A DNA stretch of 64,000 nucleotides from Rhynchopus sp. YZ270_cl-10. Lineage: Eukaryota. Positions within the stretch are counted from its first letter, which is position 1, and every line of letters begins with the position of its first letter. The stretch lies in contig OZ037845.1 of assembly GCA_964035575.1 (NCBI GenBank), positions 620,001 through 684,000 of the forward strand, read 5' to 3'. Of this stretch, positions 1 to 64,000 are shown piece after piece. A program made the translations under genes and the position numbers. Under the pieces are notes generated by a model. That model had not been told where the DNA came from and did not search any database. It saw only the letters and a list, made by a program, of their open reading frames with translations.

Positions 1-152
1 ATAAAATACAAATGGTGTAAAAAGCAAGTAGACCACTCGTCATGCCTCCAAAAGTCCGAGGTTCCCAACGCCACACAGACAGCACAACCACATGTAATGA
101 CCCACCTACTCAAAGGTTAAGTGAATAAAAACTACAAAAATAAGGGTCATAC

Positions 153-485
153 CTCCTTCTCCGTCTCGAGCTTGGGGATTCTGGCGCGTACATCGGCCTC
201 GCTTGGTGGGACAACCACAAAATACTTCGCAGCAGCACCCAAGGCATCGCGAGTAAACGTTTTATCCTGAACACAACGGATCAAGAGATCAACGTGATCA
301 CTGAGCATCTCCTCCTTTGTGTACAACTCCTTCTTCTCTGTCCGCAGCTCCTCCTCCTCTGTCTCCAGCTTCCTCACAACGTCTTCCTTTTCTGCAACAG
401 AGTCTTTTAGACCAGCCATGGAAGAAGCAGCCTGTTGTTCATTCAAGGGCAGGGGTACACTTCCGTCATCCACACCAGGAGACAT
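153..485 (-). CDS. Exon 1 (coiled coil) of Crinkler/RHS-type gene copy 1; exon 2 lies outside the window
   Basis: ATG at 485 (MSPGVDDG...KLETEKE), then GTATGA donor at 152; homologous to exon 1 of copies 2 and 3. Confidence 0.7.
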
Positions 486-1488
486 ACTTGAAGAGAAAGG
501 GGTTTGGGGAACAGAACAAAACAAAACGAATAAAAACAGGGGAAAACAAACGTTGCGGGGCAAGTGTTTGGGTATACGGGCGGGGGTTGGGTTTTGTGTG
601 AAGGGGAAGGGGAAGGGGAAGAAAAGAGTCTGCACAGTGATGTGGTGTGTGAAATAGGTGAGGTGGCGTGACGTGAACAATGTGACTAACGTGGCTTTCG
701 TGCAGTTGTTCTTTGTTCTTCGAAAAGAATGTGTGAGCTCTATCATGTCGGAGGTGCACCTTCCTCACGCTGTGGTGCTTACCTTAAGAGGGGCCGCTGT
801 GCTGCGAACACAGTCATCAAAAACGAGGAAATGGTACACCTGATAACCCCATTTGCGTACTTGTTGCGTACTTGGTGAAAGTACGGGGATTTTTTTTTTT
901 TTTTTTTGATTTGTGGGTATTTTTATCCACGGTGCGCTGGTCAGAGGATACCTGGTAAGGGTAGAAAAGGGCCGGTTTGAATCCTATATTAGAGGTTAAC
1001 ATCTAAAAACGGCTGCGTGGAGATCATACGAAACAAAAGCGAGGTGACAACAGAGTTATCAATATATCAAAAAAAGAAGTAGAGGTGAAATACAAAGCCC
1101 TCTCGTGAACAATGTACCTTGGTACAATGACCGGCTGTACCGGGGGATACCCAACCATGCAGTACGACATCCATTTCGTGGTTTACATCTGATATGTGCT
1201 ACTCCCGCTTCCACTCATCAGCCAGATGAACGGGGATCATTGCAAAAACAGGGACGCGAATCCTGTGTGATGCAGGGTCTGGTTGGGGAAAAAATGGGGG
1301 TGAGGGTGGGTACCTTTTTTTATTCCTGGTCTGCCCTCCTGGGCTGTGTGTGTGTTTTTTTTTTTTTTTTTTGTGTTTTGTTTTTGCAAGGTTTTCTGGG
1401 TTTCGTTCACAATTCCCCCAACCCCCTCCCACAATACTCCTACACAGGATTCTTTTTTCTCTCCTACGTATTGAGTTTTGGGGAATTT

Positions 1489-2579
1489 CATACAATGCAA
1501 CGAGGCCGGGTACGCCTGAAAATACTCATGTCTGGAAAATATATCTGAGGCGTGCCTGAGGCGTCACTGAGGCGTGCCTGAGGCGTACTCGGGATTAGTT
1601 ACGTTTAAGTACGCCTCAGGCACGCCTGAGTATATATCAACGCATACTTGCGTTTCAGGCGCCTGGTGTGTATTTCCCCCCCGCAAAAAGGGCCTCTGAT
1701 GCATTTCCGGAGCGATCTGAAAAAATTCCGGGGTCGGACAATTTTTTTAGCAAAAAATGCGTGGCTTTAAGTTTGTACCAAAAATCAGGGGAAAATGAAA
1801 GTATACCCGGTTTCATATTTCTGCTAATATATAAAATTATTACGCACAGGTCATCACGTTTCTAAGTCATGCCATGTATTTCCTCCGCCCCCTGAAATGT
1901 GCTGAAATCAACTTTCGGTGTCCTGCTGAGAAAATTGCGGGGTCGCAAGATATTTTTAGTGGAAAAATATTATGGTTACTGCTTACAGTAAACTGCCTCC
2001 TAAAAAGAGGCTTCGCAGAAGATGAGTCATACCTCGGGTATGTATAAAAAAGTCCTTTGGTCACCCCATAGTTGTACTTAAAATAGAGCTGTGGTCTGTG
2101 GATCAAGGAGGCCTGTGTATAGTTTTGGGATCTCGATGGGATCTCTCTAGTGTTAGAGGATCCAGCCTTGTATGAGCCTCTTCCGTCTTGCATCAAGTTG
2201 GGCCCCGAAAAGCACCCCCGAGATTTGTTTCCAATAATTCTTGAACCAATGAAATACCCGAAGGTACCACCAAAATATATATCATCAGCACCAAAGCTTA
2301 GCGAACCCTTTTCATTTTTTCGACTCGCTCGGCCCAGAGGCACATTTTTCATCGTGCAACCCCGCATTTAAAAGATTTTGCTACCTCTGAATCAAAAACC
2401 ACAAAATTTGGGGGTAAATACATTTTTGTTCATGACCAAAATGCTGGTAAGAAATATAAATATACTCAGGCGTGCCTGAGGCGTACTTAAACGTAACTAA
2501 TCCCGAGTACGCCTCAGGCACGCCTGAGTATTTATTTTCAGGCCTTGGCGAGGCCGACTCGGCCTCGTTGCATTGTATG
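1489..2579. mobile_element. Non-autonomous DNA transposon, ~1.09 kb, 20-bp TIR, 6-bp TSD
   Basis: catacaatgcaacgaggccg / cggcctcgttgcattgtatg; TSD gaattt; empty site in unit 3 (~21610); subterminal ctgaggcgtgcctgag repeats. Confidence 0.85.
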
Positions 2580-4971
2580 GAATTTACTGTATTTTTTTTT
2601 TTATATTTTTTACTCAAAAAAGACGCCCATTGTTTACGCTAATAAATAAGAGAGACTAATTTTCCCTTTGGTTTAAAATGTTATGTTCGGATATTGCCTT
2701 TTGGTGTGGTTCTCTTTTTGTTTATTTGCTTCCTTTACGCACAATACCCTTCATTTCACACATAACACTTTTATACAGACCGATTCACACACTCCAAACT
2801 CCTTAACCACTTTTTTTCTATTTGTTATTTGCACCAGTCGCCCGAAGGCCTTTTTTTTTTGTTTTTGTAGTTTTTTTTTTTTCGCAAGATAAAGTGTGTA
2901 TCCTCCTGGAAGAGTAGAATGTCTTACAACACGGCACATAGATCACAAACCCATCCTCATGATCAGGCAGAGGTGAGATGGTCAGGAATCAGGCACTCAT
3001 TAAAAATAATGTTGCACCCACCCTTTTGCTGCGGGTCTGATTGCCCGATCAAAGAGGGCTGATACAAAGCAAGTGTACTACAAGCTAGCAAAAGAAAAGA
3101 AAAAATGAAATAAAGGTTGTTTGTTGTTCGCTTCCACACCACTTCTGCACTCAGATTCAAGTCTTTTGGCTGTCCTTACAAGCGCCTGCCAAAACGCTCG
3201 CCTCGTGGGTGTGGACTTTTTTTTTTCCTTCTTCGACTTGATTTACGATATGGTTGTGTTTGCCTGAAGTACAGAAAGTGTCGTGGAGCACAGGGGGGAA
3301 AAGAGGGGGAAAACAAGCGGGGAGCGGGATACACAGACGCGCGACTTTTCACGAGGGTCTCGAGCTTTTGTCAAATACTACGTGTTTACCAAGCATGTCC
3401 TTAAATCGGGGGAAAATCAGGGATTTTCTGGTTTTCAAATCGCAAAACTGGAGAAGACATTTTTTTTGCTGTTGTAGGGCCGCAGTGCGGGTGGTCACAT
3501 TTTTCTCTTCCCCCACCCCAGTGTCTTATCCAGGAATCCAGATTTCAAGGGGGTCAGCTTGTTTTGTTGCCCAATATTATTTCCAGCGCTGCTGGTCAGG
3601 GAAGACAGTGGGAACATTGGGAACTGTATAAAAAATGGCGCCGCAGGCGAAAAAAATTTAGGGCAGGGTGTAAAAATTTAGCTTTTTACACCACAGAGTC
3701 ACTCAACGAACCCTTTTTTGCGGAGCAAAAAAGGGAAAATCATGGATGTAGAAAGTACTTCACGTACTTTTTTTTGAAAAAAAAAAGTAAAAAAGTACGT
3801 GACAAAAAATAAAAAAAAAACGTACTTTTTTACCAGGCCTGGGCCTAAAGTGGGTGCCCGGGGCCCGATTTTGATTTTATTTTATTTTTTCTAAGGATTT
3901 TACACGGGGGAAAAATTATTTTTTCTAAGGATTTTATACGGGGAAAATTTATTTTTCTAAGGGTTTTTCTGAGGGGAACAAGTCTGTCATTGATGAAATT
4001 CACACCGGGAAGTGTTCTGTTGAAGTCGACGTGTACGGCGGGCTTGGCGACGGTCGTTGGGACAGGGAACCATCTATGTCCTGCATTCGTAGCTGCTCGT
4101 AGTATCTCTTGTACGGGCCCTGCAACGACTGAAACAAGAGCGACAGCGTTAGAAGAAACACCGCCACTCCGATAATTTTCCTGATGCTCACATGCTTCGC
4201 TGTGCGGGACACTCCTTTCCTCATGGTTTGGGTCACTTAGCCGAAATGGCCAAGTTCTTGGTTTTGGGCAAACCCCGCCCAAGCCCCCAACCCCAACCCC
4301 AAAAAAGGGATCTTTGAAATCCGGGTGAAATCGGGTGAAATTGGGCTCAGGTGGGCACAGGTGGGCTCTGGGGGGGCTATTGTGGGCTGGTCGCGGGACA
4401 CCACATCATATTCTGTGAAAATTCACTGAAATTTTGTTCATTTTTCCGTGTCCCCACCACAAGCCGGGATTGGCTCGGAAATGCAATAAAACTACCTATT
4501 GGGCGGAAAAAAACAACAGGAAACTTGCGCACTTTTTTTTGCCGTTCTTTTTCGAAAATTTTCAAACGCCCCAGAGTTAGGGTCGGGCCGAGTCGGCCGA
4601 CTTTCTGATTTTCCGAACAGTCGTCCCGACTATAAATATTTTTTCGCTATATTTTCCCTTCCGTCTGACTGTTCTTCCCGCTTCCGCTTCCCTGATTCCA
4701 TCCCCTTTGTCCTTTATGGTACTCGTCCCCTGTTTTTCTTTCTTCTTCAGCTTTTTCTTTTTCTTTTTCTTTTTCTCTTTTTCTTCCTCGTCTTCATCCG
4801 CCTTTTTTGCAGTACTACGGTAAGTGCAGACACATTTCCAAAAGAATGGGCGTTACTTTCTTTTTCATGAAGATAAGCGAAAACCCTGCTTGCCAGGTAC
4901 ATAAACACTGAATGCAGCTTGTCCAGCCTCACCTCACATTTTGCAAGACGGCTGGTTAGGCAGTTGGTCAT

Positions 4972-7610
4972 CTAACTGTGTTTACAGATTCTCCTGAGGA
5001 ATGGCACCCATCTTGTCGTCCTTGTTCTGGTCGGTGGCAACGGTGTGATCCACGTGCGGTTGGGAATATGTGGGACTCGAGACAGCAATGCAGGCCACAC
5101 AGGACGCGAAGCCAACACGCTTTCAGTTGATGTCTTGGGGTCATGATGTGCGTTGACCTGCGCTTCTGCTGCTTGTGTCTGCGCATTGTTCAGCCAAAAT
5201 TGTGCGAAGAAGTGGTAGTAATCCTCAAAATTTCCTGCGTGCACTACACCTATAACGCGATCCTTCAGATTGTCATCCTGCTTGCACAAAGTGACCCAGT
5301 CTTCCGGAAAGGTCGCAGTGGTGTGCCACAAGAACACATCAGTTTTGTCTGATGATTTTTCGACCTCTTCCCACATCTTCCCCATGGGGGCACCCTTCTC
5401 GTTCTCGCTGTGCTTTACCTGCAGCACCTCATTCACATCTTTGTCTAGTCGCAAAAAGATATCTCCGTAAGGTGCCTTCTCTGCGTTCTGGAATGCAGAG
5501 TCTGTGAACGGGGCACACTCATGGTGCGAGTTCTTCGGTGAAGATTTGCTCTGCATATTGTTATGAACATTTTGTTTTGAACCACGGGTCTGAGTCTGAC
5601 GCACTGCAAAACGGGGCGTGAGGGGGGTGTTCGTGAACTCGTGACGGCTAGGCTCATTCATCCACTGTACACCTTTGTGCAGGAGCACCATGCTCGTTGG
5701 TCCGGTGTCGTGCAGCTTAGAGAGGAGACACCTATACCACAGCACGAACGACTCGAAGGAAGCGCCGTCCTGCTTCTCCGCGAAGGTGTACCCCTTGAGC
5801 AGGCTTCCCGTCATCGAGGAGTTGACAATAGCCCAGATGAGTGAAAGCCTGAGATATAAATTTTCCCCCTCCTTTTGAATATCCATGAGGCCCTTGGATA
5901 GGTGTGCTGCGAGGTCGGTGTCTTGCTTCAGAGGCACCTTCAGCAGCGCATATCTGAGCAGCATCGTTTGATCCTCCACGCTGGCAACAATCCCGTTATA
6001 CCGAATCTTAACTTGTTCACACAGAATGCTGAGCAGCTCAGGTTCGTCCTTCTCAGGGTGCTCTTTGGCGACGTTACAGAGTATCTCAACCGCGCGTCCA
6101 TAACCTTTCACGATATCGAACAAATTTTTAGACGCACCCTTTGGCATGGTCTCGGGTTCTTTTGTGAGAAATGGGAGTTGCAAGTAGTGTGGGACCACGC
6201 TCGATCCCGCCAATGCATCCACCGCCGTCTTCCTTGCAGTCAGAGTGCATACGCTAAACAGGAAGAACGGAGATCCCATTTGACAGGACAGCATCACCTC
6301 TCGCAGGAAACTACGTATCCTACCGTTGCTCTCTGGGTCTGATACTAGCTCATTGTCCGACAAGTTGTGCACTCCGTCGATCATCAGCAGGCACACCACG
6401 TTAGTCGGGTACTGCTCTTCCTTTCCGAGATATTTGCACAGACGTTCTACAAGCTCGCTGAGAGTGAAGCCAGCTCTGTGGGCTTCGCTCCACACCACGA
6501 AGGCTTTCATATCGTCAGTCGTATGACCCAGCAGATGGAAACAAATCCGATCGACCACAGCAGACTCAGACGGTCTTTCGTGTTCCTTCTGGTACGAGGT
6601 CCCATTCTCGAAGGACACGTTGAAGGTGAATACCGTCTTGCCCTCCGTTTTATGCGCCAACACCTCTGGCACCCTCATGAGAGCACGAGACTTGCCCATG
6701 CCCAGACCTGCGCAGATGATTGCCTGTTCCATAGACTGCTTATCTCTTACTTTGGCATCAAATGCGGCATAGTTCTTCTCGAAGACGGCACACAACCCGA
6801 TGTCGAGATCACCACCATTTTGGTATGTCCACGTCATGCCAGAAGACTTCGCCAATGCGTGTGGCTGCTGCAGACGTTCAGCCATTCCCTGTGTTTTAAT
6901 AACCTCCTCCAGAGTGATTGCTCGCTTGCCTTGTTCGACCCGAATGTACCTGAGGTCCTCGCCAATAGTCGCCAGGCGCTGGCCAATAGTCACCAGGCGC
7001 TCGCAAACTCCCTGTTTGCGGGAGGGAAAAGGATGTACAAAACTACAAACAATAACATCAAAAACACAGTTTACACCACACTGTACATCTCCACTGCCGA
7101 CTTTGCAACCCCAACACAACATGTTGCGAATGGGCCATGCTAGAAAATAAAATACAAATGGTGTAAAAAGCAAGTAGACCACTCGTCATGCCTCCAAAAG
7201 TCCGAGGTTCCCTACGCCGCACAGACAGCACAACCACATGTAATGACCCACCTACTCAAAGGTTAAGTGAATAAAAACTACAAAAATAAGGGTCATACCT
7301 CCTTCTCCGTCTCGAGCTTGGGGATTCTGGCGCGTACATCGGCCTCGCTTGGTGGGACATCCACAAAATACTTCGCAGCAGCACCCAAGGCAGCGCGAGT
7401 AAACATTTTATGCTGAACACAACGGATCAAGAGATCAACGTGATCACTGAGCATCTTCTTCTCTGTCCGCAGCTCCTTCTTCTCTGTCTCCAGCTTCCTC
7501 ACAACGTCTTCCTTTTCTGCAACAGAGTCTTTTAGACCAGCCATGGAAGAGGTAGCCTGTTGTTCATGCAAGGGCAGGGGTACACTTCCGTCATCCACAC
7601 CAGGAGACAT
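4972..7610 (-). CDS. Crinkler/RHS-type protein copy 2: coiled coil + P-loop NTPase + PD-(D/E)xK REase-like domain, ~783 aa; exons 7610-7299 and 7011-4972
   Basis: Phase-0 GT..AG intron 7298-7012 joins ETEKE|GVCERL in frame; Walker A GLGMGKS, Walker B LLMIDG, nuclease-like motifs FESF..NAEKAPYGD..LQVK. Confidence 0.75.
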
Positions 7611-9737
7611 ACTTGAAGAGAAAGGGGGTTGGGGAACAGAACAGAACAAAACGAATAAAAATAGGGAAAAACAAACGTTGCAGGGCAAGTGTTTGGGTAT
7701 GCGGGCGGGGGTTGGGTTTTGTGTGAAGAGGAAGGGGAAGGGGAAGAAAAGAGTCTGCGCAGTGATGTGGTGTGTGAAATAGGTGAGGTGACGTGACGTG
7801 AACAACGTGACTAACGTGGCTTCGTGCAGTTGTTCTTTGTTCTTCGAAAAGAATGTGAGCTCTATCATGTCGGAGGTGCAGCTTCCTCACGCTGTGGTGC
7901 TTACCTTAAGAGGGGCCGCTGTGCTGCGAACACAGTCATCAAAAACGAGGAAATGGTACACCTGATAACCCCATTTGCGTACTTGTTGCGTACTTGGTGA
8001 AAGTACGGGGATTTTTTTTTTTTTTGATTTGTGGGTATTTTTATCCACGGTGCGCTGGTCAGAGGATACCTGGTAAGGGTAGAAAAGGGCTGGTTTGAAT
8101 ACTATATTAGAGGTTAACATCTAAAAACGGCTGCGTGGAGATCATACGAAACAAAAGCGAGGTGACCACAGAGTTGTCAATATATCAAAAAAAGAAGTAG
8201 AGGTGAAATACAAAGCCCTCTCGTGAACAATGTACCTTGGTACAATGACCGGCTGTACCGGGGGATACCCAACCATGCAGTACGACATCCATTTCGTGGT
8301 TTACATCTGATATGTGCTACTCCCGCTTCCACTCATCAGCCAGATGGGGATCATTGCAAAAACAGGAACGCGAATCCTGTGTGATGTAGGGTCTGGTTGG
8401 GGAAAAAAAATGAGGGTGAGGGTGGATACCTTTTTTATTCCTGGTCTGCCCTCCTGGGCTGTGTGTTTTTTTTTTTTGTGTTTTGTTTTTGCAAGGTTTT
8501 CTGGGTTTCGTTCACAATTCCCCCAACCCCCTCCCACAATACTCCTACGCAGGATTCTTGTTTCTCTCCTACACATCCCATCACGACTCGTGTCGTAGAT
8601 GAAGTCCACCATGCCGTCCGTTGTGTCTTTGTACTGCTCGTAGACACCAGGCATGCTGAAGACCTCCATCGACTTTGCGTTGTCGTCAATCCACCACCAT
8701 CTGTCCCCGGCAAAGTCTTCTTCTGTTTCACGGGCGGCCTTTTCTTTTCCTATCTTTGCAACAAGTCTGTCATTGATGAAATTCACACCGGGAAGTGTTT
8801 ACGGCGGGCTTGGCGACGGTCGTTGGGACAGGGAACCATCTATGTCCTGCATTCGTAGCTGCTCGTAGTATCTCTTGTACGGGCCCTGCAACGACTGAAA
8901 CAAGAGCGACAGCGTTAGAAGAAACACCGCCACTCCGATAATTTTCCTGATGCTCACATGCTTCGCTGTGCGGGACACTCCTTTCCTCATGGTTTGGGTC
9001 ACTTAGCCGAAATGGCCAAGTTCTTGGTTTTGGGCAAACCCCGCCCAAGCCCCCAACCCCAACCCCAAAAAAGGGATCTTTGAAATCCGGGTGAAATCGG
9101 GTGAAATTGGGCTCAGGTGGGCACAGGTGGGCTCTGGGGGGGCTATTGTGGGCTGGTCGCGGGACACCACATCATATTCTGTGAAAATTCACTGAAATTT
9201 TGTTCATTTTTCCGTGTCCCCACCACAAGCCGGGATTGGCTCGGAAATGCAATAAAACTACCTATTGGGCGGAAAAAAACAACAGGAAACTTGCGCACTT
9301 TTTTTTGCCGTTCTTTTTCGAAAATTTTCAAACGCCCCAGAGTTAGGGTCGGGCCGAGTCGGCCGACTTTCTGATTTTCCGAACAGTCGTCCCGACTATA
9401 AATATTTTTTCGCTATATTTTCCCTTCCGTCTGACTGTTCTTCCCGCTTCCGCTTCCCTGATTCCATCCCCTTTGTCCTTTATGGTACTCGTCCCCTGTT
9501 TTTCTTTCTTCTTCAGCTTTTTCTTTTTCTTTTTCTTTTTCTCTTTTTCTTCCTCGTCTTCATCCGCCTTTTTTGCAGTACTACGGTAAGTGCAGACACA
9601 TTTCCAAAAGAATGGGCGTTACTTTCTTTTTCATGAAGATAAGCGAAAACCCTGCTTGCCAGGTACATAAACACTGAATGCAGCTTGTCCAGCCTCACCT
9701 CACATTTTGCAAGACGGCTGGTTAGGCAGTTGGTCAT

Positions 9738-12700
9738 CTAACTGTGTTTACAGATTCTCCTGAGGAATGGCACCCATCTTGTCGTCCTTGTTCTGGTCGG
9801 TGGCAACGGTGTGATCCACGTGCGGTTGGGAATATGTGGGACTCGAGACAGCAATGCAGGCCACACAGGACGCGAAGCCAACACGCTTTCAGTTGATGTC
9901 TTGGGGTCATGATGTGCGTTGACCTGCGCTTCTGCTGCTTGTGTCTGCGCATTGTTCAGCCAAAATTGTGCGAAGAAGTGGTAGTAATCCTCAAAATTTC
10001 CTGCGTGCACTACACCTATAACGCGATCCTTCAGATTGTCATCCTGCTTGCACAAAGTGACCCAGTCTTCCGGAAAGGTCGCAGTGGTGTGCCACAAGAA
10101 CACATCAGTTTTGTCTGATGATTTTTCGACCTCTTCCCACATCTTCCCCATGGGGGCACCCTTCTCGTTCTCGCTGTGCTTTACCTGCAGCACCTCATTC
10201 ACATCTTTGTCTAGTCGCAAAAAGATATCTCCGTAAGGTGCCTTCTCTGCGTTCTGGAATGCAGAGTCTGTGAACGGGGCACACTCATGGTGCGAGTTCT
10301 TCGGTGAAGATTTGCTCTGCATATTGTTATGAACATTTTGTTTTGAACCACGGGTCTGAGTCTGACGCACTGCAAAACGGGGCGTGAGGGGGGTGTTCGT
10401 GAACTCGTGACGGCTAGGCTCATTCATCCACTGTACACCTTTGTGCAGGAGCACCATGCTCGTTGGTCCGGTGTCGTGCAGCTTAGAGAGGAGACACCTA
10501 TACCACAGCACGAACGACTCGAAGGAAGCGCCGTCCTGCTTCTCCGCGAAGGTGTACCCCTTGAGCAGGCTTCCCGTCATCGAGGAGTTGACAATAGCCC
10601 AGATGAGTGAAAGCCTGAGATATAAATTTTCCCCCTCCTTTTGAATATCCATGAGGCCCTTGGATAGGTGTGCTGCGAGGTCGGTGTCTTGCTTCAGAGG
10701 CACCTTCAGCAGCGCATATCTGAGCAGCATCGTTTGATCCTCCACGCTGGCAACAATCCCGTTATACCGAATCTTAACTTGTTCACACAGAATGCTGAGC
10801 AGCTCAGGTTCGTCCTTCTCAGGGTGCTCTTTGGCGACGTTACAGAGTATCTCAACCGCGCGTCCATAACCTTTCACGATATCGAACAAATTTTTAGACG
10901 CACCCTTTGGCATGGTCTCGGGTTCTTTTGTGAGAAATGGGAGTTGCAAGTAGTGTGGGACCACGCTCGATCCCGCCAATGCATCCACCGCCGTCTTCCT
11001 TGCAGTCAGAGTGCATACGCTAAACAGGAAGAACGGAGATCCCATTTGACAGGACAGCATCACCTCTCGCAGGAAACTACGTATCCTACCGTTGCTCTCT
11101 GGGTCTGATACTAGCTCATTGTCCGACAAGTTGTGCACTCCGTCGATCATCAGCAGGCACACCACGTTAGTCGGGTACTGCTCTTCCTTTCCGAGATATT
11201 TGCACAGACGTTCTACAAGCTCGCTGAGAGTGAAGCCAGCTCTGTGGGCTTCGCTCCACACCACGAAGGCTTTCATATCGTCAGTCGTATGACCCAGCAG
11301 ATGGAAACAAATCCGATCGACCACAGCAGACTCAGACGGTCTTTCGTGTTCCTTCTGGTACGAGGTCCCATTCTCGAAGGACACGTTGAAGGTGAATACC
11401 GTCTTGCCCTCCGTTTTATGCGCCAACACCTCTGGCACCCTCATGAGAGCACGAGACTTGCCCATGCCCAGACCTGCGCAGATGATTGCCTGTTCCATAG
11501 ACTGCTTATCTCTTACTTTGGCATCAAATGCGGCATAGTTCTTCTCGAAGACGGCACACAACCCGATGTCGAGATCACCACCATTTTGGTATGTCCACGT
11601 CATGCCAGAAGACTTCGCCAATGCGTGTGGCTGCTGCAGACGTTCAGCCATTCCCTGTGTTTTAATAACCTCCTCCAGAGTGATTGCTCGCTTGCCTTGT
11701 TCGACCCGAATGTACCTGAGGTCCTCCCTAATAGTCGCCAGCTCCTGGCCAATAGTCGCCAGGCGCTGGCCAATAGTCACCAGGCGCTCGCTAACTCCCT
11801 GTTTGCGGGAGGGAAAAGGATGTGCAAAACTACAAACAATAACATCAAAAACACAGTTTACACCACACTGTACATCTCCACTGCCGACTTTGCAACCCCA
11901 ACACAACATGTTGCGAATGGGCCATGCTAGAAAATAAAATACAAATGGTGTAAAAAGCAAGTAGACCACTCGTCATGCCTCCAAAAGTCCGAGGTACCCA
12001 ACGCCGCACAGACAGCACAACCACATGTAATGACCCACCTACTCAGAGGGTGAAAGACAGCGCGCCGCCACGTGGTACCCTTGGGGGGCGGCCCCCTCCG
12101 CCTTGGGGGGAGTCGCCTGCGAAAGCGCAAGTAGGGCTGTCGCCAGGGAGCAATTCTGGTGCTATGGGTGGAGGAGCAGGCGGGGTGGACGGGAAGGGGG
12201 TCGGGGAGAAGGAGGTATTGGCGGAGTACCTCAAGCAGTTTGAGCTGCGGATGAAGGACGCCGGGGGGGCCGGGGACTGCCAATTCAAGGCGGTCTCCAT
12301 GGCAATGCACGGGGACGCGACCGCGCACGTTGGGTTGAGGGCGATGTGTGTCGAGGAGCTGAGGAAGACCGCGGGGGTCTGGACGGCGTTCGTGCAGGGT
12401 AGCTACCAGAGCTACTGCACCGCCATGGCGAAGCAGGGCACCTGGGGTGATCACCTCACGCTGCAGGCGATGGCGGGCATACTGGGAAAAGACATACTGG
12501 TGTTCTCGGTACGCGACGAAAAAATCCGAGTACTGAAGCTGCAGACGGCAGGAAAGGGAGGGAGTGGGGCGGCATTATCGCTGGCATACCTCGGGGGGTG
12601 TCATTACGTGTGCATACACGCGAGCGACAAGGGGGAGGGGTTGTCGCTGGAGGAGCGGGCGCGCAAGGCGATGGCCGGCGGGGCTTTGGAGACGGAAGAT

Positions 12701-15700
12701 ACGGAGTGGCAGGTACCGCAGCCGAAGTGCGTAGCAGCAGGGGGCTTCTCTGAGGGTGGAGCGAAGAAGAAGGCAGCGGGGACGTTCGTTCTGTTGCGTT
12801 CGGCGTGGGTAGGGACGGAACTGGTGTCGTGGGGGGAGGTAAGAGAAGGGTCCGCAGGGGTCTGTCTCGTTCCGCCGGGTATGGAGGCAGAGGCGGAGCT
12901 GAAGATGTCGCGCAGCCCAGGTGTGACGTGGGTGGGGTTCGCCCTCTTCCCGAGGTCAGGAGGGGTGAAGCTGCAGCATTGCGCAATGGGTAGGCAAGGG
13001 AGCGGGGGGGCTTTTTTGGGGGCGACGAACACCACCGTATACGTAGTGGGTGATGCCAGGCCGAAGAAGGATGGAGGGGTGAAGCGTGCAGCGGCGGTTC
13101 CGCGGATGTCGACGCTGTACGTGGCGATGAGGAGCGAGCAGGACCTCGCGTCGTCTGGGCGGAGCATGCGTGCAGCAGTGGAGAAGTGGGGAGGGAGCCT
13201 ACGCAACAAACCGATTGTGCAGGGAAATCTGGTGCTGGCCACGGCAGACGTCCGGGAGGACAAGATGGACGCCGCGTTGAAGCAAAGCGGGATGGAAGGG
13301 GGGGTGTTCTGCAGGATGAAGTTGGAGGATTCGCAGCACCTGCCTGTACTGTGGATGGATGGGCTGGGCCTGGAGGAGGTACGCGACCTCGCAGGCCGGT
13401 TGGGTGGCTGGGGGGTGACGGTGCGCGACACCCAATATGGGTTCAGGGTGAAACGGGAAGACCAGGAGGGGGTGAGAAACGCTCTGGAGAAGGAGGGGAA
13501 GCAGCCGTACGTGACGGAAGAACGGTACGTGGTGACGGGATTCCGCCAAGGGACCTCCGCGCTGGCAGTGAAGGAGTCGCTGGCAGGCGCAGACTGGGAG
13601 GTGACGCCGGTGAGACTGTTGCTTGGGTGGAGGTGGGTGGTAGGAGCGAAGAAGCCGCCTCCCGTGTGGGCGATGCAGATGGAAGGAAGCGAGCAGGGCC
13701 TGCTCATCAGGAAAGATGAGCGGGCAAAGCAGAGACCGACGGCACGGGTGCACACGGCACAGGCAACCGGGCCGACGTATGGACCTCAAGGGACGCCGTC
13801 GACGACGACGCATGGCTGGCGCGCCTGGGGGGGTTGGGGAGCACCCGCATTCGCAGCCACGCCCACTTCACCGTCGCAACCGCAGGCGCAGGCGCAACCA
13901 CAACAGCATCAGCCAGCACGGCAGAATAGTACAACGGCAGCGTCGTCGAGCACAACACCTACGCCGTCGATCCCCACACCAGCAGCCACACCGCAGGACG
14001 CTTCCCACCACCAGAAATGGGAAGAGCTGGAACGCCGCATGGGCGAAAGGGTGGACCGCCTGGTGGGAGAGCGCCTGCAGTCGCTGTTGAAGGAGACGGT
14101 GTCGTCAGTGACGGAGATGACGGTGCAGATACGGAAGGAGCAGGCAGAGCAGAGGAAGGACCAGCAGGCCTTCATGGAGGGTGTCATGAGGCTGCTGACC
14201 AAAGCGGATACGACGCAACCAGCGTCGGACGCCGGTGTTGAACGGATGGAGGAGACGGTGCCCGCTAACCTGGCTGGCAAGAGAGACACCCGGAGTGGGT
14301 CTAGCGGCAGACAGAGCCCTCGCCGTAAGATGAAGATAGCGGAGCCGACACCCCCCGCCGCCTCTACCAATGTTGAGCAGCAGGGAACCGATAACGCCAC
14401 CAATGACGAGGTGAGGGTGGGTGAAGATCCCGTTCTGCCGGATGTTGTCTCCGAACAAGCAGATGAAGCGTCGGACGCCAGTGATGTGCAGATGGAGGAG
14501 ACGATGCCCGCTAACCTGGCTGGCAAGAGGGACACCCGGAGTGGGTCAAGCGGCATCCAGAGCCAAAGCCCGCGTCGCAGGAGGAAGGTAGAAGAGACGA
14601 CAGCCCCCGCCGCCTCTACCAATGTTGAGGAGCAGGCAGACGCCATCGGTGCTGACGTGGTGGGGATGGGTGAAGATGCCGTTCTGCCGGACTGTGTCTC
14701 CCCAATCAGCAATGAGGACGGAGACATGGCAAGTGCGAAGTCCTCCCCTGCACCCGTGCCGTTGTCACCCCCCTCCGATGCGATGGAGGCTGATGAGGTG
14801 GAGATCCCCCCTCCCGTCAGCATGGCAGGCAAGAGGGACACCCGCAGCGGATCCAGTGGGATTGCACAGCTGAGCCCTCGGCGCCGTGCGAGGATTGACC
14901 TGCCCGCGCCCCAGTCCCGGACCCGGTCGCAATCGCTCCCAGTGGAGTCAGAGTGGCTACAGGAAGGCGATCTGATGGTCTACTGCGTAGACCAAATGCG
15001 GTTTGATGTGGTGGTGGTGAAGATGACCGTCGAGGGTGTGGAGATCGCGTTTGGCCCTCTCCAAGGGCACCCAAACCGGACGGTATCGCGCAAATGCTTG
15101 TTTGGCAGGACGAAGTGACGGGATGGTGTGATGGTTGGCACAGGATTGGCTTCTTCGTGCGACGTTGGTGAAGGAGACGTTTTCTTCAAAACGGCCTCCC
15201 CAACAAGGGGTCAGCATCGCCCGCGTTCTACGGGCTGTATGCTGTTGGGGGTACTGGGTAAGGGTGGTGGTGTTAGACGAAAGGTACGGCGTGGGGAGCG
15301 ACGAGGGGTACGGCGCGGGGTGCGTCGAGGGGTACTACCAGGGACGTGTCGAAGGGTACGACGTGGGGCGTTCTTGGGTAGGGGGTCACTGCTGACATGT
15401 GGGGACGTAGAGGAGCATCCGGGTCCGTCGACCATGTCGCTTGGCACGGCAAACGTGACGTCTCTGAGGGCACACCCTGCGGTGGGGGAGTGGGATGTGG
15501 ATGTTTGTGCTCTGCAGGAGGTGCGGCTCACAGAAGAAGAGATGAAGGGGGCAGCAAACGACGTGAAGGGGTATGGTGCCAAGCAGCTTCTCTTTGGTGC
15601 CCCTTGCAGACGAAGCCAGGGATCAGACCCTCTGCGCACGCGCACGCAGAATGGTGGAGTTGCGATCATGACGTGCGCTGACATACCGACCAGAGCAGTA

Positions 15701-18700
15701 CCGCCACAATGTGCCCAACAAGCGTGGAACGAATGCCGCTTTACGCATGCGCAGGTGGCATATGGGAGCGGGGGACGCAACATCTCTGTGTTCTCGTTTT
15801 ATGGTGTGTGTGCTGACAGCGACCGCACGGAGCAACTCCTGACAGACATCTTTGAAGAAGCAGCCAGCCTTGGGGACATACCGGTGTTCATTGCCGGAGA
15901 CTTCAACGTAGAGGCTAACGAAAGTCTGGCCATTCGAGCGGCCATCTCCTCCGGCAAATGGGTTGATGCGGCAGATACCTACGCACAGCAGTTGGGTAAG
16001 GCAGCAGAGAACACATGCTACACCTCCACATCGTCTGGCAGACGTATCGACTTGGTGCTGGCGAACCACGTGGCTGCCCCTGCGATCTCCAAAGTGGTGG
16101 TCTGGAAAGAGAGCTGCCTCCCGGTACACAGACCGGTGGTGTTGACGTTAGACCTGACGCGATACGAGCAGAAGGCACCGCAGGCACGCCCTCCCCTTTC
16201 TTTGATCGGCGACGACTGGACGAAATGGCCGGCGAAGAAGGAGAAGGAGCTTGCAGCGAAGGTGATGCAGGAGAACGCTGCCCCTGAAGCCGACCTGACG
16301 AAGATGTCGGTTGAAGATCGCTGGGCACGCTTCTGCAAGATTGCGGAGGACTACCTGCTGAAGAGAGGTGCTGCAGACTCAGACCCGAAGCAACAACGCC
16401 ACAGGGGGAGAGGGGAGGTGCAACCCGACGTTCTCCGACATCGGACGGCCCGCATGGACTGCGACACGCCGGATGCTGTGAACCTGGAGACGGCTCAACT
16501 GCAGAAGACATGTCGTCAGATGGAGCAGCTCATTGGTGATCGGAGGAAGCGCTTCGGTCAGCCATCTGCAGAATCGTTGAACGAACGGCAGCTGTGGGCG
16601 AAAATCCGCAAGAAGAAGCATCTCCTGAAGAGTGACACCTGGGACCTCGACCTTCCTGGGATAGAGGAGTTGTGTGGGCTCCTTGGCTGCCTGAAGAAGA
16701 GGGGTTTTGTCCTGCTGGAGCAACGGCGACGGGCCCGCATCAAGGAATGGCGCCGCACTATGAAGGAACACATGAAGGAGAACCCAGCGAAGGTGTTCTC
16801 GTTCCTGCGGAAGGCTACGTCGTCACACACCACGTTCCTGAAACGGGAGGACGGCACGGTTACAGCTAACCTCCAGGAGATGGATGAACTGCTCATGGAT
16901 GACCGTGCTTGGGGTGGGGTGTTCCGGATGTATGACGATTCCGAAGAACCTGCGTGGACGACGTTCTTTGATAGGTTCAAGGAACACATTCCTGAAGGGA
17001 CCCCTTGTGTATGCGAACCCCTGACCGCCGACGACCTCCGTACGACCATCGGCAAGATGAAGCGGAAAAAGGCGGCAGGCCTCGATGGGTGGAGGGTGGA
17101 GGAGCTGAAGGAACTGCCTTTGACACTGCTGGAGGAACTCGCGCGCTGCCTGAACCTGATCGAGGATACTGGGAACTGGCCCAGGGTGATTGCGAGGGCG
17201 TTGGTGGTGCTCATCCCCAAAGGAGAAGGCGAGGAGCCCCTGAAGCAGCGACCCATAACCATCACCAGTGTGATGTACAGGTTATGGGCGGCGACTCGAC
17301 TCCGCAAAGTGGCGACGTGGCAGGAATCCTGGATTCACGAGCGGCAACACGGCTTCCGGAACAAACACGGAACCGAAGACCTGCTGTGGTTTCTCTGTGC
17401 GAAGATGGAGGAGGCTCTGATAGACGACACACCTATCTATCTAGCCTCCTTCGACTATCAGAAGTGCTTTGACCGTGTTCCCCAAGAGATCATGTTCCAG
17501 CTCGTCGAACGGTTGGGTCTTCCCGACAACATGATGCGCCCCATCCGGGGTATATACAAGAAGCTGGGGAGGCGTTTCAAACTGCCGGCAGGTCTTGGCA
17601 AAGAATGGTTTGCGACGAATGGTATCCTCCAAGGATGCCCACTGAGCGTAATCTTCCTGAATGCGCTGGTGGCGGTGTGGATGAACGGGGTGGAGAAGGA
17701 AACGGGCACGCAGGGGCTGGCGTACGCTGACGACACCAACCTCCTGACGAAGACCCTCGACCAGCTGCGAGCGGGTGTCGCCTTCACCGGACACTTTGCA
17801 GACTTGACGGGACAACGCGTCCACGCGGGGAAAAGCACGTGGCAGAGCAACCGTCCTGATGAAGAGGAAACTGTGCAGATGAACGGCGCGGATCTTACTC
17901 GCGTCGAGAAGTCGGAGTGCCTGGGGGCGACGGTGCAGGCACGACAGGCTGGGACGCCCACGCTCCCGACGAAACTGGAAGGCACCATCGACGCATGCGG
18001 ACCGCTAGCAGGTAAGGTGGGATGCCTCCCGCTGACTCAAGGTGAGAAAGCAGGCATCATGCAGGCTGCAGTGATGTCGAAATCTGTGTACGGTATCACG
18101 GTGCAGGACCCACCTGGGAAATACGTGAACAGTCTTGCAACTGCAGTGGAGAAAGGGGTCCACGGCGTGAACAAGATGAATCGGCGAAGCGTACCGGTCA
18201 TGCTGAATGTCTTCGAGAAAGGCCATCTGCTCGACCCCTCGGTGGCATTCGACTACAGAAGGATCATGACGTGGGCGGCGATGATACGCAAATCGGATGA
18301 GATCTGTTCGCTGGTCGAAAAGTGCAGGTTACGTGCGAAAGCGAAGCAGGCGAAGACTGGAGGACCCATCGGGTTGATTGCGCGAGCCCTCAGCCGCCTT
18401 GCGTGGTCGTGGATAGACACGACAAAGGTGAAAACGCACGATGGGAGCATCGTTGATGTGAAGACGGTAAGCTTGGGTAGACTGGGCCACGTTGTGCGAG
18501 AACGGATGTTCTTCATTCGACTCTCCCGTACGAAGACGACTGCGAAGGTCAATGGCAAAGGCAGAGCTAACCTGAAGGGTATTGAAGCGGGGGTGGATAA
18601 GGAGAAAACCCTTGCTCTCACCCGAAGCAAAACTTTGACGGATTACGAGGCGGGGACGCTGCGACACATTGTAGCTGACGGTGCGATAACGGGGGTGCGA

Positions 18701-20618
18701 CTTGCGAGAGCGCGCATACGGGACTCGGCCATCTGCGTTCACTGCGAAGCGGGGGTGGACGAAAATCACAAACACTTGTGGTGGGAATGTGAAGCATGGA
18801 GTAGCATTCGTGCGGAGTACCCCTTGCTGTTGGACATTGACAGAACGACCTGGCCAAACTGTCTCGCTATCTGCGGCATGTGCACACCGGACACACCTTT
18901 GGAATGCGCCCGTGTTGCAGACCTGCAGAAGATGATGGTGCGCATCCTCATCGCACGCTCCAAGTGGAGCAGACCGGAAGCGGCGAACCCGCGACTGCAA
19001 GAAGACCGATACCCGTGGACGTGGGCACCGGAGTTGGACACGACGACGCAACACGCGAACAGTTTGGTGGACTACACCCCCCTGAAAAGGAGGTGGCCGT
19101 ATGGACGTGCTCTGCTGCTGGCGTTTGCCTCCTGGCTGGGTGGTTTACAATGGAGCGACGAAGCTGGACGTGAAGTCTCCCACATGGAGCTGCTCATCGA
19201 CTTCGAGGTTGCCACAGGGATGGACATCCGACCTGGGGACAAGACCGGCAGAATAGCGCCGAAGCTGAAGCAGCCGAGGGCTGGGACTGGGGAAGAAGAC
19301 AACAATGGGGGGGAAGACGACGGGAGTGGGGAAGACGACGATGATGACGACGTGGTGCCAGTAGCGCTGGCCCACAGAGAAATGGCGAAGACGACCACCT
19401 TTGGGCATATGTTGGCTTCACTCAGAACCTTTTCGGAGAGCTCTCTCCATCCGGGGAAGGTGAAGGTAACGCATGTTCTCGCTTCGTTTGGGGCGAACGC
19501 CATCACAGGCATCGACCGCCGTCCTATCTTTGCCGGCGGAGAAGAAACGTTGAAGGCATTGCGTGCGCTATACGATGCTGGTGTGGCGTACCGTCTGCAA
19601 CGCAGCTCCGAAGGCATGTCTGAGGTGGAGCTCCGTGGTGGCGATAGAGCGAGAGGTACATGGATGGGGGAGTATTCTGCTGAGACGGCGTACCCCTCCA
19701 CAGAACTTAGAGGCAGGAGGGCACTACCATTCATCCAGCGGGCTGAACAGGAGACATCTGCGCATGCTCGCTACCGGCACCATGAGCACGTGCGTCCAGG
19801 GGATGCACCCGTGAAGGCACCTGAAGGAGCGGTTCCGATCTTCCAGTTTGCGATATGTGTGCTGCACCGGAAGACGAAGTGTGATGCCTGCTCGAAGAAC
19901 GCCCAGGCAGACCTGATGCATTGCTGCTTTGCGCACCACTCCAACGACGACGGGTTACCGATCCGACACGAATCATGCACTAAGCATAGACTCTCGAGGT
20001 GCGGGAACTGTGTGCAAGAGAAGAGTACGCTGGAGCACTGCTGCCGCCGTCACCACGACACCTCGAAGGGGCGACAGACGACGCTGGGAGGCTTCTTCAA
20101 GAAGAAGCAGACGAAGCAGAAGGATGGGCACAGCAGGGGCGGTGATGGACTTATGTAACATCACCTCCACGATGTATTGTATCACCTATCTCGGATAGGG
20201 GTGCATGCATCGAAAACGGGCCCCCACCGTTGACCCACCTACTCAAAGGTTAAGTGAATAAAAACAACAAAAATAAGGGTCATACCTCCTTCTCCGTCTC
20301 GAGCTTGCGGATTCTGGCGAGTACATCGGCCTCGCTTGGTGGGACAACCACAAAATACTTCGCAGCAGTACCCAAGGCATCGCGAGTAAACGTTTTATGC
20401 CGAACACAACGGATCAAGAGATCAACGTGATCACTGAGCATCTCCTCCTTTGTCTGCAACTTCTCCTCCTTTGTGTACAACTCCTTCTTCACTGTCTCCA
20501 GCTTCCTCACAACGTCTTCCTTTTCTGCAACAGAGTCTTTTAGACCAGCCATGGAAGAAGCAGCCTGTTGTTCATTCAAGGGCAGGGGTACACTTCCGTC
20601 ATCCACACCAGGAGACAT
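9738..20618 (-). CDS. Crinkler/RHS-type protein copy 3; exons 20618-20286 and 11798-9738; intron expanded by an 8.2-kb retrotransposon
   Basis: Exon 2 nearly identical to copy 2 plus one 21-nt heptad; donor (20285) and acceptor (11799) intact. Confidence 0.7.
12046..12141 (+). ncRNA. HDV-like self-cleaving ribozyme at the retrotransposon 5' end
   Basis: P1 GAGGGU/ACCCUU with G1-U wobble; P3 GCC/GGU; L3 GCCACGU; P1.1 CC/GG; P4 GGCGGC/GUCGCC; J4/2 GCGAA (catalytic C12120); P2 GCGC/GCGC. Confidence 0.75.
12164..15118 (+). CDS. Retrotransposon ORF1: OTU cysteine protease, central domain, coiled coil, 3x AGKRDTRSGSSG repeats, C-terminal Tudor-like domain
   Basis: First ATG inside the element at 12164; OTU motifs GDCQF..WGDHLTL..HY; C-terminus WLQEGDLMVY..FDVVVVKMTVEGVEIAF..TVSRKCL. 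Confidence 0.85.
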   Translation: MGGGAGGVDGKGVGEKEVLAEYLKQFELRMKDAGGAGDCQFKAVSMAMHGDATAHVGLRAMCVEELRKTAGVWTAFVQGSYQSYCTAMAKQGTWGDHLTLQAMAGILGKDILVFSVRDEKIRVLKLQTAGKGGSGAALSLAYLGGCHYVCIHASDKGEGLSLEERARKAMAGGALETEDTEWQVPQPKCVAAGGFSEGGAKKKAAGTFVLLRSAWVGTELVSWGEVREGSAGVCLVPPGMEAEAELKMSRSPGVTWVGFALFPRSGGVKLQHCAMGRQGSGGAFLGATNTTVYVVGDARPKKDGGVKRAAAVPRMSTLYVAMRSEQDLASSGRSMRAAVEKWGGSLRNKPIVQGNLVLATADVREDKMDAALKQSGMEGGVFCRMKLEDSQHLPVLWMDGLGLEEVRDLAGRLGGWGVTVRDTQYGFRVKREDQEGVRNALEKEGKQPYVTEERYVVTGFRQGTSALAVKESLAGADWEVTPVRLLLGWRWVVGAKKPPPVWAMQMEGSEQGLLIRKDERAKQRPTARVHTAQATGPTYGPQGTPSTTTHGWRAWGGWGAPAFAATPTSPSQPQAQAQPQQHQPARQNSTTAASSSTTPTPSIPTPAATPQDASHHQKWEELERRMGERVDRLVGERLQSLLKETVSSVTEMTVQIRKEQAEQRKDQQAFMEGVMRLLTKADTTQPASDAGVERMEETVPANLAGKRDTRSGSSGRQSPRRKMKIAEPTPPAASTNVEQQGTDNATNDEVRVGEDPVLPDVVSEQADEASDASDVQMEETMPANLAGKRDTRSGSSGIQSQSPRRRRKVEETTAPAASTNVEEQADAIGADVVGMGEDAVLPDCVSPISNEDGDMASAKSSPAPVPLSPPSDAMEADEVEIPPPVSMAGKRDTRSGSSGIAQLSPRRRARIDLPAPQSRTRSQSLPVESEWLQEGDLMVYCVDQMRFDVVVVKMTVEGVEIAFGPLQGHPNRTVSRKCLFGRTK
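15119..20158 (+). CDS. Retrotransposon ORF2: Arg-rich linker, 2A-like peptide, APE endonuclease, reverse transcriptase, CCHC knuckle, Cys/His repeats, PIP box
   Basis: NVTSL/LQEV/GDFN/RID APE motifs; GILQGCPLS and YADD (17723) RT motifs; CVHC..H...EC at 18734-18790; same frame as ORF1. Confidence 0.95.
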   Translation, partial: RDGVMVGTGLASSCDVGEGDVFFKTASPTRGQHRPRSTGCMLLGVLGKGGGVRRKVRRGERRGVRRGVRRGVLPGTCRRVRRGAFLGRGSLLTCGDVEEHPGPSTMSLGTANVTSLRAHPAVGEWDVDVCALQEVRLTEEEMKGAANDVKGYGAKQLLFGAPCRRSQGSDPLRTRTQNGGVAIMTCADIPTRAVPPQCAQQAWNECRFTHAQVAYGSGGRNISVFSFYGVCADSDRTEQLLTDIFEEAASLGDIPVFIAGDFNVEANESLAIRAAISSGKWVDAADTYAQQLGKAAENTCYTSTSSGRRIDLVLANHVAAPAISKVVVWKESCLPVHRPVVLTLDLTRYEQKAPQARPPLSLIGDDWTKWPAKKEKELAAKVMQENAAPEADLTKMSVEDRWARFCKIAEDYLLKRGAADSDPKQQRHRGRGEVQPDVLRHRTARMDCDTPDAVNLETAQLQKTCRQMEQLIGDRRKRFGQPSAESLNERQLWAKIRKKKHLLKSDTWDLDLPGIEELCGLLGCLKKRGFVLLEQRRRARIKEWRRTMKEHMKENPAKVFSFLRKATSSHTTFLKREDGTVTANLQEMDELLMDDRAWGGVFRMYDDSEEPAWTTFFDRFKEHIPEGTPCVCEPLTADDLRTTIGKMKRKKAAGLDGWRVEELKELPLTLLEELARCLNLIEDTGNWPRVIARALVVLIPKGEGEEPLKQRPITITSVMYRLWAATRLRKVATWQESWIHERQHGFRNKHGTEDLLWFLCAKMEEALIDDTPIYLASFDYQKCFDRVPQEIMFQLVERLGLPDNMMRPIRGIYKKLGRRFKLPAGLGKEWFATNGILQGCPLSVIFLNALVAVWMNGVEKETGTQGLAYADDTNLLTKTLDQLRAGVAFTGHFADLTGQRVHAGKSTWQSNRPDEEETVQMNGADLTRVEKSECLGATVQARQAGTPTLPTKLEGTIDACGPLAGKVGCLPLTQGEKAGIMQAAVMSKSVYGITVQDPPGKYVNSLATAVEKGVHGVNKMNRRSVPVMLNVFEKGHLLDPSVAFDYRRIMTWAAMIRKSDEICSLVEKCRLRAKAKQAKTGGPIGLIARALSRLAWSWIDTTKVKTHDGSIVDVKTVSLGRLGHVVRERMFFIRLSRTKTTAKVNGKGRANLKGIEAGVDKEKTLALTRSKTLTDYEAGTLRHIVADGAITGVRLARARIRDSAICVHCEAGVDENHKHLWWECEAWSSIRAEYPLLLDIDRTTWPNCLAICGMCTPDTPLECARVADLQKMMVRILIARSKWSRPEAANPRLQEDRYPWTWAPELDTTTQHANSLVDYTPLKRRWPYGRALLLAFASWLGGLQWSDEAGREVSHMELLIDFEVATGMDIRPGDKTGRIAPKLKQPRAGTGEEDNNGGEDDGSGEDDDDDDVVPVALAHREMAKTTTFGHMLASLRTFSESSLHPGKVKVTHVLASFGANAITGIDRRPIFAGGEETLKALRALYDAGVAYRLQRSSEGMSEVELRGGDRARGTWMGEYSAETAYPSTELRGRRALPFIQRAEQETSAHARYRHHEHVRPGDAPVKAPEGAVPIFQFAICVLHRKTKCDACSKNAQADLMHCCFAHHSNDDGLPIRHESCTKHRLSRCGNCVQEKSTLEHCCRRHHDTSKGRQTTLGGFFKKKQTKQKDGHSRGGDGLM
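15377..15427 (+). other. 2A-like ribosomal StopGo peptide GRGSLLTCGDVEEHPGP
   Basis: Matches Thosea asigna virus T2A (GRGSLLTCGDVEENPGP) except N>H; lies immediately before the APE domain. Confidence 0.85.
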
Positions 20619-21465
20619 ACTTGAAGAGAAAGGGGTTTGGGGAACAGAACAAAACAAAACGAATAAAAACAGGGGAAAACAAACGTTGCAGGGCAAGTGT
20701 TTGGGTATACGGGCGGGGGTTGGGTTTTGTGTGAAGAGGAAGGGGAAGGGGAAGAAAAGAGTCTGCGCAGTGATGTGGTGTGTGAAATAGGTGAGGTGGC
20801 GTGACGTGAACAATGTGACTAACGTGGCTTTCGTGCAGTTGTTCTTTGTTCTTCGAAAAGAATGTGTGATCTCTATCATGTCGGAGGTGCACCTTCCTCA
20901 CGCTGTGGTGCTTACCTTAAGAGGGGCAGCTGTGCTGCGAACACAGTCATCAAAAACGAGGAAATGGTACACCTGATAACCCCATTTGCGTACTTGGTGA
21001 AAGTACGGGGATTTTTTTTTTTTTGATTTGTGGGTATTTTTATCCACGGTGCGCTGGTCAGAGGATACCTGGTAAGGGTAGAAAAGGGCCGGTTTGAATC
21101 CTATATTAGAGGTTAACATCTAAAAACGGCTGCGTGGAGATCATACGAAACAAAAGCGAGGTGACCACAGAGTTGTCAATATATCAAAAAAAGAAGTAGA
21201 GGTGAAATACAAAGCCCTCTCGTGAACAATGTACCTTGGTACAATGACCGGCTGTACCGGGGGATACCCAACCATGCAGTACGACATCCATTTCGTGGTT
21301 TACATCTGATATGTGCTACTCCCGCTTCCACTCATCAGCCAGATGAACGGGGATCATTGCAAAAACAGGGACGCGAATCCTGTGTGATGTAGGGTCTGGT
21401 TGGGGGAAAAATGAGGGTGAGGGTGGGTACCTTTTTTATTCCTGGTCTGCCCTCATGGGCTGTGT

Positions 21466-21500
<35 letters not shown>

Positions 21501-21835
21501 TGTTTTGTTTTTGCAAGGTTTTCTGGGTTTCGTTCACAATTCCCCCAACCCCCTCCCACAATACTCCTACACAGGATTCTTTTTTTCTCTCCTACGTATT
21601 GAGTTTTGGGGAATTTACTGTATTTTTTTAAATATTTTTTACTCAAAAAAGACGCCCATTGTTTTACGCTAATAAATAAGAGAGACTAATTTTCCCTTTG
21701 GTTTAAAATGTTATGTCCGGACATTGCCTTTTGGTGTGGTTCTCTTTTTGTTTATTTGCTTCCTTTACGCACAATACCCTTCATTTCACACATAACACTT
21801 TTATACAGACCGATTCACACACTCCAAACTCCTTA

Positions 21836-22072
21836 CTGGGGGGGGGGCGAATAGTAGACCCCCCCTGTATAATTTTTTTTCCACATTTTACCACAACTAC
21901 TCAAAACATGAAATCTGTTGCTTTATTGGACTCATCGGGCATTTTTAGAACCTGGACATGGGGGTCAGAATCCACTTTCGAGCACCAAAAATAGGGTCAA
22001 AAAAATTGGAGTCTAAAATTTAGGGGGGGGTCTACTATTCAAAGGGGGGGTCTACTATTCGACCCCCCCCAG
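21836..22072. mobile_element. MITE, 237 bp, TA TSD (Tc1/mariner type)
   Basis: ctgggggggggcgaatagtagacccccc / ggggggtctactattcgaccccccccag; empty site ccttaaccact in unit 1 (~2801). Confidence 0.85.
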
Positions 22073-22394
22073 TAACCACTTTTTTTCTATTTGTTATTTG
22101 CACCAGTCGCCCGAAGGCCTTTTTTTTTTGTTTTTGTAGTTTTTTTTTTCGCAAGATAAAGTGTGTATCCTCCTGGAAGAGGAGAATGTCTTACAACACG
22201 GCACATAGATCGCTAACCCATCCTCATGATCAGGCAGAGGTGAGATGGTCAGGAATCAGGCACTCATTAAAAATAATGTTGCACCCACCCTTTTGCTGCG
22301 GGTCTGATTGCCCGATCAAAGAGGGCTGATACAAAGCAAGTGTACTACAAGCTAGCAAAAGAAAAGAAAAAATGAAATATACACAATGTGAACT

Positions 22395-24331
22395 CAGGGG
22401 TCGCGCTAACTTGCTACCGACTACCGTAGATTTTTGGCGATTTTGCTTGGTACGTTTTTTTTTTGCAAACCGGGGTTTCCTTCAGGGGAGTTTAAAAGTT
22501 TGGATTTTTTTCAAAAAATTCGGTTTGAGGTAAAAAATCGGTTTGGGCAAAAAAAAGCGAATTCCGAGCTTTCTCGCCCCCCCACGGGCCCCACCCCCCA
22601 CCCTTCATCCCTTAACAACTTTTTTCGATTTATGTTCCTTTTTAAAAAATTTTCTTACAAAAAGTGAATTTTTGAGGCGGGTTGTAAATAGCAAGAATTT
22701 AGTTTTGCTGATCATTAACGCTCCCTCTTGATGGTGGTTGATGTAAGCAAAGATCTGAACAGAAACGAACAGGCACCCACGAACGCATCCAACACAACGC
22801 AACCGATCCGAATGCATCGAACGGAACCCAAGCAACGCAACGAGTGGTTACAAACCGCAGCCCACCTTTGGTACCCCGCAAGTGCGTTTCCGGCGTCACG
22901 TACACGGGTCTGGTGGTTTTCGGTGAAAAACGCCCGTTTTGCCTTAAGGAACGCACGTTTCTAAAGCGTTTCCCACGTAAACTCGCGACACGAAAATAGG
23001 AATTAAAAACAAATCTCTCAGAAAACTGTATTCTAAATACCTCATTTTTTTGGCCCAATCTTTCCAACGCCGAAAAAATCTTAGACTTTGGTGCCTCTGC
23101 GTGAAATGTCGATTTTTGGTGGACCCCGTATGGGGGGGGGTGTAGCAAAAGCAACCTTAAAAACCTTACACAGTGTTAAGGAATTTTTGAGGGATGGGGT
23201 TATCCCAGGGCCTCACTTCCCCTTCCTCTCTCACTCATGTTTGGCTTCTCCGAGCTCCGTCCGTCAAATGGTGGGGTCACATTTTCTGCAAAAACAGGAT
23301 TTTTCTGGCCAGAAACCCTGTTACGAGGAAAAAAATTTTTTTTTCAAAAATCCAGATTTTCCATAGCTTTTTTTTTTTTTTTTTTCAAAATCCTCAAACC
23401 GAATTTTTCGGTTTTTGAAACCGGTAAACCGATATTTTAAACTCCCCTGGTTTCCTTAAGAAAATCAGAGAAACTCGTATTTCATTGTAAGGGTACCATA
23501 GCGCGTTTTTGTACACACATGTGACCCCACCGTGGAGAGCAATCGGCTCGCGCAATCAAAAGAAAGCAGAGAAAAGGGAAAAGAAAAAAGACAAAAGTTG
23601 GGTACCGTGCGCCTGCGGCGCTACGTACTATTCTCAGTCAAGAACACCACAATTTCATCTGAAGCTGTGTTTTCAGACTTCAAAATGACCCTTCTTTACG
23701 AGAATCAGCAGTCTCGAAAAATGCACAGGAATAAAAAATGGTGAGAACTTAAATACCGAAAACTCGTCCATTTTTCCAAAATGACCCCATCACTTTCTGC
23801 AATTGCACGATGCAATCAACAAAAACGCCTACCCCTTTTTCGTGATCTGGGAACATGCTTTCAGGGGTTTCCTTACTAAAACCAGCGAATCTCACATTTC
23901 ATAGTAAGGGTACTTTAGAGTGTTTTTGTACACACATGTGACCCCACCGTGGAGAGCAATCGGCTCGTACAATCAAAAGAACGCAGAGAAACGGGAAAAA
24001 GAAAAAGACAAAAGTTGGGTACCGTGCGCCTGCGGCGCTACCTACTGTTCTCAGTGGTGTCAAAAAACGCCACAATTTCATAATTATGAAGCTGGGTTTT
24101 CAGACCTGAAAATGACCCTTGTTTAAGAGTATGGGTTCATATTTTGTGAAAATTTAAGTCACAAAATTTTGTCCATTTTTCCGTATATACCCCACCACAG
24201 AACGGGATTGGCTCGGAAATGCCACAAAACACTGTTTTTTCACCCCCTGGTGCACAGCTGTTTCAGGTACGTTTTTTGGTACCGTTTTTCCATTTTTTCG
24301 CCGGTTTTCCCCAAAATTAGCGCGACCCCTG
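22395..24331. mobile_element. Non-autonomous hAT-like element, 15-bp TIR, 8-bp TSD
   Basis: caggggtcgcgctaa / ttagcgcgacccctg; TSD tgtgaact at 22387-22394 and 24332-24339; internal direct duplication with ~420-bp period. Confidence 0.85.
22483..23449. mobile_element. Second hAT-like MITE nested in the first
   Basis: TIR caggggagtttaaaa / ttttaaactcccctg; 8-bp TSD gtttcctt at 22475-22482 and 23450-23457. Confidence 0.85.
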
Positions 24332-24340
24332 TGTGAACTA

Positions 24341-25745
24341 CAGTGTGACACAGAATTAATGGCCGATGACGACATTTTGTAAAAATTGTTATATTATTCT
24401 AAAAAATAGGCAAAATTTGACTCATTTCATTGCATTTTCAACTGGCCGTGTATGAAAAGTGTGTGTGTGGGGAAAATATTAACATGGAAATATCCCTTTT
24501 TGGTAAAAAAGGGTGTATGTGTAAAAAAAAAAAAATACAGTGTAGCAGTACAAACGAGTGGGTGCACAAAAATAAATAGAGCATGCATTAGTATTTTGTG
24601 TGCATTCCGTTGGAATTGCGAACTGCGTCTAGGCGTCGTGGCATTGACATGATGTAACGTGCAACGAAGCTATTGTCCATCTTGGACCATTCCTTGTTGA
24701 TGGCACGTTTAAGTGCTGACACGTCTTTGGGCTCCCGTTCGTTGACTGCAGTCTGCAGCTTGGCCCACAGGTTCTCAATAGGATTGAGATCAGGGGAGTT
24801 GCCTGGCCAGTCAGCTTTAGGGAGGAACGAGAAAGGTTGGGAGGAGAGGAATGCTTGAGTAACGTTCGCAGTGTGGCAGGGTGCCCCATCCTGCTGAAAC
24901 GTGTAGCTACTGTCAGGCAGGAGTTCTTTTATTTCTTTGAGCGCTTTCTGTAAGACGAGCGTACGGTACTTCTCTGCATTGAGAGCACCGTCATAGAAAT
25001 AGAGCTTCGTCTTACCTCTGGTGGTGATTCCTCCCCAGACGTGAACCTTCTGCGTAGCCCTGACCTTATCAACGGTTGGGGGCGGCTCATCACCATCTGC
25101 AACCCAGACAACATCGTTCTTCTTGCTCACCCGAGAAAAAAGCCAAAAGTCTTTTTCATCGGTGAACATCACCTTTGACCAGTCGGTGTTTCGATGCGTT
25201 TCAGCAAACTCTATCCGGGCAGTGATGTTCTTTTCCGAGAGCTTTGGTTTGCTCTTCGTTTGAACGGGCTTCAGCCCCTTCTCCTTCAGGCACCTGCGGA
25301 CACTCTCCCTCGAAATCTGTAGTCGCGACGCTACTTTCCTGCAAGACTGAAACCGCTTGCCCCGCATGTGTCTAACCACCCTATTCTTAACGGTGTCGGT
25401 GGTGGCCGATCTCTTGCGTCCCCTCCCTGGCTTGTCCGAAAAATTCCGCTCTCCAGCGCGGTACTCCTTCACCCACCTACCCAAACTCCTCTTCGCAACG
25501 TTCAGCAACTCCGCCACCTCATCATGGCTCTTACCGCCAACAACGACTAGCGACGCTGCCTGTAGGCGCAACCCTTCCCTCGTGGCCTCAGTGTTCACTT
25601 TACCCTTAACCATTATATTTTTGCTTTTATTGTGTTCCTGGGCGTAAATATTTTATGTTTTGGGGGTGTTTTGAATATGTCCTTGTCAAAATTTGCCGTT
25701 TTTTTATAAAATGTCTTCATCGGCCATTAATTCTGTGTCACACTG
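24341..25745 (-). mobile_element. Autonomous Tc1/mariner (DD37E) transposon
   Basis: ~45-bp TIR cagtgtgacacagaattaatggccgatga...; TA TSD on both sides. Confidence 0.95.
24588..25613 (-). CDS. IS630/Tc1/mariner transposase, DD37E
   Basis: HTH + GRGRK, FTDE, QQDGAPCH, SPDLNPIE; 37 residues between the second D and E. Confidence 0.95.
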   Translation of the reverse strand: MVKGKVNTEATREGLRLQAASLVVVGGKSHDEVAELLNVAKRSLGRWVKEYRAGERNFSDKPGRGRKRSATTDTVKNRVVRHMRGKRFQSCRKVASRLQISRESVRRCLKEKGLKPVQTKSKPKLSEKNITARIEFAETHRNTDWSKVMFTDEKDFWLFSRVSKKNDVVWVADGDEPPPTVDKVRATQKVHVWGGITTRGKTKLYFYDGALNAEKYRTLVLQKALKEIKELLPDSSYTFQQDGAPCHTANVTQAFLSSQPFSFLPKADWPGNSPDLNPIENLWAKLQTAVNEREPKDVSALKRAINKEWSKMDNSFVARYIMSMPRRLDAVRNSNGMHTKY

Positions 25746-25781
25746 TAAGCATGCGCAAGCGTGGGCGGGTGTTCAGTTCGC

Positions 25782-26744
25782 TCACTTCTGGAGGAAGGCT
25801 TCCAGCTGGGAGTCGAGAGTGTCCTTGCTGACTTCCTTGCGCCTGTGGTGGTGGTGGGGGTGGTGTGGTGGTGGGGTGGGCTGTTTCCATACTCAACGCG
25901 TGCTCCAGACTCCTTCGCGCCCTTGCCGCCTCCCTTGCCTCCCTTGCCGCCCTTCCTTCCGAAGGTCTTTCCCTTTCCTTTCGTCGTGGTCGGTGGCTTC
26001 TGGTTGGTTCCCTTCTTGGCGGGGGCGGTCTGGCCCTTGTTGCCCTTTCCTCCCTTCTTGGCAGGTGCAGCGGTCTTTGTTCCCTCCTGCTTCGCGAAGG
26101 AGACGGAGATTTCTTTGTCGCCTGCAGTAGGGGTTGTTGGATTGTTGCTGTTGTATTGGTCTTCATACCGAGACGGGCACCGTCAAGCTCGTGCACTGCA
26201 GACTTTGCGTGCACAGCGTCGTGGTAGGTCACGAGAGCGTTTCCTGTTTAAAAAAGATGCAGTAAATATTGGTTGAAGTTTGAAAAAATGCAAATTCAAA
26301 ATGCATACCGGTGGGACGCCCGCTGGGGTCGAAGAAGATGGTAAGCTTGTCCACGGCTCCGGCGGTCTCGACAACGCGGAGGACGTGCTGCTCCTCCCAG
26401 TCGGAGGGGAGGCCTGAGATGAGCACACGGTTGCGGATCGTCTTCGTGTCTTGCTTCTTGGCACCACCACCACGTCCGGTGCGTGCGTTCGCGAAGGCGG
26501 GTGCACGACGCGAGTCACGGTCACGTGCCGCAATCTGGTTCATGACGTTCGAGCTTCTCTGACCAGCGTTTCTCCCCGCACCGGCAGCGCTAAGCCCGCC
26601 ACGTCCTCCCTTGGTGGGTGCGGCACGGCCTCCACCACGTCCCTTTCCACCCTTCCCGCCCTTGGCACCCTTGCCTCCCTTACCTCCCTTGCGCGGGGTA
26701 GACTTCATCGTCTCCGCGATGACCTCATCAAGCGACTTGTCCAT
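25782..26744 (-). CDS. ALYREF: ALYREF/Yra1-like mRNA export adaptor; exons 26744-26309, 26243-26169, 26121-25893, 25842-25782
   Basis: N-terminal MDKSLDEVI, G/K/R-rich arms, RRM, C-terminal TLDSQLEAF after removing three 47-65 nt GTATG..AG introns. Confidence 0.85.
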
Positions 26745-29700
26745 TGCTTCTTTTTGTTAAAACTAGTACACTAAAATTCTGTTTGCGTATAGAGTGGTTG
26801 TGGAGGAGGGGGTTGGTGCGCATGTCGAGTCCGTTTATTCGCCCTCAAAAACAACGAAAAAAGGGCGCTTTCCCCTTTTTTCCGTTGCTTTTTGCGGACC
26901 ACCTCGACATGCCTTGGTCTCTCGTTGCACAGCCACAAACATGGCGTCGCTGTGGGTTGTGTGGAGGGCGCCGTTGTGAGGTGCGGTTCGCAGTTGAAAA
27001 GGTGGTGTGATGGTGCATAAGCGTATCTGGGTAGTAGTGTGATCGCGGTGGTAATTTTTGGCGACCGGTCCCCTTTTTCCCTTTGCTTATTTGCACTTCT
27101 CACGAGGCTCTTCGAAGGATGGCTGTGACAGAGTGTGCTGTTTGCGAAAGGTTTGTACAGGAGCGACCCCCCCTCTTAAGCTTGCTTTTCAAACAATACA
27201 CACCACGCTGCCTGGCCGTTTCCCCCTTCGCCTCTCCTCCTTTCAGCTCCCCCTTTACCACGCAACCGACGCACACAGATGACTACCCTGCTCTGTAAGA
27301 CAAACCGAGCAAAGCTGCAGTCGTATTCCCCCCGCAACGGACTACCTGCATGCTCTGTGTGAAGGTATCGTATCGAACAAAAGCAAAGCGTCAGCGAAAC
27401 CGGGTCGTTTTTCTGTGGTGAAGAGATCAGTCTGTGATGGGATGGCAAGAAAAGCGTCAAGCTTCATTAACACAAAGAGCACGCTCGGTGGGGGGTTTTT
27501 TGCCCAGCAACAAAGCGACTGCAAGGTGTGCTGTTCAGGTTGGTAGTGTGAGGAGTCCGTTTTGTGCAGTACTGCACTACCCAAATGGAGCGAATCCTCG
27601 GGTGTGTACACTAATCCAACCAGATTTTTCAAAAAAGAATACAATCCACCGGGTTAAAAGAGGTTGTATTTTGCAACCACTAAAACCCGTTTTAAGAAAG
27701 GCTTGTTTTTTGATGAACGGTACACCTCATCCCGAAGGGAAAGTGTGTGTGATTTATTGTTTCATATACTAACTATTCTACTGAATAGAAGGTATAATAG
27801 GGTGCACTAAATGTACCCAGTGATTTATAAAAAAATCGCGTTGAATAGAAGACAGGCAGAACACACCGAGAACAACAAAAAAACGGTACAAAAACCGTTG
27901 GTTGTGTGGTGTTGCCGATCAAACCGGAGAAACAAAACAAAGTAAACAAAAACAAAAACAAAAACAAAAAAACCCCAACAAATGAGTCAATTTTTCAAGA
28001 ACAAAGAAAATATCAAGAATCACAAGAAACTACAAAACGCTGCGAGCAATTTTTGCTTTTTTTTCAAAAATAAAACAATGGTCACGGGTAGTGTGGTCAC
28101 CCATCTTATGCTAAAGGACAAAGGCATAGCAAGCCTGCATCAAATAATTGGGATTTTTGGCCCAAATTTTGAGAAGTGGGGAAGAGGAAGGGAGGGTTAG
28201 CTTTTTGACTTTGAAAAGAAACCCCAAGTCTGCATCGTTCACACCCTGGTAGAAAAAGCACTGAACAGTATTCCCCCCGCATCACCCCTTTCATAATCTG
28301 TTTAGTTTAAAGAATTGTTGGAATAGTGTAATTGCCACCTGTGCAAGCTCCACTGTCCTTAAAGTCACTCACGTAAACCTTTTTTTGACTAAATATCTGA
28401 CCGATGTCTGGTTTCTTGCCACGTGCAAGGGTTACCAAAGAAGAAAACTTTGAAAAAAAAGACGTTCTTGTTTCTTGTGGTATTGTACATCAAAACTCTC
28501 TTAAAATACTTAGCTCACTTCAAATAGAGCCTACAGTAGCCTTAACACATTACACCGTTCTGACTATGTAAATGAAATCCTCTTTTAACTTGAAAAGGTT
28601 GGGTACGATGAACCTAAGCCTCGCACAGTGCTTGCGTCATCTTCACAAAAAAAAAAATAATGCAAATTCTTTCTACTCATGGTGGAACAAATACTGTAGG
28701 GTTAACTTTCAACACCAAAAAAATTTTTGGGGAGGTTGTGAAAGAGTTGGACAAGGAGGTGGACGGGGTTGAGACGCTAAAGGCAGAGAGGGCTTGGGAT
28801 TGCCTTAGGGTCGAAGGAAAATGGGGAAAAAATGTATCTCTTTTTTTGGTTTTCTTTTGATGTTGTGAATAGAATTTGCAAGCGATCTGCATTTTCTGCA
28901 ATTTTTTTTCAATAAGGGCAAAGAGAGAAGGTTGAATCCTAAGCCCACCCATGCTTTTGATCACCTAGAGAAAGGGTCACGACACAACAAAGAAATAGCC
29001 AGCCAAGAAAAAGGGCGAGACAGCAGTTAACACCTTTTACGAAAAAAACAAAACAAACCCCAACTGCCATTTTGCTGGAAGAAACTGGAAGTCGTGGTTC
29101 GAGCGTTCGAAGGCGGTGCTAAGCTGGGTTCCTCCCCATGCAGGCATATCAACTCTGTTGTGTACATTAGCTGCGGTACAGGCACCTGGTTTCCACCACG
29201 GTCACATCGTAAGGTGTGAACATCGTTGTGTCAGCATTTGTGTGCACCTGTGAATGACAATTTATATTATAGCATCATCACAATCACCGTGAGGTGTCAT
29301 GGACGCTGGATAAGAGGGGAAAAGGGATGAGAATATCCGCTGAACGCTGGTTGGAGGTGTGTTTCAGGGGTTTCAAGTCAATGGTTATAGTAATCGACGA
29401 CCACCCTATCCGAGAACCGATTCTGTACAACCAAAATCACCCCAAGGCTGATACATCCAACGGTATAGATGCAGATCATCTTCCCCTCCTCCGAAGATCT
29501 GTTGCCCTTCAGTCTTCACTATCCGGAAAACACTCCCTTTTTGTAACCCCATAAAGGGTGTAGTGGTTACGCGGAGAATCCCCAAGGGAGTAACGTCTGT
29601 CTGGGTGGGGATGTTGACATAGGAAGAGAAGCTTTTTTTTTTCCTGTATTTTTTTCCGGTTTCTCGCGACAAAAAACGGAGGGGGGGGGGAAAGGGGGAG

Positions 29701-30149
29701 GGAAGGGGAAGCAATGAAAACCGGCAAAGCTAGAAACTCGCTCGCAAGCTACAAAATCTCCCTCCCCTCCCCTCCCTCCCCTCCGCCTTCTTGGGCGACA
29801 AGAAATGACACAACTTTTAAGGTTAGAGCCAAAGAAAAAAAACGCAGCTAACATACGCATATGATATATAACACAGGAGGAGGGTTTTTTCGTTCTATTC
29901 CATTACCCCCCCTTGAGAAGCATCCTCAATACGTTGATTTTCTAAGAAAGCCTCCTTTAATTTTGGGACAAAAAAACAACAAAAAAAACAAAAAACGGAT
30001 TGTCAGATGACCCTAAGCTTTGTGCTTAGTCACCAAAGAAAAGCTGACCATGCAAAAAAATATCAGTGAATTTTAAAATGACAAAAAAAGGACACACGGG
30101 GCATCAACCCTTCGTGCATCCTTTGTACTGCTTTTTCTCATTTCCCTCT

Positions 30150-30632
30150 TTATGCCTCTGTGGCTTTGGGGTCAGATGGCTTGATACAACCGATGACAGC
30201 GTCGACAAACATGGTGATCGGAGGGTCGAGGAGGTAGGGGAGTGCTGGGATGATGGCAAGCCCAGAGAGGGTGGGTGCGAGGCGGAGGGAGGACTTCATG
30301 TAGTTGGGGCGGTACTTTGTGAGGAGGGATGTGGTGAAGGAGACCTGTCTGTTGACGAAGAAGGCGGGGACCGTGACGGAGGCGAGCAGCTGCCAGAGTG
30401 CGGCGGATGTGCCTGCGATGCCTGCATCCCGCCAGTTCCCTGTGGCTTCGTGTGCTAGTCTCGTCTTGTCTGCAGCGTCGCCTGCCGCATACCCAAGTGC
30501 TACAACATACGTTGCCGCCACAAAGTGCTTCGACACCAACGGCCGAAACGCCTCTCCAAACTCATTCGTGTACCCAGCATACCGCACTGTGCTGTCACGC
30601 CACCAATCAAACCCCTCATGTGGGGGGGACAT
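30150..30632 (-). CDS. MTFP1: Mitochondrial fission process protein 1 (MTP18)
   Basis: DWWRDSTVRYAGYTNEFGEAFRP and WQLLASVTVP motifs; ATG at 30632. Confidence 0.85.
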   Translation of the reverse strand: MSPPHEGFDWWRDSTVRYAGYTNEFGEAFRPLVSKHFVAATYVVALGYAAGDAADKTRLAHEATGNWRDAGIAGTSAALWQLLASVTVPAFFVNRQVSFTTSLLTKYRPNYMKSSLRLAPTLSGLAIIPALPYLLDPPITMFVDAVIGCIKPSDPKATEA

Positions 30633-30723
30633 TGTTTCGTGTTGTGCTGGAAGGGGGGGTGGGTGGGTGGGTGGTGGAGGGGAATGGAGGGTGTCGTGAG
30701 TAGGGGATGGAAAAGGGGTGATC

Positions 30724-30813
30724 TCAGTTGCCCCCAATGAAGGGGACGTCAATACGGTTGTAAGCATCGCAAAGAAGCAGGTCAGACCGTTGCGGTGTAT
30801 TCAATGTCATCAT
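30724..30813 (-). ncRNA. Box C/D snoRNA A, copy 1
   Basis: Minus strand: C ATGATGA, D' CTGA, C' GCGATGC, D CTGA; short terminal stem atc/gat. Confidence 0.75.
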
Positions 30814-30959
30814 TGATGCCGTGTTTGGGAAGGTGGGACGTCTGGTTGTGTTGTCTTGCGATCCTATCTGACCCGTACCTCATGTGGAGGCAAGGGGACA
30901 CATGGCGCGCTGGGTGGTGCAGAGTATTTCCTGTTGATGTAGATCACCGTTGCGTGGTG

Positions 30960-31044
30960 TCAGTGTAATACGAAGAAGAGTTCTAACCATCGCCTGCGAA
31001 CAGGCTCATCAAGACCGTTGCGGATGTATTTACAATATCATCAT
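30960..31044 (-). ncRNA. Box C/D snoRNA B, copy 1
   Basis: C ATGATGA, D' ATGA, hairpin cctg-ttcg-cagg, C' GCGATGG, D CTGA. Confidence 0.7.
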
Positions 31045-31173
31045 TACTGCGTGGTGCGAAGCTTTGTGTGTGGATGGGTGTCTTGCGATCCTATCTGACC
31101 CGTACCTCATGTGGAAGCAAGGGGACACATGGCGCGCTGGAAGCAGTTGAAAGGGAACACAGGTGAGAGGATC

Positions 31174-31263
31174 TCAGTTGCCCCCAATGAAGGGGACGTC
31201 AATACGGTTGTAAGCATCGCAAAGAAGCAGGTCAGACCGTTGCGGTGTATTCAATGTCATCAT
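31174..31263 (-). ncRNA. Box C/D snoRNA A, copy 2
   Basis: Identical to copy 1. Confidence 0.75.
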
Positions 31264-31409
31264 AGATGCCGTGTTTGAGAAGGTGGGATCGTTAATTGTG
31301 TTGTCTTGCGATCCTATCTGACCCGTACCTCATGTGGAGGCAAGGGGACACATGGCGCGCTGGGTGGTGCAGAGTATTTCCTGTTGATGTAGATCACCGT
31401 TGCGTGGTG

Positions 31410-31494
31410 TCAGTGTAATACGAAGAAGAGTTCTAACCATCGCCTGCGAACAGGCTCATCAAGACCGTTGCGGATGTATTTACAATATCATCAT
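31410..31494 (-). ncRNA. Box C/D snoRNA B, copy 2
   Basis: Identical to copy 1. Confidence 0.7.
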
Positions 31495-31625
31495 TACTGC
31501 ATGGTGTGAAGCTTTGTGTGTGGATGGGTGTCTTGCGATCCTATCTGACCCGTACCTCATGTGGAAGCAAGGGGACACATGGCGCGCTGGAAGCAGTTGA
31601 AAGGGAACACACAGGTGAGAGGATC

Positions 31626-31715
31626 TCAGTTGCCCCCAATGAAGGGGACGTCAATACGGTTGTAAGCATCGCAAAGAAGCAGGTCAGACCGTTGCGGTGT
31701 ATTCAATGTCATCAT
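31626..31715 (-). ncRNA. Box C/D snoRNA A, copy 3
   Basis: Identical to copy 1; repeat homology ends just beyond box C. Confidence 0.75.
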
Positions 31716-32240
31716 AGATCGAATGAATGTGGCACAAAGATAATGTGAATTTGAAACTGGCCCATGCCCCCCTTTCTTTTTATTCGAAATTGTGTCGTTT
31801 TCGTTACTATTTTTCTGCCAATACACATCTTTTGCACACAGCATCCGTAACCAACTCATCACAGACACCCCCCAACTGCAGTTCACATCCCGCTCCGCAA
31901 AAAAAAAACAACAAACCCCACCCCCCTTTCCTCTTCCCCCGACCACCACACACATCATGACAAGCTAGTTGCAGGGAACACTACACTATAGTTCATCATG
32001 AAACCACGCGCCGCTTCGTTTCCAGGCTAGACTCAACGCGGGTGGGGAGCGGTAAAGGGCCAAACACACAAAAGGGATTTTACGGAATCTTTTTTATGAA
32101 CGCCAAACTGAGGAATACTATCTCAGCAAGGGGGGGAAAACAACTGCAAGCACACAAAACACCTTTTTTTTCTTGAAAACATATTGACTCTGACACCTGA
32201 TATAGCCTCCCTCCCCTCCCCTCCCCTCCCGATCCCATAC

Positions 32241-33599
32241 TTATTCCACCCTTTGTTTCTTTGTTGGAGGTGATCCATCGTCACCGCGTTCTGTTGTCGC
32301 TTCTGTGACGTATTGTGCGGTGAGGCCAATTTCGGTTTTGTTGCGTTCTGCGGAGAAAGTGTCGGTGATTGACCAGAAGGACCGGGGGTGTGCATTTTCC
32401 ATGATGCTTCCGCTGAGAAGATACCCACCGGTGGCACTCATGTTCACTGCGGGGTGGGTTCTGTCGGGGAGAACCTGGTAGGGGCGGAACCAGGTTTCAG
32501 AGAGCTGTACGTTGACTGCAATGCTTTGCCCGCGGAGTGTCTTTGAAATCTCCAAGAGAGGCTCGATATAGCGGGAGTACACACAGAACGTGCAGGAGCC
32601 CCCCATGAGGGGGAGGATCTGGAAGAACGATTCACGCGGGTCGTGCTGGCTTGCAATAACCACGCTGTCCACTCCGTGGGTATACCGCATTTCGTGAACC
32701 GCCTTCTTTGTGCAAAGGTGGGTACGGTAGTCACGCACCTGGGTTGCTTCGACGTCGTCCGATTCTGTAAACGGGGTGGTTGGTGCTTCCTTCAACTCTG
32801 TCGCAAAATCGCGTTGATAATCAAAATTGACCAACGAAGTCGCCGCCTTTTCGTTCAAAGACAGCCAATCATACACCATCGAAGTGTGAACACCCTTTCC
32901 AAGAGTACCAATGAGGTTGTACACACGGCCAAGACCTCCTTGGCGAAGAACGGTTGCGGCTGAAAGGAGTCCGGTCAGACCGTCAATGACAATAGTATTG
33001 TTTCCTGCACCGACGTTTGCGAGGGTAAGAATTTGCGATAGAGTGTCGGAACGGATGTGCATGATTTTCTCGGGTTTCTTGAGAAGGTATGTCTCAATGA
33101 TGCTGTCTAAGGTGGGCCGGCGGAGACGCATGGAAAAGTCGTATTTCTTGGACTTCTTTTTGATGTATTTTTCCTGCGAAAACTTCGACTTCGCAGAAAA
33201 GGTCTTAGAGTTGGCAATAAGGTCCTCAACAATCTCGAGGCCCTTTCCCCCGTCTCTCTTCTCATGAAGCTCGTCTTTGGTTAAAGTTTGTGCGGAGTTT
33301 TTGTCAAGGAGGTTGCGGTTGTCGGAGCCAGCTTCGGTACCTTCGCGGACGACACGTCCAACCAGTTCCTTTTGTGCTTCACCTCCCTGAACCTTCTTGC
33401 AGAAAATTTTCCTGTCAGAGTCAAATCCAATTGGCTCGTTCCACCGCAGGCCAACAACACTGCCCAGATCAACGCCCTTCTGTGGACCGTTCTTTATTCC
33501 CTTGAAGATCTCGCCCTTCGCAATGCGGACAATGCTGATGCGGTCGTCCATCATGAACACAACAGCCCAGTCACCTTCCTGGATGGTTCCGGAGGCCAT
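32241..33599 (-). CDS. TRM6: tRNA m1A58 methyltransferase non-catalytic subunit (Gcd10/TRM6)
   Basis: DNRNLLD, LIANSKTF..KSKFSQEKYIKKK, RSDTLSQIL, YQVLPDRTHP..GGYLL motifs. Confidence 0.92.
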   Translation of the reverse strand: MASGTIQEGDWAVVFMMDDRISIVRIAKGEIFKGIKNGPQKGVDLGSVVGLRWNEPIGFDSDRKIFCKKVQGGEAQKELVGRVVREGTEAGSDNRNLLDKNSAQTLTKDELHEKRDGGKGLEIVEDLIANSKTFSAKSKFSQEKYIKKKSKKYDFSMRLRRPTLDSIIETYLLKKPEKIMHIRSDTLSQILTLANVGAGNNTIVIDGLTGLLSAATVLRQGGLGRVYNLIGTLGKGVHTSMVYDWLSLNEKAATSLVNFDYQRDFATELKEAPTTPFTESDDVEATQVRDYRTHLCTKKAVHEMRYTHGVDSVVIASQHDPRESFFQILPLMGGSCTFCVYSRYIEPLLEISKTLRGQSIAVNVQLSETWFRPYQVLPDRTHPAVNMSATGGYLLSGSIMENAHPRSFWSITDTFSAERNKTEIGLTAQYVTEATTERGDDGSPPTKKQRVE

Positions 33600-34434
33600 G
33601 CTTTATTTCTTTGTATTTCTGGAGTATTTTTGATAGTGGGAGGGGCAAATGAAAACAGCTTTTTAAAAAGTGGGGATATGGGGATGTAAAGGGTTGTTCC
33701 CCTTTTGCTGGAACCAAAAGAAAGTTGAAATACAAAGCCCTCTCGTGAACAGAGTACCTTGGCTTGGTACAATGACCGGGTGTACCGGGGGGTGGACACC
33801 CAACCATGCAGTCCTACTAATCCATTTCGTGGTTTACATCTGATATGTGCTTCTCCCGCTTTCACTCATCAGTCAGATGAACGGGGATCATTGCAAACAT
33901 AGGGAGAACAGTTTGTAAGATTCGCCTTGTGATTAGTTACATTGATTTTGTATTCGCTGTAAGAAAAAGAAGAGAGTTGCCAAAGGGGAAGGTGGGAGGA
34001 ATTTTTCGGGTAAATCGCTTCGTGGGGGAGGGAGGTTTTTAAAAAAGTACATCCGATTTTGTTGTGTCAAAGTGTTATTTTTTCATTGCAATATAAAAAA
34101 GGGCTAGCTGTCATTTTTGGCCGCAACGTTGAACACAAAAAAAAGAAGAAGTTAAAAGTGCAAATACTTCACCTCGTCGGATGCATGCGCTGGAAAAAAA
34201 AGAACGTTTATAACGTATAGTTATGGTATGAGGCAAAACGCACCTGATGGGGATAGTTACCACTCTGTGCAAATTCCTCTCTCCAACACATCTCTACTCA
34301 CTTTTTTTTTAAATCCTCAAAATCGCTCCTTTTTCTCTCAAAAGTTAGAATTGGTTATTTTTACGTTATTTTTTGTTTTTTGTCCCCACCCTCCACCCTC
34401 CAGACCACCCCCTTTTTTCCAACAATCCCCTCCA

Positions 34435-36294
34435 TCAAATTGTCAAGACAGCAGTACTGCCTACTATACCATTCCAGACCACGATGTTATTAACCGGAAC
34501 ACGTTGCGAGGTGACAAGCTTAATGACCTCCTGTGAGGCCACACCCCCAAGCACAGCGGCGGTGGTGTGGATCTCTGTGTACCCACCACGCACCCACTCT
34601 GCGACCCAGTCGTCCGGGATGATGTCTTCAGAAGACAACATCCTTTTTGCGATGCGAGCCACGTCTGCCACATCCTTCTGCAGGTCGTCTCCGGTACCAG
34701 GCATCCTACGCGTCTCTTCGAAGAACGCCTTTGATGCGATGTGCAGTGCTACCCACGCAGCGTCTGGGTTGCCTTCGTGTACCTGCTTGACAACTGCCTG
34801 CAGATGTGCTTGAAGTTGTTCTTCGCCATGAATCCGTGGGTGTGTTATTACACGCAGACTTCTTGCGTTCCTGCAAAACTTCATCGCAAGATCATCAGAT
34901 ACACTGCCCTCATGGCCCTCCCGCCGCATCGTCTGCACCGCATGCGCCTTTACCCAATCGCGGTTACGCAGTGCTTCTCCACGATACACATTGCGTAGGG
35001 TAGTGTACCGCTCTGTCGTGGATGTCATGTCTGGTATCGTTCCGCAGTGTGGCAGGACCCCAAAGCGCTGTGAAGGGTGAAGGGTTGAATGGTTGAGGGT
35101 TATAAGAGCGTGGGGTGGGTTGGAATGCATTTTTGCATTTTTCTTGGTTGAGGACAAGGGGGGGAATACCTCAACAAACGCCTTGAGTGCTGCAAGAAGG
35201 TGCCAGAAGACGTCAGAGTCGCTTGAAGGATGCTCGCAGAGGGGGTGTGTGAAGAGCTGTTTTGTGGTGTTGTTTGGATGTGAGGATTTCGATACCATGG
35301 TACCATATTACCATTGCATCACTCAATCTGAGACGAAATGCTCTTTGTTTGTGTAGCTCAAGCATACCTCTTTCAGCGCCCCCGGAACAGCCTGCGGGAG
35401 GAATGTGTTGAGATGCTCCAACGCCTCAGATATGTTCACCTCATCCTCCTTTGCCACTTCCTTCGGCAGCCGCATGCCCTGCAGCACCTCCTTGATCTGC
35501 TTGCGCTGTTTATACTCCGTAGGCACCACACTAATAGCCTCACACTCCACTGACCGTGCTGCCGTCTGCGGCTCAAATGCAACACCTTTCTGTTGTGCTT
35601 GCCACCTCAGGGTCGCTTTGTGCGCAAACACCACCCACGGTACATGAGAATGCTCATGAGAGTCAGTAAGCGCCTCTACATCAACCGAATCGAAGTAGCT
35701 TTTCAACTCTGGGAATGGATTGACAACACGAAGGTCAGGCACTTCAGCGTCGGGGTATCCTTCTATGACAGTATGCACACCACCTGCTTGCAGAGTGAGG
35801 AGGCCGATTAGACCGTTCGTTTCGAGGACACAGAGATGAACGTTATGGGTGGTACACTGTTCGGAGATGGTTTGGATGGCAGAGTCGGGAAGGCCGCATG
35901 CGATGACACAGTGAACGTTCTCGTCGCGGAGGAAGGCGGGACGGTCTGCAAAGAGCTGTTCAGGGTTGGCATCGATGGTCTCGGCCTTGACGTTGGCAGG
36001 GTTCATCTCAAGGAGAAGCTCTGCCACTACCTTGGCCCGAGGCTGTCCCAACGCCTCGTGTGATACGAAGAAGTTGCGGCCCAGATCCCCTTCGTCCACC
36101 ACCCCACCGTCCACGACAGTGATGCGTCCGATGCCCGGCAGCACCAAGTTCTTCAAGGCTTCGGTGCCCGCAGCAGTGGCACCGCAGAGGCAGACATGTG
36201 CGTCCTCAAGCGCCTTCTGCCCATCCGCACCCCACAACCGCATCCCCCGGTCATACCTAGCCTCCTTTTCGGTGGGTTTTTCAAGAATTCCCAT
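34435..36294 (-). CDS. NAE1: NEDD8-activating enzyme E1 regulatory subunit (APPBP1/ULA1); exons 36294-35368, 35256-35170, 35067-34435
   Basis: RYDRGMRLWG, EALKNLVLPGIG, HSHVPW, GTIPDMTSTT, GGVASQEVIKLVT; two phase-0 GT..AG introns. Confidence 0.9.
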
Positions 36295-36398
36295 TGTGTA
36301 TTGTGTTTCTTTTTTTCTGTGAAGTTTGAGGAAAGATAGGGTTAGAGTGGTTATTTGCGTGGAAGGGGGATGGGGAAAGATACTAAAGTAAGGGGGGT

Positions 36399-36520
36399 GT
36401 TCGTAAATATGTTGGTCCGGAAAATAGTGCAGGAATAGCTTGGGTTGTATCAAATTTTGGTAATTTTGGTGGCTTTTCAGGGCAAGTTAGGACCAAATAC
36501 GTCCCAACATATTTACGAAC
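36399..36520. mobile_element. Possible tiny MITE (122 bp)
   Basis: Perfect 17-bp inverted repeat gttcgtaaatatgttgg / ccaacatatttacgaac flanked by ggggt on both sides. Confidence 0.5.
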
Positions 36521-37490
36521 GGGGTGTCGGCTTTTTGGTTTAATTATGTTTTCTTCTGCTGAGGATGTGGTCCTGACAAAAACCTGTGGGAGGCTTTACG
36601 TTAATTTCAGGCCCGCCTTTCCCTCTTTTTGCAAAGTGCAAACAAAGGGAAAAGGAGAGAGTACACACAAAAAAATCCTAAAGACAGAGAGAAGATCATG
36701 CCAGACATCACACAGAGCAACGGCAAACTTGGTGCGCATTGTCGGTGTGGTGTGTTTGCACGTGGGGCGGGGGAGGAAAGGGAAAAGGAAAATAAAAAGG
36801 AATAAAACTTGAAAGATGAATGTGCTTTTCGTGCACACACATCTTTAACTCAAAAGAAAAGCAAATAATTGATTGTTTATAGAGCGCAGCCCAAAACACA
36901 CATTCCGCACCGTACAGGCACAGCTTCCCCTCTCTGTCTCTGTCCCCCGCACGATCAAGTCAACGTTCCAGTCCACACCTTGCAGGTGTGGTAGTGAAGT
37001 TGCGCACAGGGGATGATAGTTTTAAGGATGGAAGCACCGCAGACGAGGTGGTGTCTGCAGGGAAAGGGTCCTGGACAAACATGACAAAAGAAGGACACAA
37101 AAAGGGGACACAACAATGCGAACATGGAAAATAGAAAAAGTGACATAACCGAAAAATGTGCGTTTCAAAACAACAACGTGGCCCTCAAAAAGAGGGAAAT
37201 CGTCAGGTGAAAAAAAAAAAGCAGCTGCAAAGTTGTTACTGCGAATGAGGAAGACGCAAGACAGGAGAAGAAGGATCTCATGTGTGCTGGCAGCCTCGCT
37301 TTGTCACATCCACAAAAAAGCAACTGCTAATATAAAAGCCCGAAAAAAACGAGAACACGTTGTAAAAACGACACGATGCGAATATTTTAAAGTAGAGAAA
37401 AGGGAAAAGGGAAAACTTGAAAAACTAGCATATGATCCCACCTGCAAAGAAAAAGTGCAGCCAAGAAAACATTTGTAAGCTGAGCACTGT

Positions 37491-37608
37491 CACAGTCACA
37501 GTCACAGTCACAGTCACAGTCACAGTCACAGTCACAGTCACAGTCACAGTCACAGTCACAGTCACAGTCACAGTCACAGTCACAGTCACAGTCACAGCCA
37601 CAGCCACA
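37491..37608. repeat. (CACAGT)n microsatellite abutting the stop codon of the Cys-rich gene
   Basis: Direct inspection. Confidence 0.95.
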
Positions 37609-37609
37609 C

Positions 37610-39085
37610 TCAGATGCACTGTCCACGGCCCTCGCTGTCCAGCATGCAGCGCTTCTGGTCACCGCAGTCCATGAGCACACACTGGTTGAACACACAGCAG
37701 CTGGCGCCGTCAGATCCCGCAACGCACACGTGGTCACGCGCAGTGCAGCCGGTGGAGGCTGTGCACGACGCCTTGTCTCCGCACATGGCCTGCTTCCTGC
37801 AGATCACGTCCTCGCAGCAGCCATCCTGCTTCTGGTCAGTCACCTCCACACAGGCGCTGGTGCTTCCCGTGAGCAGTGCCAGCAGCATGTCGATTCTGCA
37901 GATGAGTGCGTCTGTGCCCTCAACAGCGCCGTAGCCGGCAGGGCAGGAAAGCGGGGCGGGGCAGCAGGGCTCCTCGTCACGCACACAGCACTTCTGGCAC
38001 CTTGGGCCCTGGCAGGTAGGGTCAACGGTGCAGGTGTAGCCAGGCTTGCAGGCGTCAAAGCCTGTGCCACAGGTGGGGCCCTGTGCGGAGCAGAAGGAGG
38101 GGGTCGGCGGGGTCGGGGGGGTCTCCTTCACACAGGTTCCAGGTGCGTCGCACGTCGGCTCCGAGCACTGGCAGGTGAGTCCCGAAGCGCACCTGTTGTA
38201 GAAGCAGGGCAGAGTGAAGCCGCCACAGCCCGCACCCTCAGGCTGGTAGTCAACACATTCCTTTGTTGTGAGGCATGCGAACTGGTCGGGCGAGGAGGTG
38301 TCACGTGTGGTGCGGCAGAACTGCGTGCTCGGGCAGTCGGCGTTCGTGTCGCAGCCGTTCACAACAGTAGGGGCCGGAGGGGCAGTCTCCTTCACACAGG
38401 TTCCGGGTGCGTCGCACGTCGGCTCCGAGCACTGGCAGGTGAGCCCCGAAGCACACCTGTTGTAGAAGCAGGGCAGAGTGAAGCCGCCACAGCCCGCACC
38501 CTCAGGCTGGTAATCAACACACTCCTTTGTTGTGAGGCATGCGAACCGGTCGGGCGAGGAGGTGTCGCGTGTGGCGCGGCAGAACTGTGTTTTCGGGCAG
38601 TCAGCGTTCGTGTCGCAGCCGTTCACAACAGTAGGGGCCGGAGGGGCGGTCTCCTTCACACAGGTTCCGGGTGCGTCGCACGTCGGCTCCGAACACTGGC
38701 AGGTGAGCCCCGAAGCACACCTGTTGTAGAAGCAGGGCAGAGTGTAGCCGCCACAACCTGCACCCTCAGGCTGGTAGTCAACACACTCCTTTGTTGTGAG
38801 GCACGCAAAAAGGTCGGGCGAGGAGGTGTCGCGAGTGGCGCGGCAGAACTGTGTTTTCGGGCAGTCTGCGTTCGTGTCACACCCCTGCACAATCTGCCTG
38901 CACGTGATGGTGGTGCAGCACGCAGACGCTGTCGTGCACGTACCGCTCTGCAGTCCCTCTGGTGTGCACGGTGTCGCCGTCTCCACAAACCCAAGCGGGC
39001 AGGTGGGGTGCTGCAGGCAGCAGTTCACGTCTGCAGACGCGACAGACGCGAGCAGTGCTGACACGGTGATTGAGAGCATCTTCAT
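37610..39085 (-). CDS. Secreted cysteine-rich protein with three 88-aa (264-bp) repeats
   Basis: Signal peptide [16 protein letters not shown]; repeated [34 protein letters not shown] unit. Confidence 0.85.
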
Positions 39086-40466
39086 CTTCGAAGGGTGCTG
39101 TTTGTTTGTGTGTTGTGTGCAATGTTCCTGTCGGAATGTGGTGTGGTGTGCGAGGGGCTTGCTTTGGGGTGGTGAGGTGGTGACAAAGTAGCAAAAGGAT
39201 CGGCAACACAGGGGAGGGGGAGAAGAAGGGTATTATTTTTTGTTCTAGGGAGACAGAAGCTGCTTTTTGAAAACTATTTTGGCAAGTGAGTGTTGGGGAG
39301 GGCTATGTGTGCAAATCTCAAGATAATGCAATAAATCTTCGACGCGGTGTAGTGGTACTGCAACATCGTGCAAATTACCACATTTGTTTGAAGTCCTGGT
39401 TGTTTTTAGTGCAGACGGAACATCTCTCTGAGGATGAGCTTCCACAACAACCAAAGACCTTTCCCTTCAGTTTACCTACCCCTCTGTCGGGATGTCAAAA
39501 AAAGACATGTTTTTCACAAATGAAAAAGGACCCCGCACAAGCCCTAAAAGGTCTTCTCAAACCGGAAACAAAGAGAGAACTTAAAATATGAAGTGCTCCC
39601 CCGGATCCCACTTGAAGCAGAGACGTGAAACGTCTCGGAACAATAGAAATCCAGTTGCGAGATGAAAAGCTAAGCCTCTTCGTGATTGGCCACTCAAAAA
39701 AGGAAACAAAAACGCTTTGTTTTTTTGTAAGAGGGATGTACACATTCATCTCTCTCTCTCTGTGCACACACATAGTGAACACATATCGTAGTCTGGAATG
39801 CGATTGAAGAGATTCGTTGCATAGAAATCTTCATTGTAAAGACATCAAAAGTGAAGTTGATATGTTCAAAACGCCTCCGGGACGCAGAAGCACGGACACT
39901 CCGCAGGTTATCGAACCCCCGGAGTGTTGGTGGGAGTCGCTGACAGGGAAACTGTAAGCAGGCACACCAGCCTGACTAGGATGGGGTTAAAAAGTTTGGC
40001 CCGAAATACAACAGCCCGCTGGTGACAGTGTACCGCGGGTTTGTTGTATGCAATACATCTTCTAAAAAATGCTAATATAACTAGATTGCCATAAAAAGCA
40101 CATAAGTTTTCACATCAAACCCAAGATGCATGAACCCCTTGTGCAAGGGGGGGGTCATAATAAAGCACTACATTTGCACACATCAAAGAAAAATGAGAAA
40201 TAATCTAAAAATTGAGGCCAGGTTTTTTTTGCATTTTTTGCCCATGAGGAAAAACAAATATTTGACAAAAAAAAATACGACATGCAGAAAAGCCAGCACA
40301 TCATTGGATATCTTTGTATTAACACCCCCCCACCATGCCCAGACACCCCCCCTTTTTCACCGGCTACAGCCGCTTTCTTAATTCTATGCGTTGTTTTGTT
40401 AGGTTTTGCAACACCTTTTTCACCCCGATTTGAGACATTTTTTTAAAGGGAATTTGAACTCATTTT

Positions 40467-42081
40467 TTATCCTCCTTCGGATGGCCTAGGGCTGAACCAC
40501 TTTGCAACAAAGGAGATTGGCCCCCAACCCACACTCTCCCGCGGGGTCGCCATGGTTGGGGATAACTGCGACGCTTCGAGCCTTTCAAGGGTGTCGCTGA
40601 TAACCTCTTTGCGTCTTTGCAGTGCTTCGCTTAAGGTGTCAAGACGTTTGTCTTCCTGTTGAAGACGTTGGATTGTGGCACGTGAATCGCCTTGCTCCGT
40701 CTCTGACCTCAAACGCTCCAACCTTCGCGCCATCGAATCAGTGCTCACCTGCGGGAAGGACCCCCCAGCCATCATCACCACCTCTTCTGGTGTTAACGTA
40801 CGCTGTGGTTGCATATGTTGTTCCGGGGAATGGAACGGTGGGGGTACCGGTGTGGCTGGGGTCTTCGCCCGCCAGTCTCCCACCAGCTGTGGGCTGGATG
40901 AGAACAGACTCGCATCCCCCGGGGATTCGAACAGAGGTGCCGGGGAGGCGTTGTGCTGGTCAGGGATGCCAGCGGAGGCAGACGCGGCAGATGCGGCGAT
41001 AGGTGAGGTGATGGGGATATGTGTGCCTTCCTGCTGAGGGGAGGGTGAGTTTGTCTGTTGTGTCTGCTGTGCGGCGGATGGCGAGCAGGAGTGGGCGGAC
41101 ACAGGGCGTGCGGAGTGAACGGAAGGCGGCGCTTCTGCAGGGCTGTTGTCATGGTCGTCCTCCATCCGTTCATCGTCCCGAGGTGGTGTAGGCGGGCTGC
41201 TGTGATGTGCACTGTGCTCCGCGTGGTCCTGCACCTGAGGCTGTGTATCTGAAGGTGCATGGTCGTGTGTGTCAGAAGCAAGCGTGTCGCCCACATCTGT
41301 TGCATCAAACGCTTCGGCATCGTCGCCGTCATCCATGCGTACGTCGTCCTCGATGGGCGCTTCGTCCCACACCAAGACGTCGACACCACCACGTGGTGGT
41401 GTAGTGTCGTGGCTGCGTCTTTCCTGTTGGCATGAAAGGGATAGGGTGAGGTCACAACATATGAATACATACCTCCGCTGCCTGCAGCATCATCCCGGAT
41501 TTGCGTGCAGTGTTGCCGTCTGTGATGCCGTCGGGGTACGTTGCTGGCTCGGGGGTGGGGGTGGGGGTGCCCTTTGGTAGTGGACGCAACGGTGTGATGG
41601 AGCTGGACATGCGTGGCAGGGGTGGTGCAGGCGACGTTGCGACGGCAGACGCGACGGCAGAGGTGACGGATGTGGTGACACGCGGACTGCCCCTGGGGCT
41701 TGCACGCGCCTTGCGTTCCAAGGCAAGGAGTGAGGCCTGTATCTCACCCTGCCTGGTTGCGTGCTGGTTGGCAAGGAGCGCCTTCATCTGGTCCCGCTTC
41801 TTGTTGAGGAGCACCTTTCTGTCTGCAGGCGCTGATGTTCGTGGTGCACGAGGCCGCTCTCCAGGTGAAAGTGCTTGGGTGGGGACAAAGGTGACAGGCC
41901 GCACAGTGGACACATCGTCATCATCGACGTACATATCGTCATCGCGTGTCTGCAGCAGCTTCCTCCTCCGCTTGCGTCCGCCGGTGCTCGGAACTATGTC
42001 GGCGCGGCTCACTGATGGTGACTGCTCCTCGCTCTCGTCGTCGCTCTCTCCAAGGATGCGCTTCCTTGGGCGGGACGGCAT
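40467..42081 (-). CDS. Hypothetical low-complexity/coiled-coil protein; exons 42081-41473 and 41423-40467
   Basis: Two ORFs joined in frame by a 49-nt GTATGT..CAG intron; NLS-like RKRRRK. Confidence 0.65.
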
Positions 42082-42176
42082 TTGTGTAATAGTCCTGAAG
42101 TGTGTGTGTGGAATGGGTTCGAGCAGGATTGAAAAAAGGTAGTGCGAGAGAGGCACTGTGTGAGGCAGAAGAGAGA

Positions 42177-42263
42177 TCAGAGGTGTCCTAAGGTATTGTA
42201 AAGCCTATTCGGGCATCGCTCGTGGAGCTCCGACTGGGGCGGCATATCAGTGATTTTCATCAC
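42177..42263 (-). ncRNA. Dual-guide box C/D snoRNA (LSU P-loop Gm and AGGUGUCC Gm), copy 1
   Basis: C GTGATGA, D' CGGA, C' GCGATGC, D CTGA; guides tgccgccccagt and ccttaggacacct are complementary to conserved LSU ACUGGGGCGGCA and AGGUGUCCUAAGG. Confidence 0.88.
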
Positions 42264-42920
42264 TTCCGAAGCTGCAGTTGTGTGTTGCATGCGGTGTGAT
42301 ATGATGTAGTTTGTGTGCACAGGTTGCATTGCGGTGACAAACTGCACAGCAGGGGCCTGAACGGGATGGGATGCTGTGAAGAATACAAGAAAGCGTCATG
42401 TCTTTATTTTATCGATTTTTTTGCACATTATTTTCTGGTTGGTTCGGGCGTGCCATTTTCATTGGTATGTTGCAGAGAAAGGCAAAGCTCACAGAAAAGC
42501 GAGCAACTGCACAGTCGCTGTTGACACACACGACAGACATGCCCGGTCACCTCCTTGTGCAGAAACCACAAACCATGTCGAGGTTAGCAGGGTGGGGAGA
42601 GGGGAAACGTGACAGCACTTCATATTGGGTGCCACATCACGTTACCTTCCTTTCCGTTCCCACTGCTGATCCTCGAAACAAACAAACAAACAAACAAAGA
42701 CGAATGGACCACACTTGGACTTGGGGCCACACACGTCTGATCAAAAGAGTTGAAAAAAAGTGAAAAACGCAGACAAAAGTGGAGTTAGGGCGGAGATAGA
42801 AACGAGAGAAAAAAGCCCAACACTGTCGGGATGTTTTGTTGAAAAGAGAGTAGCGGGATAATGCCCCAAAAGACAAGAAAAATGAAGTGAAATTCCAGTC
42901 TGAGCACCCTTGTTACCTTC

Positions 42921-43625
42921 TTACTTCTGGGCAGCAGCAGCAGCAGCAGCCTTCTTGGCCTCAATAGCAGCCTTGATTCCTGCTGCATTCTTCAACCACT
43001 CACCAGACTTCTGGAAGTTTGCACTGTAGCCCTCAACAGACTTCAACCGCTCAATGTAGGCAAGGATGGACGGGTATCCCTCCAGCAGGTTCTTCCCAAT
43101 TTTCCCCTGCACAAGGAGGAGCTGGTCCACCTCAGGTGCGAACAGGAAGTCCGCAATCGAGATGTCGTCCCCAGCCACGAAGTTCTGCTTCGAGAGGAGG
43201 GTGTCGTACAGCTGCAGGGTCGGGGTGACCTTCTCGATGCCTGCCTTGAGCAGGGCGGGGAACTCCTCGGCAGACGCAAAGAAGCAGTGGGTCACAACCT
43301 CGCCACTGATCTTGCGCACTCTGGCCAGGTTCCGTGCCACAAACTGCATCACCTTCGCCTGCTGCTTCTTGTCCTTCGGCACAATGGCGTGTCCCTCAGC
43401 AAGGTACTGCAGGATCGCAGCACTCTCCTCCAGGAAGAAGTCGCCCTCCTCGTACGACGGGATCTGGCCGGCAGGGAACTTCGCAACGTAGTCGGGGTGC
43501 TTCTGCTCCCCCTTCAGCATCTCAACCGTGCGCAGCTCAACATCAGACTTCGCGTAGGCAGCAAACCACGAAACAGAGCGGCAAGGCTGCGAGAAGTCGT
43601 GCGAGTTCAGGATTCCGGTCGGCAT
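42921..43625 (-). CDS. Glutathione S-transferase, theta-like
   Basis: SQPCRSV, GQIP, ESAAILQYL, SIAD motifs. Confidence 0.9.
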   Translation of the reverse strand: MPTGILNSHDFSQPCRSVSWFAAYAKSDVELRTVEMLKGEQKHPDYVAKFPAGQIPSYEEGDFFLEESAAILQYLAEGHAIVPKDKKQQAKVMQFVARNLARVRKISGEVVTHCFFASAEEFPALLKAGIEKVTPTLQLYDTLLSKQNFVAGDDISIADFLFAPEVDQLLLVQGKIGKNLLEGYPSILAYIERLKSVEGYSANFQKSGEWLKNAAGIKAAIEAKKAAAAAAAQK

Positions 43626-45690
43626 CTTGGGTGGTTTTGGTGTTTTGTTGGTTGTTGTGTGAAGGTAATATCTGTGTGTGGTGGCGAATTAAAACTGCAC
43701 TGCGTGTCAGTGTTGGAATGGGATGGGGTACTGCGAAGAACATCAAGGAATGAGGGAGAGAGAAGAAAAACAAGGATGATGGGTTTTGTTCGTTTATCAG
43801 ATCGTGTTCTACGTACCTTGTGGGGCTCACAGCAATCCCGGTACTAGAAATGTCCAAAAATAAAATAAAATGGGAATCATGCAGACGCCTTTTGGATACA
43901 GGCACATGCAAAAAAAGAATAGAATGTTTGAAAAAGATGACAAAAGCCTCTCGTGCTCAGTCACTTTCAACAGACGTTGTCAGAAAAAGAAAGAAACAGG
44001 TAAAAGAAACCACAAAGATGAGTGTTGCTTGTGCATGCATCTCCATCTTCACATCGAACATGAATGGAACTCACGTTCACACACATTGTCGATAAAGGTA
44101 GAAAATAAGATATCCTCTGAACCAGGTACAGGATGGGCATCTAAGAAGATACGTATCCGCAACCTGCACCATGCGACTGGTCCACAGAACGTTAGAAAAC
44201 AGGGTAGAGAAGAAGGGGCAGAAGGTGTGCAGGGGCACACACCATCAGATCTTGGGAGGAAGCTAAAAGAATGACAACTTGAAACAGGATATGTGTCCAG
44301 AACATCAAGAAATCGGGGAAAATGGGAAATGGGGAGCAAACTAAAAAGGGGTGCTGGGATATTTACGAACAGGAGCAGAGAGAAGCGTGCCGCCATCCAG
44401 TGTGTCTCGTGGACATATAATGTCGGCGTACTTCTCAAGCAGCTCTTCGCAAAAACGTGACTCCTCCGCACAAGCTCAGGGCTCGTGTTGCTGTAGTACT
44501 ATTTGCAGCGATGGTCTACATGAAGACAAATTGAGACAGCGGGCATCTCAGAAGGCATACAAGACCACAGCCAATTGCAATAAGTACATCAATACGCACT
44601 CTGCTCAGTGCGTTGCGACACATCAATGTGCAATACCGAAAAACACAAGAAAAGAGAGATGTGCACGAAGGAAGCCACTCAACTGGTTAACATTGCAAAC
44701 CAGTTGACCCATAAATAATGATAGTATTCTTTCAAAAAAGCAATAGAAACAGGTGAGGGAACGCAAAAGCTTTTCTCAAAGCCCAGGTCCAGGTCCTGGG
44801 TATGACCTAAAACTGCATCCAGTCGTGGAGGTGTGTTCCTAGTAGGTAGGGGGGGGCTCTATGATGGGATTCCTTTGACCGCGCGAAGGCCTTGTGCCGG
44901 GGACGTATGGGGGGATGAACTAGAGCCCTGCGACCGCCCGTGGGACAATACCTTTGGGGGGGATACATGAGCGACCCCGAGGTGGGCTCTAAGAGCACTC
45001 CTTACCCATAACGCACAGCTCCGTCGATGAGTAGGTATGGTAAGGGATTAACGTACCCAAAGTCGGCGCTCTCAAGACCCTATGGCGGACCCCGTTCGGC
45101 TTTGGCCTGGGGACGGGCACGGTGAAGGTGTGCCTATTACGGTAGGGGTGCCTGAATCGGAGAGCCGCCACCTAAGAACATGATGAAAATAATATATTCA
45201 AGCTTGTCTTCTGGCCACTGCACACTTTTGTGTACGCGAATTGACGTCATGATTGACACCACCCACATAAAAACACTTTGTTATTTACATCCGATTCCAC
45301 GGAAACGTCCTGGGCTGGACGTTAAATTGCATCCGGGGGCCCTTTTGTGGCACTCCTCCTGAAACTCTATGAAGGTCTGACCTGAGGGTAAAAGGTGCTG
45401 GGTATGCTACCCTGGGTGCTGAAGGCAGGCACACAACATGTGTGGAGGGACCTGCAGAGCCCTAGCCAGTGAAGCCAAGGAGGCCCCCCTAGGAAACTAG
45501 GGAACGGATTGGAAGAGACCTCGCCGGTAGCCGGGAACCCTCCCTGGGCTAGTACAATGATGAAACTTCAATCTAAAGTCCACACCCATGTGGCGGCCGC
45601 TTTGGCATGCGTCTGTAAGGACAGCCTTGACTGATACTTTCTGTATTAGCACACGATTGCCTCCCTGAAGGCTACGTAGCTACCTGAGTA

Positions 45691-45725
<35 letters not shown>

Positions 45726-46026
45726 CCCTGTGTGCAGAATGCATCACAGGGTTTGAAATAGAAAAGAGTTGGCAAAAAGAAAAAAAACCCTCGATCCCGT
45801 GTACCCTGCAAATAGGCAAGGTGTGACAAAAAGTAAAACAGACGCTGTGCACATGGCTACAGCGCCAAAGTAGTGAAACTAATAAAAGTTATACGATGCC
45901 GAGGCTCGTGTTCTTAGTCAGATCGACAAAACAAACAAGATAACTTCAGTACGTAAATGTGACGACAACATTCACATCCACCCATTCACCGAATGCACCA
46001 GCATCATCCTTTCACGACGAAAACGC

Positions 46027-48318
46027 CTAGAGGCATGGCAGTGAGTCGAGACACGCAATCTTGGTGCATCCGAGAGCTCCGTCGTTGCAGGAGCAAGTGT
46101 TGCAGTCGTTCGTGCCTTCGTCCTTTCCAGTCCATCCGTCGGCAACAACAGTTCCGCACTGAAGCTCACAAGACTTCTTTGTTGGGCAAGGCAGGTCAGG
46201 GCACGCAATCAGAGTGCAGCGAAGGAGACCACTCTCCATGCAGCCACATGTGTTGCAGGCGTTGTCACCCTCGTCGTGTCCACTCCATCCGACAGGGACA
46301 ACAGTGCCACATCCAAGAGTGCAGGTGGTGGGCTCAGGCTTCGGGCATTCCTTGCTGTTGGGGCAGCCCATCTTTGTGCACGCAAGACCGCCATCTCTGC
46401 AGGAGCAGGTGTTGCAGTCGTTCGTTCCCTCACCCTTTCCAGACCATCCATCAGCAACAACAGTTCCGCACTGAAGCTCACAAGACTTCTTTGTTGGGCA
46501 AGGCAGGTCAGGGCACGCAATCAGAGTGCAGATGAGGTGTCCGCTCTCAGTGCAGCTGCACGTGTTGCAGGCGTTGTCACCTTCGTCGTTTCCACCCCAT
46601 CCGACAGGGACAACAGTGCCACATCCAAGAGTGCAGGTGGTGGGCTCAGGCTTCGGGCATTCCTTGCTGTTGGGGCAGCCCATCTTTGTGCACGCAAGAC
46701 CGCCATCTCTGCAGGAGCAAGTGTTGCAGTCGTTCGTTCCCTCACCCTTTCCCGTCCATCCGTCAGCAACAACAGTTCCGCACTGAAGCTCACAAGACTT
46801 CTTTGTTGGGCAAGGCAGGTCAGGGCACGCAATCAGAGTGCAGATGAGGTGTCCGCTCTCAGTGCAGCTGCACGTGTTGCAGGCGTTGTCACCTTCGTCG
46901 TTTCCACTCCATCCGACAGGGACAACAGTGCCACATCCAAGAGTGCAGGTTGTGGGTTCAGGCTTCGGGCACTCCTTGCTGTTGGGGCAGCCCATCTTTG
47001 TGCATGCAAGACCGCCATCTCTGCAGGAGCAAGTGTTGCAGTCGTTCGTTCCCTCACCCTTTCCAGTCCATCCATCAGCAACAACAGTTCCGCACTGAAG
47101 CTCACAAGACTTCTTTGTTGGGCAAGGCAGGTCAGGGCACGCAATCAGAGTGCAGCGAAGGAGACCACTCTCCATGCAGCCACATGTGTTGCAGGCGTTG
47201 TCACCCTCGTCGTTTCCACTCCATCCGACAGGGACAACAGTGCCACATCCAAGAGTGCAGGTGGTGGGTTCAGGCTTCGGGCACTCCTTGCTGTTGGGGC
47301 AGCCCATCTTTGTGCATGCAAGACCGCCATCTCTGCAGGAGCAGGTGTTGCAGTCGTTCGTGCCCTCACCCTTTCCAGTCCATCCGTCGGCAACAACAGT
47401 TCCGCACTGAAGCTCACAGGACTTCTTTGTTGGGCAAGGCAGGTCAGGGCACGCAATCAGAGTGCAGCGAAGGAGACCACTCTCCATGCAGCCACATGTG
47501 TTGCAGGCGTTGTCACCCTCGTCGTTTCCACTCCATCCGACAGGGACAACAGTGCCACATCCAAGAGTGCAGGTGGTGGGCTCAGGCTTCGGGCACTCCT
47601 TCCTCTCGAAACATTCCATCTTTGTGCATGCAAGACCACCATCATGGCAGGAGCAAGTCCTGCAGTGGTTCGGGCCCACGTCCTTTCCAGACCATCCGTC
47701 AGCAACAACAGTTCCGCACTGAAGCTCACAAGACTTCTTTGTTGGGCAAGGCAGGTCAGGGCACGCAATCAGAGTGCAGATGAGGTGTCCACTCTCAGTA
47801 CAGCTGCACGTGTTGCAGGCGTTGTCACCCTCGTCGTTTCCACTCCATCCGACAGGGACAACAGTGCCACATCCAAGAGTGCAGGTGGTGGGCTCAGGCT
47901 TCGGGCACTCCTTGCTGTTGGGGCAGCCCATCTTTGTGCACGCAAGACCTCCGTTGATGCAGTTGCACATGTTGCAGTCGTTGGTTCCCTCGTCGTTGCC
48001 CATCCATCCGTTTGCAACAACAGTTCCGCACTGCAGAGTGCATGTCTCCTGCTTGGGTTGGACACACAGCGGTGTGTGGTACGTACCATCGCCCTCACAC
48101 AAAAGGTGGTCTTGACAGTGCTGGGCACGGCATGGACGTGCACCGCCACAGGTCTCACCCTCTGCACGCTTCGGCACACAGACAGAGTAGAACGAGAGGC
48201 AGTGGCCGTACCATTCAAGCGGACGGCACCACTCGCTTGGTGCGCAGTCGTCGTTGGCCCAGCACTGCTGAGCTGAGACAGCCGCAACAGCTGTGAGGAG
48301 CAGTGTCGTGCGTAGCAT
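46027..48318 (-). CDS. Secreted protein with 13 tandem pacifastin-like Cys domains (312-bp two-domain repeat)
   Basis: Signal peptide MLRTTLLLTAVAAVSA; repeated CNxCxC-x2-3-G-x2-3-CT(K/L)xxC. Confidence 0.8.
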   Translation of the reverse strand: MLRTTLLLTAVAAVSAQQCWANDDCAPSEWCRPLEWYGHCLSFYSVCVPKRAEGETCGGARPCRAQHCQDHLLCEGDGTYHTPLCVQPKQETCTLQCGTVVANGWMGNDEGTNDCNMCNCINGGLACTKMGCPNSKECPKPEPTTCTLGCGTVVPVGWSGNDEGDNACNTCSCTESGHLICTLIACPDLPCPTKKSCELQCGTVVADGWSGKDVGPNHCRTCSCHDGGLACTKMECFERKECPKPEPTTCTLGCGTVVPVGWSGNDEGDNACNTCGCMESGLLRCTLIACPDLPCPTKKSCELQCGTVVADGWTGKGEGTNDCNTCSCRDGGLACTKMGCPNSKECPKPEPTTCTLGCGTVVPVGWSGNDEGDNACNTCGCMESGLLRCTLIACPDLPCPTKKSCELQCGTVVADGWTGKGEGTNDCNTCSCRDGGLACTKMGCPNSKECPKPEPTTCTLGCGTVVPVGWSGNDEGDNACNTCSCTESGHLICTLIACPDLPCPTKKSCELQCGTVVADGWTGKGEGTNDCNTCSCRDGGLACTKMGCPNSKECPKPEPTTCTLGCGTVVPVGWGGNDEGDNACNTCSCTESGHLICTLIACPDLPCPTKKSCELQCGTVVADGWSGKGEGTNDCNTCSCRDGGLACTKMGCPNSKECPKPEPTTCTLGCGTVVPVGWSGHDEGDNACNTCGCMESGLLRCTLIACPDLPCPTKKSCELQCGTVVADGWTGKDEGTNDCNTCSCNDGALGCTKIACLDSLPCL

Positions 48319-48941
48319 TGGAGCAAGGTATGTGTTTGTATCAAAAGAGTATCTGTGGGGTGACGTGGCTGAGGTGCTGGGAGGAATATCAGAGTGATAC
48401 ATCATGTGTGAAGCGTGGCGAAACAGAAGTGTAGAGGGAAGGTGTTGTGACCCCGTTGCATTAAGCTTCAGATGCATTCTGTCATGCAAGCTGCAGTGGT
48501 GTGTTGCATCGTGGTGTGAGGCGATGTGATGTGGTTGATGTCTAGTGAGGGAAATTCTTGTACAGAATATGGCCCTTTGATGTGATGTGGCGTGGTGTGT
48601 GGATGTGCACAGGTTGTGGACTCAGCTAGGGTTAAAGTTGTTGTACTGCTGCACTGGGGGAAATGGGTGAATGAATTGTGTGTTCGTTTGAATATAATAC
48701 AGATGCACAAGACAGTGTCCTGCAGCTGTGGATAGAAAGCCGCTTGACAGACTGTTTTGGTACATCTCTGCATTTACATGAAGCAAACATTCATGTGCAC
48801 ATGAACAAAAGAAGAAGGACAAGAGAGCTGCCAACACGCGCAGTGCACATGTATCAGCCAAAGTGTTTCTTGAAAAGTAAAGCAATAAAAGCAATAAAAG
48901 GTTAGGGTTGCCTGAAGCAGGTCAGACAGAACAGACGTGCC

Positions 48942-49424
48942 TCACATGCACCGCGACACACGCCACTCGTCACGCAGACGCTTCACCTTCGTCTTCTCCC
49001 CCTTCGCAACACGTGGCACAGGCTTGTTCTGTGGGAGTGTCAGCAACACACCCTCACGCATCTGTCCACCCAACCCCACCCGCATCATCGGTCCACTCCG
49101 TGCCGGCTTCACACACCCCGTCGCACGCTGCCGCCGTCTGCTGCTGTGTGTGTCCTGTGTCTCCACATCCCCAACACCAAGCGCCACACCTGCACCTGCA
49201 CTGCCAACACGCAACAGCTGCACGTGTCCTGCATCCTCAAGCACAGTCTCCGTCTCCCACGTGCACAGCCCCTCCGCACCACGCCACGCAACAAGGTAGC
49301 ACCGCTCCCCGTCCCCACGCCGTCCCTTCCGCAGCACCTGTCCGGGTGCAAACTCGTCCACGGGGTTCACCAGATCAGAGCATCCTGTTGTGTGTGCGTG
49401 TTCCTCACGTCTGGACAGAGACAT
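48942..49424 (-). CDS. Small chromodomain-like protein
   Basis: FAPGQVL..YLVAWRG..TWETETVL resembles the chromodomain consensus. Confidence 0.5.
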   Translation of the reverse strand: MSLSRREEHAHTTGCSDLVNPVDEFAPGQVLRKGRRGDGERCYLVAWRGAEGLCTWETETVLEDAGHVQLLRVGSAGAGVALGVGDVETQDTHSSRRRQRATGCVKPARSGPMMRVGLGGQMREGVLLTLPQNKPVPRVAKGEKTKVKRLRDEWRVSRCM

Positions 49425-49560
49425 TTGGGTGTGAGTGGAAAGGGAAAGGATAATAGTGTGTCTGTTGGTGTGGTGTGTTTGTGGGGTACGAGGTGTCGCT
49501 CCTCACATCAACAGCTCCTCAATCTAAATAGTATTCATGTGTTTCGAGGCAGAAGAGAGA

Positions 49561-49647
49561 TCAGAGGTGTCCTAAGGTATTGTAAAGCCTATTCGGGCAT
49601 CGCTCGTGGAGCTCCGACTGGGGCGGCATATCAGTGGTTTTCATCAC
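49561..49647 (-). ncRNA. Dual-guide box C/D snoRNA, copy 2
   Basis: One substitution relative to copy 1. Confidence 0.88.
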
Positions 49648-50559
49648 TTCCGAAGCTGCAGTTGTGTGTTGCATCGTGGTGTGATGTAATGTGCACAGGT
49701 TGTGGAGTCAGCTAGGGGCGAAAGAAAGACCAACCCTCATATCCTCCTGAGAGGTGTATTGGGAGCAGCTTGCGGTGCTGCCAAGAAGTTTTGTCATCAT
49801 GCTCGTTGTGTGTGATGCTGGGACAGCTGTCTGCAACAAAGACAAAAAAAGAAATCACCAATTTTTCCCAACAAATACCTCGTGTCCAAGCACGTCCCCC
49901 GGAAAGCTAGTTTTCTCCACAGAGCACCCACTGGGGTGGGGCCTGACCAATGACGATACCTGAACAGAAAGGTGAATTTGAACGTCTCTACGGATGCAGA
50001 CAAAAAATAATGCAGAAAGGACGGCAGCAATCAACCCAGACGAAGCGAATGTGTGAAAGCACGCCTATTGTCCATAGTGAAACAAGATAAACTGAGGCTT
50101 AAAAATGATCAAGGATAAGCATCGCCACACTGCCAACACCAACACGGAGTGGACAGCAAAGACTGGAGTCGAATCACAGCATTTGGCAGAAAGTAGATTG
50201 AATTAAAGAAAATAAGGGAAATCACTACACACTAGAAAAAAACACAACAAACAATTGGCAAGTAAAGAGAACTGACACGGTACGATGAATGTGCATACCA
50301 TGCACACATCTGAGTAAATAGAAACGTTAGTAAGATGAACCTAAGCCTCTCCTGCTCAGTCACCAAGCAGTAAAGATGGCATACGGGATCCTCCCCGTAA
50401 GAATAGTAATAATCAAAGATACATGACGTTATCATCGGCGAATTTGTTCGGTTACATCACAAACTGCAGACGTGGGGTGGAGCTTTGTCTTGGTAGTGTG
50501 CTCTGGTTCCATGCTGTGCGGGACTCAGCATCAACGCAGAACATCCGAAGACGTGAACA

Positions 50560-51492
50560 TCACTCCGGTTTGGTGTAGCGGGTGACTTCCTGGAGACGTG
50601 TCATGTCGTCGCCACCGTGGCCGGCATCGGACACCTTTTGGAGGTTGGCAGCAACGAAGTCGGGGACGACTGTGGAGAAGTCGTTTGCCTTGAAGTAGGG
50701 GAGGCGGCCTGCAGTGAAGTTGAGCCACGTGTCGATAGTGGCGATGGGCGCCTTGGCGTATGCCTCGTCAGAGCGGTCGCCCATGCGGCCACTCAGTGCA
50801 CCCAGCATCACAGGAAGGCCGGCAAAGCGCTGCTTCATGCACTCCATCACAAGGTCGTGCGGCACACCCTCCTTCTCCAGCATGCTCAGGTTGGCGGACC
50901 ATGACGTGAACACAGCCAGCGCCACGTCCACCACTGCGTAGTCCAGCGCACGGCTCGCCCCAACATCCCCAGACCACATCGGCACACCCAGGTCCTTCAG
51001 GAAGCCCTCCGTCAGCACGTCTGTCGTCGCCTTGTCTGCCGACGACAGGAACAGCGTCCCTGTCCCCGCACGCGTCTTCGAAGGCCCACCGCTGTAGGCC
51101 GCGTCCACGTAGTGCCCCACACCCTTCGCAGCCAGCATCGTCCCGATCGTGCGCCCCTCGTCAGGGTTCCCCGACACAAGGTTCACAAACGTGCGTCCCT
51201 TCCACACACCAGGCACCTCCGCCTCCGCCTTCTCAATCAGCTCCTCCACGTCCCGCATCGTCCCAAGGATCGCCACAATCGGCGGCGCACTCGCTGCGTC
51301 CGCAGCACCCTCCTTCAGCACGTCCCCAAGCGCCTCGTGCACCACAATCCTCTCCTTCGCCTCGCTCTCCTCGCGCATCGCGTCCGCGCGGGCCTTCGTT
51401 CTGTTCCATGCAGCCACCTCGTGGCCCTGATCTGCAAGGCGCAGGCACATCCCTGCACCCATCTTGCCCACTCCAAGGAAGCACACCTTCAT
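50560..51492 (-). CDS. NAD(P)-dependent oxidoreductase, beta-hydroxyacid dehydrogenase/imine reductase-like
   Basis: FLGVGKMG, WNRT, NLVSG, YVDAAYSGGP motifs. Confidence 0.85.
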   Translation of the reverse strand: MKVCFLGVGKMGAGMCLRLADQGHEVAAWNRTKARADAMREESEAKERIVVHEALGDVLKEGAADAASAPPIVAILGTMRDVEELIEKAEAEVPGVWKGRTFVNLVSGNPDEGRTIGTMLAAKGVGHYVDAAYSGGPSKTRAGTGTLFLSSADKATTDVLTEGFLKDLGVPMWSGDVGASRALDYAVVDVALAVFTSWSANLSMLEKEGVPHDLVMECMKQRFAGLPVMLGALSGRMGDRSDEAYAKAPIATIDTWLNFTAGRLPYFKANDFSTVVPDFVAANLQKVSDAGHGGDDMTRLQEVTRYTKPE

Positions 51493-52641
51493 TGTTCTGT
51501 TATTTGTTCTGAAAGCAAAAGCTGATGGGTGTTGTGTTTGTCGTGTGGGTGGGTCGTCATACAAAGGTTATATACGAAGTGGTGAATGACAAGTTGGCGG
51601 CGGCAGATCTCAAAAGGTTTTGCACAGTGTTGTACTCGGTGGCGGCGAGGACCGACGGGGAGACGTGCGAGCAACCCAGTCCCTTTAACTTATACAAGGG
51701 GGCAGGGAACATCAAGCAAGAGGAGCGAGACGAGTACCCCGCTGTCATCGAAATCGGGTTTACCAACGCCACAATAATGACTGGGGAGCATTTTGCTTCG
51801 AAGTACGCAACACATCTCACAAACGTATACAATGGAGAAAAGGTACTACAAAGCCCTAAGTCATGGAACGAAAGGGGTTACGGAAGCGTTTGCGAAGAAA
51901 GGCATACAAGTGGTGTTTGTCCCTGTTGGCGCTGTAGGGTCGCCCACACCCGCAAGAAGCATGTGTGCAGAGGGAAGCAAGCGAAAGTGTTTCAGACAAA
52001 GCGGTTAAAGTATGTGCTCATGGTCGAGACTCACATTGGTGCCAGCACTGACAATTAAAAGGTTTTCATCATGCTTTCGTGTCAATGTTCAGAAGAGAAA
52101 AAGGGAAGGGGTTGGTGTCGTTTGTTTGTTGGTGTCATCCATGACCTTGAAGATTAAGACACAAGAAGTCAAATGCATCAGAGGAAAGGCAAACCATACA
52201 GAAAAGAAAACGTTGAAACCCAAAAAGAAGTAAGCTGTCGAAGTAAGTTGTGTGTTGCACACACAAAAAGAAAAGCAAACAAAAGTTGTGACCGTGCAGA
52301 CGTCTCGTGGACGTGGAACGGAAAAGGAGAGAAACAAAACGTGGAGAACAAAACTCATGTCTGCAAGAACAACAGGTACGTTCGTGTGCAACACACAGAT
52401 CACACACAATTGCAACATGAGCCGTTCAACAAAACAGACGGGATGGGAACAGAACACAAGTGCCATGGGTTGAAGAACACCCGTTGTGCAGTGCAGCAAG
52501 GGGGTGAACTGCAAATCATTGCACCCATGATTCCTCCCAACCCAGTCAAGTCACAAAAACGCAACAAGAAAATCGAAGTAAAGAAATCATGTGAGACAAA
52601 TGTGTCAAAGTGAAAGAAAGTCAATGTCAGCCCAAAGCAGC

Positions 52642-53286
52642 TCATGCCTTCAAAACAGCACGGAGGCCCTCCGCAGACGCGTAGTACTCCTTCACCTTCG
52701 GGTGGTTTGCAACCACAGCCTTGTGTGCAGCAAGGTTCTTGAACGACACCAGTGCATCCGACGGGACACCGTCAAGGAACCCAGACACAAGGAACTGTGC
52801 ATATGTGAAGATCACCAAGTCTGCCACTGTCAGGGAGTCACCCACAGCGTACTTCTTCCCCGCAAGACGCGAGTCCAGGAAGACAAGCCACTTGTGGAAG
52901 TCCCCACCCTCAGCAACAGCTGTCGCACGGAAGGCCTTCTTCTCGTCCTCGTCCTTGATCTCAAACGACTTGCGCAGAACTGTGAAGAGCTCATCCGCGT
53001 AGTCAATGATCTCGTCCACACTCAGCGCCACACGTGCATCCTTGGGGTACAGGTTCCCGAGTTTCGCAACGTAACGCAGGATTGAGCTGTGCTGTCCCAC
53101 CACCTCCCCGTCCACGTGCAGAAGCGGCAGCTGCTGTGGGGCCACCTTCGCCTTCAGACCCCCTCCCCACGTCGGGAAGTCAATGTGCTCATCCTCAAGC
53201 ACAAGGCCACCCACGTGTGCGGCAAGACGGGTCGCCTCAGGCTTCGAGGGGACGCCGAAGTAGACAAGCTTCAGGGTCGGTGCCAT
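52642..53286 (-). CDS. Glutathione S-transferase, sigma-like, paralog 1
   Basis: LVYF, E.TRL, QLPLL.VDG, ILRY, TVADL. Confidence 0.9.
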   Translation of the reverse strand: MAPTLKLVYFGVPSKPEATRLAAHVGGLVLEDEHIDFPTWGGGLKAKVAPQQLPLLHVDGEVVGQHSSILRYVAKLGNLYPKDARVALSVDEIIDYADELFTVLRKSFEIKDEDEKKAFRATAVAEGGDFHKWLVFLDSRLAGKKYAVGDSLTVADLVIFTYAQFLVSGFLDGVPSDALVSFKNLAAHKAVVANHPKVKEYYASAEGLRAVLKA

Positions 53287-53383
53287 TTTGTGTGGTGAGG
53301 GTGGTGTTGTTGTGTTGAGAATCTGTGTGACATTTGTTGAGGGAAGGCATGGGGAAATTATGTGTTTCGAGGCAGAAGAGAGA

Positions 53384-53470
53384 TCAGAGGTGTCCTAAGG
53401 TATTGTAAAGCCTATTCGGGCATCGCTCGTGGAGCTCCGACTGGGGCGGCATATCAGTGGTTTTCATCAC
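53384..53470 (-). ncRNA. Dual-guide box C/D snoRNA, copy 3
   Basis: Identical to copy 2. Confidence 0.88.
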
Positions 53471-53988
53471 TTCCGAAGCTGCAGTGGTCGCAATGAAGCA
53501 CTATAGTATCAAAACATGGGGGTTGGTGTCGTTTGTTTTGCACATCACTTTGTTCCATGGAGAAAAGTGTGGATAAACAATATCGTTCGTAACTCTTGGT
53601 ATCTTCCGCTTCCCCTTTCTGATGTCAAACACATCATAAGGGGGAAGGCAAAAGCCGCACCAAAAGGTAGAAGAAAAACCCAAATAAAGCAAAAGGAGTA
53701 AGCTGGCGAAGAGAAGATGTGTTTTGGAAACACAGTAAAAAAAGGAAAGCAAAGTTGTGAACGGTAACGTGCAGACGCCTCGTGGACGCACACACACGAC
53801 AAGAAAACCCAAGGTGTGGAGAGCAAAGCTAGCTCAATGTCTCCACAATAACAGGGTGAGCAGGAAGTGGACGACACATTGTACATCCCTTCCTTCCTTC
53901 CCGACCCTGTACAAAAAATATGAAAGTCGAAGTGAAGGTGAAAGTCGCAGACATCACCAAAAGGCCCAAAGACACAAAACAAAGCAGC

Positions 53989-54633
53989 TCATGCCTTGAA
54001 GACAGTGCGAAGGCCCTCCGCAGACGCGTAGTACTCCTTCACCTTCGGGTGGTTTGCAACCACAGCCTTGTGTGCAGCAAGGTTCTTGAACGACACCAGT
54101 GCGTCCGACGGGATGCCTTCAAAGAACCCAGACACAAGGAAGTGCACGGCTGTGAAGACCGACAGGTCTGCCACTGTCAGGGTGTCACCCACAGCGTACT
54201 TCTTCCCCGCAAGACGCGAGTCCAGGAAGACAAGCCACTTGTGCAGGTCCCCACCCTCAGCAACAGCTGTCGCAGCGAATTCCTTCTTCTCCGCATCGTC
54301 CGTCAGCGCAAAGAACTTCCCCAGAACTGTGAAGAGCTCCCCTGCGTAGTCAATCGTCTCGTCCACACTCAGCGCCACACGTGCATCCTCGGGGTACAGG
54401 TTCGTCAGTCTCCCGACGTAGCGCAGGATTGCGTTGCTCTGTCCCACCACCTCCCCGTCCACGTGCAGAAGCGGCAGCTGCTGTGGGGCCACCTTCGCCT
54501 TCAGACTCGCTCCCCACGTTGGGAAGTCAATGTGCTCATCCTCAAACGCAAGGCCACCGATGTGTGCGGCAAGACGGACTGCCTCAGGCTTCGTGGGGAA
54601 GGGGAAGTACACAAGCTTCAGGGTCGGTGCCAT
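53989..54633 (-). CDS. Glutathione S-transferase, sigma-like, paralog 2
   Basis: Tandem duplicate of 52642-53286; QSNAILRY. Confidence 0.9.
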   Translation of the reverse strand: MAPTLKLVYFPFPTKPEAVRLAAHIGGLAFEDEHIDFPTWGASLKAKVAPQQLPLLHVDGEVVGQSNAILRYVGRLTNLYPEDARVALSVDETIDYAGELFTVLGKFFALTDDAEKKEFAATAVAEGGDLHKWLVFLDSRLAGKKYAVGDTLTVADLSVFTAVHFLVSGFFEGIPSDALVSFKNLAAHKAVVANHPKVKEYYASAEGLRTVFKA

Positions 54634-55978
54634 TTTGTGTGGTGAGGGTGGGTGTTGTTGAGAATCTGTGTGTGAGGTTTTGTTAGTGAGAAATGACACA
54701 GTGCATTGTTCTGAAGGCATCGTTTTGAGAAACACACGATAATCTCGCAATACTTAGCGGCCCTCTCGAGGTTTACGAAGGAAAACCACGGAGGTATTTG
54801 AAGCTGCTTTTTTTAAGTTCATTTTGTTCGATGTGGATGGAAGTGCTGTGCTCACTAAGTCAACATCGTGGCGTCGCCTTCGTCTGCTGCATACGGAAAC
54901 ACAAAGACGCATACTTCTTCAGGTGTTTGCAGCCAAACAAATCTCGCAATACTTAGCGGCCCTCTCGAGGTTTACGAAGGAAAACCACGGAGGTATTTGA
55001 AGCTGCTTTTTCTTTATTGGGATCAGCTTTCTCAACCTCTTCATCACCCCCATTGCAACACACCACAGCAACCACCTCATTTACCCCGATACCCCCCTCC
55101 GCCGCCCAGCACCGCCAAACTCGGGTCAAAAAATCAGATGAAGTAAGAAAAAAACAAAACACTAATGGGGGCGAGAAACGCGATTCTTTTTTTTCCACTT
55201 TTTTTTGCCATTTCCCCCCCTCGGTCCAATGGCCGTGATAACCCTCCCCAAACCCCCCCCCAACTCCCTACTCTCTCCATGAACACACACACGCCACACC
55301 CCCTTTTTTTTTTGCGACTATGGTTCGCCGTTTTCCCATTTTCAGTAGCTTGCATGCGATGCAGGCTCTTATGGGAATAGAGGCTTGTACACCACAGAGG
55401 TAATGAAAAGTGCTAGCACCTCACCAGACACTGGCGCCGCAGGTTCAGGAACAATAAACAATAATAGTTAATTGATATAGACCCAGACCGACCCAGCCCC
55501 AGATGAAACCACAAAAAAAAATCGAGGTGAGTAGAGCGTGGAGGACCCAACTTAATAACGTCGTCCCCCCTACCCTGATGGGTGAAGGGGAAGAAGGGGG
55601 GGATGTTGTACGTAAGTTTTCTTTTTGTTTTGTTTGACGGAAAAAAAATGGGGGGAAAGGGGTTGATAACAAAATGTGTCGAATGACTAGACTTTTGTTT
55701 TTTAAAGAGAGAAGAAGGCTTCTGACAGAGGGGAGCAGAATCGATTGATGCAGGAGAGAGTTAAGGTAGGTGACAAAATGGTCCCTCCTCTTATTAGACT
55801 CATTGAAAAAAAACCCCCGCGTTCTTTTTTTGTTTTGAAATCGTTTCTCGCGTTCTTCTCAAAAACATAAGAAAGAGAAAACGATGTACTCTTCTTTGAT
55901 AAAAAACCAAATAAAAATAAAAATGACTGACTGATACGAAAAAAAAAAAAATGGGAACGAAAAAGAAAGAAAAAAAAA

Positions 55979-58048
55979 TTACCAGATACCGCCGCCTCTG
56001 CTCTTTCCTCCCTTCTTGCCTCCCTTTCCTCCCTTGCCTCCGCCCTTGCCACCGCCTCCCTTGCCGCCCTTCTTGCCTCCCTTCTTGCCGCCGAAGTCAA
56101 CCTCCTGGAGCTCGGGGAGCTCTGTGACCTTGAAAAGCCAGTCGTCCTTCTTGAGCTCCTCCTCGAAGTAGTGCTCGGTGTCGTTTCTGATGTCGAAGAC
56201 GGCAGCCCAGCGGTCCTTGGTGAGCTGCATCGAGCAGATGGCAGCCTTGTCGTACGCAACCTCCTCAGGCACAACACGGCGGATGGCTCCCCACGCGTAT
56301 CCGGGCGAGTCAATCTCCCACTTGTGGCTCTTGAACATGTAGCAAGTGTAGCCAGTAGCGTTCGTCAGCAGCGACCTGCTTGGTGGCGGCTTTGTGTGTC
56401 CAGTCGCCATCGCCAGCGCACGCGCCACAGCAATGACAGGCTCGTTTTTGCACTGTGCCAGCATGTCCTTCGCGGACTCCTCGAAGGTGGTCACAATGGT
56501 CGCAGGCACCGCCATCGCATCCGTCACAGCAGTGTTGGCAGCGATCTTCATAACGTCCTCCGGCTGCGGGGCACCAAGCCAGTCAAAGTTGTTCTGCACA
56601 GCACGCTCGATCTGCTGCAAGATGCGCTTTGCCTTCGGCTGGTACAGCGTCACGCAGATACCCTTGCGGCCGGCACGTCCAGTTCTTCCGGATCTGTGCA
56701 CGTATGTCTCCACCTCGGCGTATCCGCTGCGCGACTCCGGTGGGGTGGCGTTGATGACAAGGTCGACAATCATGTCAAGCCCTCTCGCGGCCACGTCGGT
56801 GGCAACAAGCACACGGAACTTGCCCTTCTTGAAGGCATCAAGCGTGGCTTCACGGCTTGCCTGTGCGATGTCTCCGTGGAGCGGCTTGGCCTCGTACATC
56901 AGGTTCGTGTCGCTGCACATGTCGTTGCACTCGCTCTTGGTTCCACAGAACACAATGGTCCTTCCGTTGGCACCTGCGTACATACCGATGCAGTCCGAGA
57001 TGCATGCGGTTCTCGAGGTCCAGTGGGTCATGATGGCGATGTGGCGCACGTCGGTGGAGGCGGTACCCTGTCCGTCGGTCACCATGTCAATGACCTTGTG
57101 GTTCGTCATGTACTTGTTCGCGAGTTCGGTGATCCACGCGGGGACGGTGGCGGAGAAGAGGCAGGTCTGGTGGACGGAGGTGACGTTGGAGAGGATCTCG
57201 TCGGTCTCCTCCTTGAAGCCCATGTTAAGCATCTCGTCAGCCTCGTCGAGGACGACGTGCTCCACCTTCGAGAGGTTCAGGCACTCACGGTTGATCAGGT
57301 CCTGCACACGCCCGGGGGTTCCGAAGATGATGTCGACACCGTCGCGGAGCTTGCGGATCTGCTGCCCGATGGGCGAACCTCCGTAGACGCACAGCACCTC
57401 GAGGGAGGGCGCCACGCTCACAAGCTCGTTTCCGACCTGGTTCGCAAGCTCGCGGGTGGGTGCAAGCCCGAGCACACGGGGGTAGCGTCCCCACTCGGCA
57501 GACTTATGTTTGAGGAGCTTCTCGATGATGGGGAGTCCGAAGGCAAGGGTCTTACCAGACCCTGTGCGCGCCTTACCGACGATGTCTTGGCCGTTGACGA
57601 TGTTCTCGAAGGTGGCGGCTTGGATGGGGAAGAGCTTGTGGATGCCACGCGCTGCGAGGGCCTTCTTGGTGTCGTCGCACATGGGGAAGTTGTTGACGTG
57701 CATGGGGTCGTCGGTGGGCTGCTCGACTTCTCCAGCTGCCTCCACGCTGTCAGAGTCGGAGTCGGAGTCACCCGAGGAGAAGTTGCCGTTCTCCTCAAGC
57801 TTCTGCACAAGCTCCTTGCGCGCCTTCTTCATGGCCTGCTGCTCCATGTCCTCCAGGTGCTCCTGCGACGCCTTGCGCTTGTGCCCCGACAGCGGCGCTG
57901 CTGCAGGCGACTGCTTCGGCGAGAACGTCTTCTTAATGATCTTCCGCGGCGACTTCTTCACAACCACAGGTGCCTCCTCCTCCGCAACCTTCTTCGGCAC
58001 CTTCTTCACCTTCTTGTCTTTCTTCTCGGACACCTTCTTCGTTCCCAT
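55979..58048 (-). CDS. DDX21: Nucleolar DEAD-box RNA helicase DDX21/DDX50-like
   Basis: LFPIQ, ARTGSGKT, PTRELA, DEAD, SAT, HRSGRTGRAG, GUCT-like C-terminal domain, G/K tail. Confidence 0.92.
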   Translation of the reverse strand: MGTKKVSEKKDKKVKKVPKKVAEEEAPVVVKKSPRKIIKKTFSPKQSPAAAPLSGHKRKASQEHLEDMEQQAMKKARKELVQKLEENGNFSSGDSDSDSDSVEAAGEVEQPTDDPMHVNNFPMCDDTKKALAARGIHKLFPIQAATFENIVNGQDIVGKARTGSGKTLAFGLPIIEKLLKHKSAEWGRYPRVLGLAPTRELANQVGNELVSVAPSLEVLCVYGGSPIGQQIRKLRDGVDIIFGTPGRVQDLINRECLNLSKVEHVVLDEADEMLNMGFKEETDEILSNVTSVHQTCLFSATVPAWITELANKYMTNHKVIDMVTDGQGTASTDVRHIAIMTHWTSRTACISDCIGMYAGANGRTIVFCGTKSECNDMCSDTNLMYEAKPLHGDIAQASREATLDAFKKGKFRVLVATDVAARGLDMIVDLVINATPPESRSGYAEVETYVHRSGRTGRAGRKGICVTLYQPKAKRILQQIERAVQNNFDWLGAPQPEDVMKIAANTAVTDAMAVPATIVTTFEESAKDMLAQCKNEPVIAVARALAMATGHTKPPPSRSLLTNATGYTCYMFKSHKWEIDSPGYAWGAIRRVVPEEVAYDKAAICSMQLTKDRWAAVFDIRNDTEHYFEEELKKDDWLFKVTELPELQEVDFGGKKGGKKGGKGGGGKGGGKGGKGGKKGGKSRGGGIW

Positions 58049-58208
58049 TGTAGTGTGTGTTTAGTGTGTGTGCTGTGTACAGTACAATCTGGAGGAAGTT
58101 ACAAAAAATGTCAATACTTTGAACACAAAATAAGAGAGACCATTTTTCTATCTATTCTACTTACAATGGGGGAAACGGGGCGGAAAAAAAGAAGAAAATT
58201 TTAATGCG

Positions 58209-59528
58209 CTACGGCATGCTTGGTTGCCCATAACCCTCTCCCCCCCAATGGTGCTTAAATGCCGCAGACCCTCTCCCGGCGGCTTTCTGCATGAACCAGG
58301 CGCCACCACGTTCTCCAACTTCTGCAGTGTCATTCGTATTCATGCTATGTGACCTATGAAGGTTTTCTTCGGGTTGCTGTTCACGCTGATCCACAAGCTG
58401 CTCTGTAGGCTGTTCAGCTTGCGTCTCAGGTATGTTATAGTACGACTGAAACGGTGGGTCCGGCTGTGTCACATCCAACCCTCCCACAGCGTGAACACCC
58501 ATCTCTGCCACCTCTCCCCCAGCTTGAATAGACACCTCTGGTTGGGTATATTCTTGCTCCCCCTCCCACTCCGCTTGGATCGACATATCGGGGCGGTACT
58601 CTGTGTATGGTTGCTCCTCCGCTTCTGTCGGTTCTGCTTGGATTGATCTGTCTGGACGGTATGTATGCTTTGCCTCTCCTCCGTAATATTCTTCATCCTG
58701 CCACCCTTCTTCGCCTTGCATTGACATAGGGTGGTGCTCTGTTTGATCCGTTTCTGCCTCAGGTTGTAACTCCGCTTGGATTGATCTGTCTGGACGGTAT
58801 GTATGCTTTGCCTCTCCTCCGTAATATTCTTCATCCTGCCACCTTTCTTCGCCTTGCATTGCCATAGGGTGGTGCTCTGTTTGGTACGTTTCTGCCTCAG
58901 GTTCTAACTCCGCTTGGATTGATCGTGGACGGTACGTATCTTGCTCCCCTTGAATTGGATGATACTCAGAATCCTCTATATATCCCGCATCTCTACGAGT
59001 ATCTGATGCCTGGTGTAGGTCAAACCCATGAGAGTTGGGTGGGTATGTACCTTCCTCTTCGTCGTCTTGATCTGCCTGAATTGACATATCTGGTTGGTAC
59101 GCGTCTTCGTGGTAGTGTAGGACCTTAGCGTGCTGCTGTCGTGGTGCGTGGAATGCATTAGGTGAGGCAGCAGCGTTCGGTGCGGGGGGAGGTGAAATGA
59201 ACATTGCACGTACACTTTGTGCGAGGTTCGGTGCGCGGTCATCATGGGTGTATCCTGCAGAAGGCTGGGAAGGGGAGCGCGCTGTGCGATAGACTGCAGG
59301 CGTTGCAGGGTTGTGCGGGGAGGCGCTCTGATGGTGGTGTGCGCACCGTGGGTACCGTGTGTCCATTTCTGCCCGCATCACCTCCTCTTCCACAAGCCGT
59401 GCCACCCAGTCACGTTCCCAGCAACGTCCCATCTCTGCCCTCAACCGCGTACGCCCTTCTTCACTCCGAACAAGACGTGCTCTCCTCTTTGCCAACCACA
59501 CTGCATCCTCTTCTGATACAATGTTCAT
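58209..59528 (-). CDS. Hypothetical acidic low-complexity protein with internal 38-aa repeats
   Basis: Long ORF from ATG 59528; repeated YRPDRSIQAE units (114-bp DNA repeat). Confidence 0.6.
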   Translation of the reverse strand: MNIVSEEDAVWLAKRRARLVRSEEGRTRLRAEMGRCWERDWVARLVEEEVMRAEMDTRYPRCAHHHQSASPHNPATPAVYRTARSPSQPSAGYTHDDRAPNLAQSVRAMFISPPPAPNAAASPNAFHAPRQQHAKVLHYHEDAYQPDMSIQADQDDEEEGTYPPNSHGFDLHQASDTRRDAGYIEDSEYHPIQGEQDTYRPRSIQAELEPEAETYQTEHHPMAMQGEERWQDEEYYGGEAKHTYRPDRSIQAELQPEAETDQTEHHPMSMQGEEGWQDEEYYGGEAKHTYRPDRSIQAEPTEAEEQPYTEYRPDMSIQAEWEGEQEYTQPEVSIQAGGEVAEMGVHAVGGLDVTQPDPPFQSYYNIPETQAEQPTEQLVDQREQQPEENLHRSHSMNTNDTAEVGERGGAWFMQKAAGRGSAAFKHHWGGEGYGQPSMP

Positions 59529-59622
59529 AATGGGAGGAGAGGAGGGGTGTGCTAGGTGGAGGGAGATGAAGGAGAGGGGAGGGGATTGTTTTATTTTTGA
59601 AAACTTGGTAGTATTAGGTGTA

Positions 59623-59862
59623 CACGACGGTGATGTAACGGGTGTTACAAGTGGAGTTACAAGTGAGTTACATGTAACTTTTGTTACATGTAACTCACTT
59701 GTAACCCACTTGTAACCCACCAGTTACAACCTGATTTTGCCTGTAATTCATGTATCCCACTTGTAACTCACTTGTAACTCACTTGTAACTCACTTGTAAC
59801 GGTTTTTCACTTGTAACGTTACAAGTAACTTCACTTGTAATGTACTGTACATCACCGTCGTG
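59623..59862. mobile_element. MITE, 240 bp, TA TSD, internal cacttgtaac repeats
   Basis: TA|cacgacggtgatgta ... tacatcaccgtcgtg|TA. Confidence 0.8.
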
Positions 59863-60526
59863 TAGCCACCCTAGAGTGTGCTCCACTAACTATTTTTTGA
59901 TCAAATAGAAGTGGAATTCTATTATTTCAGGCACGATGTCGAGAGGAGAGGAGAGGGGAGGGGGGAGGGGGAGGGAAATGATTTCAGGGAAAATGGAATC
60001 GAGGCGTGCTGCGTTTTTTTTTTTAAAGGCTCGCGGAAATGGAGGGGGGTGGGGATATGAGCTTTCTATGGGGGTGCTTCTTTTGTGGGTCTGCATATGA
60101 CACAACTCTGCTAAGGTAGATCTTTCGAACAAAGGGTGAAACGAGAGGTGACGTGCCTCTGCAGGACGTCACTAAAAAGGATAAATAATACAAAACGGAG
60201 AGAGTTAGGGGCGACAGGTGGTAAGAAACCGAGATGACAAAGAAAGAAGAAAAAAAAAGGGATACTGTTGAAGAGCGGGGGGGTTAGTTCGATTTTCCTT
60301 TGTTAGGTGTCGCCACGTTTGGCATTGTTTTCAGGTCGTATGGAGGTGAATGAGCGACACGTAGGTGTAACATCGGAGTGACCACCTTTACCAGCGGTAA
60401 CCAACGTCTGACTGTGGATAATTCTTCATGTACTCGACCATGACCTCGCTTCATTACACCTCGCTTGCGGCAACGTATGGTGGCAGAGTACCTTCAGGTG
60501 TATCGTTGTGTCTGACTCCTGCAGCT

Positions 60527-61399
60527 TCACTCGACCATGACCTCGCCCAGAATGCACACCCTCCCCTCCCGACTCTTCTCCCATCGTGCAAGGTGCTCTG
60601 CACGTGAAATCACCACAGCACCGATCTCAGTCTTGTACCGCATCTGTCCCCTGTGCGGCGGGTGGCCAAGGTTCACAAAGTGCACACCCTTCCCCTGCAA
60701 GTGCTTCACCATCGCACAGAGCTGTATCTTCCCCGAGGAGGGATGCCCCTCTGTATCGCAGAAGCCCGTCAGTGATGTGTACACCATGCCCACTGCGTAG
60801 CCGATCTCACCGGCAACCAAGTTCCCAGTGGCTGTGTCCACAAGCTCCACGGTGTAGGGCTGGAACCACGACTTGGCAGGTGTGTCGACGTCGACCAGTA
60901 TACCGTCCCACACCTTTCGGAGCATCGCAAAGTAGCGTGGTCCCAGCCAGTTGTCAGTGTGGTGTTCGCAGATGCGCGACCACACTTCGTCACTCCGTGC
61001 GTTCACTGAAAGCTTATAGCGGTGCCGCCGCACCCGTTTGCGTACAGAACGACCCCAATGCAGGTTTTTGAAGTCAAGCACACAATATTCTTTCTGCATT
61101 TCTGGGATCAGATACACGGGCTCTTGCGCTATGCTGACGAAGCCGTAGTAGCACAGAAGGGCGTAGAATGTGGGCAGCCAGCAGGTCGAGTGGTAGTAAC
61201 TTGTTGTCATGTTGGCGACGATGTTGCCGCGCCAGACGGGGTCCAGGAGGCTGAGGGACCAGCGCCCAGCCTCCTGGAGCTGGTCGTCTGTGTAGTCCTC
61301 ATCCACGTAGCTGAGGAGGTACGCACGGATGCGGTTGCACAGCTCCTCCTCCTCCTGGTCCTCTTGGTCCTCCTCTTCATCCGACGGCACACGGTCCAT
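60527..61399 (-). CDS. Leucyl/phenylalanyl-tRNA-protein transferase-like protein, paralog 1
   Basis: LHWGRSVRK, LSVN, HH..NW, ELVD..LVAGEIGY.VG.VYTSLTGF, GKIQL. Confidence 0.8.
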   Translation of the reverse strand: MDRVPSDEEEDQEDQEEEELCNRIRAYLLSYVDEDYTDDQLQEAGRWSLSLLDPVWRGNIVANMTTSYYHSTCWLPTFYALLCYYGFVSIAQEPVYLIPEMQKEYCVLDFKNLHWGRSVRKRVRRHRYKLSVNARSDEVWSRICEHHTDNWLGPRYFAMLRKVWDGILVDVDTPAKSWFQPYTVELVDTATGNLVAGEIGYAVGMVYTSLTGFCDTEGHPSSGKIQLCAMVKHLQGKGVHFVNLGHPPHRGQMRYKTEIGAVVISRAEHLARWEKSREGRVCILGEVMVE

Positions 61400-62787
61400 T
61401 TGTACACACGCCTCTAACACACACAGCCGCCCTCACCCCCCCAGAGGGCTGAACAGGGTTTATGGGGAGAGAGAGAAAGGGAAGTGGTGTGTAAAAAAAA
61501 GATGAATAGTTATTGATACAGGCTCCGAATGACCCACTGTACGATACCAGCAACAAAAAAGTTGACTTGAAATACAAATCCCTCTCATGACCGGCTGTAC
61601 CGGGGGGTGAACCCCACAACCATCCATTTCGTTTACATCTGATATGAAAAAAAAGGGGGAGGGAAGTCTTTAGGAGAGCAAAGTCGTTTATATCGAAAAT
61701 GTGAAATTGAGAAAGAAAAGTGGAAAGCATAAGGTGAACAAATAAGGCGCAAACATCCTTGATAAGGGAAGAAGTGAGCAATATGCTGAATGCAGGGGAA
61801 TAAGATTTTTTTTTTTTTGAAAAAGATGAATGCGCCTCTCTGACACAATCATCTAAAAAACATCTGTTTCGGGGACGGGTGTGTAAGATAATGATTTGCC
61901 CAGAACCCCTTTTTGGGTGTGCCCCAATGCAAACACGGAGAAAGCTCACACTGTTCTCTTTGATTTAACTAACGCAACGATTTAGCACAAAAAAATATAA
62001 TAGGCTTAACAAACAGCTAGCAGGGATCGAATGGGTTACTTATGCTGGCAGGGGGGAGGCAGGAGGGGTTGCTTTAGGATACGAAAAGTATGTAAACTGA
62101 TGTCACATTATACCTTAATTCAGATTGCGATGCACAGCTGGACAATATATTTTCAAAGATTTGTTGCACATGGTGTAAACGACCTCTGGGGGATTAAGAC
62201 ACCATGCAATAAGTAAAATGTGAGGTCCAAAAACAAAGAAAAGCTTATAAGATGGACCTAAGCCTCTCGTGCTTAGTCACCTTATCATACAAATGAAAGA
62301 GCCTCTCATGGGTGTCCACCTTAGCGCAACCTTCAAGGAAGGGCTAATGGCACAGATCTGCAATAACTCTGCTGTGAGACATGAGGGCAGGTTAGAACAC
62401 AGTGGTATGGCAAAGAAAACTTGAGTGAATGTGCTGAGGGAACGATCCTGAAGAACCCACACCCTGACAGAACAGTAGTAGTAGCCTGTACAGACAGGAA
62501 CTAACACTGAGGTAGTATAAAAGCAAATATATCCTTCGGCGTTCCGCTGTCTCGTAGTGTTCTTATTGGCCCGACAACGTTCGTTTTGGGTACGCACGCA
62601 GAGCACCATATGGATCCAATATCGACATGAGCTTCACTTTGCGGCAACCACGTATGGACCAACGTCTGACTGTGGATAATTCTTCATGTACTCGACCATG
62701 ACCTCGCTTCATTACACCCCGCTTGCGGCAACGTATGGACATGGCAGAGTACCTTCAGGTGTATCGTTGTGTCTGACTCCTTCAGCT

Positions 62788-63600
62788 TCACTCAACCATG
62801 ACCTCGCCCAGAATGCACACCCTCCCCTCCCGACTCTTCTCCCATCGTGCAAGGTGCTCTGCACGTGAAATCACCACAGCACCGATCTCAGTCTTGTACC
62901 GCATCTGTCCCCTGTGCGGTGGGTGGCCAAGGTTCACAAAGTGCACACCCTTCCCCTGCAAGTGCTTCACCATCGCACAGAGTTGTATCTTCCCCGAGGA
63001 GGGGTGCCCCTCTGTATCGCAGAAGCCCGTCAGTGATGTGTACACCATGCCCACTGCGTAGCCGATCTCACCGGCAACCAAGTTCCCAGTGGCTGTGTCC
63101 ACAAGCTCCACGGTGTAGGGCTGGAACCACGACTTGGCAGGTGTGTCGACGTCGACCAGTATACCGTCCCACACCTTTCGGAGCATCGCAAAGTAGCGTG
63201 GTCCCAGCCAGTTGTCAGTGTGGTGTTCGCAGATGCGTGACCACACTTCGTCACTCCGTGCGTTCACTGAAAGCTTATAGCGGTGCCGCCGCACCCGTTT
63301 GCGTACAGAACGACCCCAATGCAGGTTTTTGAAGTCAAGCACGCAATATTCTTTCTGCATTTCTGCAATCAGATACACGGGCTCTTGCGCTATGCTGACG
63401 AAGCCGTAGTAGCAGAAGAGGGCATAAAACTTTGGCAGCCAGCAGGTCGTGTAGTAGTACGTGGTTGCCAGGTCTGCTTCGATGCGGGCACGTGATGCAG
63501 GGTCCATCAGGGCACGTGCCCATCGACCTCCTTCACGCAACTGTTCATCCTCGACAGCATCCAACCGTATACGAGTACGTGTCAAGGTGCTCTGCTTCGA
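62788..63600 (-). CDS. Leucyl/phenylalanyl-tRNA-protein transferase-like protein, paralog 2 (5' end uncertain, probably an upstream exon)
   Basis: C-terminal ~200 aa identical to paralog 1; N-terminus diverged and lacks a clear ATG. Confidence 0.75.
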   Translation of the reverse strand, partial: SKQSTLTRTRIRLDAVEDEQLREGGRWARALMDPASRARIEADLATTYYYTTCWLPKFYALFCYYGFVSIAQEPVYLIAEMQKEYCVLDFKNLHWGRSVRKRVRRHRYKLSVNARSDEVWSRICEHHTDNWLGPRYFAMLRKVWDGILVDVDTPAKSWFQPYTVELVDTATGNLVAGEIGYAVGMVYTSLTGFCDTEGHPSSGKIQLCAMVKHLQGKGVHFVNLGHPPHRGQMRYKTEIGAVVISRAEHLARWEKSREGRVCILGEVMVE

Positions 63601-64000
63601 TGCCAAAGTGAAGCTCATCAGAGAAAAGTTGAAAGTGCAAACACCTCACCTCACCTCACCTCACCAGACACCAGGCAGACAACAAAGTGAAGGTATTAAT
63701 GCAGTCACCTCCGACTGACCCACCAGACAACAAATAAGGGGGCCCGTAATAAAATGTGTATCTGCGAAACTGCCCCTTTTGGTCCAGTTCTTTTCTCCCT
63801 GTCGGATGGTGGGTGGGTTTAGGGACGGAAAAATATGTACATAAAAAAGGTGGGAAAGGGGGGGGATCAATTTATCTACGTGTATTCTGCCTACCTCCCT
63901 GACGGAGGTTGTGGGTCGTGACCTCTCAACAGAGGCCAGAAGGGGGAGGGGGGTGGTGAAAGGTGGAAAGGTGGAAACCGGTAATTGGGAAGCGTGGGTG

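Follow-up and report, generated by a model that had tools for sequence, protein, structure and literature searches.

An in-frame UGA-CGG stop and a 2A-like motif between ORF1 and ORF2 of a Rhynchopus LINE: a case for a proposed readthrough followed by StopGo

In a full-length non-LTR retrotransposon of Rhynchopus sp. YZ270_cl-10, found in a stretch of 64,000 nucleotides of contig OZ037845.1 (hereafter the window), ORF1 and ORF2 occupy one reading frame and are separated by a single TGA codon followed by CGG. An open leader lies beyond this stop, and near its end, just ahead of the endonuclease, is a conserved 2A-like motif. The explanation that we favour, with modest confidence, is low-level readthrough of the UGA followed by StopGo release of the ORF2 protein (ORF2p). 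Most ribosomes would stop at UGA-CGG and release ORF1p, a minority would read through the UGA into the ORF2 frame, and the 2A-like motif would then skip one peptide bond so that the endonuclease-reverse transcriptase is freed as a separate protein. Readthrough would in this way set a low ORF2p:ORF1p ratio and make an ORF2 start codon unnecessary, and the fused product would be split again by StopGo.

The element and its two reading frames

The element (Table 1) lies in a tandem host gene array, in antisense orientation and close to the 5′ end of one of the units. The 15-bp sequence of its target site duplication (TSD) is single-copy at the empty sites of tandem host units near positions 98 and 7244 of the same window. 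Self-comparison revealed no terminal repeat and so no LTRs, and ORF2 carries an APE endonuclease N-terminal to the reverse transcriptase (RT; PF03372 and PF00078), the arrangement by which APE-type non-LTR elements are recognized. The best solved-structure matches of the RT include L1 ORF2p (E about 1e-14). Of the relatives with a species name, the closest are proteins of Diplonema papillatum (46% and 35%), which suggests a diplonemid-like host. No poly(A) or simple-repeat tail follows the ORF2 stop ahead of the TSD; such a 3′ tail is usual for APE-type LINEs but not universal. Searching Rfam with 11700–20500 (E<=1) gave no match, a result that bears on the Pr77 promoter/ribozyme, which would be located 5′, through Rfam rather than by direct comparison. 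The Cys/His motif of ORF2 had no Pfam match, and two relatives (L008 and P0002) give weak zf-RVT matches; similarly, Pfam detected no RNase H in the ORF2 of this element, and one is present in L008. A literature search on the Ambal clade returned nothing useful.

Table 1. Features of the element and of its ORF1–ORF2 junction (positions in the window)
Feature	Position	Strand	Basis or remarks
Full-length APE-type non-LTR retrotransposon	12046..20230	+	Self-comparison against empty sites; ~8.2 kb
5′ TSD copy, 15 bp	12031..12045	+	Identical to 20231–20245
3′ TSD copy, 15 bp	20231..20245	+	Identical to 12031–12045
ORF1, 984 aa from first ATG inside element	12164..15118	+	OTU, central globular, coiled-coil-like and repeat regions, C-terminal beta domain
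OTU-like cysteine protease domain in ORF1	12266..12595	+	Pfam PF02338, E 5e-12
Single in-frame TGA plus CGG, predicted readthrough site	15116..15121	+	Sequence; in frame in X6, unchanged in X4
Open in-frame leader, 105 codons, stop to Met106	15119..15433	+	No stop in frame; the other two frames have 3 and 4
ATG at codon +5, candidate reinitiation codon	15131..15133	+	G at −3 and +4; GTG in sister subfamily
Hairpin 1, 8 bp (predicted)	15138..15160	+	0 changes over 15137–15168 in X6
Hairpin 2 (predicted)	15164..15204	+	X6 has 3 of 4 loop bases changed, fold largely kept; alternative stem competes
2A-like StopGo motif, ends D-V-E-E-H-P-G-P	15374..15427	+	Translation; synonymous changes in X6; motifs in relatives
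APE-type endonuclease domain	15479..16105	+	Pfam PF03372, E 2e-10
Reverse transcriptase domain (YADD)	17213..17863	+	Pfam PF00078, E 2.5e-19
Cys/His zinc-knuckle-like motif	18734..18790	+	By eye in translation

From stop to stop, the ORF1 frame measures 1054 codons (11954–15118), and the ORF2 frame that follows it measures 1679 codons (15119–20158) and ends in TAA at 20156–20158. A small beta domain forms the C-terminus of ORF1 and ends at the stop; its predicted model is four-stranded (pLDDT 66) and drew no fold match, and the ORF1 middle region reached a best ESM Atlas score of 0.78, which we treat as a lead only. A first-pass annotation of this DNA had described the junction as two ORFs in one frame with only TGA-CGG between them, and this is exact: AAG TGA CGG GAT GGT GTG ATG reads letter for letter as it stated, the TGA at 15116–15118 is the sole separator of the two frames, and the frame beyond it is free of stops up to the terminal TAA. 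Reassignment of TGA to a sense codon was considered and rejected, since ORF1 and ORF2 together contain 0 in-frame TGA against 54 TGG codons and since TGA closes host ORFs (6 of 14 long minus-strand host ORFs end in it, and all three stops are used in this DNA). UGA is the only stop in Paramecium; here, unlike there, all three stops are in use and the retention of UGA is therefore informative.

Conservation of the stop, the leader and the 2A-like motif

In five clusters of ORF1 proteins (P0038–P0042, 10 members, 43–100% identical) the C-terminus falls at the alignment column where this ORF1 ends. Cluster P0038 has three members, P0039 is 82–90% identical, and P0040–P0042, with six members, are 43–51% identical; a sixth match (P0043) is shorter and not alignable at the ORF1 end. 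At the nucleotide level we compared four of 11 sequencing runs. Run X4, whose strain or sample may be that of the window, provided a 577-nt contig that spans the stop with 0 differences from the window at a depth of 599, which gives no copy number because there is no single-copy baseline. A contig from run X6, which belongs to another study, represents a sister subfamily: 2 of 230 bases differ in 15421–15650, the leader is clearly diverged, and upstream of 15137 the contig is unalignable. Its stop was read from a 30-letter loose end taken as adjoining 15137, in one contig of depth 4.1, and there an Arg codon, TGA and CGG stand in frame, the Arg matching the C-terminus of P0040–P0042. In this subfamily the spacer is two codons longer, GTG occupies the place of ATG 15131, and the leader has a net 39-nt deletion; as the spacer and leader changes are both multiples of three, the frame is kept. 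Run X7 contributed three 151-nt pieces, none of them across the stop, and run X9 nothing. An independent protein, P0044, has a leader of the same type. TGA-CGG is in frame in X6 and unchanged in X4, and, judged by these alignments, the stop is a trait of the family and not private to this copy.

The leader contains an Arg/Gly 12-nt repeat (15276–15335) and, further on, the 2A-like motif, which occupies leader codons 86–103, about 85 codons past the stop and eight codons ahead of the endonuclease motif. The first-pass annotation had overlooked this motif. We take these codons to resemble T2A, with the predicted skip falling between Gly 15422–15424 and Pro 15425–15427. The core departs from the canonical GD(V/I)ExNPGP in having His in place of Asn, and the canonical form occurs in the related loci L006 and L018. 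All five X6 changes in leader codons 82–97 are synonymous, and in the 2A region of L006 and L018 four changes between the two are synonymous and two are not. Ahead of the endonuclease, P0002, L006, L018, L015 and L007 carry related motifs, and 46 of 150 relatives, many of them truncated at the N-terminus, contain a loose [NH]PG[PK] pattern; a position just ahead of the APE domain is conserved for the 2A-like motif. Because the 2A region is under coding constraint, translation most likely enters from upstream of Met106, and because of the motif the predicted product is two separate proteins rather than an ORF1–ORF2 fusion. In the accessible text of Odon et al. (2013, PMC3708506), 2As immediately before the APE domain are active in several LINE clades, most such elements lacking ORF1; the 2As of L1Tc and FMDV lose activity on the N-to-H change, a variant carried by 20% of L1Tc copies. 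Two 2026 preprints surveying eukaryotic and retroelement 2As (PMC13405545 and 10.64898/2026.09.24.754024) mention no upstream leaky stop in their accessible parts, and their supplements may list this peptide.

More distant relatives came from a metagenome scan in which 15 loci were confirmed among 96 pattern matches (0 of 123 in a first scan). Six of the 15 extend upstream of the endonuclease and were counted for their junctions (L006, L018, L007, L008, L012 and L015); L009–L011, L013, L014, L016, L017, L019 and L020 do not reach that far and were left out. A single in-frame TGA is present in four of the six, namely L006 and L018 (one family) and the single copies L007 and L008, making three families with 33–40% ORF2 identity. 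All four have the same layout of a coding-like upstream frame, TGA, an open leader, a 2A-like motif and the endonuclease, and both other frames of their leaders contain stops. The codons after the TGA are TGC, TGT, CAA and CTG, and CGG is kept only in the family of the element described here. In L006 and L018 the first in-frame Met is at codon 124 and codon 104, with the endonuclease motif running from codon 48, and in L007 the first Met (78) comes after the NPGP motif. In L008 the codon at +1 is CTG, an ATG comes at codon 51, and earlier stops interrupt the upstream frame. In the remaining two loci, L012 and L015, ORF1 is in a different frame.

Several properties of these loci bear on how far the layout can be generalized. 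The upstream frames of L007, L008, L015 and L018 have no detectable similarity to this ORF1 and are called ORF1 by position, codon usage and composition, and leader codon usage in L018 and L007 does not single out frame 0. ORF2 is frameshifted in L006, L007 and L018, and the RT region of L011 contains a TGA, so that the single-copy stops of L007 and L008 could represent decay of fused ORFs. With the present element's family set aside, three of five lineages are in frame (P 0.21 for frame alone and 0.02–0.06 when TGA is required, ancestry being ignored). On a quick RT tree of 51 rows, built solely from the relatives found in this analysis, the lineages with an in-frame ORF1 fall on different deep branches of weak support, without clustering of the in-frame label (500 of 500 shuffles were as low); this tree is compatible with one origin of the in-frame layout and with several. 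One relative known from protein alone, P0106, joins an ORF1 homologue (28%, E 3e-14) to the endonuclease in one open chain with no stop and no 2A, so a continuous frame does occur in the clade; it was found after a weak search for fused proteins of >1722 aa containing ORF1, a length that P0106 does not reach, had returned none. Given the out-of-frame ORF1 of L012 and L015, the clade can also manage without readthrough. A scan of viral contigs yielded one locus, which is unrelated, and four weak endonuclease-family matches in prokaryote genomes were dropped as unrelated.

Candidate routes to ORF2 protein

The proposal of programmed readthrough in the first-pass annotation included two hairpins downstream of the stop. 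Folded on its own, 15137–15205 forms both as drawn (−23.4 kcal/mol, z −2.0, with 7 of 200 shuffles equally stable; the bounds were hand-picked), but stop-anchored windows are unremarkable (z 0.22 for 15116–15235 and −0.02 for 15119–15210). In wider context an alternative stem replaces hairpin 2 (pair 15170–15187, probability 0.91–0.99), and the probability of hairpin 1 drops from 0.9 to 0.02 as context grows. The first stem begins 19 nt from the stop here and 25 nt in X6; nearer helices that appear in some folds sit in the spacer, which differs in X6. The single comparison of X6 with the window favours the hairpins as drawn, in that hairpin 1 is unchanged, 2 of 46 paired against 5 of 23 unpaired bases are changed (Fisher P 0.037) and, by inspection, five pairs of the alternative stem are broken. 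Against them, 2 of 23 pairs are broken in X6 (one rescued by a register shift) and there are 0 compensatory pairs, so the stem covariation that the annotation had looked to is not seen, and 133 of 1000 random 7-base mutants match the X6-type fold. Stems about 20 nt past the stop are also present in L006 and L018. Long-range stems of 7–9 bp near the stop occurred in five of five loci tested and were not used, no control set standing beside them. Hairpin structure is plausible, but its single-sequence energy is not beyond chance, and although the hairpins may stimulate readthrough, downstream structure does not decide the mechanism since reinitiation of the SART1 type fits it too.

What leads us to favour readthrough is that conservation extends to the frame and the UGA but not to the AUG, that some relatives have no AUG before the endonuclease, and that an ORF1-bearing element has retained a 2A; the in-frame UGA moreover recurs across the clade. 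Against it stand the RTG at codon +5 here and in X6, which is start-like, the confinement of CGG to this element's family among the in-frame lineages, and the distance of the stems from the stop together with their lack of compensatory change. The earlier readthrough claim accordingly holds as the best-supported mechanism and falls short of proof.

The strongest competitor, possible but in our judgement rather unlikely, is termination at the UGA and restart 12 nt further on at codon +5 (AUG, or the near-cognate GUG in the sister subfamily), perhaps aided by the hairpins, with the 2A trimming a short leader peptide off ORF2p. It remains a candidate because an RTG in strong context, with G at −3 and +4, occupies the same codon in both subfamilies, because near-cognate codons lie close to every stop (GTG at +4 and +6 in L006 and L018 and at +7 in L007), because L1 ORF2 initiation is described as AUG-independent (PMC5009743), and because L015, whose out-of-frame ORF2 has an ATG 26 nt past a TAG, looks like a reinitiating relative. 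A gene caller also starts P0044 at codon +5, SART1 needs downstream structure for reinitiation (PMC3708506, PMC5972666), and the 2As described in the accessible text of PMC3708506 lie 40–80 aa from the ORF2 N-terminus. Reinitiation, however, requires neither a shared frame nor UGA, and four lineages have both; X6 keeps TGA-CGG and not the AUG; and L006, L018 and L007 have no AUG ahead of the 2A-like motif.

We consider it improbable that ORF2 is translated from a separate message, made by spliced-leader (SL) trans-splicing onto the AG near 15206 or from an internal promoter and read from the ATG at 15239. Such a message would suit the kinship to D. papillatum, essentially all of whose mRNAs bear the SL (PMC10161547), and the minor promoter in the Tca2 junction (PMC2194720) offers a parallel for the second variant. 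Among the AGs of 15000–15440, the one at 15206 is preceded by the 25 nt richest in pyrimidines (64%), and ATG 15239 is unchanged in X6, but the context of this ATG is poor (T at −3, C at +4) and L006, L018 and L007 lack such an ATG. A separate message would give no reason to keep TGA-CGG or the frame, and it would presumably part ORF2p from the full-length RNA to be copied.

Finally, an origin of the TGA by nonsense mutation within a once-fused frame, passively carried or, as the first-pass annotation had offered as an alternative, private to this copy, is very improbable: a fused relative (P0106) exists and decayed relatives carry nonsense TGAs (L011), but the common end column of ORF1 proteins down to 43% identity and the TGA-CGG of X6 and X4 refute a private mutation, and ORF2 is intact over 1679 codons with a perfect TSD.

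Readthrough followed by StopGo also lends itself to a broader proposal, which we advance tentatively and hold less firmly than the mechanism itself. Across a widespread clade of protist LINEs, two recoding events would act in series on a single RNA, programmed UGA readthrough dosing ORF2p and 2A StopGo freeing it from ORF1p; the cassette of stop, hairpin and 2A would act as a portable joint through which one ORF2 receives varying ORF1 modules by exchange, and individual lineages would have gone over to complete fusion or to reinitiation out of frame. The accessible text of PMC3708506 still describes as unclear the way in which a bicistronic LINE RNA yields ORF2p, and the present junction allows a direct test within about 320 nt. 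Natural controls are at hand in the AUG and GUG at +5, the AUG-less relatives, the out-of-frame relatives and the fused relative.

Comparison with known systems

UGA-CGG had been assigned to the leaky-stop context of alphaviruses, and this agrees with the published alphavirus/tobravirus consensus (Firth et al., 2011, PMC3159437). The signal of alphaviruses, tobraviruses, furoviruses and coltiviruses likewise places UGA-CGG before a polymerase ORF, and 3′ of the stop it has stem-loop potential and a conserved sequence. The viral signals described there have spacers of 7–12 nt and covarying stems, unlike this LINE, in which the spacer is 19–25 nt, no covariation is seen, and no stem of the viral type starts 7–12 nt past the stop.

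The Candida albicans element Tca2 (PMC2194720) is similar in that its structural and pol ORFs are split by one UGA with 3′ structure and pol is made from full-length RNA; it differs in being an LTR element. Its UGA-plus-pseudoknot junction displayed no readthrough in an S. cerevisiae reporter, according to the accessible text, and since a junction of UGA plus structure failed there, Tca2 serves as a warning for this LINE.

Among LINEs, the worked-out cases considered here, SART1 (PMC5972666) and mammalian L1 (PMC5009743), rely on reinitiation. They resemble this element in having a bicistronic RNA with low ORF2 output and, for SART1, downstream structure, but their termination-reinitiation takes place over an overlapping UAAUG or a 63-nt spacer and not at one in-frame leaky stop. 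The first-pass annotation had called programmed readthrough unusual for non-LTR elements. That holds, with a precedent in print: an in-frame ORF1 stop with inferred read-through has been published for the Group 3 LINEs of Paramecium tetraurelia (Guerin et al., 2017, PMC5405496), where read-through was inferred from consensus sequences. These elements too have APE-RT and ORF1 and ORF2 in one frame with an in-frame stop, which, compared by description, is the one feature common to both; they differ in belonging to a ciliate-specific clade and in being small (one is 3.8 kb), and the accessible text mentions no 2A, OTU or hairpin. A literature search that took in few subscription papers found no measured readthrough in a LINE and no LINE combining readthrough with a 2A.

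The closest parallel for the 2A-like motif is provided by the 2A-bearing APE LINEs L1Tc/Ingi, CR1, L2, Rex1 and Crack (Odon et al., 2013, PMC3708506), in which the motif is likewise immediately before the APE domain. The single ORF without ORF1 and the RNase H domain by which Ingi/L1Tc elements are recognized (RNase H in Ingi, PMC12278014) are not found here. Most 2A-bearing APE LINEs lack ORF1, as far as the accessible text of PMC3708506 describes them, whereas here an OTU-bearing ORF1 of 984 aa is present and the 2A is preceded by an in-frame stop. If readthrough followed by StopGo is correct, the LINE 2A would gain a clear job in an ORF1-retaining element, that of separating ORF2p from the readthrough fusion.

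A possible junction near the 2A-like motif

At about the 2A-like StopGo motif (window 15390-15650), summed contig depth in sequencing run X4 rises from 599 to 1700-7300, and a contig from run X6, which represents a sister subfamily, becomes near-identical to the LINE at the same place. Together these two changes hint either that various ORF1-leader modules have been joined to one ORF2 at 2A or that 5'-truncated copies begin there.

In related LINE loci L007, L008 and L012 and in many of the related proteins P0044-P0190, a divergent G-E-A-x-[NH]-P-G-[PK] stands before the endonuclease in place of the classical 2A core, and hydrophobic leader segments often precede this candidate motif.

Host surroundings and insertion targets

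The first 21,600 nt of the window (1-21600) form a tandem array with a unit of ~4.8 kb, whose ORF had no match in a Pfam search. In one unit the LINE lies upstream of the first ATG, at a distance of ~120 bp, and two further units are empty of it. Elsewhere in the window, the pacifastin-inhibitor-like repeats of one host ORF are unexpected if the host is a protist.

Among related proteins, the N-termini fused to P0040-P0042 and P0003 are host sequences that are ubiquitin-like and resemble one another (for P0040, a weak Pfam match to PF00240). These fusions suggest that one host gene family has been inserted into repeatedly by these elements.

Features of the LINE and of host genes in the window
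Feature	Window position	Strand	Location or match
OTU domain	12266-12595		start of LINE ORF1
Internal duplication, ~240 bp, 81% identity	14221-14701		ORF1
Two Cys/His-rich repeats	19850-20065		ORF2 C-terminus
716-723-aa ORF	each array unit, 1-21600	minus	P-loop-like motif, by eye
Gcd10p-family gene	32241-33602	minus	PF04189
Host ORF, 13 pacifastin-inhibitor-like repeats	46027-48621	minus	PF05375, E 2e-64

Domain features of ORF1 and ORF2

The A-G-K-R-D-T-R-S-G motif of the ORF1 duplication is present in a third, partial copy; the Cys/His-rich repeats of ORF2 were without a Pfam match. In P0005, P0009, P0010, P0059 and P0104 the OTU domain lies upstream of the endonuclease on one shared chain, whereas in the LINE it opens ORF1.
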